Positions 1 through 37,969 of a DNA stretch of 37,969 nucleotides are shown in pieces (position 1 is the stretch's first letter; every line of letters begins with the position of its first letter). This DNA comes from Candidatus Nomurabacteria bacterium. Its GTDB lineage: Bacteria > Patescibacteriota > Minisyncoccia > Phycocordibacterales > UBA5272. The notes beneath the pieces are model-generated. The model searched no databases. It saw only the letters and a list, made by a program, of their open reading frames with translations, and was not told where the DNA came from. The stretch spans positions 8,975 to 46,943 of the forward strand of contig DOZK01000021.1 of assembly GCA_003518045.1 (NCBI GenBank), written 5' to 3'. Both the position numbers and the translations under genes were made by a program.

Positions 1-85
1 GTATTTGAACCTTTTTATGTCGTCGCTCGGACTAAATATAAAAGATTACTTTTCTGTTTAGCTCCTCGCTAGACAGAATAAAATA
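1..85. repeat. 85-nt intergenic repeat element, copy 1 (starts at the window edge, may extend upstream)
   Basis: Ungapped match of 1..85 to 30387..30471 (constant offset 30386) with about six mismatches by eye. Confidence 0.85.
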
Positions 86-185
86 ATGCCTTTAGTGTAT
101 CATAAAAAAAATCGAAAAACACAACGTCCAGACTTAAAAAACCTATTAATGTTATACTTTATAGTGTGTTGCGAAACCTCGACAT

Positions 186-247
186 GTCATTCCAAACTTG
201 ATTTGGAATCCAGTGGACACTGGATCCTGATTTTCATCAGGATGACA
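186..247. repeat. Composite hairpin repeat: two inverted GTCAT-hairpin-ATCCAGTG units (REPIN-like)
   Basis: GTCATTCCAAACTTGATTTGGAATCCAGTG followed by inverted unit CACTGGATCCTGATTTTCATCAGGATGAC; same composite recurs at 1063..1141. Confidence 0.85.
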
Positions 248-330
248 AAAAGAAAACAAATACGCCCGGATTTCATAATTCAAAGTATTGTAATCTAATG
301 TCTACTACCTAATGTCTAAAATCTACCCCC

Positions 331-1029
331 ATGATCCCCAAAACTATTCACTATTGCTGGTTCGGCAAAAATCCAAAATCACCTGAAATTTTGGAGTGTA
401 TTTCCAGTTGGGAAAAATTATGCCCTGACTTTTCTATTATTGAATGGAATGAAAATAATTTTACTTATAATGAATATCCATTCACTGCTAAAATGTATAA
501 AGAAAAAAGATGGGCCTTCGTCGCTGATTATGTGAGATTACACGTACTTTATGAGCAAGGTGGATTTTATTTAGATACTGATATGCTACTACTGCAATCA
601 CTTTCTCCCCTCTCCGCAAACGATTGCGTTTTAGGTGAAGAAGAAGTTGGAATTATAAGTGCTGGCATGATTGGAGTCGCTCCACATCATCCATTTATTT
701 TAAATTGTAAAAATTATTATGATAACAATAGTAACGAATTAATTACTATTCCTCGAGTCCTTTCACAAGTTTTTAAAAATTACGAAAACAAATCATCACT
801 AACTGTTTTACCACCAAAAACATTTTATCCATTTGATAGTGAGCATATAAAAGAATGGCACGGGCAGGATTTAGGAAAGGATGTATTTGGTGTTCATCTT
901 TGGAATTATTCTTGGGGAAGTCCATTAAATAAATTTTTCAAAAAAATTGGTATTTATAGTTTTGGTGTAAAACTCACAGAATCCCTCGGTATAAAAAATT
1001 TTCTAAAAAAAATACTAGGGTTAATCTAG
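331..1029 (+). CDS. Glycosyltransferase, GT32-like (Gly_transf_sug / capsular sugar transferase type)
   Basis: 232-aa ORF; N-terminal IPKTIHYCWFG...SPE...SSW block and DXD-type YLDTDM typical of GT32-type transferases. Confidence 0.8.
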   Translation: MIPKTIHYCWFGKNPKSPEILECISSWEKLCPDFSIIEWNENNFTYNEYPFTAKMYKEKRWAFVADYVRLHVLYEQGGFYLDTDMLLLQSLSPLSANDCVLGEEEVGIISAGMIGVAPHHPFILNCKNYYDNNSNELITIPRVLSQVFKNYENKSSLTVLPPKTFYPFDSEHIKEWHGQDLGKDVFGVHLWNYSWGSPLNKFFKKIGIYSFGVKLTESLGIKNFLKKILGLI

Positions 1030-1062
1030 TTAATTTACTTTAAATTAAAAAACTCCTCGTAT

Positions 1063-1141
1063 GTCATTCCAAACTTGATTTGGAATCCAGTGTTATGCTT
1101 TAAAATACAAACACTGGATCCTGATTTTCATCAGGATGACA
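1063..1141. repeat. Composite hairpin repeat, second copy of the 186..247 element with a 19-nt insert between the two units
   Basis: Identical units GTCATTCCAAACTTGATTTGGAATCCAGTG and CACTGGATCCTGATTTTCATCAGGATGAC separated by ttatgctttaaaatacaaa. Confidence 0.85.
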
Positions 1142-1166
1142 ACCAAAAAATAAAGTTTTAAATTGC

Positions 1167-1190
1167 GAAAGCTCCCTTGCGGGAGCTTTC
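1167..1190 (+). terminator. GC-rich 10-bp hairpin downstream of the GT32 gene (possible terminator, no U-tract)
   Basis: GAAAGCTCCC-TTGC-GGGAGCTTTC perfect stem; followed by TCGGAG rather than a T-run. Confidence 0.3.
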
Positions 1191-1440
1191 TCGGAGCCCA
1201 AAGGCACTGTGTAATTATTATACCAGCAACAAACAATTTGTCATTTAATTAATCCAAAATAATAAAATTCGGACGAATTCATATACCCAAGTCAAGGTTT
1301 TCATCTAAATTTTATTAGTTGAGGCTAAATGTATGCAAACATGTACATTTTGTATACATTCTATAAAAGATGTACCCACACTCTCCTAAAGCCGAAAAAG
1401 TACCTTTTATCTCAATACCTTTTCATTTACTGCAATTTAC

Positions 1441-1497
1441 AAAGTTTATAAACTTTTGATTTTTTGACTAAGTTTATAAACTTTGATAAACTATATA
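1441..1497 (+). promoter_or_regulatory. Putative Fic-gene promoter with two copies of a palindromic operator
   Basis: Perfect palindromes AAAGTTTATAAACTTT (1441..1456) and AAGTTTATAAACTT (1470..1483). TTGACT (1464..1469) lies directly upstream of the second palindrome. A/T-rich -10 candidates lie just before the ATG at 1502. Confidence 0.5.
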
Positions 1498-1501
1498 CAT
1501 T

Positions 1502-2431
1502 ATGACAATTCAAGAAAAACTAAAAATAATCCAAAAAAATACTGGTTTTAATCAAACTGAACTAAGTCAAAAACTTGGTGTATCTTACGTGTCTTTTAGT
1601 AAATGGTGGAATGGCCATGCCTTACCACGAGAAAAAGCTTTGAACTCAATCGATGCATTATTTTTAGAAGTAACTGGACAGAAAACAATTCCGGAGGATT
1701 ACTTATCGGCAAAAAAACAAAATCTTTTAAATTATTCAAAAAAACATAGCAATATTATTAAAGAAATACTTTCCAGTCCAGACATTAGAGATCAGTTTAT
1801 GTTAAAACTAACATATCATTCAAATGGTATTGAAGGAAGTACCCTTACAGAGAATGATACCGCTGCCATACTTTTTGATAATGTAGCTCTACCCAATAAA
1901 ACACTAATCGAACAGCTTGAAGCAAAAAACCATCAAACCGCGCTTCTTTATCTATTTAATCACATTGCTAAAAATGGAAATATCAATGAAACCTTAATAT
2001 TAAAACTACATAGTATATTAATGAATGGCATTTATGAAGATGCTGGTTTTTATCGTAGACATAGTGTTCGTATTGTTGGAGCAGATATGCCAACAGCAAA
2101 TTATCTAAAGGTACCAGAACTAATGAAAAATTTAGTAAAAGATATAAATAAAATTAAAAAAGATTCTATATCACACACATCTATAATCCATAGTGTTTTT
2201 GAAAAAATACACCCCTTCCCTGATGGAAACGGGAGAATTGGTCGTTTGCTGATGAATGCCATGCTTTTAAAAACAAATATTGCTCCAGCAGTAATACATC
2301 AAAAAAATAAGAGGCTTTATTATACATATCTAAATAAGTCCCAAACTAAAGATGATTTTAGCCAATTAGAAGACTTCATATGTGATGCTATTTTAGATGG
2401 ATTTAAAATTTTAGAAAGAAATCTTAAATAA
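1502..2431 (+). CDS. Fic-family protein (AMPylase-type) with N-terminal XRE-type HTH and intramolecular inhibitory helix
   Basis: HTH FNQTELSQKLGVSYVSFSKWWNG; inhibitory motif SNGIEG matching (S/T)xxxE(G/N); canonical Fic active site HPFPDGNGRIGR. Confidence 0.9.
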   Translation: MTIQEKLKIIQKNTGFNQTELSQKLGVSYVSFSKWWNGHALPREKALNSIDALFLEVTGQKTIPEDYLSAKKQNLLNYSKKHSNIIKEILSSPDIRDQFMLKLTYHSNGIEGSTLTENDTAAILFDNVALPNKTLIEQLEAKNHQTALLYLFNHIAKNGNINETLILKLHSILMNGIYEDAGFYRRHSVRIVGADMPTANYLKVPELMKNLVKDINKIKKDSISHTSIIHSVFEKIHPFPDGNGRIGRLLMNAMLLKTNIAPAVIHQKNKRLYYTYLNKSQTKDDFSQLEDFICDAILDGFKILERNLK

Positions 2432-2455
2432 AAAAATAACTTTACCAACTATTAC

Positions 2456-3226
2456 ATGAAATTTTCTATAATCACCCCAACATATAAAAGAGCAGATAAA
2501 TTAATTCGTGCTGTTAATTCACTACGTAATCAAACTTTTGGTGATTGGGAAATGATTATAGTCAACGACTCTCCTACTGAACCAGGCTATGATAAATTTG
2601 AACAAGCAATAAATGACCCAAGAATTAGATATTTAAAAAATACAAAAAATGAAGGCGTTAATTATTCTAGAAACCGAGCGTTAGATGAAGTATCAATACA
2701 TAGCGATTGGACTATATTTCTTGATGATGATGATTATTTAGCACCAGACGCCTTAGAAACATTACACGAATTAATAAGAACTCATGGTGGTGTAAGTTGG
2801 TTTGTAACAAATCGTGCCTACAAAGATGGTACCCCTACTACGAATTTTCCAAAATCTGATAAAAAATATTCTTATGCTTTTGACTATTTAATTTTAAAAA
2901 GATGTAAGGGAGATGCGACTCATTGTATAGAAACAAAAAAACTTGGTGAGATTAGATTTTTAAAACATATAAAACAAGCTGAGGAATGGTTTTTCTTTTA
3001 TCAACTTGGTTTAAAAAATAAATTTTATTATCACGACCACAACAGCACTATTACCGATGGCTATAATGAAGCTACTGGTCTAAACTTCCGTAAAAGAAAT
3101 CGCAAAAACGAATTTAAGACAATTTTAGTAATTGCTTATGAGGGTGCCGTCAAAGGAATAATTTACCACCCCACTTTCCTAATTTATTTATTCATGCGCT
3201 TGGTTCGCATTATTGTTAAACGCTAG
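2456..3226 (+). CDS. Glycosyltransferase family 2
   Basis: 256-aa ORF; FSIITPTYKR...NQTF...IIVNDSP and FLDDDDY (DXD) blocks of GT-A family 2. Confidence 0.8.
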   Translation: MKFSIITPTYKRADKLIRAVNSLRNQTFGDWEMIIVNDSPTEPGYDKFEQAINDPRIRYLKNTKNEGVNYSRNRALDEVSIHSDWTIFLDDDDYLAPDALETLHELIRTHGGVSWFVTNRAYKDGTPTTNFPKSDKKYSYAFDYLILKRCKGDATHCIETKKLGEIRFLKHIKQAEEWFFFYQLGLKNKFYYHDHNSTITDGYNEATGLNFRKRNRKNEFKTILVIAYEGAVKGIIYHPTFLIYLFMRLVRIIVKR

Positions 3227-3227
3227 A

Positions 3228-4241
3228 TTATTGTGGAAGTTCCGCTTTCATTGGTATTCCGGCACTCTTTACATATCCCCCATACACTGCCTCTATAATT
3301 AATTTTACACGCTCAAAATATTTCCATGTTATTCCATATTTAAAAATACCAAGAATACAAAGTCCTAATATCCATATAAAAATACTCAACAATAAAGTAA
3401 TCTTCCACTGTGGACTATTTTCTCTTGAAATACGAACCATATTTCGAATACGATAATAAACTTTAAATGGACGGGTACTAGGATTAAATAATCCAAAAAT
3501 ATGTGAATCTCCAAAAGAAGAATCGATGTCGTGAATTACTGGTGAAGTAGAAACATATGATTTATAGCCGGCCTTTTTCACACCCCATGAATATGCAATA
3601 TCATCACCATATAAAACAAGAGACTTATCTGGTAGTGGAGCTTCACACACTGCTGTGATTGGCAAAAAAGCTCCCCCATAAATAAAACCAATGGTTGGAA
3701 TTATTGGAAGAAATGGACCACTCCTTTTATTATTAATATCTGATACTAATTTTATAAAATTAATAACTTTTTCAAAACTAAAAACTTCAAAAAAAGTTCC
3801 TTTTGGATTAAGGTCTCTCAAAGATGGTTTATAAAAATATTCCTGACTCCCAGAAAGGTCTACTCTATTTCCCATAAGTACAATTTTATCCCCTTTAAGA
3901 AAGTTCTTTTTAATATCTAAAAATCTATCAATAGCCCCCACTTCTGGGACATTGTCATCATCTAGTAGAAAAACGAAATCGCAATCTATGTCACGGACAG
4001 CCTTTAACCCAGCATGAAAGCCACCTGCTGATCCAAGATTTTTATCATGTCTAATGATTAAAACTTTCTCACCATAAATTTTTACACCATCTTCAATTTC
4101 TTTTTGATTTCTTGAACCATTGTCAACAATAATAAACTTTACAACATGCACATCATTAATGACCGAATTAATGACTTGAGATAAAAAATCCCATCTTTTT
4201 CCATAAGTAACTGTAACAACGGCAACTTTTGTATTAGACAT
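3228..4241 (-). CDS. Glycosyltransferase family 2 (rhamnosyltransferase-like), C-terminal membrane helix
   Basis: 337-aa ORF; VAVVTVTYGKR...IIVDNGS...LLDDDN blocks; lies immediately downstream of rmlA in the same operon. Confidence 0.8.
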   Translation of the reverse strand: MSNTKVAVVTVTYGKRWDFLSQVINSVINDVHVVKFIIVDNGSRNQKEIEDGVKIYGEKVLIIRHDKNLGSAGGFHAGLKAVRDIDCDFVFLLDDDNVPEVGAIDRFLDIKKNFLKGDKIVLMGNRVDLSGSQEYFYKPSLRDLNPKGTFFEVFSFEKVINFIKLVSDINNKRSGPFLPIIPTIGFIYGGAFLPITAVCEAPLPDKSLVLYGDDIAYSWGVKKAGYKSYVSTSPVIHDIDSSFGDSHIFGLFNPSTRPFKVYYRIRNMVRISRENSPQWKITLLLSIFIWILGLCILGIFKYGITWKYFERVKLIIEAVYGGYVKSAGIPMKAELPQ

Positions 4242-4244
4242 GAT

Positions 4245-4970
4245 TTAAATAATTAAATTCTTATGCAACTTTTCTTGAGCAAGCAAATTTGCTTTAACTA
4301 AAGAATCAAATGTCCCTGCATCAATCCACTCACCATTAATGACTCTCACATCTAGCTCTCCGTTATCTAAATATCTTTTATGTAAATCAACAATTTCGAG
4401 CTCACCTCTTTCGCTTGGTTTTGATTCTTTTGCAAATTGCACAATTCTAGAATCATAAATATAAACACCTGGAATTGCAAAATTACTTTTTGGATTTTTT
4501 GGTTTTTCTTCTATAGAAATTACTTTCATATCTTTATCAAATTCGACCACACCAAAACGCTCTGGGTCCTTAACTTCTTTTGCAAAAATCCTCGCCCCTT
4601 TTTTGAAAGAAGAAATATGTTCCGTTAAATCTTCTTCAAAAATATTATCCCCTAGTATCATAACTACGTCGTCCCCCTGTAAAAAGGTTTCGCCGATAAT
4701 AAAAGCCTCACTTAATCCCTTTGGACTATCTTGTATTTCATAAGTAAACTTAACACCCCATTCCTTACCTGAACCCAAAAGATTAAGATAATCCCCGGCT
4801 CTTTCTGGAGCTACTATTATTAAAATTTCTTTTATACCAGCCTTTATAAGAATATTCAACGGATAAAAAATCATTGGCCTATTATAAATAGGAAGCAACT
4901 GTTTAGAAGTAACAGCTGTTAATGGATACAATCTAGTCCCTTTTCCGCCTGATAAAATAATACCTTTCAT
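4245..4970 (-). CDS. rmlA: Glucose-1-phosphate thymidylyltransferase (short form)
   Basis: MKGIILSGGKGTRLYPLT...SKQLLPIYNRPMIFYPL and GLSEAFIIGE...LGDNIF blocks match RmlA/RfbA; 241 aa, lacks the usual C-terminal extension. Confidence 0.85.
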   Translation of the reverse strand: MKGIILSGGKGTRLYPLTAVTSKQLLPIYNRPMIFYPLNILIKAGIKEILIIVAPERAGDYLNLLGSGKEWGVKFTYEIQDSPKGLSEAFIIGETFLQGDDVVMILGDNIFEEDLTEHISSFKKGARIFAKEVKDPERFGVVEFDKDMKVISIEEKPKNPKSNFAIPGVYIYDSRIVQFAKESKPSERGELEIVDLHKRYLDNGELDVRVINGEWIDAGTFDSLVKANLLAQEKLHKNLII

Positions 4971-4983
4971 AAGCCTTATCTTA

Positions 4984-5868
4984 CTACTTTAAATCAATAA
5001 AGTCATTACTTGAAACGAAGTCCTTAAGCGCTTCTTTTAGCGGATGCAACACTGGACGCTTGGTATTTTTTAACACAGAAAATGCTGGGCGTTTAGCATT
5101 ACGTAAAATCGCATTACCATGTATTGGATTAATTTCAGTGTCATGGGCAATTATCTTAAATAATAATCTAAGTCCTTGATACCATGATTCTTCACCCTCA
5201 TTTATTAAATGATAAATACCGTAGTTACATTTATCTTCAATGAGTGATTTTGTAGCCTTTGCCAAATCAGGCGCATAAGTAAAACAGCTTATTTCATCAT
5301 CAACTACATTCAAAGATTTTTGAGAATGTGAGAGATGAAGCATAACTTCAAAGAAACTTTTCTTGCCAGTTACCCCTCTTTGTTTTGAAAATAATCTTGA
5401 TAATCTAATTATGTAAAACTTTTCACTAAAATTTTTGACAGCCTCTTCTCCTAAATATTTAGAAACGGCATATTTACAATTTGGAATTGGAATAATGTCT
5501 TCGGAAAATCCTCCTTCGATTTTTTCATTTTTACCAAATACATAATCAGTAGAATAATGTACAAAAGTAATTCCTAATTCTTTAGAAATTTTTGCAATGG
5601 CTTCCGGCACATCTTTATTTAATAAAATAGCTTTTGCATATTCTACTTCATCATCTTCACAATCATCGACTGAATTATAAGCAACTGTGTTTAAAATATA
5701 TTCCGGAGACAATTCTTTTATTTTTTGATTAAGCAATAAAATGTCTGTAACATCTATATCTTTATGGGACCATGTTGTTACAGAATATTTTTTATCACCA
5801 TTAAATAAATCAACTAACTCTTTGCCTAAAGTTCCAGTACTACCTAAAATAAGAATTTTTATAGGCAT
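4984..5868 (-). CDS. rmlD: dTDP-4-dehydrorhamnose reductase
   Basis: Rossmann ILILGSTGTLG, YAVSKYLGE (YxxxK), position within the rml operon, 10-nt overlap with rmlB. Confidence 0.8.
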   Translation of the reverse strand: MPIKILILGSTGTLGKELVDLFNGDKKYSVTTWSHKDIDVTDILLLNQKIKELSPEYILNTVAYNSVDDCEDDEVEYAKAILLNKDVPEAIAKISKELGITFVHYSTDYVFGKNEKIEGGFSEDIIPIPNCKYAVSKYLGEEAVKNFSEKFYIIRLSRLFSKQRGVTGKKSFFEVMLHLSHSQKSLNVVDDEISCFTYAPDLAKATKSLIEDKCNYGIYHLINEGEESWYQGLRLLFKIIAHDTEINPIHGNAILRNAKRPAFSVLKNTKRPVLHPLKEALKDFVSSNDFIDLK

Positions 5869-6833
5869 AAATTATTTTTTAATTTCCACCAAATTTCATT
5901 TTCTTTATACCATTCTATAGTTTTTTGAAGACCATCTTCAAATTTTATTTCTGGCTCCCACCCTAATTCATTTTTAATTTTCTCATATGAAATAGCATAT
6001 CTTCTATCATGACCGGCTCTATCTTCTACATTTTCTATAAAACTTTCGTCTTTTCCCATTAAAGAAAGAATTGTTTTTATAACGTCAATATTTTTCTTTT
6101 CACTATTACCACCGACACAATAAACCTCGCCTATCTTACCGTCATGCAAAATAATATCAATTGCGCGACAGTGATCTTCTACATAAAGCCAATCGCGAAT
6201 TTGTAGCCCATCTCCATAAACAGGAATTTTTTTATTTTCTAAAATATTAGTAATTGCAAGTGATATTAACTTTTCAGGAAATTGATAAGGCCCGTAATTA
6301 TTTGAACAATTAGAAATTGTAACCGGCAATCCATAAGTATGATAATAGGCCATAACCAAATGGTCGGACGACGCTTTAGAAGCACTGTATGGACTACGAG
6401 GGTCATAATTACTTATTTCATTGAAAGGCTTATCGCTATCATTTAATTGTCCGAAAACCTCATCAGTGGAAATATGATGGAAACGTTTATTCCCATGATT
6501 TCTAGCTGATTCTAGTAAAGTAAAAGTTCCAACTATATTTGTTTGAATAAAATTCACAGCATTACTTATTGACCTATCTACATGGGACTCCGCTGCGAAA
6601 TGTACAATAGCCCCGCATTCGCTCACTAAATTATCAACAAGATTTTTATCACAAATATTTCCATGTACAAATCTATATCTACTATCTCCACCCCACTCTT
6701 TCAGTGAATCTTTATCACCAGCATAGGTAAGCGCGTCCAAATTAATAACTTCGTAATCTTTATATTTATTTAAAATAAAATGTATAAAGTTAGATCCGAT
6801 AAATCCCGCTCCACCTGTTACAAGTATTTTCAT
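5859..6833 (-). CDS. rmlB: dTDP-glucose 4,6-dehydratase
   Basis: ILVTGGAGFIGSNF Rossmann motif, catalytic YSASKASSDH, typical length of 324 aa. Confidence 0.9.
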   Translation of the reverse strand: MKILVTGGAGFIGSNFIHFILNKYKDYEVINLDALTYAGDKDSLKEWGGDSRYRFVHGNICDKNLVDNLVSECGAIVHFAAESHVDRSISNAVNFIQTNIVGTFTLLESARNHGNKRFHHISTDEVFGQLNDSDKPFNEISNYDPRSPYSASKASSDHLVMAYYHTYGLPVTISNCSNNYGPYQFPEKLISLAITNILENKKIPVYGDGLQIRDWLYVEDHCRAIDIILHDGKIGEVYCVGGNSEKKNIDVIKTILSLMGKDESFIENVEDRAGHDRRYAISYEKIKNELGWEPEIKFEDGLQKTIEWYKENEIWWKLKNNLCL

Positions 6834-6837
6834 AATA

Positions 6838-7389
6838 TTAAATAATTCCTATTTTACTTTTAAGCACTTTAAAAGAATCCTGCACCTTATCTTTTTCACT
6901 AATTATTTTTTCACCATCTGGCCAAGTAATAGATATTTCTTCGTCATTCCACAATAGTCCTCCTTCACTTTCTTTATTCCACACTTCAGTACATTTGTAT
7001 GAAAAAATAGTATTATCAACGAGCGACATAAATCCATGAGCAAATCCAGCAGGGATAAAAACCTGTTTTTTATTTTCTTCAGAAAGTTCACAAGAAAAAT
7101 ATTTTCCAAAAGTAGGAGAATCTTTTCTTATATCAACTGCAACATCAAACACCTTTCCGCGAAGTACAGAAACTAATTTCCCTTGAGCGTGTGGTGTACT
7201 TTGAAAATGAAGTCCCCGAACTACACCCTTCTTTGAAACAGATATATTATCTTGTACAAAATTATCTGATATTCCGAGAGTTTTATAAAAATTCTCATTA
7301 TAAGACTCCATAAAATAACCACGTTCGTCAAAAAACGCTTTTAATTCAACTATAAATAATCCCTCAAAATCTGTTTTTATCACTTCCAT
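6838..7389 (-). CDS. rmlC: dTDP-4-dehydrorhamnose 3,5-epimerase
   Basis: Cupin blocks DERGYF, VRGLHFQ...QGKLV, AHGF; 183 aa; TAGTATAAT box 9 nt upstream of the ATG. Confidence 0.9.
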   Translation of the reverse strand: MEVIKTDFEGLFIVELKAFFDERGYFMESYNENFYKTLGISDNFVQDNISVSKKGVVRGLHFQSTPHAQGKLVSVLRGKVFDVAVDIRKDSPTFGKYFSCELSEENKKQVFIPAGFAHGFMSLVDNTIFSYKCTEVWNKESEGGLLWNDEEISITWPDGEKIISEKDKVQDSFKVLKSKIGII

Positions 7390-7432
7390 ATTGATATGAT
7401 TATACTACGAATTGCAAAACAAGGTTTTAGGA

Positions 7433-8560
7433 TTAAATATTTAAAAAATTATTTTTACTGTTTTTAATCAAATCCCTAATAGCTTTTTCATCTATGTAAT
7501 ACCTAAGCTCTTTATCATTTTCCACCATAAAAAGTATCATACGAGCATACATTTTGTCTGTACCATGAATTTCATCAACGAATTCTGTGTCTTTTCCTCC
7601 AAAAGAAAGTGTCGACGAAAAATCGAAAAATAAGGCATTGTTTTTTCTAAAAATATCTTGTTCTTTTTTTATATTATCAATAACCATCTCTTTATAAATA
7701 CCACTTCCCTCATACATTTGACTATAAACAGATTGTGGGAAAGGTGGCGCAAACCCAACAACAAGTATCCCCTTTTCTTGACAGAGTTTTAAAAATAATG
7801 AGAGTTTTTTCAAATTTTCTTCTAAGATTTTATTTTTAGAATTATAATTCTGATTATTTTCTTTTTTTATTACACCTACTTTTTCTTGTATACGTTTATT
7901 AACATCCTCGATTAAATTTTTATTAGTCTGTGCTTCAAAATACCTATAGCTTCCATCATATCGAAAACCATCACCATTTATAAGAGCGGATATCCCTATA
8001 TTATGATTTTCTTTTGAATTATTTATTAAGGTATTTAAATTAAATTTGTGAGAAAAATAATCAAGATACATTCTTCTAGACATAAAAGAAAAAGTGTCTA
8101 TCATTCTTTTAGGAAACAATAGCTCTTTTTTATCACTATTCTTGTTTAAATCTTCATATAACATTTCCTGGTCTAAGCCAAAAAAAATAACTTTTAAATT
8201 ACTATTATTTGGTAAATCATTAACGAATTTCTCTGCATCGTTTAAAGACCTAACAGCACCCCCAGCATTTACAAAAGAATTTGGCTTAATAAAAAACTCC
8301 TTTCTTATTTCCATAACTCGTGATGTGCCTAATGCAATCACATTTCCATTTTGTTCCCTAAAAAGAAGATTTTTATATGGGAAAAATAAAGTTGAGACAT
8401 AGGAAAATCCAAAAATAGTTTGAGAGAACTCTTTCTGAGTTGCCACAACTTCTTTTATTGAATAAAATTCTCTTCCATAAAAAATTACCATTGCAGGGAA
8501 AATAAAAAGTAAAATTATTGGAAAAAGAAATATAATAATTTTTTTAATAAAAACTATCAT
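7433..8560 (-). CDS. Membrane-anchored SGNH/DltD-like protein, partner of MBOAT-1
   Basis: ATG at 8560 lies 5 nt after the MBOAT stop; the longer TTG-initiated ORF to 8644 would overlap the MBOAT. N-terminal TM helix, ALGTSRV (candidate block I Ser) and C-terminal DEIHG (DxxH). Call is weak, based on sequence only plus position. Confidence 0.55.
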   Translation of the reverse strand: MIVFIKKIIIFLFPIILLFIFPAMVIFYGREFYSIKEVVATQKEFSQTIFGFSYVSTLFFPYKNLLFREQNGNVIALGTSRVMEIRKEFFIKPNSFVNAGGAVRSLNDAEKFVNDLPNNSNLKVIFFGLDQEMLYEDLNKNSDKKELLFPKRMIDTFSFMSRRMYLDYFSHKFNLNTLINNSKENHNIGISALINGDGFRYDGSYRYFEAQTNKNLIEDVNKRIQEKVGVIKKENNQNYNSKNKILEENLKKLSLFLKLCQEKGILVVGFAPPFPQSVYSQMYEGSGIYKEMVIDNIKKEQDIFRKNNALFFDFSSTLSFGGKDTEFVDEIHGTDKMYARMILFMVENDKELRYYIDEKAIRDLIKNSKNNFLNI

Positions 8561-8565
8561 ACAAA

Positions 8566-10029
8566 TTAAAATTGAAAATAGATGAATGTCTGTGAACCAA
8601 AATATCCAAATAAAAGAATTCCACAAACAAGAAAATAATACCAACCATATCTTACAATTTTTGGAGTATTATCAAAAATATAAAATGTCTTATTTTTCTC
8701 CTGAAAGAACTGAACGATTTCCATAGTAAGTATTGAAAAAATGGAAACATACAAAACTATTTTCCCGGACTGTAAAGTTAATTGATTAAAAATATCTTGA
8801 ATGCTTAAATCAAAAATTGTTTTGTTAAAAATATTAGACAAAAAATACCAAGCCTTTCCAACTGTTTCTGATCTAAAGAAAATAAAACTGACACACATAC
8901 CAAAAAATACAATGATTGTTTGTATTATTTGATGCAGTTTTGGTAATTTGTCTAAATGAATAATTCTAACTATATTTTTACGAAGCTTCTCCGTTACTGA
9001 CTCAATTACTAAATACGCACCATTAATCGCACCAAAAACAACAAATGTCCAATTAGCCCCATGCCAAAGTCCAATAAGAACAAAAGTTATAAACAAACTA
9101 TAGAGAAGTTTTATTTTAGAAACTCTACCCCAACCAAGAGCTAGTGGATAATATAAATAATCTCGTAACCAATTTGAAAGTGACATATGCCATCTACGCC
9201 AAAATTCTGCAAAACTTCTTGAAGCATACGGACGATTAAAGTTTTCCGACAAATCATAGCCAAGCATCATTGCTGTCCCGAGTGCTATATCTGAATACCC
9301 TGAAAAATCACAATAAAGTTGATAAGCAAACATAATTGCAATAACAATCAAAAGTAAACTGTCTTGCGGTAGATTAGCATATAAAGGATTTATAATTTGT
9401 GCAAGCTGGTCAGCAATAACCATTTTTTTAAAAAATCCCCATAACATTCTCTCTAACCCTCGTCTTGCTAAAACAAAATTAAATTCGTGTGTTAAATTAA
9501 GCTGTGGCAAAAGATGTTGTGGACGCTCTATAGGACCAGCAACAAGTTGTGGGAAAAACATAACATAAAGAGCATAGGTAAGATAATTTTTCTCTGGCGT
9601 ATATTTCTTTTTATATACTTCTATAACATAACTCAAACTTTGGAATACGTGGAATGAAAGACCAAGTGGTAACGCAATAGTAAGTAATAGCGGTGTATAA
9701 TTCCAGTGTAAAAAATTTGCCAATAAAGAAATATTTTCATTAAAGAAATTAAAATATCTAAAAAAGATCAGAGTTCCTATATTTGCCACTATACTTATTC
9801 CAAGTAATAATTTTCTACTACCACCTTCCCTCTTTTCTATTTCTTTTGCTAAGAAAAAATCTACAGTTATAAGCCCAAAAAGAATTAAAATATATTTTGG
9901 AACAAAAGCCATATAAAACACACAGCTGGCTAGTAGCAAAAATATATTTCTATATTTGGATTTAATTACATAATATAAAACAAAAACTATTGGAAAGAAT
10001 ATTGCGAAGGAAAAGGAATTAAATAGCAT
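8566..10029 (-). CDS. MBOAT-family membrane O-acyltransferase (AlgI/DltB/PatA-like), copy 1
   Basis: 487-aa polytopic ORF; blocks FFPQLVAGPIERP, CDFSGYSDIA, FWRRWHMSLS, GLWHGANW (catalytic His). Confidence 0.9.
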   Translation of the reverse strand: MLFNSFSFAIFFPIVFVLYYVIKSKYRNIFLLLASCVFYMAFVPKYILILFGLITVDFFLAKEIEKREGGSRKLLLGISIVANIGTLIFFRYFNFFNENISLLANFLHWNYTPLLLTIALPLGLSFHVFQSLSYVIEVYKKKYTPEKNYLTYALYVMFFPQLVAGPIERPQHLLPQLNLTHEFNFVLARRGLERMLWGFFKKMVIADQLAQIINPLYANLPQDSLLLIVIAIMFAYQLYCDFSGYSDIALGTAMMLGYDLSENFNRPYASRSFAEFWRRWHMSLSNWLRDYLYYPLALGWGRVSKIKLLYSLFITFVLIGLWHGANWTFVVFGAINGAYLVIESVTEKLRKNIVRIIHLDKLPKLHQIIQTIIVFFGMCVSFIFFRSETVGKAWYFLSNIFNKTIFDLSIQDIFNQLTLQSGKIVLYVSIFSILTMEIVQFFQEKNKTFYIFDNTPKIVRYGWYYFLVCGILLFGYFGSQTFIYFQF

Positions 10030-10033
10030 ATAT

Positions 10034-10795
10034 TTAAATTATTTGGGTTTCTGGGGCAAGTAAAAAAGTTAGCTCGGAAACATTTATTGAGTCATCTCCA
10101 CATAGAAAGCTTATTTTGTTTGCGACTTCATTTGCATCAGTAAGTTTTTTTGTAGGACTACTATTTCTAACAATTTCAATAAAGGCACGCGGTGTAGAAC
10201 TATTCATTCCCCCTTCCATAACACCTGGAGCAATAGAATACACACGAACATTAGATGCTTTTAATTCTTCTTTTAAAGCAACTAACATTCCCTGTAACGC
10301 AAATTTAACAACACTATAAGCACCGCGTGCTTTCGTATTATTTTGCGTAACAACGTTTGCAGTAATAATTCCAATAATGACTCCTTGTTTATGTTCTTTA
10401 AGAATAGTTGCAGCTGACATTAAAAAATTAAAACTACCAAATACATTGACTTCAAATTGCTCTTGTAAATCTTTTAAACTAGAAAGATGTAATTGTTTTG
10501 GCTTTGGTATCACTCCGGCTGTATGAATACAAGCATATATATTACCCATCTCCTTTTCAATTAATTCCAATGTTTGTTTTACATTGTCAGCATCTTCAAG
10601 ATTACAAACATAAGCATGATGTCCTCCACCTTTTAGTGTTTCCATCATTTCCTCTACTTCTTCTTTAGATTTTTTATGATACAAAACTGCAACCGACATT
10701 CCATCTTCAGCTAATTTTTTTACCACTTCAAAACCAACATATCCTGTGCCACCGGAGATTACTGCTATTCTTTTTTGTATATTTGATGTATTCAT
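10034..10795 (-). CDS. Short-chain dehydrogenase/reductase (ketoreductase-like)
   Basis: GGTGYVG nucleotide-binding motif and YSVVKFAL (YxxxK); 253 aa. Confidence 0.8.
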   Translation of the reverse strand: MNTSNIQKRIAVISGGTGYVGFEVVKKLAEDGMSVAVLYHKKSKEEVEEMMETLKGGGHHAYVCNLEDADNVKQTLELIEKEMGNIYACIHTAGVIPKPKQLHLSSLKDLQEQFEVNVFGSFNFLMSAATILKEHKQGVIIGIITANVVTQNNTKARGAYSVVKFALQGMLVALKEELKASNVRVYSIAPGVMEGGMNSSTPRAFIEIVRNSSPTKKLTDANEVANKISFLCGDDSINVSELTFLLAPETQII

Positions 10796-10798
10796 ATT

Positions 10799-11215
10799 TT
10801 AAATAACCTGGACCTTAGCTTCACCTAAAACGACAACATCTTTTCCTTTTTTCATCACTATATTGATAGTAAGTATTTTTGTTGCTTCACTTTTAAAAAT
10901 AACAGTTCCGACAACTTCTATTTCATCTCCAATAAATACTGGATTCTTGAAAGACAAATTCTGACTAAGATAAAGACATCTTTTCCCTGGTATACACATA
11001 CCAACAAATCTTGAGCAAAGAGACCCGAGCAACATGCCATGTACTAATCTCTGTTTAAATTGTGTCCCCTCTGCATAAGAAATATCTGTGTGCAATGGAT
11101 TCATATCCCCACTTAATTCTGCAAACTTCATAACTTCATCTTCCATAAAAACACGATAAAAAGAAGCATTATCTCCAACTTTTATTTCATCAAAAGAAAG
11201 TTCTTTAGCGTTCAT
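10799..11215 (-). CDS. MaoC-like hot-dog dehydratase
   Basis: ATG at 11215, 1 nt after the ACP stop; MaoC signature FAELSGDMNPLHTD. Confidence 0.85.
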   Translation of the reverse strand: MNAKELSFDEIKVGDNASFYRVFMEDEVMKFAELSGDMNPLHTDISYAEGTQFKQRLVHGMLLGSLCSRFVGMCIPGKRCLYLSQNLSFKNPVFIGDEIEVVGTVIFKSEATKILTINIVMKKGKDVVVLGEAKVQVI

Positions 11216-11216
11216 T

Positions 11217-11441
11217 TTATTTTTTATTCTTTTCAACTAAAACACGTAAATCACCAAGTGTTTGAGCATTCATTACTTCGTCCATGCTAAAAGACATAGA
11301 AAATTCTTTTTCAAGTTCTGCAATAAAAAGTAAATAGTTCATAGAATCCCAGTTTGGAATATCTTTTGATGAAAGTTCATCTTTTATATTTTCTTCTTTT
11401 ACACCGAATAATTCTTCTACTATTTGATTAAATGTTTTCAT
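11217..11441 (-). CDS. Acyl/peptidyl carrier protein (dedicated ACP)
   Basis: ATG at 11441 overlaps the FkbH-like stop (ATGA); 74-aa acidic protein with phosphopantetheine-site motif NWDSMNYLLF (Ser33). Confidence 0.85.
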   Translation of the reverse strand: MKTFNQIVEELFGVKEENIKDELSSKDIPNWDSMNYLLFIAELEKEFSMSFSMDEVMNAQTLGDLRVLVEKNKK

Positions 11442-12478
11442 ATATTTATTTTCACCCACGCTGGAGACTCTTTACAATTATCAATTTCATATTTACCATC
11501 AGTAAAATGTTTTTTTATAAATTCTCTGGCTGGCAAATTTTTCTCAGTCTCCTCCTGTGCAATTGTAATTAAATTAACCCCCATATCTTTAGCTTGTTTA
11601 ACTATTGTAGCAAAAAATGCCTCCTCAACATCTTTACCAAATACCCGGCAACTCATAAGAAGTGATTTTATATGCCAAACCAACTCTTCCTTTTCAACAA
11701 GTGCAAATAATATAATTCCATAATCACCAAACTTATCTTGTAATCTTGCATGATAAACGTGATGATTTTCATTTTTTATATATTCACTAATTTCATCTTC
11801 CGATAATGGTTGCTTTAATGTATTAAACTGATTTGTTTTTCCTGTAAGTTGAGACAATCGTGGTATACAAGAATTATCATCTTTAAAAATAAAAAGTGAG
11901 AGGTCTAAACTTTTTAAAAAATCTTCTTTGGATTCGTATTGTTTTTCTTCTTCTTTTCGTAGACGTTCTGTTACATATAAATTTCCTCTCATTTTATCTT
12001 CATCTGTAATAACTAAAGATTCAAAATATGGAAGTGAGTTTAAAAATTGCGTATATTCTTTTGGGTCAACTGGCAACTCAGGAACTTCAACTTCTGGCAC
12101 AAGCGCACGTACCATGGCACGATTAGTTGGATCGTCATCTAAGAAGACCATCGAATCAAGACCGATATTTAATTCCTTAGCTAACTCTTTTATATTCTCT
12201 GCTTTGTCATTCCAATTTATACGATATGCGGCGAAATGCTTTTCCTTTAAAATCTGATTCGGATGATTACGAATTACATCCCAAACATCATTTTCATTAT
12301 TTCTACTATTTATGGCTAAAATAACACCTCTATCATAGTGGTCAAGAATTGCCTGCTGGAAGGCCATAAAACTGTTTCCAGGAGGTGTAAGCGATAGGGC
12401 AATCCCATCCTTACCATCTTCACCAATAACTCCACCCCAGAGCGTATTATCAAGATCTAGAACAAGACATTTTTTCAT
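11438..12478 (-). CDS. HAD-IIIC / FkbH-like protein (predicted glyceryl-ACP loading enzyme)
   Basis: ATG at 12478 preceded by GAAAGG; HAD motif I LVLDLDNTLWGG; C-terminal LMSCRVFGKDVE block containing the Cys conserved in FkbH-like proteins. Confidence 0.8.
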   Translation of the reverse strand: MKKCLVLDLDNTLWGGVIGEDGKDGIALSLTPPGNSFMAFQQAILDHYDRGVILAINSRNNENDVWDVIRNHPNQILKEKHFAAYRINWNDKAENIKELAKELNIGLDSMVFLDDDPTNRAMVRALVPEVEVPELPVDPKEYTQFLNSLPYFESLVITDEDKMRGNLYVTERLRKEEEKQYESKEDFLKSLDLSLFIFKDDNSCIPRLSQLTGKTNQFNTLKQPLSEDEISEYIKNENHHVYHARLQDKFGDYGIILFALVEKEELVWHIKSLLMSCRVFGKDVEEAFFATIVKQAKDMGVNLITIAQEETEKNLPAREFIKKHFTDGKYEIDNCKESPAWVKINI

Positions 12479-12506
12479 AATATTACCTTTCAAGATAACA
12501 CAAAAA

Positions 12507-12848
12507 CTACGCTACGGCAATTGCGGCGGCTACTGTATCTGTATGAGTTATTGATATATTTACAGATATTTTTTTACCTTTATGAAAGGCTACTGGTTCC
12601 CCATCTTTTCCATGTCTAATTTCAATTTCAGAAAATGGAAAAAGTTTAACTCCCAGGGCTTTACTTACTGCTTCTTTAGCCGAAAAAGTACCAGCCAAAT
12701 GTGGTGCTGGATTTTTAAAAGAAAAACAATATCCGAGTTCTTTTTCAAAAAAAACTTTTTTAAGAAATGGATCACTTATTTTTGAATTAAATTTCTCAAA
12801 ACGTGAGACATCCACAATATCTATGCCAACTCCTTTTAATTTATTCAT
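12507..12848 (-). CDS. acpS: Holo-ACP synthase (4'-phosphopantetheinyl transferase)
   Basis: 113 aa; GIDIVDVSRF and FSAKEAVSKA blocks typical of AcpS. Confidence 0.85.
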   Translation of the reverse strand: MNKLKGVGIDIVDVSRFEKFNSKISDPFLKKVFFEKELGYCFSFKNPAPHLAGTFSAKEAVSKALGVKLFPFSEIEIRHGKDGEPVAFHKGKKISVNISITHTDTVAAAIAVA

Positions 12849-12853
12849 ATAAA

Positions 12854-13951
12854 TTATTTTTTAATTAATGGACTAACTAATTTCATTGTTTCTTTTACAC
12901 CTTCAGCATTCCAATGTGTATCATCAGTATGATAAAGAGTTTTATTTTCTTTTATAGTTGCCTTAAAAAACTGATCTTGGGTATTTACGGCTTTTACCCC
13001 TTTTTCATTTAAAGCTTTTACAAGGTCTGGAATAAAATGTGGTTTTGTTTTACTTGGTAATGAATCCCAATAAATTGTTTCCTTATTCGGAACTGGTACA
13101 AAAATAAGTTGTATTCCTTTTTCTTTTAAAACTTTATCCACCTCAACTATTTTTGAAACTGTAAGGTTAAAATCTTGTTTAGAAACTTCTTTATTAGCTA
13201 TATCGCCTTGGAAAAATAACATTGGAGAATTATCAAACTTTATGACTGGTTTTGCTTCAAAAAAATACTGGGTATTCGCTCTAAAATAATGATACATATT
13301 CTGTTTCAGAAAACGATCAAGTAAAACAAAGACGTCCGTTAGTTTTTCAAGGTGAAAAGTATGGATTATTTTCTGTGCTATTTCATGTGAGAAAGAAATA
13401 AAATTGTATGTATATTTTGTAGAAAAATTACTTACATCAGTTAAGTCTCTTTCCATTTGAACAAGAACAATTGTTTTTGGTGAATGGACTGTCAGATAAT
13501 CGCTGTGAAGAAACTCTGTCATAAGAATACCTCCCATTCCATAAACGTCTTTACCTATTGATTTTGAAAGCACTTCTGCAGCTGTTTCTTTTTGATCAAG
13601 TCCTGAACCAACAGCAAGAGAATCTCCAACAAGGACAATATCGTATTGTTCATTTGGGGAAAGCCTCGTGCGATATCCGTCATTATTAGTTACCCATTCT
13701 ACATTTTTAATCACCTCATTTGGAGTATGAACACCTAAGTCTCCAGTTTCCACCATAGACATTTTCATGTTTGGATAAAATGGTCCAGGTAATAATATTC
13801 TACCCGCCCTATTATAAACATTTATTGACTCCCAAAATCTATGAGAAAAATAATTCACTGGTAAAGCTAGTTCTACGGCAGACATTATGAAAAAGGGAAT
13901 TAAAAATAAAAATGTTCTTATTATAAATTTTTTATATTCTAGGTTTTTCAT
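12854..13951 (-). CDS. Membrane-anchored SGNH O-acyltransferase-like protein (AlgJ/AlgX/DHHW type), partner of MBOAT-2
   Basis: N-terminal TM helix; block I VLVGDSLAVGSG; C-terminal YHTDDTHWN (DxxHW). Confidence 0.7.
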   Translation of the reverse strand: MKNLEYKKFIIRTFLFLIPFFIMSAVELALPVNYFSHRFWESINVYNRAGRILLPGPFYPNMKMSMVETGDLGVHTPNEVIKNVEWVTNNDGYRTRLSPNEQYDIVLVGDSLAVGSGLDQKETAAEVLSKSIGKDVYGMGGILMTEFLHSDYLTVHSPKTIVLVQMERDLTDVSNFSTKYTYNFISFSHEIAQKIIHTFHLEKLTDVFVLLDRFLKQNMYHYFRANTQYFFEAKPVIKFDNSPMLFFQGDIANKEVSKQDFNLTVSKIVEVDKVLKEKGIQLIFVPVPNKETIYWDSLPSKTKPHFIPDLVKALNEKGVKAVNTQDQFFKATIKENKTLYHTDDTHWNAEGVKETMKLVSPLIKK

Positions 13952-13954
13952 AAA

Positions 13955-15418
13955 TTAAAATTGAAAATAAATAAACTGTTGCCCTGCTTCAACAAATAAA
14001 AATCTTAGAATTACGACCATTAAAAAATAAATAGTCCACCTTACAAAGATATTTAGAGAAGATACTTTATCTTCAAATCCTTTATCGCGTAACCAATATT
14101 GTACACCCTCTAATATAAATATAGATAAAATCGCAAGAAAAACGTTATAAATATTAGAATTTAATTCTTTTGGTAAAGATTCCCAGAACGAAAACTTTGT
14201 TATATCAAAAATATTAACAAATGAACTTTTCAAAATAAAATAGGCATCAGTTAATGTTTTTGCACGGAAAAATACCCAACCAATACAAATTAATGTAAAA
14301 GTTACCACAACTTGTAAAATAGAATGAAACCCTGGAAACATATTAAGTTTAAAAAACTCCGATATGGAATTTCTTAAAGATACGGTTGCTCTTTCATACA
14401 TTAAAAAGATGGCTTGAAGAGCTCCCCAAATTACAAAAGTCCAATTTGCTCCATGCCAAAGTCCGCTTAACAAAAAAACAATAAAAATATTTCTATAAAT
14501 TTTCCAATTAGATGTCTGACTCCCACCTAATGGGAAATAAACATAATCTCTAAACCAACTAGAAAGTGAAATATGCCACCTTCTCCAGAACTCTGTTATG
14601 GAGTGTGATGAATATGGCCTATCAAAATTATTCATAAGATTAAATCCAAGAACTTGTGCGCCTCCGCGTGCAATATCTGTGTATCCAGAGAAATCACAAT
14701 ATATTTGATAGGCAAAAAATATAGTAGCAATAATAAAGATCGGGCCTGAATAATTATTAGTATTATCAAATATCTGATTAACCATAACAGCTAAGCGGTC
14801 TGCTATAACTATCTTTTTTATAAACCCCCAAGCCATTAATTTTAATCCCTTTGTTACACGCTCATAATTAAAATAATGATGCTCATAAAATTGATGAATC
14901 AAATTTTGTGGTCTTTCAATTGGACCAGCTACTAATTGCGGGAAAAACATAACATAAAGAGCGTAAATACCAATATGCCTTTCGGCTTTTTGATTTCTAC
15001 GATAAACCTCAATCGTATAACTCATTGCTTGAAATGTGTGGAAAGAAAGTCCTACAGGTAAAAGAATGTGCAGAAATTCCAATGAATAATTCCAATGAAT
15101 AAAAGTTGCTATTTCATTTATATTTTCCGCGAAAAAATTAAAATATTTAAAGAACGCCAATATGCCAACATTAGCAATAATACTAATGATTAAAAAAAGT
15201 TTACGTTTTTTACCTTCGGACTTTTCTATTAAAATACCAGCAAAATAATCAATAAAAATTGTAAAGGCTAATATTAAAATATATTTTGGAACAAAAGCCA
15301 TATAAAAAATACAGCTTGCTATTAATAGCATTAACCATCTAAATTTTTGCGGCAATAAATAATACAAAGCAACAACAATTGGAAAGAAAATTATAAATTG
15401 TTTTGAATTAAAAATCAT
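13955..15418 (-). CDS. MBOAT-family membrane O-acyltransferase, copy 2 (paralog of 8566..10029)
   Basis: 487 aa, same blocks as copy 1 (FFPQLVAGPIERP, CDFSGYTDIA, FWRRWHISLS, GLWHGANW); both end in FIYFQF; about 60% identical to copy 1 over the first 60 residues by eye. Confidence 0.9.
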   Translation of the reverse strand: MIFNSKQFIIFFPIVVALYYLLPQKFRWLMLLIASCIFYMAFVPKYILILAFTIFIDYFAGILIEKSEGKKRKLFLIISIIANVGILAFFKYFNFFAENINEIATFIHWNYSLEFLHILLPVGLSFHTFQAMSYTIEVYRRNQKAERHIGIYALYVMFFPQLVAGPIERPQNLIHQFYEHHYFNYERVTKGLKLMAWGFIKKIVIADRLAVMVNQIFDNTNNYSGPIFIIATIFFAYQIYCDFSGYTDIARGGAQVLGFNLMNNFDRPYSSHSITEFWRRWHISLSSWFRDYVYFPLGGSQTSNWKIYRNIFIVFLLSGLWHGANWTFVIWGALQAIFLMYERATVSLRNSISEFFKLNMFPGFHSILQVVVTFTLICIGWVFFRAKTLTDAYFILKSSFVNIFDITKFSFWESLPKELNSNIYNVFLAILSIFILEGVQYWLRDKGFEDKVSSLNIFVRWTIYFLMVVILRFLFVEAGQQFIYFQF

Positions 15419-15430
15419 TTTTATACTTTA

Positions 15431-16252
15431 TTACTTTCTTTCAAGAATCATCCACTCCTGTTCTTGCCACCCTCTTTCACGGCGCAACTCATATAAATCT
15501 TTTTCATTTTTAATTTCAGCAAAAAACGGGAAATTCTTAGGGTTGGCTAATTCAAATGGAATAATTTTTATATTGTGTGTATCCTTAAAACGATTAGCCA
15601 AAATTTCTTTTGCGTTTGGTCGAATAAAATCGTGAAGCTCTATTATGGCTGTTTTTACTTTTTTAAATTCTGAAAAATTTTCTGGATCTAAAATATCCAC
15701 CTCCCCTCCTTCACAATCACACATAAGCAAAGTGTTATCAGTAATTAAAGGAGAAACATTTTTTGAAGTTGCTTCTTCAAATAAAGACAATTTATTAGTT
15801 AAATTGTTTTTCTCATACATTTCTTTACTAAGATTTCTACCAATTTCTTCTAAGTCAAACCCGATTAAATGTAAGTCCGGAAACATTTTCCCAAAACCAA
15901 TTAAGTAATATCCTTCAGCAGAACCAATATCCAAAAAAGTATCAAAGTTTTTATCTTTTAAAGTCTTTATATACGGATGTAGAATTGCCTCATATGAACC
16001 AATAAGTTTGTGTAGATAAGAACTTCCAACAGCTTTATCAACATATTTCATCCCCTCAAATGGCCCCGCTTGTACTACTTTTGGAAACTTTGATAAAAAT
16101 ATGGCTTCATATTTTGCAAGTATATTATTGTCCCCGACAAAACGAGCAAAAAGATTAACCCATACTGATTTAACAAAATTAAAAAGTCTTGCTGGAAGAA
16201 TTTTCTTAATAAAGAATTTTACCCTTACACGAATTGGAAGATATTGTTTCAT
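15431..16252 (-). CDS. Class I SAM-dependent methyltransferase (subfamily uncertain)
   Basis: 273 aa; SAM motif I FLDIGSAEGYY followed by an acidic GFDLE block. Confidence 0.6.
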   Translation of the reverse strand: MKQYLPIRVRVKFFIKKILPARLFNFVKSVWVNLFARFVGDNNILAKYEAIFLSKFPKVVQAGPFEGMKYVDKAVGSSYLHKLIGSYEAILHPYIKTLKDKNFDTFLDIGSAEGYYLIGFGKMFPDLHLIGFDLEEIGRNLSKEMYEKNNLTNKLSLFEEATSKNVSPLITDNTLLMCDCEGGEVDILDPENFSEFKKVKTAIIELHDFIRPNAKEILANRFKDTHNIKIIPFELANPKNFPFFAEIKNEKDLYELRRERGWQEQEWMILERK

Positions 16253-16261
16253 ATAATATTG

Positions 16262-18025
16262 TTAAATCTTTTTTGAAATTAAATAATTTCCTATTGCTAA
16301 ATGTGGAAGCCCAGAAAGCTCAAATGTACGAAGTGCATCATATGGTTTTTCTACATTTGGCTCACCATGCAAATTAAAACTAGTATTTAGAATACCGCCA
16401 GAACCAGTTAATTTCTCATATTCAGAAATTAATGCATGATATTCCGGATTAACTTCTTTCTTCACCATTTGTGGGCGTGAAGTTAAATCATAAGGATGAA
16501 GTGCTGCGATTAATTCTTTGTGGGCTAATTCTTTAGTTGGAAATGTAATTGCCATATATGGTGCATATTCGTCTTTATTCAAAATTAGATAATCATGTCT
16601 TCTCTCATATAAAAGTGAAGTTGCAAACGGCATCCAAAAATCTCTCCCTTTTATCATTTCATTAATTAATTTTACATTATCATGTGATGATGGATTAGCT
16701 AAAATGGAACGATTACCGAGGGCTCTTGCCCCCCACTCAGCACGACCTTTAAATCTTCCGACCACACTATTCCCAGCTAAAATCTCTGCAACTTTTTTCT
16801 CTATAGTATTTTCACTTTTTGGGTCAAAATATTTTACATCACATTTTTTACAAAATTCATATTCATCAATTACCTTTTTTATTTCTTCGTCAGAATACTC
16901 TCCACCTAAATATAGATGTTCCAACTTTTTTAAACCAGATAAATCATTTTTGTACAAAACAGAATAACCGTACAAAGCATTTCCTATTGAAAGTGATTCG
17001 TCCCCACAAGAAGGGACTAAGAGCAGTGAGTTTACTTCTGGCATTTCGGAAATATATTGATTCGCTTTCACATTCATAAATACTCCCCCACCAACAGCTA
17101 AATCACTACAATTGTATTTCTTCATAGCAAAACGTGCCATGTCTTTTACTATTTCCTCAGTAAGTTTTTGTATACCATATGCTAAAGAATCAAATCGATA
17201 TTGATAATAATCATTCGCTATTAAATACGGTGTCGCTCTTCTTGTATCTATTTTTGAAACCAACTGCATTGTATTTTCATCAAACCACAATATCTCTTTT
17301 AATTTTTCATAAACTTTTTCCCCTGAAGTTTTTTTTGCATAAGGCGCAAGACCCATTACTTTAAACTCATGCTCATTGCGAGACATTCCCAGTAAATCAA
17401 CAAAAGAAGCATACAAAAGTCCAAGTGAATTTCCTCTTTCAAAAATATGTAAAACTTTTATATCTCCATTTTCAAAAAGATTTATTGAACCACAAAAAGT
17501 ATCCCCCTCACCATCTAAAACAAAAATGATTCTACGCTTATTTTTATCTTCCATAAAAGGTAAAGATGCCCAAGCGTGAGATAGATGATGTGGAACTTCT
17601 ATGATAGACGCTCCAGGGAATTGCTCTTCTAAATATTTTTTAGTTTTCTTTTCTACTCCAGAAACAATAACTTTAAGTGAAAATAAAAAATCTTGTATTT
17701 TATATACGATTTTAATAAACGGCAATTTAACTGCAACGGCTTTTATAAACCATTTCCCTTTATTTATACGATTACGATAATCAGCATTATCTTTCGTAGT
17801 ATTCACAATATGAGCACCTAATTTTATTCCATCAACAAAAACATAATCAAATTTTTCTAAATTATATTTTTCTTTTATATATGCAAGAGAAAAATGTGGA
17901 AATCCAATGTGTTTCTTTTGACGAGAAAGACGCTCTTCTGACATCGATTCGACTATTTCCCCATCTTTCATAAGGGTTATAGTTGCATCATGTCCGAAAT
18001 TTACTCCCAGAATATAATCACTCAT
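16262..18025 (-). CDS. Carbamoyltransferase (NodU/CmcH family)
   Basis: 587 aa; ILGVNFGHDATITLMKDGEIV N-terminus, VPHHLSHAWAS His cluster, C-terminal NTSFNLHGEP. Confidence 0.85.
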   Translation of the reverse strand: MSDYILGVNFGHDATITLMKDGEIVESMSEERLSRQKKHIGFPHFSLAYIKEKYNLEKFDYVFVDGIKLGAHIVNTTKDNADYRNRINKGKWFIKAVAVKLPFIKIVYKIQDFLFSLKVIVSGVEKKTKKYLEEQFPGASIIEVPHHLSHAWASLPFMEDKNKRRIIFVLDGEGDTFCGSINLFENGDIKVLHIFERGNSLGLLYASFVDLLGMSRNEHEFKVMGLAPYAKKTSGEKVYEKLKEILWFDENTMQLVSKIDTRRATPYLIANDYYQYRFDSLAYGIQKLTEEIVKDMARFAMKKYNCSDLAVGGGVFMNVKANQYISEMPEVNSLLLVPSCGDESLSIGNALYGYSVLYKNDLSGLKKLEHLYLGGEYSDEEIKKVIDEYEFCKKCDVKYFDPKSENTIEKKVAEILAGNSVVGRFKGRAEWGARALGNRSILANPSSHDNVKLINEMIKGRDFWMPFATSLLYERRHDYLILNKDEYAPYMAITFPTKELAHKELIAALHPYDLTSRPQMVKKEVNPEYHALISEYEKLTGSGGILNTSFNLHGEPNVEKPYDALRTFELSGLPHLAIGNYLISKKI

Positions 18026-18063
18026 TAAAGACGATTATAGCATATTTATTTTACTTCTTTTCC

Positions 18064-18852
18064 TTATTTATCTATTGATAACCATTCGATATCTGAACGA
18101 ATTGTATTACTTTCAAACTCACTATTCTGATGAACTAAAAGAGGTACATACCCATATAAATGAAACCCGGCTTTCAAACGGGCCACGTTCGGCGTCCTAT
18201 CGGCACTCATACAGAGAGGGTTAGTAAGGGGTAGTAATTTCTTCGCCCCATCTAAAGTCAAAATATATGCTCCAGCATTATAAAGCGGTCTAAAGAAATA
18301 TTTTGGTCCTCTATATGAAATAATTTTTCTGGCAATAAAATCCCTAGAAGTTTCAAAGAAAGAAAGAAAGAACATATACGGTAATTTAATACAAGCATAA
18401 AAAAAGAAGCTTGGATTTTGTCTTATTGTTTTATATGTGGCGATAAGCCAAGATTTAAAAAAAATTAAACCCACATAACGATAATCAAATGAAAGCCAGT
18501 CCCATTTTTTATTTTTTTTATTAATTTCTCTTTCAACTATATCAATAAAATCTGGTGGAAGAATAGCATCGTCTTCCAAAATAACAGAATAAGGAATATT
18601 TTCTTTTATAATTTTTTCATAAATAAACGCATGCGAAAACGCACATCCCTTTTCCCCTGTTAAAAGAGATTTGCCTTGCTCCTTCAAAGTCTTCTCTTCA
18701 CTATATCTTTCTACAACCCTTTCATTATCACCATAAAATCCATCAATAATAGCATACTCTGCACCAATAAATTTTAAATGGCTTTCTATCTTCTGTTTGC
18801 GAGCTATATCTCTTGGCAAATTTATTACAAAAATAGGAAAAGATTGTTTCAT
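18064..18852 (-). CDS. Glycosyltransferase family 25-like
   Basis: 262 aa; FVINLPRDIARKQKIESHL...IDGFYG N-terminus typical of GT25; start overlaps the flippase stop (TAATG). Confidence 0.7.
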   Translation of the reverse strand: MKQSFPIFVINLPRDIARKQKIESHLKFIGAEYAIIDGFYGDNERVVERYSEEKTLKEQGKSLLTGEKGCAFSHAFIYEKIIKENIPYSVILEDDAILPPDFIDIVEREINKKNKKWDWLSFDYRYVGLIFFKSWLIATYKTIRQNPSFFFYACIKLPYMFFLSFFETSRDFIARKIISYRGPKYFFRPLYNAGAYILTLDGAKKLLPLTNPLCMSADRTPNVARLKAGFHLYGYVPLLVHQNSEFESNTIRSDIEWLSIDK

Positions 18853-20096
18853 TATTTTTTATTTTCTAAATTAAAATAAAATCCAAAGGCTGCCACCATA
18901 TAGGCAATAGATGTTGCAAGTGCTGTTCCTGTAAGTCCAAATCTCGGTGTTAAAACATAAACTAAAAAAATGTTTATAAATACAGCGAATCCGAATATAC
19001 CAATCTGATGATGCTGTCTATCACGAGCTCCATACATACCAAGGAAGAAATAATTCATAAACATAAAAGGAATAGATAGTGCGTAGGCCCGCAAAACAAC
19101 AACGGACTCAGCAAATCTTTCACCATATAAAATATGAATAGCTAATGGAGCAAAAACAATTATTCCAAGAGCAATAAGGCTACCCACTAAAAAATAAGAA
19201 GTCATAATTTTATGTAATTTCTTTTTTGATTCTTCATCTTTCTGTGTAGAAATATAAGCCATACGAGAAATAAGGGCAGCAGATAAAACCCCAGCCAGAA
19301 AATTTGGTACTTCTGCTATTTTTACTGCGGCTGAATAAATACCTAATGTATAAGCATTTGAAAATGTTGCAAGAATAAGTTGATCCACCCGAAGAAGTAG
19401 TTGCCAAAAAATAATCGCGATAATACTTAAACGAATAGAATACAAAAAAGAAATTGATTTAAAAAAAGAAGGAATTTCAAATGACTTTAAAAAGTGTTTC
19501 CATTCTGACATTCTAATTAAAATAATTAAAATTAATACACCACCAATTGCAGAATCAACTGCTGCCACAACGACAAAAGAATAAAGTGGGGATTTCAATA
19601 ATACAAGTACAATTTTAATTAAAAGCAGAGATACTGATGACACTATTTGTATCATCGACATAAATCTTGCCCTATCCGTTGCTGTTAAGTACAAAGAAAA
19701 AACACTTAATGAATTAATACATGCTGGTACAAGCATTATACTTATCATAAAGGCAATATCTCTTGGTAAAATAATCCATGCTGAAAATAATCCAAAAATT
19801 GTTAAAAGTAAATAAATAGAAAACTTATACCCTATAAACTGTTGTACATCTCTAAAATGATTATCACTCTTTGCTATTTTCCAAGTAAAATAAAAATCCA
19901 TTCCACCACCGACTGTTAAGAGCGTGCCTACATAATTTTGAACGAAACTATAAAGACCTAAATTAATTGGGCCAAGATAGCGAGTTACAATAATTGCACT
20001 CAAAAATGCAGACCCTTGTACCACAATTTGTGCAAAAGTATACCAAGACAATTGCTTAAAAATATCCTGCTTAAATAAGTTTTTGAATAGATTCAT
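18852..20096 (-). CDS. Polysaccharide flippase (Wzx/MOP superfamily-like)
   Basis: 414-aa polytopic membrane protein inside a glycan cluster; start overlaps the upstream gene by 26 nt. Confidence 0.7.
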   Translation of the reverse strand: MNLFKNLFKQDIFKQLSWYTFAQIVVQGSAFLSAIIVTRYLGPINLGLYSFVQNYVGTLLTVGGGMDFYFTWKIAKSDNHFRDVQQFIGYKFSIYLLLTIFGLFSAWIILPRDIAFMISIMLVPACINSLSVFSLYLTATDRARFMSMIQIVSSVSLLLIKIVLVLLKSPLYSFVVVAAVDSAIGGVLILIILIRMSEWKHFLKSFEIPSFFKSISFLYSIRLSIIAIIFWQLLLRVDQLILATFSNAYTLGIYSAAVKIAEVPNFLAGVLSAALISRMAYISTQKDEESKKKLHKIMTSYFLVGSLIALGIIVFAPLAIHILYGERFAESVVVLRAYALSIPFMFMNYFFLGMYGARDRQHHQIGIFGFAVFINIFLVYVLTPRFGLTGTALATSIAYMVAAFGFYFNLENKK

Positions 20097-20880
20097 TTTT
20101 GTATAATACCTCTAACCCCTTCCCTATATCATACCCAGTAATTCCTTTTTTAGAAAACTCATATACTAACTGTTTACTAGCTGGTCCGGTTGAAATTAAT
20201 AGTACAGGCTTTTCATCTTTTGGTACAGTCTTTAGTATTTCTTCTATATCACTATAAATTTTGCCATATGAAGCATAGGAATTTTCACTAGGAGTTTCTA
20301 CGAAAAAAACTTTTGTGAAAGGTATATTTTTATTTTCTTTAAAAGCTTGAATACTATTTTTATTACTAACGACTATTAAGTATTTATCCATCAAATATTC
20401 TTCTATATTTTCTTGAAAAAAATTATCATAGTAGAAAGCATGTGCATCTCCATATTTAACATTTTTTGGGAAAGCAATTTTATACATAACTTTAATAGGC
20501 ATCCAAGTATATAAATGTGCTATCCCTTTTTTGGGATCTAGTTTGGCTTCAGTGTTAGTCTCATTAACATAAATTTTAGCAAGACCAATAATATATGGCG
20601 CTGTATCCCTATAATTTTTTATTAATTCTCTAAAAGATTTTTCAAGATTTTTTTCATATCTTTGATAATGAATTCTACCACCATTTATAAGATGCATCTC
20701 CCCCTCATTCAAGCGAAGAAATGACCTTCCCTTTTTTATCTCTTTTACAAATTCTTCTTGATTAAAAAATTTAGTGCCAGCTATAAAAGAACCTTGGAAA
20801 AGATAGAAGCCATAAGCTAAAAGATAAACTGGGTGTTTATAGTATTTTCTTAAAAAATTAAGAATCCTAGAAATCTTCAT
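20071..20880 (-). CDS. Possible GT-D fold glycosyltransferase (DUF1792-like)
   Basis: RLNEGEMHL (compare RxGDGE) and C-terminal LLISTGPASKQLVYEFSKKGITGYDIGKG resemble DUF1792. Recalled from memory; needs an HMM check. Confidence 0.5.
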   Translation of the reverse strand: MKISRILNFLRKYYKHPVYLLAYGFYLFQGSFIAGTKFFNQEEFVKEIKKGRSFLRLNEGEMHLINGGRIHYQRYEKNLEKSFRELIKNYRDTAPYIIGLAKIYVNETNTEAKLDPKKGIAHLYTWMPIKVMYKIAFPKNVKYGDAHAFYYDNFFQENIEEYLMDKYLIVVSNKNSIQAFKENKNIPFTKVFFVETPSENSYASYGKIYSDIEEILKTVPKDEKPVLLISTGPASKQLVYEFSKKGITGYDIGKGLEVLYKNESIQKLI

Positions 20881-20936
20881 ATATAAAGGATTCTATCACA
20901 TTTTTTCTATTAAATATATGATAAAATGAAACTAAT

Positions 20937-21875
20937 ATGAAAAAAGTTGCTCTCATAACTGTAACTTATAATGCAGAAAAAAACTTATCTTTTTTCCTGC
21001 CTTCTCTTATAAAAAATAGAGAAATTTTATCTGGTATATTTTTTGTAGATAATAATTCTAAAGATAAGACTTTAAAAGAGTTAGAAAATTTTAAAGAAAC
21101 TCAAAGAGAAAATTTTGATATTGATATTACTTCAAATGATGAAAATTATGGTTATGCTTATGCTATAAATATGGGAATACAAAAAGCCTTAGAGACTGGA
21201 TATGATTATTTCTGTATTACAAATAATGATTTAATTTTTGAAGAAGGATTTTTCTCGCAAATGTTGGAAGATGCCGTCCATAATAATATAGACGCGCTAG
21301 GTGTGCCAGCTAGTATAAATGAAAATGAATTAGGACTTGGATACAAATTAGATAATGAAACTTTTTTACTAAAAGAAAGTTCGCCACTGTTAAGAAATAA
21401 AATTGCTGAGGAAATATTAAAAAACCCCCTACCTCAAATAGATGCGCCTCATGGCGGAACTATTTTATTTAGTAGATTTTTCTTTGATGAAATTGGGTTA
21501 TATGACCATCATTTATTTTTTGGTGGAGATGAATTAGATTTTTTGTATAGAATTACAGCCCATAATACCGTACACACTCCAAAAATAAAATGTGCTGTAT
21601 CATTGAAATCATTTCTTTTAATTGATAATTTAAGTAAGCATAATTCCGGACACAAAATTATAAAAGCTCGTGGAATGCTTCAAGGAAATGCACGGGTAAA
21701 TTTAAAACATAGATTTACTCCGCTACACATAGGACTATATAAAGAACAACATAAATTAATACGGGGTTTGTCTAAAGGTAAAATTATTAGATATTTAGCT
21801 TTATACTTTTTTGCATTCCGTGGACTATGTATAGAAATATGTAAATATTACTACGAAGCACTTTGGAGGAATTAA
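20937..21875 (+). CDS. Glycosyltransferase family 2
   Basis: 312 aa; VALITVTYNAEKNL...FFVDNNSKD GT2 N-terminal blocks; divergent from the main cluster. Confidence 0.75.
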   Translation: MKKVALITVTYNAEKNLSFFLPSLIKNREILSGIFFVDNNSKDKTLKELENFKETQRENFDIDITSNDENYGYAYAINMGIQKALETGYDYFCITNNDLIFEEGFFSQMLEDAVHNNIDALGVPASINENELGLGYKLDNETFLLKESSPLLRNKIAEEILKNPLPQIDAPHGGTILFSRFFFDEIGLYDHHLFFGGDELDFLYRITAHNTVHTPKIKCAVSLKSFLLIDNLSKHNSGHKIIKARGMLQGNARVNLKHRFTPLHIGLYKEQHKLIRGLSKGKIIRYLALYFFAFRGLCIEICKYYYEALWRN

Positions 21876-22891
21876 TTCTTTATAAAGACAGCGCACATAC
21901 CATACATATATCTAGTCGGCGTTTTATTTTTTTGCAAAAATCTTAAATTATGATAGAAAATTACTAATTTCATATATAACCAAGCCGGTATTATACTCAT
22001 AACTTTTTCTTTATACCCCTTCTTCCTAAGATTTATTAAGTGCCCATCTTTATCTACAACCTGTCCTTTATTTGGTGCTGTATTTGCTGTTCCTAAATTA
22101 ACACTCCAGACTTTATTTTTTGTATATTCTGTAAAATCAATAAAAGAAACTACAGCATTATTTTTCATACCAACTTCCTTTATCCCTTTTTCTGTAAACC
22201 ACCACAAATGCTCTGGCGCTGGATTTGTCTCCCAAATAGTACCAGTCGGGTGAATATCTTTTATTGGTGTAGTAATAATTAAGGTACCACCCGGCTTTAA
22301 CATATTCATTATATTTTTAACAAAAAGATTTGGGTCAACAACATGTTCAATAACTTCTGTAGCAACAATGACGTCATAAACAGACAAATGATTTAATGAA
22401 AAATCTTCTACTGTACCTTGAAAAAATTTTTTACCATAAAAATTATTTGCAAAATCAGTGGCAGTATCTGAATAATCAAGTCCTTCACAATCATATCCTG
22501 CTTTATTAAAAGCATAAGTTAAATATCCAAGACCAGAACCAACTTCTAGCATTTTTGCCCCATTATTTATTTTTCTATCTTTAATAGCTTTTATTACACC
22601 CCAAAATATCGCACTATAATTAGAGAGGTCTTTTAATGGATTACTTAATTTCTTTACACCATTGGCTAAATAATAATAGTAATTATAGCCAGCATCTTTA
22701 GTTGTATCACCACCATAAATAATGTCGTATTGCTCTTTCAAATTACTCATTGGGTCAACAAAAGATGACTGACAATTTTTACATTCGTAAACATTAAATT
22801 TTGTACCTTTTACGTAGCCTTCCATCCCACGAAAAGTCATATCTGCGAGTGAATCACAAAGAGTGCATAAATGTTTATTTTCTATATCCAT
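21872..22891 (-). CDS. Class I SAM-dependent methyltransferase with N-terminal zinc-ribbon
   Basis: CTLCDS...CKNCQS cysteine pairs, then SAM motif I MLEVGSGLGYLT; its stop codon overlaps the stop of the convergent GT2 gene. Confidence 0.75.
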   Translation of the reverse strand: MDIENKHLCTLCDSLADMTFRGMEGYVKGTKFNVYECKNCQSSFVDPMSNLKEQYDIIYGGDTTKDAGYNYYYYLANGVKKLSNPLKDLSNYSAIFWGVIKAIKDRKINNGAKMLEVGSGLGYLTYAFNKAGYDCEGLDYSDTATDFANNFYGKKFFQGTVEDFSLNHLSVYDVIVATEVIEHVVDPNLFVKNIMNMLKPGGTLIITTPIKDIHPTGTIWETNPAPEHLWWFTEKGIKEVGMKNNAVVSFIDFTEYTKNKVWSVNLGTANTAPNKGQVVDKDGHLINLRKKGYKEKVMSIIPAWLYMKLVIFYHNLRFLQKNKTPTRYMYGMCAVFIKN

Positions 22892-22989
22892 GGAAAGAAT
22901 AATAGCAATATTTTTATCTTAAACCAAACTATTTCATACATTTTCCATATTTCTTTTAATAGTGCTAATATAGAGTTATATTTTATTTT

Positions 22990-23937
22990 ATGAAGAAAAA
23001 AATTCTTGTTACGGGAGGACTTGGACAGGTTGGATCAGAATTGGTACCTGCACTAGAAAAGAAGTATGGTAAAAATAGCGTGATTATTCTTGATAAAAAA
23101 GAAAACCTGGTTTATAAGGGTTTATATGTTAAGGGTGATGTTGTTAATAAAAAACTTATAGAAGACACCGTAAAAAAATATAAAATTACTGAGATATATC
23201 ATTTGGCCTCTCTTCTTTCTGTTACCGGGGAACAAAATCCAGAACTTGCTTGGTCTGTCAACATTGAAGGACTAAGAAATATTTTAGAATGCGCAAGAAT
23301 ATATAATCTTAAAGTTTTTTGGCCAAGCTCTATAGCTGTATTTGGAATGACAACTCCACAAGATGAAACTCCTCAAAAAACAATTCTTGAGCCAACGACT
23401 ATTTATGGTGTAACTAAAGTCTCTGGTGAACTTCTTTGCCAATATTATTTTAAAAAATATAAAGTAGATGTTAGAAGCGTTCGTTATCCTGGAATAATAA
23501 GTTGGAAGACTCTTCCTGGTGGCGGTACAACTGATTACGCGATAGATATATTTTGGCACGCTCTTAGTACAGGAAATTACACTTGCTTTTTAAATAAAAA
23601 TACGGCTCTTCCAATGATGTATATTGATGATGCCATTAAAGCAACTATCGATATTATGGGGGTTGATGCGAAAAAAATAACAATTCGTACAAGTTATAAT
23701 ATTTCTAGTTTTAGTTGTACTCCAGAATTATTGGCTACGGCAATACGCAAACAAAATATTCCGCTTAAAATGAAACACGCTACTGACATCAGGCAATCAA
23801 TTGCAGACTCTTGGCCAAACTCCATTGATGATAGGCAGGCTAAAAAAGACTGGAAATGGAAACCCGTCTTTGATATTAAAAAAACGGTTAAGGAAATGCT
23901 ATCTGGCGTGACAAAAATGCAAAGCAATAAAAATTAA
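22990..23937 (+). CDS. tdh: L-threonine 3-dehydrogenase (SDR / epimerase-fold type)
   Basis: ILVTGGLGQVGSELV Rossmann motif, YGVTKVSGE (YxxxK), immediately upstream of kbl. Confidence 0.75.
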   Translation: MKKKILVTGGLGQVGSELVPALEKKYGKNSVIILDKKENLVYKGLYVKGDVVNKKLIEDTVKKYKITEIYHLASLLSVTGEQNPELAWSVNIEGLRNILECARIYNLKVFWPSSIAVFGMTTPQDETPQKTILEPTTIYGVTKVSGELLCQYYFKKYKVDVRSVRYPGIISWKTLPGGGTTDYAIDIFWHALSTGNYTCFLNKNTALPMMYIDDAIKATIDIMGVDAKKITIRTSYNISSFSCTPELLATAIRKQNIPLKMKHATDIRQSIADSWPNSIDDRQAKKDWKWKPVFDIKKTVKEMLSGVTKMQSNKN

Positions 23938-23941
23938 AAAC

Positions 23942-25150
23942 ATGTCATATAAAAAAGCACAAAAAATATACGCAGATGTTATTAACGAAATAAAAGAGAG
24001 CGGTTTGTATAAAGATGAATATATAATCACCTCCCCTCAAGGTGGAGAAATATCTGTACAGTTTCCACAAGGCTCAATTAACAAAAATGTTCTTAATTTT
24101 TGTTCAAATAATTATTTAGGATTAGCTTCACATAAGGATGTTATAGCTGCCGCGAAAAATGGATTAGATAATTATGGATTTGGATTAAGCTCTGTACGTT
24201 TTATTTGTGGCACACAAGACCTCCACAAAAAGCTCGAGGAACAGGTCTCTTCATTTTTAGGAAAAGAGGATACTATTTTATTTAGTTCTTGCTTTGATGC
24301 TAACGCTGCTATATTTGAAGTTTTACTTAATGAAGAGGATGCAATTTTTTCTGACCAATTAGTACATGCCTCCATTATCGATGGTGAACGTCTTGCGAAA
24401 AAAGTTGAGCGATTGATTTACCCACACTCTGACATGGTAGAACTCGAAAAAATGCTCGCAAATTCTAATTCAAGAATAAAAATGATTGTTACAGATGGAG
24501 TATTTTCTATGGACGGAGATATGGCAAAATTAGATGAAATAGTGACGCTCGCCGAAAAATATGAAGCGCTAGTTTTTGTAGATGATTCTCATGCTACGGG
24601 ATTAATAGGAAATACTGGTCGTGGTACTCCAGAATATTTTAATGTCATAGATAAAGTAGACATTATCTCTACAACATTTGGGAAGGCATTGGGGGGAGCA
24701 AATGGTGGTTGTATTTCTGGAAAAAAAGAAATTATTTCTCTACTTCGCCAACGAGCAAGACCTTATCTTTTCTCAAATACACTTATGCCAGCTGTTGTTT
24801 CTGCCACAATTAAAGTCTTAGAAATTATAGATAAAGATTTTACTCTTAAAGAAAAACTAATACGAATGTCTGAGTACTGGCGTGCATCATTAATTAATTT
24901 AGGGTTTGATATAAAAAATGGAAATACTCCAATTATTCCTGTTATGCTATATGATGCAAAGCTTGCACAAGATTTTGCCAGAGAACTTTTTAATGAGGGT
25001 GTTTATGTAAGAGGATTTTTTTACCCTGTTGTCGCACAAGGACAAGCTAGAATACGAACGCAGATTTCGGCGTCTCTTACTGAAGAAGATTTAGAAAAAG
25101 CATTATTCGCTTTTAAAAAAGTTGGAATTAAGCTGGGTGTTATTAAATAA
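23942..25150 (+). CDS. kbl: Glycine C-acetyltransferase (2-amino-3-ketobutyrate CoA ligase)
   Basis: NFCSNNYLGLASH, DDSHATG and PLP-lysine block TFGKALGG. Confidence 0.9.
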   Translation: MSYKKAQKIYADVINEIKESGLYKDEYIITSPQGGEISVQFPQGSINKNVLNFCSNNYLGLASHKDVIAAAKNGLDNYGFGLSSVRFICGTQDLHKKLEEQVSSFLGKEDTILFSSCFDANAAIFEVLLNEEDAIFSDQLVHASIIDGERLAKKVERLIYPHSDMVELEKMLANSNSRIKMIVTDGVFSMDGDMAKLDEIVTLAEKYEALVFVDDSHATGLIGNTGRGTPEYFNVIDKVDIISTTFGKALGGANGGCISGKKEIISLLRQRARPYLFSNTLMPAVVSATIKVLEIIDKDFTLKEKLIRMSEYWRASLINLGFDIKNGNTPIIPVMLYDAKLAQDFARELFNEGVYVRGFFYPVVAQGQARIRTQISASLTEEDLEKALFAFKKVGIKLGVIK

Positions 25151-25240
25151 TTTTTAAAATTTAAATAAGGACTTAAACCAAGTGATTAGGCGGGTGTCTT
25201 TGGCTTTGATTACAAGGTTTGTTAAAAGGGTTGCACTTAG
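25151..25240 (-). pseudogene. Orphan 3' end fragment of an LTD-family gene (paralog of 26891..28276)
   Basis: 25151..25201 matches 26888..26938 at 50 of 51 positions. Minus-strand translation reads ...SATLLTNLVIKAKDTRLITWFKSLFKF-stop, against ...SATLLTNQSSKPKDTRLITWFKSLFKF-stop in the intact gene. No ORF continues upstream. Confidence 0.7.
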
Positions 25241-25399
25241 AGTTAGAACTCTGGTGAGACTCATAATCATCTTAAAACATGTCTTTTTTTGTATCACTGT
25301 GATACAAAAAATTAAAAAAGTCTTATATTAAGTTAAATTTATAAAAATAACATGAAAAAAAACATTGGAAAATATAGATATTTTACCAAAAAAAGGAAT

Positions 25400-25434
25400 T
25401 TGCTTTTTTTCTGGCAATTTCCTATAATATAGGT
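25400..25434 (+). promoter_or_regulatory. Sigma70-like promoter giving a leaderless mRNA for the AAA+ gene
   Basis: TTGCTT (25400..25405), 17-nt spacer, TATAAT (25423..25428), then 6 nt to the ATG at 25435; no SD. Confidence 0.6.
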
Positions 25435-26553
25435 ATGACTACTTTCAATCGCTCAATAGAGCCAAGAATTAAATCATTACTTTTCAAAAAAAGAGCGATT
25501 CTAATTTTTGGTCCACGTCAGGCTGGCAAAACCACATTGGCAAAAAAAATTCTCTCTGAGTTTGGTGATTCTGGAGAATATTTCAACTGTGAAACAGCTA
25601 GTGTACGTAAACACTTTGTTATTGGTAACCCCGATATATTAAAAGAACTCATTGGGAATAAAAAAATTGTTGTTTTTGATGAAGCTCAAACAATTCAAAA
25701 TATAGGAGCTATTTTAAAAGTTTTTATTGACACCTATCCAGATGTACAAATAATAACAACGGGTTCGTCTTCATTTGATCTTGCAAACAAAATAAATGAA
25801 CCTCTAACGGGAAGATCCTTTGAATTTACCTTATACCCTCTTTCTCTTTCAGAAATATGTAAAATAAAAAAAATCTCTAGAGACGAATTTAATGAATACT
25901 TACGTCTGGGTGTTTATCCAGCTATAGTAGGAGAAGATGATGTAAATACACGTGAAAATCTTTTAAAAAACATTACTACAAATTATCTTTATAAAGATGT
26001 ATATATTTTTGAATCAATACGCAACCCACAAATTTTCGAAGATTTATTAAAATTACTAGCATACCAGATCGGACAAATTGTATCTATAAATGAACTCTCT
26101 AAATCACTTGGCACAAGTCGAACAACTGTCCAAAAATATTTAACTCTTTTAGAACAGTCTTATGTTATACAACGAGTGTATTCTTTCTCTCGTAATCATC
26201 GTAACGAGCTAAAGAAAGCTTTTAAAGTTTTTTTCCTTGATACAGGGATTCGTAATGCCATAATAGACGCCCTCGAAACTCCGTTTGAAGACCGTGTCGA
26301 TAAAGGTGTTTTGTTTGAAAATTTTTGTATTGCTGAACAATGGAAAACAGGTTCTCTGGAAACATTCCCACCAAAAATATATTTTTGGAGAACTGATACA
26401 AAACTAGAAATTGATATTATTAAAGTTACCAATCAAAAAATTGAAGCTATAGAATGTAAATGGAGTACTCAAGATGTATCTTTTAAAACATTCTTAAAAA
26501 AATATCCAGCTGCAACCACAAAAGTAATGACTCCTAGTGATTTAATATCTTAA
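25435..26553 (+). CDS. AAA+ ATPase with C-terminal PD-(D/E)xK-like domain (COG1373 / DUF4143 type)
   Basis: Walker A GPRQAGKTT, Walker B VVFDEAQ, C-terminal EIDII...EAIECKWS nuclease-like motif. Confidence 0.8.
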   Translation: MTTFNRSIEPRIKSLLFKKRAILIFGPRQAGKTTLAKKILSEFGDSGEYFNCETASVRKHFVIGNPDILKELIGNKKIVVFDEAQTIQNIGAILKVFIDTYPDVQIITTGSSSFDLANKINEPLTGRSFEFTLYPLSLSEICKIKKISRDEFNEYLRLGVYPAIVGEDDVNTRENLLKNITTNYLYKDVYIFESIRNPQIFEDLLKLLAYQIGQIVSINELSKSLGTSRTTVQKYLTLLEQSYVIQRVYSFSRNHRNELKKAFKVFFLDTGIRNAIIDALETPFEDRVDKGVLFENFCIAEQWKTGSLETFPPKIYFWRTDTKLEIDIIKVTNQKIEAIECKWSTQDVSFKTFLKKYPAATTKVMTPSDLIS

Positions 26554-26710
26554 AAAAATTAATGAGGGTTTCTATTATGTGAAGTAGTTAGTTCAACAAC
26601 CATTTCTCCTTTTAATTTAATCTTCATAATCTTATATACACCATATGCAAGATTACATAAGATTATAAGAAAAAAGTAAAGGTTTTGTATGTGTTTTTCT
26701 CTACTTTTTA

Positions 26711-26746
26711 AGAAAAACCCTTGAATTACAAGGATTTCTTTTTTTC
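26711..26746 (+). terminator. Putative intrinsic terminator of the AAA+ gene
   Basis: AGAAA..CCTTG-AATTA-CAAGG..TTTCT hairpin followed by TTTTTTT. Confidence 0.45.
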
Positions 26747-26760
26747 AGTCTTTTTAACAA

Positions 26761-26873
26761 ATTCCAAGGCAAGGCCTTGGAATCAAAGAAATCTAGACAC
26801 TGGATCCCAGGTCAAGCCTGGGATGACACAAACTACGCAGTAACCCGTGCGAACTCCAAGGCCCTGCCTTGGA
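26761..26873. repeat. Hairpin-repeat cluster (three modules)
   Basis: ATTCCAAGGC-AA-GGCCTTGGAAT; GACACTGGATCCCAGGTCAAGCCTGGGATGACAC (26796..26829); TCCAAGGC-CCT-GCCTTGGA. Confidence 0.8.
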
Positions 26874-26890
26874 AAAATTGTTTTCCGTTT

Positions 26891-28276
26891 TTAAAATTTA
26901 AATAAGGACTTAAACCAGGTGATTAGGCGGGTGTCTTTTGGTTTACTAGATTGGTTTGTTAGGAGGGTTGCGGAAGAGGAAGATGTTTTAAGTGATGATG
27001 TTCCAAGATTTTGATTAGATAAATACTGTTTTGTAATTATTTTATTTGTAATTAATTTATTTAAAATTTTGGTTGAGGTGCTACTTGGTAATTTTTCTGA
27101 AAGTTGATTTGACGGGATTAAAATAGTTGAAGTAGCAACTCCGGCAACAATACCGATTAAATTTTGATTTAATGAATTCGGTAATGTATAACTGACAACT
27201 TCTTCTAAATTTGGAAATAATATTTTTACAACACTATTTTGATTTATTGTTGTACTAGCAAATCCCATAGCTATACCAGAGAAATGTGTTGTCTCCCCTC
27301 CTAAAATTATTGTATTTTTTGGAAAAGGAAAAGCTTTACCATCAAAAGAAAGTTTCCATTGTGATAAATCTAAATCATAATTATTTGGATTATAAATATC
27401 TACATAAAGACCGTACTTTCCAGTATCTACTTTTGTAATTGCAATGTCTGGTGATACGACACGGATTTTCATACTAGCATTACCCAAAACATGGCCATTA
27501 CCTGCTTCGACTTTTGCTAAATATCTTCCAGGATAAACATAACGATACAAAGTTGTAGTCCCCTCGCCTTGTCCACCATCACCATATGACCAAGAAAAAG
27601 TTAGACCTTCTATATTATTTCCTCCGCGAGTCATTCCGTAAGTTGTAAAATTTGAATCCGCTCCAGCAACTACAGTTTTTTCAAATGGCATGTATAAAAC
27701 AATATCGGGAGATGGCGCGGATTGTGCTTGAATTGTTTGTTGGGTATTTGTTGAGGTTGCATTATTTCCAGAGTCTGAAGAAGTTACGGCTTGATTTTCA
27801 GCGCCTGGAGTTGGGTTACTCGATACAAAACTTCCACTAACCAAAGAAAGCGTAAAAGAATCTTTTGCGGCTGTGTATGATGAAAGAGAATCAACTATCG
27901 AACCAGATAATTTAATATCAATAGATGTAACACCGGTATTAACTAGACCAATTCCACTTTTAAAAAGTGGCCCATTATATGTTGGATAATCTTGTAAAAA
28001 TTTTGTAGACCCGCTAACAATAGAGCCAATAATCGCATAACCACCTGGTGTTAAATTTGTTCCACCTGAGAGCGGTGTTACAGCAATTGCTGTAGCACCT
28101 TTAATGGAAATAGTCATAGCTGAGAGGTCTACACTATTTGCAGTGTTATTAAAAATTTCTATCCATTCACGACCATCATCAACACCTGTTGGATTAGACA
28201 TCACCTCACTAATAATAAGCGCATTTGCTTGAGTTACAGCACTTATAAAAAGTAAAAGTGAGAAAATCTTTTTCAT
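26891..28276 (-). CDS. Secreted lamin-tail-domain (LTD) protein with PKD-like domain
   Basis: ATG at 28276 (7 nt after the ATPase stop) gives signal peptide MKKIFSLLLFISAVTQANA. LTD block ISEVMSNPTGVDDGREWIEIFNNT; PKD-like FSWSYGDGGQGEG...YRYVYPGRY; second LTD-like block YVDIYNPNNYDLDLSQWKL. Confidence 0.7.
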   Translation of the reverse strand: MKKIFSLLLFISAVTQANALIISEVMSNPTGVDDGREWIEIFNNTANSVDLSAMTISIKGATAIAVTPLSGGTNLTPGGYAIIGSIVSGSTKFLQDYPTYNGPLFKSGIGLVNTGVTSIDIKLSGSIVDSLSSYTAAKDSFTLSLVSGSFVSSNPTPGAENQAVTSSDSGNNATSTNTQQTIQAQSAPSPDIVLYMPFEKTVVAGADSNFTTYGMTRGGNNIEGLTFSWSYGDGGQGEGTTTLYRYVYPGRYLAKVEAGNGHVLGNASMKIRVVSPDIAITKVDTGKYGLYVDIYNPNNYDLDLSQWKLSFDGKAFPFPKNTIILGGETTHFSGIAMGFASTTINQNSVVKILFPNLEEVVSYTLPNSLNQNLIGIVAGVATSTILIPSNQLSEKLPSSTSTKILNKLITNKIITKQYLSNQNLGTSSLKTSSSSATLLTNQSSKPKDTRLITWFKSLFKF

Positions 28277-28283
28277 TTTAAAA

Positions 28284-30086
28284 TTATTCGTCTCCGATAA
28301 TCTTTCGCAAGACCTCTTCGGGAATTTCTTTTTCACCGCTTTCACTTTTTTCTCCGCTAGTTGGCAGATTTATTTTTTTAACATCTTCAACTATTGCATT
28401 GTTCTCACTCATAGCGCGAGCTAAGGCTTCTTTAAGAGAGATGGCTGGCTTGTCATCAAAATGTTTAGGCTTATCTAAAATAACTTCTTTCACTTTATTG
28501 TCTTCTGGTTTATAGAATTGTTTATTATTATCTCTTCTGTCATTACCTCTTCCGTTACTTCCCTTTCTATTTTCATCTCGATGAGTTTCTCTATTATTGT
28601 CTCGGCCATTGTCCCGCACACTTTCTCGATGAATTTCTTTTTTTGGCTCAACAACTTTTTCTTTTTCATTATTTTCCACATGGTTATTTTGTGGAAGTGG
28701 GGTATCTTTTTTTATTTCTCTTACTTTTACATATTTACCTTCCTCTTTTGGATGATGCTCTTTTTTTGGCTCAACAACTTTTTCTTTTGGTTTATAAAAC
28801 TCCGCAACTTCTTCTTCTACTTGGGATACTGCTTTACTATAACGTAATCTTGAGGACGCAACAACTGCTTCTGCAAAAGAATTATCTGGCTGTCTGATTG
28901 GTGGAAGTGTATGCGCTGAAAACGGCTTTGAACCGACACCGTCAATCATAAGACGAAGATAAATCTGATAAGCCGAGAGGTTTACAATGTCATCTAATAT
29001 AAAATACGGGGCGAATTCTTTTTCAAAAATCTCGGCATCTGCGGCACCAACTCGAAAAGCAATCATGGTACCAACGTTTCCAAAAACTGCGGCTTTCACT
29101 TCATCGGTCATTTGCTCTACATATTGATGGGCAACTGTGAGAGCTAAATTATATTTTCTAGCTTCAGATAAAATACTTGCAAAAGATTCATTGGCGAAGT
29201 TTTGGAATTCATCCACATAAAAATAAAATGGTGGTAGCTTTTCCAATTCATAAGGACCAACGTCCGCTCTCGACATTGCTGCTAAATATATTTTTGTAAT
29301 TAAAAGTGAACCAATAAGATTTGCATTACTCTCACCTACTTTCCCTTTTGACAAGTTAACTATTAAAATTTTTTTATTATCCATCACTTCACGTAAATCA
29401 AAAGAAGTTTTTTGCTGACCGATAATATTACGAATGAGTGGATTGGCTACGAATTGTCCAACTTTATTTTGAATAGCAGGAGCGGCCTCAGCAGCGAAGC
29501 GGTCTGTATAATTTGCATATTCATTTACCCAAAAATCACGAACTGTTGGGTCAGTAACATTTGAAACAATAAACTTTCGATATTCTTTATCTGTTAACAT
29601 TCTATTTACTCCGAGTAATGTTTGATTTTCATTTTCAAGAAGAGCAAGAATAATATTATTTAAAATATATTCCATACGTGCAGAAAACTGATCTTGGAAA
29701 AGTTTTTTAAACGCTGCCATAAGACCGTTTGCCACCAAGTGACGCTTGTCTGGCGCTACTTGTTCCAAAACATTTAATCCAAGTGGATGATCGCTATCAA
29801 AAGGTGCAAAATAAATAACGTCTTTTACACGTGCTTCTGGAATATGATCCAGTAATTTTTCTGCTGTTGAACCGTGAGGGTCAATAAAACAAACACCTTC
29901 GCCGTTATTTATATCTTGAATAGCTAAATTTTCAAGAAGTGCGGATTTACCCATACCAGTTTTACCGATTACATAAGTATGTCGAGTCCTGTCATTTTCT
30001 TTTATACCAAAAGTAAGTTGTTTATTGCGGAAGTCAACTTTACCAATATATGTAACTTTTTCTTTAATGATTTCCTTGTCGGACAT
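28284..30086 (-). CDS. P-loop ATPase, type IV coupling protein (TraD/VirD4/TraG)-like, with disordered K/E/R/N-rich C-terminal tail
   Basis: ATG at 30086 (MSDKEII...). Walker A VIGKTGMGKSALLENL, CFIDPHG, Walker B FYFYVDEFQNF, ARKYNLALTVAHQY. The tail contains a duplicated KEKVVEPKKE segment. Confidence 0.65.
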   Translation of the reverse strand: MSDKEIIKEKVTYIGKVDFRNKQLTFGIKENDRTRHTYVIGKTGMGKSALLENLAIQDINNGEGVCFIDPHGSTAEKLLDHIPEARVKDVIYFAPFDSDHPLGLNVLEQVAPDKRHLVANGLMAAFKKLFQDQFSARMEYILNNIILALLENENQTLLGVNRMLTDKEYRKFIVSNVTDPTVRDFWVNEYANYTDRFAAEAAPAIQNKVGQFVANPLIRNIIGQQKTSFDLREVMDNKKILIVNLSKGKVGESNANLIGSLLITKIYLAAMSRADVGPYELEKLPPFYFYVDEFQNFANESFASILSEARKYNLALTVAHQYVEQMTDEVKAAVFGNVGTMIAFRVGAADAEIFEKEFAPYFILDDIVNLSAYQIYLRLMIDGVGSKPFSAHTLPPIRQPDNSFAEAVVASSRLRYSKAVSQVEEEVAEFYKPKEKVVEPKKEHHPKEEGKYVKVREIKKDTPLPQNNHVENNEKEKVVEPKKEIHRESVRDNGRDNNRETHRDENRKGSNGRGNDRRDNNKQFYKPEDNKVKEVILDKPKHFDDKPAISLKEALARAMSENNAIVEDVKKINLPTSGEKSESGEKEIPEEVLRKIIGDE

Positions 30087-30099
30087 GGAATATAGTATA

Positions 30100-30127
30100 C
30101 AGTGAGCAGTGGACAGTGACCAGTAGA
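30100..30127. repeat. Heptamer tandem repeat (CAGTGAG CAGTGGA CAGTGAC CAGTAGA) in the 5' region of the ATPase gene
   Basis: Four consecutive CAGTNNN units, ending 14 nt upstream of the ATG at 30086 (minus strand). Confidence 0.7.
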
Positions 30128-30148
30128 TACGAAGAGGTAAAGGGGAAA

Positions 30149-30180
30149 AATATTCAATGAGACAATTTTCAATATTCAAA
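30149..30180 (-). repeat. 32-nt TTGAATATT box, copy in minus orientation
   Basis: Reverse complement TTTGAATATTGAAAATTGTCTCATTGAATATT matches 31738..31769 at 29 of 32 positions. Confidence 0.8.
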
Positions 30181-30229
30181 GAAAATACGAGATGCTTAAA
30201 TTAATTTTCAATATCCAATTTTCAAAAAA

Positions 30230-30265
30230 GACAGACCTGGATTCCCGCCTTCGCGGGAATGACAC
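30230..30265. repeat. Single hairpin-repeat unit
   Basis: GACAGACCTGGATTCCCGCCTTCGCGGGAATGACAC; same flanks as the other units with a different complementary stem. Confidence 0.8.
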
Positions 30266-30317
30266 GACAAATTACAATAATTTAAAATTTTAAAAAAAAT
30301 ACAAAACAATAAAGGTT

Positions 30318-30386
30318 CCTCGCAGCAAGCTGACGAGGTATTTTAGGAACTCGCTTCGCTCGTACTAACGCGTAGCAAGCTACGCG
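30318..30386. repeat. Two GCAAGC-centred hairpins
   Basis: CCTCGCAGC-AA-GCTGACGAGG (30318..30338) and CGCGTAGC-AA-GCTACGCG (30369..30386). Confidence 0.75.
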
Positions 30387-30471
30387 GTATTTGAACCTTT
30401 TTATGTCGTCGCTCGGACTAAATATAAAAGAGTACTTTTCTATTTAGCTCCTCACTAGACAAAATAAAAAA
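30387..30471. repeat. 85-nt intergenic repeat element, copy 2
   Basis: Direct repeat of 1..85 (see first feature). Confidence 0.85.
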
Positions 30472-30494
30472 GGGGCCGTCTTGCGACAGCACCC
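30461..30494 (-). terminator. Intrinsic terminator of the 30546..30881 ORF
   Basis: Minus strand GGGTGCTGTC-GCAA-GACGGCCCC (one mismatch, one bulge) followed by TTTTTTATTTT. Confidence 0.55.
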
Positions 30495-30545
30495 GAGGAT
30501 GATTGAACACACAAATTAAGGTTGGCAACGCCCACCGGAACTTGC

Positions 30546-30881
30546 TTACATGTCCTTATGTACCGAGTTTGGATCTATCGGTCCCTGTGCCTGGGGTGCG
30601 ATTTCTGGCGAATGATTCAAATCAAGTAGATCTTGGGCCTTCGCGGCAATACCGCGAGTAACCTTGATACACCCCACAAGGAACTCCTCGATATTACCTT
30701 GCAAAACACGAAGTTCGGCTGGCAGTCCCAGCTTAGTTCCCTTTTCATTGACCTCATCGGCGTGTCCAGCCTTAAGATACAAAAAGAGGTTCAATACCTC
30801 CTCGGGGCTCATCTCACTAATTGGCACCACGAACTCAGGTTTTAAAGTCTTGAGACTATCAAGACTTAAGATTTTAGCCAT
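30546..30881 (-). CDS. Hypothetical protein, GC-rich orphan ORF
   Basis: 111-aa ORF (second ATG, 6 nt after GGAG). Clearly higher GC than its neighbours, with its own terminator. No motif recognised. Confidence 0.55.
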   Translation of the reverse strand: MAKILSLDSLKTLKPEFVVPISEMSPEEVLNLFLYLKAGHADEVNEKGTKLGLPAELRVLQGNIEEFLVGCIKVTRGIAAKAQDLLDLNHSPEIAPQAQGPIDPNSVHKDM

Positions 30882-30968
30882 CATTTTCTCCAGTCAAACA
30901 AAATCGAAGAGTAGGAATCCACTCTTACGATAAGACTTATCCTACCTTTTTGTGTACAACTTGTAAAA

Positions 30969-30998
30969 TTATAATAAACAGACTATTATAATAGATAT
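30969..30998 (+). promoter_or_regulatory. hicB promoter/operator: inverted repeat overlapping a TATAAT box, leaderless spacing
   Basis: TTATAATA-N7-TATTATAA inverted repeat (30969..30991); TATAAT at 30987..30992, then 6 nt to the ATG at 30999. Confidence 0.5.
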
Positions 30999-31313
30999 AT
31001 GAAAAACTCTGTACAAAAAGGAGAAGTGCGCGTTGTAAGCTTTAAAAAAGGCAAGCTATGGTATGCTGTTGCTCTTGAATTTAATATTGTTGAAACTGGT
31101 TCTAACTTTTCAGAAGTTATGCATGGGCTTCAAGAAGCAATTGAAGGTTATGTAGAAGCTGTAAAAAAAGCTAACATTAGACCTTTCCCTTTAAATCAAA
31201 CTCCATTAAAAGAATACGAAAATGTTTGGAGTGTAGGGCAAAACAAAAAAGCTATTCGTAATACCCCCAGCCCTTTTTATTTTGGAACTCTTAACTTAGC
31301 AGCTTATGCCTAA
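30999..31313 (+). CDS. hicB: HicB-like antitoxin (N-terminal HicB fold only)
   Basis: 104 aa; WYAVALEFNIVETGSNFSEVMHGLQEAIEGYVE pattern; 8-nt overlap with hicA; no recognisable RHH/HTH domain. Confidence 0.55.
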   Translation: MKNSVQKGEVRVVSFKKGKLWYAVALEFNIVETGSNFSEVMHGLQEAIEGYVEAVKKANIRPFPLNQTPLKEYENVWSVGQNKKAIRNTPSPFYFGTLNLAAYA

Positions 31314-31536
31314 AGGTTTGAACAACTGGTCATATAGACAAGTTGTTACTTTTTTAAAAACTTTTCATTTTCAAGAAATACATTCAAGGGGTGATCATTT
31401 TTACTTTTGTGGAGTTTATAATGGAACACCAAGAATGGTTACTGTTCCGAAGAAAAAAATAATTAAGACCGGAACAATGAAAGGTATCGTTGCCCAATCT
31501 GGAATTCCAGAATCTATTTGGAGAAAACAAAAATAA
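31306..31536 (+). CDS. hicA: HicA-family toxin (YcfA-like mRNA interferase)
   Basis: 76 aa; FLKTFHFQEIHSRGDHFYF...TVPKKKIIKTGTMKGIVAQSGI matches the HicA pattern including the conserved His. Confidence 0.7.
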   Translation: MPKGLNNWSYRQVVTFLKTFHFQEIHSRGDHFYFCGVYNGTPRMVTVPKKKIIKTGTMKGIVAQSGIPESIWRKQK

Positions 31537-31545
31537 TAATGAACT

Positions 31546-31666
31546 ACCTCGCAGCAAGCAGGTGAGGTATCTTGTGTCATCCAAGGCTTGACCTGGGATC
31601 CAGGTACAGACACTGGATCCCCGCATTCGCGAGGATGACACAATTCCCGCAGCAAGCTGCGGGGAA
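31546..31666. repeat. Repeat cluster: GCAAGC hairpin, inverted pair of GTCAT/ATCCAG units, GCAAGC hairpin
   Basis: ACCTCGCAGCAAGCAGGTGAGGT; GTGTCATCCAAGGCTTGACCTGGGATCCAGGTAC + GACACTGGATCCCCGCATTCGCGAGGATGACAC (31574..31641); TTCCCGCAGC-AA-GCTGCGGGGAA. Confidence 0.8.
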
Positions 31667-31737
31667 TGAACCCTAAGAGGGATTCAATGAAACAATAATC
31701 AATATCTAAAATAGATAGAACTACGTATTTGCATTTG

Positions 31738-31769
31738 TTTGAATATTGAAAATTATTTCATTGAATATT
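31738..31769 (+). repeat. 32-nt TTGAATATT box, overlapping the stop codon of the hydrolase gene
   Basis: TTTGAATATTGAAAATTATTTCATTGAATATT; related copies at 30149..30180 (inverted) and 35145..35176. Confidence 0.8.
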
Positions 31770-32985
31770 AATCAGCTCCTTTGAGGGCAGATGGCGTGTA
31801 GTGGTTAGAAGGATCCCAAAGCATCCACGATTCAATTCCCAATTTCTCTCCTGCTGTTATCTGCGCTCTCACCATCTCGGCGGTATATGTTGCTCCCATA
31901 TCAAAGTCTTGATAAAAAGGTCTATACTTCGCGAGCACTGTGCTTGTGGCTTGTCCAGTACTACTTGCAACTTCATCTGCAATTTCTATCCCCTTCTTCA
32001 TTGAATAAGAAATAATTTCTCCTGGATGTTCTGCTGGATTTTTATATCCATTAGTGCCGGCATAAAAATGCGAAGGGTAAATCATAGGCGAAACATAATC
32101 AAAAGTTTCAAGTGCTGTATGCATATCTTGACCAAGCACAGCAATATCTACTTTTGTAATCATAATTATTCCAAACAAATCCCCTGAGACTGGTATGCCT
32201 TCTTTGTGAAGTGCTTCAGTTATATAGCGATAAAAATCCCCAATAATTGCAGACTTACTGATCCTTGCCCTCTCTCCTGAAATTGGAAATGACATATCTG
32301 CCAAAGCCCCATCTGTAGGGAAGCGAATATAATCAAGATTGACTTCATCAAATCCTCGCGCGTAAGCATCTTTAGAAATATTTTCAATATATCTCCACAT
32401 TTTTGTTGACCCAGAATCTACCCATGGAATACCTTTGTGGTCTTTCCAAATTCCTCCAGTTTTTTTCGAGAGTACTGCTTCATCGGGAAACTTTTTTACA
32501 TAAAGTGGATCTTGAAAAGCTGCGACGCGTGCTATTAAATAAATATTTTTTGCATGTAACTCATCAATAAATTCATTCAAATCTCTAACACGTCCTTCCC
32601 AAGAAATAACTCCGGTATTGTCTTTCACATCTATTACGATTGCATTTATTTCTGTGTCGTCAACTATTTTTACAAGTTTATCTCTAAAAGATGGCGAGCC
32701 AGCAACCCAGCTCGACATATAAATTGCTTTTACATGTTCTGGTGTTTTAATATGAGTAACTATTCGCACTGTACTCGTTGCTTTATTTTCCTCAGGTTTT
32801 ATTTCTTCTTCGGCTTTGACTGTTTTTGAACCTAATAGGGTTTCTATTTTAAAAGGATTAGTCGAACTTGCTGTGTAAACAAAACTTCCGATATTATTTA
32901 AAAATGCCACATGGCGATACCCACCATCTGCTATCCAGAAAAAAAGAATAATTAAAAAAGTAGCAATACTAATTTTAATTCTCAT
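31768..32985 (-). CDS. Putative glycoside hydrolase-like TIM-barrel protein (DUF4015/GHL type) with N-terminal membrane anchor
   Basis: 405 aa; VKAIYMSSWVAGSPSFRDKLVKIVDDTEINAIVIDVKDNTGVISW and FDEVNLDYIRFP blocks, recalled from DUF4015-type proteins. Confidence 0.6.
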   Translation of the reverse strand: MRIKISIATFLIILFFWIADGGYRHVAFLNNIGSFVYTASSTNPFKIETLLGSKTVKAEEEIKPEENKATSTVRIVTHIKTPEHVKAIYMSSWVAGSPSFRDKLVKIVDDTEINAIVIDVKDNTGVISWEGRVRDLNEFIDELHAKNIYLIARVAAFQDPLYVKKFPDEAVLSKKTGGIWKDHKGIPWVDSGSTKMWRYIENISKDAYARGFDEVNLDYIRFPTDGALADMSFPISGERARISKSAIIGDFYRYITEALHKEGIPVSGDLFGIIMITKVDIAVLGQDMHTALETFDYVSPMIYPSHFYAGTNGYKNPAEHPGEIISYSMKKGIEIADEVASSTGQATSTVLAKYRPFYQDFDMGATYTAEMVRAQITAGEKLGIESWMLWDPSNHYTPSALKGAD

Positions 32986-33203
32986 GCTACTTTAGGAGTT
33001 TCTATAACACTTTCTTCATGTGGGTCTTCAAAAGTTTTTGGGCGTTTCTTTAAATCAAGCGTGCTGACGAAAAGTAAAATACCTGCGATGATAAAAAAGA
33101 TGTCTTTGTAAATACCAGGAATAAAAATCCAAGGAGAAATAAAAAGGAGGATAGCGATGGTTCGTTGAATTCCTAAAGGTGACATGGGGGTAGTATACAA
33201 CAT
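32982..33203 (-). CDS. Small membrane protein (two hydrophobic helices)
   Basis: 73 aa; ...TIAILLFISPWIFIPG...FFIIAGILLFVS...; stop overlaps the downstream start (ATGA). Confidence 0.5.
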   Translation of the reverse strand: MLYTTPMSPLGIQRTIAILLFISPWIFIPGIYKDIFFIIAGILLFVSTLDLKKRPKTFEDPHEESVIETPKVA

Positions 33204-33324
33204 GTCGTAAGTAAGCGGAAGTGGTTAAAAGCTTGAAAATAGTTGCCTTTATCTGAGCCAATTTTTAATTTTTAATTTTCAATTTTTAATGAAAATACTT
33301 AAAATTACGAAACTAATGTGTATT

Positions 33325-33427
33325 GTGTTGTCATACCCGCACAGGCGGGTATCCAGGTCTGTGTCTAAAATAGAACACTAGACCCGCCCGCCGGCGAGGC
33401 AGGTTCCCGCCTTCACGAGAATGACAC
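33325..33427. repeat. Inverted pair of hairpin-repeat units (second unit degenerate, with GC-rich insert)
   Basis: GTGTTGTCATACCCGCACAGGCGGGTATCCAGGTCTGTGTC ... CACTAGACCCGCCCGCCGGCGAGGCAGGTTCCCGCCTTCACGAGAATGACAC. Confidence 0.75.
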
Positions 33428-33441
33428 AAATACAAATAATT

Positions 33442-33476
33442 AATGCATGACCGCGCCGTAGGCGCGGTCATGCATT
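33442..33476 (-). terminator. Perfect 16-bp GC-rich hairpin downstream of rsmI (probable terminator)
   Basis: AATGCATGACCGCGCC-GTA-GGCGCGGTCATGCATT; on the minus strand it is followed by AATTATTTGTATTTG. Confidence 0.5.
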
Positions 33477-33530
33477 TAGTATTTAATAAATAAAAATTAA
33501 AAATTTTAAATTAAAAATTGGTTATATTAT

Positions 33531-34241
33531 CTACTTACAGCCCTCTATTATAACTACAAATTCTCCACGCAAATGATCTTTGTGATTATTAAAATGTTCC
33601 TTAACTTCTTTCGCGCTTCCTCTCACTATTTCTTCATAAATTTTTGTAAGCTCTCTGGCAACAACGACTCTTCTTTTTTCTCCTGCCTCGACGGCGGGTT
33701 GATCTAATATTTCTACTAAAGATTCTAAAGTTTTTTCTATTCTGTGTACTGATTCGTAAAACACAGAAGTCATTTCACTTTCTTTAATTGTTTTAAATAA
33801 TGTTTCTCTTCCTTTTTTGTGTGGCATGAATCCATAAAATGTAAAATTGGAAGATGAGATACCAGATGATGCGAGTGCTGTAATAAGAGCTGACGCTCCA
33901 GGTAAAGCCACAACAGCAACGTCCGGTAATTCATTTCTTACTCTATCAACCAAAAGAACTCCTGGGTCAGAAATAGTTGGAGTACCAGCGTCAGACACTA
34001 ATGCAATAGATTTTCCTTCTTCTAATAAAGCTAAAGATTTCTCAATATTTTTAATTCCTGTTTGTGCATAAAAAATACTTGTTGGAGTATTGATATCATA
34101 TTCTTTAAAAAGACGCTGAGTAACGGAAGTATTTTCGCACAAAACTAAATCCACCTCTTTTAAAATACGAATAGCTCGAAGAGTTATATCTTCAAGATTT
34201 CCAATCGGTGTGGGAATAATATAAAGCGTGCCTGTTATCAT
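33531..34241 (-). CDS. rsmI: 16S rRNA (cytidine1402-2'-O)-methyltransferase
   Basis: YIIPTPIGNLEDITLRAIRILKEVDLVLCENT and VSDAGTPTISDPG blocks; 236 aa. Confidence 0.9.
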   Translation of the reverse strand: MITGTLYIIPTPIGNLEDITLRAIRILKEVDLVLCENTSVTQRLFKEYDINTPTSIFYAQTGIKNIEKSLALLEEGKSIALVSDAGTPTISDPGVLLVDRVRNELPDVAVVALPGASALITALASSGISSSNFTFYGFMPHKKGRETLFKTIKESEMTSVFYESVHRIEKTLESLVEILDQPAVEAGEKRRVVVARELTKIYEEIVRGSAKEVKEHFNNHKDHLRGEFVVIIEGCK

Positions 34242-34248
34242 AAATTAA

Positions 34249-34257
34249 ATACTAGCA
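34249..34257 (-). promoter_or_regulatory. Extended -10 box TGCTAGTAT, 7 nt upstream of the rsmI ATG (leaderless type)
   Basis: Minus strand TTTTTTATGCTAGTATTTAATTTATG; the identical 9-mer precedes murB. Confidence 0.55.
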
Positions 34258-34258
34258 T

Positions 34259-34285
34259 AAAAAATGGCCACGCGGAGGTGGCCAT
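34259..34285 (-). terminator. Intrinsic terminator of the 34307..34642 ORF
   Basis: Minus strand ATGGCCAC-CTCCGC-GTGGCCAT followed by TTTTTT. Confidence 0.75.
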
Positions 34286-34306
34286 CGAACATCCCTGGGA
34301 TGTTGT

Positions 34307-34642
34307 TCATTCAATAAGCTCAAACTGGTCACGTGGGAACCACATACCTCGGAGTTCTGGTGGATGATTGAATTTCACCACGTCAGTGCAATAGCTCGCG
34401 CCTGATGTTCCAGAAAAATTTTTCGGTATATCGTCATGGCGTTCAGATGAAACAAAGACACCATTCTTCATGACATCGAAAGTAGATTCCCCCATAATTA
34501 CTGGGTGGGTGCGCCAAATGCCTTCCCGATATGAAGCAAACATAGGGGTGTGGACGTTCGCTTTCATTCGGACGGTTTTACCGAACCACTCTACTTTGGA
34601 TTTTTGCACGGTACCCAAACCGTTTTGTACTTTGGATTGCAT
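34307..34642 (-). CDS. Hypothetical protein, GC-rich orphan ORF with canonical expression signals
   Basis: 111-aa ORF; perfect SD AAGGAGG 7 nt upstream; TTGACA-17-TAGGGT promoter; own terminator; no motif recognised. Confidence 0.7.
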   Translation of the reverse strand: MQSKVQNGLGTVQKSKVEWFGKTVRMKANVHTPMFASYREGIWRTHPVIMGESTFDVMKNGVFVSSERHDDIPKNFSGTSGASYCTDVVKFNHPPELRGMWFPRDQFELIE

Positions 34643-34649
34643 GGCAATA

Positions 34650-34694
34650 CCTCCTTCTAAAAATTACCCTAACAATTATAAAAAATCTTGTCAA
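34650..34694 (-). promoter_or_regulatory. Promoter plus Shine-Dalgarno of the 34307..34642 ORF
   Basis: Minus strand TTGACA (34689..34694), 17-nt spacer, TAGGGT (34666..34671), AAGGAGG (34650..34656), 7 nt, ATG at 34642. Confidence 0.65.
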
Positions 34695-34695
34695 C

Positions 34696-34728
34696 AAAGA
34701 AAAAGCCCGGGCGGGTGCCACGGGCTTT
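34696..34728 (-). terminator. Intrinsic terminator of the 34747..34947 ORF
   Basis: Minus strand AAAGCCCG-loop-CGGGCTTT followed by TTCTTTG. Confidence 0.7.
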
Positions 34729-34746
34729 GGATTGGGGTTGGAGAAA

Positions 34747-34947
34747 TTACTCTCCGCGACATCCCTCACAAAGAATGTGACTGGGGTAACCAACTTTCGG
34801 AGGTGGTTGAACATCCCTTAATGAGCGAAGAGACATGCCAAGGAAACTTGTCATGATTTTCACTTCTAGTTTTGGGACCCGAATCACTTGTGTGGTAGTC
34901 GGTTCAATCTCCCCGGTTTTTAGTTTTATTTTATCTGTTGCCTGCAT
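34747..34947 (-). CDS. Hypothetical small protein (66 aa), GC-rich
   Basis: ORF bracketed by a structured leader and a strong terminator; no motif recognised; coding status unproven. Confidence 0.45.
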   Translation of the reverse strand: MQATDKIKLKTGEIEPTTTQVIRVPKLEVKIMTSFLGMSLRSLRDVQPPPKVGYPSHILCEGCRGE

Positions 34948-35000
34948 AACTAAAGAACTTCCATTTTAAATGCCGAGACTTGCGCTCGGCTTGAGGATTA

Positions 35001-35034
35001 ACAAAAAATCGGCAACACTTCCTCACGTGTTGTC
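35001..35034 (-). terminator. Hairpin plus U-tract: murB terminator or attenuator in the leader of the small ORF
   Basis: Minus strand GACAACAC-GTGAGGAA-GTGTTGCC then GATTTTTTG. Confidence 0.5.
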
Positions 35035-35043
35035 GACTTCTGT

Positions 35044-35072
35044 ATAATAACATAAAAAGATGACTTTTGCAA
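35044..35072 (-). promoter_or_regulatory. Sigma70-like promoter upstream of the 34747..34947 ORF
   Basis: Minus strand TTGCAA (35067..35072), 17-nt spacer, TATTAT (35044..35049). Confidence 0.45.
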
Positions 35073-35091
35073 ATTATTATTTACATGGGTA

Positions 35092-35123
35092 GACACTGGA
35101 TTCCAACTTTCGTTGGAATGACA
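35092..35123. repeat. Single hairpin-repeat unit
   Basis: GACACTGGATTCCAACTTTCGTTGGAATGACA. Confidence 0.8.
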
Positions 35124-35144
35124 ATACGTGAGTGTTTTGTATTT

Positions 35145-35176
35145 TTTGAATATTTAATATTTCTTCATTGAATATT
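35145..35176 (+). repeat. 32-nt TTGAATATT box, divergent centre
   Basis: TTTGAATATTTAATATTTCTTCATTGAATATT; both ends identical to the 31738..31769 copy. Confidence 0.7.
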
Positions 35177-35190
35177 TTGTCCCCCAACTC

Positions 35191-36246
35191 CTAACTCCTA
35201 ACAAATACAACTTCTCTTTCTAATTTTATACCAGTTTTTTCCTCAACTTTTTTCTGTATATTTGAAGCAAATTCATTTATTTCCTCCGCGTCAGCATTGC
35301 CATAATTTACGATTACAAGGGGTTGATTTGGCCAAGTGCCTACATCTCCCACTTTTAGCCCTTTAGCATCTGCTACATGCTCTATAAGCCACGCAGTAGG
35401 CACTTTATACCCACCCCTGACTTCATGGACCGGCATATCTGGATAAGTCATTTTTAAAGTATCCCATTCTTCTTTTGTGATAATTATATTCTTAAAAAAT
35501 GAGCCAGTATTTGGAAACTTTTTCCAGTCTGGTAATTTTGTGAGACGAGTGGCGATAACTAAATCACGGACGTCTTTTGAGGTTAAACCGGCCTTACCTT
35601 GTAGCGAGTCTAGTGGCTTATATTCGAGTACTGGTTTAAATTCTTTTGTTAAATTTAAAGTGATGGAAATAATAATATATTTACCTGGATTGTGTTTAAA
35701 AAAAGAATCACGATAAGCAAAATCACATTCACTATTTAATAAATCCTTAAACAAATTTGCTTCTATATCAAAAACTCGAATTGAAACTAAAGTATCTTTT
35801 AATTCAACTCCATAGGCTCCTATATTTTGGACAGGTGCTGCCCCAACACTCCCTGGAATATGTGAAAGATTTTCTATTCCCCATAAATTTTGCTCGACAG
35901 AATATTTCACAATGTCATCAAATGTTTCACCTGCAAAAGTAGTTAGAAATACTTCGTTATTCGTTATTCGTTTTTCGTTATTCGTATCAGACCCTCCTTG
36001 TTTCTTGCTTCCTGTATCTTGTATCTTGTATCCAATGATTTCTAATTTTAAGAAAAGATATTTCGAAAGATCTTCGGCAAAGTAGGTATTGGTGCCAGAG
36101 CCGAGTATGTGAATGCGGCGGCCTCCGGCCGCCGCATATTCCACTGCATCCTTCAACTCCTCTTCACTTTTAACCACAACCAAATCCCCCATTCCCCCGA
36201 CGCGAAGTGCTGAGTATTCTTTCATTGAGACTTTCCGAATTTCCAT
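35191..36246 (-). CDS. murB: UDP-N-acetylenolpyruvoylglucosamine reductase
   Basis: 351 aa; ALRVGG, HILGSGTN, GAAPVQNIGAYGVE, NTGSFFKN blocks; contains a low-complexity insert encoded by heptamer repeats. Confidence 0.85.
   Translation of the reverse strand: MEIRKVSMKEYSALRVGGMGDLVVVKSEEELKDAVEYAAAGGRRIHILGSGTNTYFAEDLSKYLFLKLEIIGYKIQDTGSKKQGGSDTNNEKRITNNEVFLTTFAGETFDDIVKYSVEQNLWGIENLSHIPGSVGAAPVQNIGAYGVELKDTLVSIRVFDIEANLFKDLLNSECDFAYRDSFFKHNPGKYIIISITLNLTKEFKPVLEYKPLDSLQGKAGLTSKDVRDLVIATRLTKLPDWKKFPNTGSFFKNIIITKEEWDTLKMTYPDMPVHEVRGGYKVPTAWLIEHVADAKGLKVGDVGTWPNQPLVIVNYGNADAEEINEFASNIQKKVEEKTGIKLEREVVFVRS
35953..36033. repeat. Two heptamer tandem arrays inside murB
   Basis: TTCGTTA TTCGTTA TTCGTTT TTCGTTA TTCGTAT (35953..35987) and TGTATCT TGTATCT TGTATCC (36013..36033). 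Confidence 0.85.
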
Positions 36247-36252
36247 GATTCT

Positions 36253-36261
36253 ATACTAGCA
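36253..36261 (-). promoter_or_regulatory. Extended -10 box TGCTAGTAT, 6 nt upstream of the murB ATG (leaderless type)
   Basis: Minus strand TTTTGCTAGTATAGAATCATG, directly after the terminator hairpin. Confidence 0.55.
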
Positions 36262-36297
36262 AAAGAAAAGCACTTCGTACACGAAATGCTTTTCTTT
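36262..36297 (-). terminator. Intrinsic terminator of the upstream three-gene operon
   Basis: AAAGAAAAGCA.TTCG-loop-CGAA.TGCTTTTCTTT, about 15 bp of stem, ending in a T-rich tract on the minus strand. Confidence 0.6.
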
Positions 36298-36395
36298 ATT
36301 GGATAACACCGCAGTTACAGTTACACAGGATTTGAAAAAAGGTACTTTTGAAATATATTATGGGTTTAGTGAGTGATTAAATAAAAAAATATAAG

Positions 36396-36818
36396 TTAAT
36401 TAAAACAAATACCGTAGGCCCCTGTTTTTAAACATTTTTTTAACAGTATCATCTCTATATTTTGATTTGTTATTTTTTCATCTAAAATATCGTATTTAGA
36501 TACAGATTCTAAATTATTAGAATAAATAAACTGTATATATGACATCAATAAACCCACAACCATTAGTATCAACACGAAAAAACCCAGAAAAACCAGACTA
36601 CTCATACTCTCAATTTTCTTTTCTTGTACTCCAACTTTATATTTAACATCCTTGAGAAGGTCTTTTGCTTCTTCCTTTATATCTTTAACCTCTTGAAGAA
36701 TCTGAATAACTTCTTTTTGTTTTACAGAAATATCAATTAAGGCAAGAGATACATCATTAGAACTAGGGATACTCTCGGAGTTTGTTTGAAAATTAAAATT
36801 ATCACCAATAATAGGCAT
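36396..36818 (-). CDS. Hypothetical coiled-coil protein with one TM helix (start uncertain)
   Basis: ATG at 36818 preceded by AAGGAAG. Longer alternatives (36905, 36929) would overlap the upstream gene. KEVIQILQEVKDIKEEAKDLLKDVK coiled-coil, then LVFLGFFVLILMVVGLLM. Confidence 0.5.
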   Translation of the reverse strand: MPIIGDNFNFQTNSESIPSSNDVSLALIDISVKQKEVIQILQEVKDIKEEAKDLLKDVKYKVGVQEKKIESMSSLVFLGFFVLILMVVGLLMSYIQFIYSNNLESVSKYDILDEKITNQNIEMILLKKCLKTGAYGICFN

Positions 36819-36870
36819 ACTTCCTTTTTTATCTTTAAAAAAGAATTCTTTTAAAGGTGAAATGATTCTA

Positions 36871-37260
36871 CTATAATACTTTTTTAATAACGAGAGTATT
36901 TTCATTTTTGTCAGTAACCACAGAACCATTAACAGTAACTTTAATCCAATAAGTTTCTTCTTTTGTGAATGGAATATTCCTAAAATTTGCTAAAAAATTA
37001 TTTCCACCCTTTCCCTCTATTTTAACCAATCCTTTAGTTGTTGCCATTACTTTATTGTCTGACAATGAAATTATTTCTACTATTTCTTGATATTCTCCAA
37101 CATCACCAGAGATATTAATTAAAACACTAAATTGGGGAAAGACAACGGGAAATCCTTGTGTCTTTATTTCTGAAAATAAATTTATAATACTAACTTTACC
37201 ATCATTAGAAATGATTACACTTTCAGAAATAAAACAACCTTTTAATTTTAGATTCGCCAT
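36871..37260 (-). CDS. Hypothetical protein (129 aa, beta-rich; possibly DUF6941-like)
   Basis: Clean ORF in an operon. The pattern ...GKVSIINLFSEIKTQGFPVVFPQFSVLINI... resembles a DUF I recall only vaguely. Confidence 0.5.
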   Translation of the reverse strand: MANLKLKGCFISESVIISNDGKVSIINLFSEIKTQGFPVVFPQFSVLINISGDVGEYQEIVEIISLSDNKVMATTKGLVKIEGKGGNNFLANFRNIPFTKEETYWIKVTVNGSVVTDKNENTLVIKKVL

Positions 37261-37273
37261 ATTATTTTAATTA

Positions 37274-37543
37274 TTATTTTTTATTTAAGTCAACTATTTG
37301 TATTGGACTTTGAATACCTGGTGACCACTCAGTTTTTATTTCTCCAAAATTTTTCTCGAATTCTTTTATGTTATGACCGAGCGATAACAAAAGACGCTTT
37401 GCATGCTGTGGTGTTAAAGCAAATACTGATAAATTTTGTCCTGATGCTAAAGCTAAAATAACTGTCTCTGGGTTATATCCAATATTTACATTGTCACAAA
37501 ATTGTTTAGGTATTTTATTTAGGTCCATGTCTATATAATACAT
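37274..37543 (-). CDS. DUF3467-like small protein
   Basis: 89 aa; ...VFALTPQHAKRLLLSLGHNIKEFEKNFGEI... matches my memory of the DUF3467 C-terminal block. Confidence 0.55.
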   Translation of the reverse strand: MYYIDMDLNKIPKQFCDNVNIGYNPETVILALASGQNLSVFALTPQHAKRLLLSLGHNIKEFEKNFGEIKTEWSPGIQSPIQIVDLNKK

Positions 37544-37596
37544 TTTTCTAGGTTATTATCAAATAAATTTGATAATACAAAAAATACCTTTTAAAT

Positions 37597-37747
37597 GCGC
37601 GGTCCTGGATTCTCCTACAAGTTTCGTCTCGTCGCCACTCGACGAACTCGCAGTCCGCCTCTCGTGGTTTTGCTTGCTAGCAAAACATCACTGCGACCAT
37701 TCGAATCCAGACGAAAGAGAAGTAGTTCTCTTTCTTCCCGCGCACCA
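37597..37747. other. Highly structured segment built from direct and inverted copies of the tRNA-Ile 3' end
   Basis: GCGCGGTCCTGGATTC (37597..37612) repeats 37783..37798. TTCGAATCCAG...CCGCGCACCA (37700..37747) is the same tRNA 3' end inverted and interrupted by a 27-nt hairpin. Several internal hairpins. Confidence 0.6.
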
Positions 37748-37751
37748 ATTT

Positions 37752-37774
37752 AAAAGCCCCTAATCGGGGCTTTT
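37752..37774 (-). terminator. Terminator hairpin directly after tRNA-Ile (core of a 23-bp perfect inverted repeat, 37738..37788)
   Basis: AAAAGCCCC-TAATC-GGGGCTTTT; the arms extend to CCGCGCACCAATTTAAAAGCCCC / GGGGCTTTTAAATTGGTGCGCGG. Confidence 0.65.
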
Positions 37775-37778
37775 AAAT

Positions 37779-37854
37779 TGGTGCGCGGTCCTGGATTCGA
37801 ACCAGGGACCGCTCGAGTATCAGTCGAGTGCTCTACCAGCTGAGCTAACCGCGC
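37779..37854 (-). tRNA. trnI-GAU: tRNA-Ile (anticodon GAT), CCA encoded
   Basis: Minus-strand cloverleaf GCGCGGT-TA-GCTC-AGCTGGTA-GAGC-A-CTCGA-CTGATAC-TCGAG-CGGTC-CCTGG-TTCGAAT-CCAGG-ACCGCGC-A-CCA. Confidence 0.92.
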
Positions 37855-37969
37855 ATTTTGTTTATTCACTAAAATTTAAAAACGTATGAATTTCTTCTTT
37901 CTAGTCAAAATATACTAACATAAAATAGAGATTTTGGGAATAAGCCACTTGAATTAAACCCTCAACCTA

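Follow-up and report, generated by a model that had tools for sequence, protein, structure and literature searches.

A seven-gene operon of a Patescibacteria-type bacterium that may feed an MBOAT/SGNH acylation pathway from a dedicated acyl carrier protein

The described systems that lie closest to the locus presented here are the MBOAT/SGNH pathways, which acylate extracytoplasmic polymers, and the pathways in which an FkbH-type enzyme loads a carrier protein. The MBOAT/SGNH pathways other than Dlt have been described as operating without a carrier protein and using acyl-CoA (PMC12148441, 2025), and the same source agrees with a statement of the original prediction made for this DNA, namely that DltB is the only MBOAT known to take its donor from a carrier protein. 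Shuttling of the acyl group on the tyrosine of an FXYXXF motif has been established for DltX and for PatA, the latter of which carries the motif as a fused tail and uses acetyl-CoA in vitro (PMC12148441). In the FkbH/OzmB pathways, glyceryl-ACP derives from 1,3-bisphosphoglycerate (PMC9057759, PMC7489565), and OzmB itself is a characterised enzyme of 366 aa (PMC9057759). No paper was found that connects FkbH by function with an MBOAT/SGNH pair in bacteria. The loading module of bryostatin BryA is organized as DH-KR-FkbH-ACP, and a D-lactate starter has been proposed for it.

The window, that is, the whole stretch of 37,969 nucleotides that was analysed, belongs to a Patescibacteria-type organism, in line with the CPR-type host that the original prediction had considered, and carries on its minus strand a five-gene cassette (AcpS, a short OzmB-type FkbH, a 74-aa ACP, a MaoC dehydratase, and an SDR) flanked by two MBOAT + SGNH-type pairs. 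All five genes lie where the original prediction had placed them, the profile searches it proposed matched each protein to its family, and both flanking pairs are real (15418..13955 with 13951..12854, and 10029..8566 with 8560..7433). The interval it gave, 10034-12848, does not stand as the extent of the unit: it stops 4 bp short of MBOAT_A, whereas the conserved module is 7433-12848, in which the cassette runs gaplessly into MBOAT_A and an SGNH/DltD-like gene. These seven genes are co-directional and tightly packed, with intergenic spacings of -4 to 28 bp, and all seven proteins could be assigned to families with their conserved catalytic residues kept:

12507..12848, minus strand: AcpS-type 4'-phosphopantetheinyl transferase, 113 aa (PF01648, E 7.9e-17; TIGR00516, 59.8 bits)
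11438..12478, minus strand: short (OzmB-type) FkbH, 346 aa (TIGR01686 'FkbH domain', 315.8 bits against a cut-off of 146.65; TIGR01681, HAD-IIIC, 71.8 bits)
11217..11441, minus strand: dedicated acyl carrier protein, 74 aa, with Ser33 in WDS (PF00550, E 1.1e-5)
10799..11215, minus strand: MaoC/hydratase-2 hot-dog dehydratase, about 138 aa (PF01575, E 3.9e-18; motif SGDMNPLH)
10034..10795, minus strand: FabG-like SDR, 253 aa (PF13561, E 5.5e-34; PF00106, E 1.1e-30; KR domain, E 3e-11)
8566..10029, minus strand: MBOAT_A, 487 aa, with catalytic His323 and C-terminal F482-I-Y484-F-Q-F487 (PF03062, E 6.6e-24)
7433..8560, minus strand: membrane-anchored SGNH/DltD-like partner, SGNH_A, 375 aa, probable start ATG 8560 (Foldseek and conserved residues)
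13955..15418, minus strand: MBOAT_B of the second pair, 487 aa, also ending in FIYFQF (PF03062, E 8.3e-28)
12854..13951, minus strand: second SGNH partner, AlgX/AlgJ type, 365 aa (PF16822 ALGX, E 1.2e-15)

A domain search found no KS, AT, C, or A domain in any ORF of the window and no FabD, FabH, or FabF gene, which bears out the claim that it holds no PKS, NRPS, or FAS gene; the surrounding cluster does contain many further decoration genes.

Among the loading genes, AcpS scores exactly at the TIGR00516 cut-off, conserves D10, E59, and K63 across 33 homologues, and heads the module in 22 of the 27 short-FkbH loci; that it serves as an activator dedicated to the cassette ACP is inferred from the family it belongs to. 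The FkbH reading frame spans 12493..11438, and homologues begin at the ATG at 12478, the probable start, giving 346 aa. Its TIGR01686 match extends over profile positions 2-317 of 323, covering the C-terminal half in which Cys277 (in 'SCR') sits, and both this cysteine and the DLDNT motif are invariant in 16 sequences, so that the catalytic Asp and Cys, whose absence would have refuted the original prediction, are present. The protein, which has more than 7000 homologues (64-72% identity among those of CPR) and lacks the PF21211 FkbH_N domain of the long forms, is predicted to be a glyceryl transferase/phosphatase. Its stop codon overlaps the ACP start as ATGA, as read directly in the sequence, and the two genes are adjacent in about 90 of 105 loci. 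The ACP has W31-D32-S33 conserved at 90% or more in 94 homologues, and the closest relatives with a solved structure are generic ACPs and do not include DltC. As for the tailoring genes, the MaoC ATG at 11215 lies one base past the ACP stop (the ORF lister had started at TTG 11236) and the hydratase-2 residues D44 and H49 are conserved in 39 homologues, while the SDR contains GGTGYVG, conserves Y160 and K164, and is predicted to be a 2-ketoacyl-ACP (or enoyl-ACP) reductase.

MBOAT_A matches DltB (6BUG) in phmmer with an E of 9.6e-27, and the best Foldseek match of its AF2 model (pLDDT 84) is DltB 6bug_C (E 8.9e-12, TM 0.71 by target length); since DltB is the sole bacterial MBOAT among the PDB matches, this top rank says little about the type of donor. 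A set of 36 sequences shows no variation at H281, H323, F482, I483, Y484, F485, and F487, and the tail is the fused FXYXXF of the PatA/AlgI type, not a separate DltX. Acceptance of acyl-ACP by MBOAT_A is a prediction for which there is no direct evidence of ACP docking. For SGNH_A, neither a Pfam search nor a profile search against PDB sequences gave a match; the best Foldseek match of its AF2 model (pLDDT 93.4) is DltD 6o93 (E 3.9e-4, prob 1.00, TM only 0.34), followed by GDSL/SGNH hydrolases. G78, S80, D202, G203, S204, and H332 show no variation, and D329 is conserved at 90% or more. The family counts 1344 representatives at E<=1e-30, and we predict an extracytoplasmic acyl transferase. The second pair is less readily placed: MBOAT_B is 49% identical to MBOAT_A in a pairwise comparison, falls in a separate clade of the NJ tree, and may act as an ordinary O-acetyltransferase or provide a second outlet, and its AlgX-type partner, which has no sequence relation to SGNH_A and occurs only in the closest relatives (L085, L086), is an uncertain member of the pathway.

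The string AcpS-FkbH-ACP-MaoC-SDR-MBOAT-SGNH-like recurs in at least 13 non-identical Patescibacteria/CPR contexts with unrelated flanks (loci L001/L081/L094, L083, L085, L086, L087, L091, L103, L104, and L105); among these flanks are peptidase M3, Ddl accompanied by an ice-binding protein, and glycan genes of various kinds. In the NJ tree, all 12 members of the MBOAT_A clade adjoin the cassette or, in one case (L014), lie at most 5.4 kb from FkbH. A reciprocal test took three MBOAT_A homologues (P0215, P0284, P0259) on contigs missing from the FkbH top-120 list, and all three adjoin AcpS/FkbH/ACP with MaoC and/or SDR and a partner of 369-389 aa; many FkbH, MBOAT_A, and SGNH_A matches also have identical longest-contig sizes, e.g., 160511, 48545, 49228, and 20417. 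Against the proposed pathway, the sole nearby MBOAT at L103 and L087 belongs to the B clade and is inverted. Functional linkage of cassette and MBOAT is strongly supported, and the proposed co-occurrence of FkbH-ACP with MBOAT genes is borne out. The notion that the cassette feeds an MBOAT/SGNH pair in a Dlt-like manner, FkbH standing in for DltA, thus gains support from synteny, the reciprocal test, and other lineages, with the outlet, given before only as "an MBOAT", now narrowed to the downstream MBOAT_A pair.

We consider it rather probable, without being confident of it, that the seven-gene operon encodes an MBOAT/SGNH pathway which depends on a carrier protein and acylates an extracytoplasmic polymer of the envelope; the operon would probably make a C3 acyl group from a glycolytic intermediate on its own ACP and export it through the MBOAT onto a surface polymer. 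Judging by its family, AcpS would convert the 74-aa ACP to the holo form, after which the short FkbH would form a phosphoglyceryl-S-Cys intermediate from 1,3-bisphosphoglycerate, which would be dephosphorylated and its glyceryl group passed to the ACP; the family assignment of FkbH is firm, and the chemistry is borrowed by analogy from OzmB. MaoC might then strip the C3 hydroxyl to give enol-pyruvoyl/pyruvoyl-ACP, and reduction by the SDR would yield lactyl-ACP, an order inferred because it alone gives both enzymes a substrate, and paralleled by the DH-KR-FkbH-ACP loading module proposed for bryostatin. At the cytoplasmic face, MBOAT_A would take the acyl group from the ACP, and His323 would move it to the enzyme's own Tyr484 in FIYFQF at the outer face; the motif and histidine are observed, and the ACP as donor is inferred from synteny. 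Finally, SGNH_A (Ser80, Asp329, His332) may transfer the group from the tyrosine to esterify the surface polymer, plausibly a rhamnose-containing glycan in this window; the SGNH fold and conserved residues are in evidence, the acceptor is not. The identity of the acyl group (lactyl as against glyceryl or pyruvoyl), ACP-MBOAT docking, and the acceptor are all inferences.

It remains possible, though we hold it doubtful, that the export route is as proposed and the acyl group is glyceryl (2,3-dihydroxypropanoyl), pyruvoyl, or an O-methylated derivative, with MaoC and SDR having other roles. The core of FkbH, ACP, MBOAT, and SGNH recurs in Micrarchaeota, Nitrosopelagicus, Ignavibacteriaceae, Reyranella, and Rhodospirillales with differing tailoring genes. 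MaoC is present without SDR in L107, in Nitrosopelagicus (L038: MBOAT, FkbH, ACP, MaoC), and in Micrarchaeota (L009: SGNH, short MBOAT, AcpS, FkbH, ACP, MaoC), so that lactyl cannot be the universal product, and the Ignavibacteriaceae locus (L061: methyltransferase, GDSL protein, ACP, MBOAT ending in FLYFQF, VOC-family protein, FkbH) lacks both, having a VOC/glyoxalase-family protein and a methyltransferase instead. A methyltransferase is likewise added in L043 and L089, and di-O-methylglyceric acid is found on pseudaminic acid of C. jejuni (PMC3068675). The CPR clade, however, conserves both MaoC (D44, H49) and SDR (Y160, K164), and dehydration of glyceryl-ACP followed by either keto- or enoyl-reduction would lead, by inference, to lactyl-ACP.

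Comparable doubt attaches to the tentative view that the acceptor is not a glycan, being instead peptidoglycan, a polymer akin to lipoteichoic acid, a surface protein, or a membrane lipid. The rhamnose glycan is itself only inferred, and the module is not confined to glycan clusters, lying outside them in L081, L083, and L104; its neighbours elsewhere than in such clusters are Ddl, peptidase M3, or NlpC/P60 together with an L-Ala-D/L-Glu epimerase-like gene. Moreover, peptidoglycan and LTA are targets of known MBOAT/SGNH pairs (PMC12148441). Against this, the modules of the window, L103, L105, L106, L107, and L108 sit among glycan-assembly genes (flippases, glycosyltransferases, Wzt/Wzm), and the acceptor is not identified either way.

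A further reading, which we judge unlikely, denies any hand-off: the MBOAT/SGNH pairs would be ordinary acetyl-CoA-dependent O-acetyltransferases, the acyl-ACP would serve a cytoplasmic acyltransferase (e.g., one N- or O-acylating a nucleotide sugar), and the genes would cluster through a common glycan. PatA-type MBOATs with the same fused tail use acetyl-CoA, as MBOAT_A could too, and the window cluster has many other decoration genes. In Saccharibacteria-type loci (L003, L004, L093, L095) the cassette has no nearby MBOAT and is coupled instead to an N-acyltransferase and nonulosonic-acid genes, L003 having it beside an Antibiotic_NAT-family gene and PseB/NeuB genes; cj1302 of C. jejuni, which codes for an FkbH domain and belongs to a flagellin glycosylation locus, is not known to act with an MBOAT. 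In the stand-alone seven-gene operons L081, L104, and L083, on the other hand, no other transferase is present, which leaves the MBOAT as the only candidate acceptor of the acyl-ACP, and the MBOAT_A clade is reciprocally tied to the cassette. In L061 the ACP directly adjoins the MBOAT; in Reyranella (L068) FkbH does so and has the ACP immediately upstream of it; and the Rhodospirillales locus L043, judged from its sequence, has a complete DltX/DltD/DltB layout: ACP, MaoC, SDR, and FkbH are followed by a 38-aa microprotein with a TM segment that ends in IIAYQQF, an SGNH protein (GDSNTFG...DAHF), and a 404-aa MBOAT of DltB length without the fused motif, each of these three starting at most 4 nt from the preceding stop. 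The microprotein is a single example, and its motif begins with Ile, not Phe. That the FkbH-like protein is merely a HAD phosphatase, with ACP and AcpS as remnants of fatty-acid/lipid metabolism, has in its favour only that Pfam returns just phosphatase-type HAD families (NIF, Acid_PPase) and is highly improbable given the full-length TIGR01686 match at twice the cut-off, Cys277 included, the overlap and recurrent adjacency of FkbH and ACP, and a window without KS, AT, FabD, FabH, or FabF.

The preferred reading, a carrier-protein-fed MBOAT/SGNH pathway, can be set beside several known systems. C. jejuni cj1302 and B. fragilis BF1531 (PDB 3SLR) are likewise FkbH-type proteins among surface-glycan genes, and pseudaminic acid of C. 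jejuni bears acyl groups derived from glyceric acid (PMC3068675). Both proteins are uncharacterised, however, with no MBOAT link reported, and the acyl is N-linked to a nonulosonic acid, which fits the Saccharibacteria variant L003 and not the window. BryA combines FkbH, ACP, dehydratase, and ketoreductase, as the cassette does, and the predicted product of both is a lactyl-S-carrier, but the window proteins are discrete instead of PKS domains, a MaoC hot-dog protein stands in the place of the PKS DH domain as dehydratase, and the product is no polyketide primer. With the FkbH/OzmB polyketide pathways (methoxymalonyl-ACP; tetronates), the window shares an FkbH enzyme with a stand-alone ACP, 1,3-bisphosphoglycerate as the proposed source of the acyl group, and, with OzmB, the short two-domain architecture; it differs in lacking an FkbK-type HADH, an FkbI-type acyl-CoA dehydrogenase, an FkbG O-methyltransferase, a FabH-like condensing enzyme, and any PKS or NRPS, the proposed consumer being the MBOAT.

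The acetyl-CoA-dependent O-acetyltransferases PatA/PatB, AlgI/AlgJ/AlgX, WssH/WssI, and PatA1/PatB1 resemble the window in an MBOAT that is about 480 aa long, carries two additional helices at its C-terminus, and ends in FXYXXF (FIYFQF in the window, FIYANF in N. gonorrhoeae PatA), and in an SGNH partner, which in the window's second pair has an AlgX-type domain, whereas the window alone has a dedicated ACP, PPTase, and ACP-loading enzyme, co-operonic and co-inherited with the MBOAT. In the Dlt system for teichoic-acid D-alanylation (DltA, DltC, DltB, DltX, DltD), as proposed here, a small carrier protein holds the acyl group as a thioester, a His-bearing MBOAT carries it across the membrane to the FXYXXF tyrosine, and a membrane-anchored SGNH protein delivers it to the extracellular polymer (PMC12148441); the best structural matches of MBOAT_A and SGNH_A are DltB and DltD, and L043 has both a separate DltX-like microprotein and an MBOAT of DltB length. 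The window differs in having no DltA adenylating ligase, loading from a glycolytic intermediate being ascribed instead to an FkbH-type glyceryl transferase/phosphatase, in adding MaoC and SDR tailoring enzymes and a dedicated AcpS, in the fusion of the acyl-shuttle motif to the MBOAT, in an ACP that is not DltC-like, and in a proposed acyl group that is an uncharged hydroxy-acid where that of Dlt is an amino acid. By analogy, the logic would be that of Dlt with FkbH (plus MaoC and SDR) in place of DltA and DltX fused to the MBOAT, and, if true, this pathway would join teichoic-acid D-alanylation as only the second of its kind to be fed from a carrier protein.

Five co-directional minus-strand genes had been proposed as a unit, and open reading frame and family assignment bear out the genes themselves; the extent of that unit does not stand, in that the conserved unit comprises seven genes and includes the MBOAT protein MBOAT_A and its partner SGNH_A. 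These genes, and the second MBOAT of the window with its own partner, are as follows:

10034-12848, minus strand: the cassette of AcpS, FkbH, ACP, MaoC and SDR
12848..12507, minus strand: AcpS, with PF01648 and TIGR00516 matches
10029..8566, minus strand: MBOAT_A, starting four bases past the SDR stop
8560..7433, minus strand: SGNH_A, 375 aa and without a Pfam match, starting five bases past MBOAT_A
15418..13955, minus strand: MBOAT_B, the second MBOAT
13951..12854, minus strand: AlgX-type SGNH protein paired with MBOAT_B

The gaps between the cassette genes range from -4 to 28 bp, and the claimed ATGA overlap of FkbH with the 74-aa ACP is read in the sequence. FkbH, whose start is placed by its homologues at the ATG at 12478 to give 346 aa, matches the FkbH-domain profile TIGR01686 with 315.8 bits (cut-off 146.65; profile positions 2-317 of 323), thus passing a profile-HMM check above the curated cut-off over nearly the whole profile, and it also matches the HAD-IIIC model. 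In an alignment of 16 sequences with a mean column identity of 73%, HAD motif I (DxDxT, here D8-L-D10-N-T12) is invariant, as is Cys277 in the 'SCR' of the C-terminal domain, although the latter was not aligned to the corresponding OzmB residue. Judged by sequence alone, the loader of the cassette is a bona fide FkbH, glyceryl transfer to the ACP being inferred from the family. The ACP matches PF00550 and is generic-ACP-like rather than DltC-like; its phosphopantetheine-attachment serine, Ser33, is conserved, as is the whole of W31-D32-S33 across 94 homologues. An ACP shares the fetched locus with FkbH in 91 of 105 cases, in most of them as its direct neighbour. The hydratase-2 motif, including D44 and H49, is present in MaoC, and SDR possesses Y160 and K164.

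All sizeable open reading frames of the window either fall into a family or lack a Pfam match, and KS, AT, C and A domains are absent from them, in agreement with the prediction that the window holds no PKS, NRPS or FAS. The cassette is surrounded by rmlABCD, six glycosyltransferases, a Wzx-type flippase, a carbamoyltransferase, methyltransferases, and two MBOAT plus SGNH-type pairs, and the region is a surface-glycan cluster; the nearest relatives are named Patescibacteria, Parcubacteria, and Sungbacteria. Directly upstream of MBOAT_B, at 15431-18025 on the minus strand, lie genes for a 587-aa carbamoyltransferase of the NodU/CmcH type and for a 273-aa methyltransferase with weak similarity to FkbM; O-carbamoylation and O-methylation are further probable modifications of the glycan. 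A Fic/DOC-family protein (1502-2431, plus strand; PF02661, E 1.5e-19) is encoded on the strand opposite to the glycosyltransferase genes that lie on either side of it in the cluster. At the edge of the cluster (22990-25150, plus strand), an SDR-type epimerase/dehydrogenase is paired with a 402-aa protein of the class I/II aminotransferase fold, and the two together resemble L-threonine dehydrogenase and 2-amino-3-ketobutyrate CoA ligase. The flank at 26891-32985 on the minus strand encodes a VirD4/TraG-like coupling ATPase, a lamin-tail/PKD-domain protein, and a DUF4015 protein, and was compared with two loci fetched from other genomes, L105 and L106 (15768-17464). In L105 (3002-7611) the ATPase, lamin-tail and DUF4015 trio, together with a methyltransferase and a GT-D gene, directly adjoins the FkbH operon, for which reason the 13-20 kb segment of the window (flippase, GT25, carbamoyltransferase, and the MBOAT_B pair) looks like a variable insertion. 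The G+C content is 0.28-0.32 over the glycan cluster (window 1-22000) versus 0.36-0.39 at 29-35 kb, consistent with a different history of the glycan island and the flanking core genes, and a tRNA-Ile(GAT) is found at the window end (37779-37854).

The proposal that the cassette feeds an MBOAT/SGNH pair in a Dlt-like manner draws its main support from gene neighbourhoods. Loci were collected by FkbH similarity, 80 from genomes and 18 from metagenomes in a single-FkbH scan, with seven further contexts obtained by exact-protein look-up of FkbH matches (three of these being short duplicate fragments), and all were scanned with the window proteins. An AcpS-FkbH-ACP-MaoC-SDR-MBOAT string recurs in L001/L081/L094, L083, L085, L086, L087, L091, L103, L104, and L105, usually followed by an unannotated protein of 317-389 aa. 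The flanks of the string are entirely unlike between loci: glycan genes in L103 and L105, but unrelated housekeeping genes in L081 and L104 (peptidase M3, an alpha/beta-hydrolase) and in L083 (Ddl, an ice-binding-like protein). In the stand-alone operons (L081, L104, and L083) the MBOAT is the sole transferase available for an acyl-ACP. The association also holds reciprocally, since three homologues chosen from a search with MBOAT_A (56-60% identity), on contigs absent from the FkbH match list, all adjoin a cassette (L106, L107, and L108). Co-occurrence of FkbH-ACP and MBOAT genes in related genomes, one of the conditions on which the original prediction was to stand or fall, is found, and its central interpretation is supported by synteny that is conserved, reciprocal, and cross-phylum.

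Which of the two MBOATs is served by the cassette was addressed with a rough neighbour-joining tree that takes in every MBOAT of the fetched loci. All 12 co-directional MBOATs beside a cassette fall in the MBOAT_A clade (in L014 the MBOAT lies within 5.4 kb of FkbH), and its sister clade holds MBOAT_B and second MBOAT copies. MBOAT_B was therefore rejected as the partner, the MBOATs that adjoin cassettes being orthologous to MBOAT_A, with the exceptions of L103 and L087, where the only MBOAT near the cassette is of the B clade and inverted. The evidence thus supports MBOAT_A as the cassette partner, bearing a fused tyrosine shuttle, while its docking with the ACP is still a hypothesis.

MBOAT_A, to which MBOAT_B is 49% identical, aligns with the DltB sequence (E 9.6e-27) through both conserved histidines, H323 corresponding to the WHG histidine of DltB and H281 being likewise conserved. 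The best PDB match to its AF2 model (pLDDT 84) is DltB (E 8.9e-12); no other bacterial MBOAT is among the PDB matches. About 100 residues, including helices at 423-446 and at 457-474, lie past the core that aligns with DltB, and the protein ends in the motif FIYFQF (F-I-Y-F-x-F), in which F482, I483, Y484, F485, and F487 are invariant. SGNH_A, with a confident AF2 model (pLDDT 93), bears a membrane helix at its N terminus; Ser80, within a GTSR block, and H332 do not vary, and conservation of D329 in D329-x-x-H332 is 90% or more. Foldseek ranks DltD 6o93 first among PDB folds, at E 3.9e-4 with a TM-score of only 0.34, and many GDSL/SGNH hydrolases come after it. Neither the DltD Pfam families match SGNH_A nor does its family sequence profile find a match in the PDB, and the link to DltD and SGNH hydrolases comes from fold comparison only. 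A search with the family profile returned 4125 representatives at E<=1e-3, of which 1344 reach E<=1e-30 (homologues include P0121-P0176 and P0297-P0436), and by this measure SGNH_A represents a large, unnamed, putative SGNH family without a Pfam model. It evolves much faster than the cytoplasmic FkbH, at about 40% identity versus about 70% in the same genomes.

The cassette does not always travel with an MBOAT. Four Saccharibacteria-type loci (L003, L004, L093, and L095) contain the gene set AcpS-FkbH-ACP-MaoC(-SDR) and no MBOAT. In L003 (1185-1961, 4757-7046) an Antibiotic_NAT-family acyltransferase lies upstream and PseB/NeuB nonulosonic-acid genes downstream, an arrangement that suggests N-acylation of a nonulosonic acid and resembles the case of C. 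jejuni, whose pseudaminic acid is modified with glyceric acid, whereas in L004 (11715-15854) the cassette is found beside HAD, nucleotidyltransferase, and GDPD genes. Set against the MBOAT-containing loci, the L003-type loci portray the cassette as a portable supply of acyl-ACP serving different transferases; it behaves as a module, whose outlet in the lineage of the window is the MBOAT/SGNH pair.

Outside the CPR, FkbH homologues are mostly about 600 aa long with an extra FkbH_N domain and nearly always have an ACP partner, and a subset of their loci is linked to an MBOAT with differing tailoring genes. The N-terminal extension was considered as a possible reductase and rejected, as it is the FkbH_N domain, PF21211. 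In an Ignavibacteriaceae locus (L061, 4754-11083), a methyltransferase, a GDSL protein, an ACP, an MBOAT ending in FLYFQF, a glyoxalase/VOC-family protein, and a long FkbH occur without MaoC or SDR, next to NlpC/P60 and an L-Ala-D/L-Glu-epimerase-like gene, and this context may be related to peptidoglycan. Nitrosopelagicus (L038) has an MBOAT (FIYFQF), FkbH, ACP, and MaoC; a micrarchaeote (L009) an SGNH-like ORF with a DATH block at its end, a 390-aa MBOAT, AcpS, FkbH, ACP, and MaoC; and Reyranella (L068) ACP, FkbH, and MBOAT. A separate shuttle-like microprotein was found only in a Rhodospirillales variant (L043), the most informative of these loci, where a 38-aa ORF (11081-11197, plus strand; MSDKKNAASFAWLLVKTLIFIVLYISASGGMIIAYQQF) starts 4 nt past the stop of a long FkbH and comprises one hydrophobic helix and a C-terminal IIAYQQF. 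Three nt later follows an SGNH protein (11200-12348) in which both a GDSNTFG and a DAHF block are present and whose end is overlapped by a 404-aa MBOAT of DltB length without the fused motif (12345-13559). As far as gene content predicts, this is a DltX/DltD/DltB layout in which ACP, MaoC, SDR, and FkbH take the place of DltA/DltC, and the ORF looks like a DltX-type acyl-shuttle microprotein outside the Firmicutes, albeit as a single example with Ile rather than Phe in the first position. Two unrelated loci (L089, 4079-5032; L043, 7053-7973) have a class I SAM methyltransferase gene within or beside their FkbH cassette, which hints at O-methylated glyceryl or lactyl variants.

The mechanism that we propose builds on observed family memberships, conserved catalytic residues, operon structure, and co-inheritance, while the acyl identity, ACP-MBOAT docking, and acceptor are hypotheses. 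In characterised FkbH/OzmB, 1,3-bisphosphoglycerate is converted to glyceryl-ACP via a phosphoglyceryl-S-enzyme intermediate (PMC9057759, PMC7489565); OzmB has 366 aa and therefore shares the short architecture of the window FkbH, which by analogy with this chemistry would glycerylate the ACP from 1,3-bisphosphoglycerate. MaoC is inferred to strip the C3 hydroxyl, giving enol-pyruvoyl/pyruvoyl-ACP, and reduction by SDR would yield lactyl-ACP, the same product resulting from keto- or enoyl-reduction. The loading module of bryostatin (BryA), for which a lactate starter has been proposed, is the FkbH/lactate precedent. The reverse order, in which SDR oxidises first in an FkbK-like manner, was rejected because oxidation at C2 would remove the alpha-proton that the MaoC dehydratase needs. 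Tyr484 of MBOAT_A would then receive the acyl group from the ACP, and the SGNH partner would esterify an extracytoplasmic polymer. The lactyl assignment does not extend to L107 and the archaeal loci, which lack SDR, or to L061, with its other tailoring genes.

Taken further, the data invite a wider reading, which we hold jointly, as one claim, with confidence poised evenly between acceptance and doubt: that a second carrier-protein-dependent MBOAT/SGNH pathway is widespread, spanning CPR bacteria, DPANN and thaumarchaeal archaea, Ignavibacteria, and Proteobacteria; that FkbH draws a glycolytic C3 unit directly onto a dedicated ACP, which modular tailoring turns into lactyl, glyceryl, pyruvoyl or O-methyl derivatives; that the MBOAT reads the acyl-ACP and exports the group as acyl-tyrosine to an uncharacterised DltD-like SGNH family; and that the products are chemically undescribed hydroxy-acyl esters on envelope polymers. 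CPR organisms are generally without fatty-acid synthesis, and under this reading such cells might need ACP and AcpS mainly or solely for this pathway, which would supply a purpose for otherwise puzzling genes. The model also defines a large Pfam-less SGNH family, and it predicts that CPR/Patescibacteria and some archaea, whose envelopes to our knowledge are almost unstudied, carry lactyl or glyceryl esters at the cell surface. The epibiotic lifestyle of CPR/Patescibacteria depends on surface contact.

Bacteria acylate envelope polymers through MBOAT/SGNH systems as a general strategy, and the only pathways in which we know an FkbH-type loader to have been characterised are those of polyketide and non-ribosomal peptide natural products. 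A literature search uncovered no FkbH functionally linked to a bacterial MBOAT/SGNH pair, in line with the earlier statement that no characterised example is known: FkbH and MBOAT came up together only in aeruginosin/suomilide papers, at unrelated steps, and searches for MBOAT with SGNH and acyl carrier protein, or for Patescibacteria with MBOAT, yielded nothing relevant. Every downstream enzyme of the known FkbH pathways is missing from the window module; unlike the methoxymalonyl-ACP pathway (FkbG/H/I/J/K), it has no FkbK-type 3-hydroxyacyl-CoA dehydrogenase, FkbI-type acyl-CoA dehydrogenase or FkbG O-methyltransferase, and has MaoC and SDR instead. The FkbH-domain genes cj1302 of C. jejuni and BF1531 of B. 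fragilis (PDB 3SLR) lie, like that of the window, in glycan loci, but are uncharacterised and have no established tie to an MBOAT.

Functionally, the window pathway is proposed to work like Dlt, with which it has in common a small carrier protein (though the ACP is not DltC-like), an MBOAT whose catalytic histidine is matched by H323, and a membrane-anchored DltD-type SGNH transferase matched, at a low TM-score, by SGNH_A. It departs from Dlt in DltA, in D-alanine and, in the window, in a separate DltX, no ORF with an AMP-binding domain, as in a DltA-type ligase, being present in the window or the conserved module. In Dlt the FXYXXF motif sits on the separate DltX, whereas the FXYXXF tail of PatA becomes auto-acetylated on its Tyr and passes the group on to its partner, an SGNH protein (Anderson et al. 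2025, PMC12148441). MBOAT_A, with FIYFQF fused on extra C-terminal helices, is of the PatA/AlgI type; PatAB and AlgIJX are described as having no carrier protein, whereas ACP, AcpS, and FkbH of the window are co-operonic and co-inherited with the MBOAT, the donor itself not being shown. In the 2025 literature a carrier protein is confined to Dlt and the remaining MBOAT/SGNH systems use acyl-CoA (PMC12148441). If our model is true, the module contradicts this Dlt-only view, and a PatA/AlgI-type MBOAT with a fused tyrosine shuttle is joined in it to a Dlt-style carrier-protein donor.
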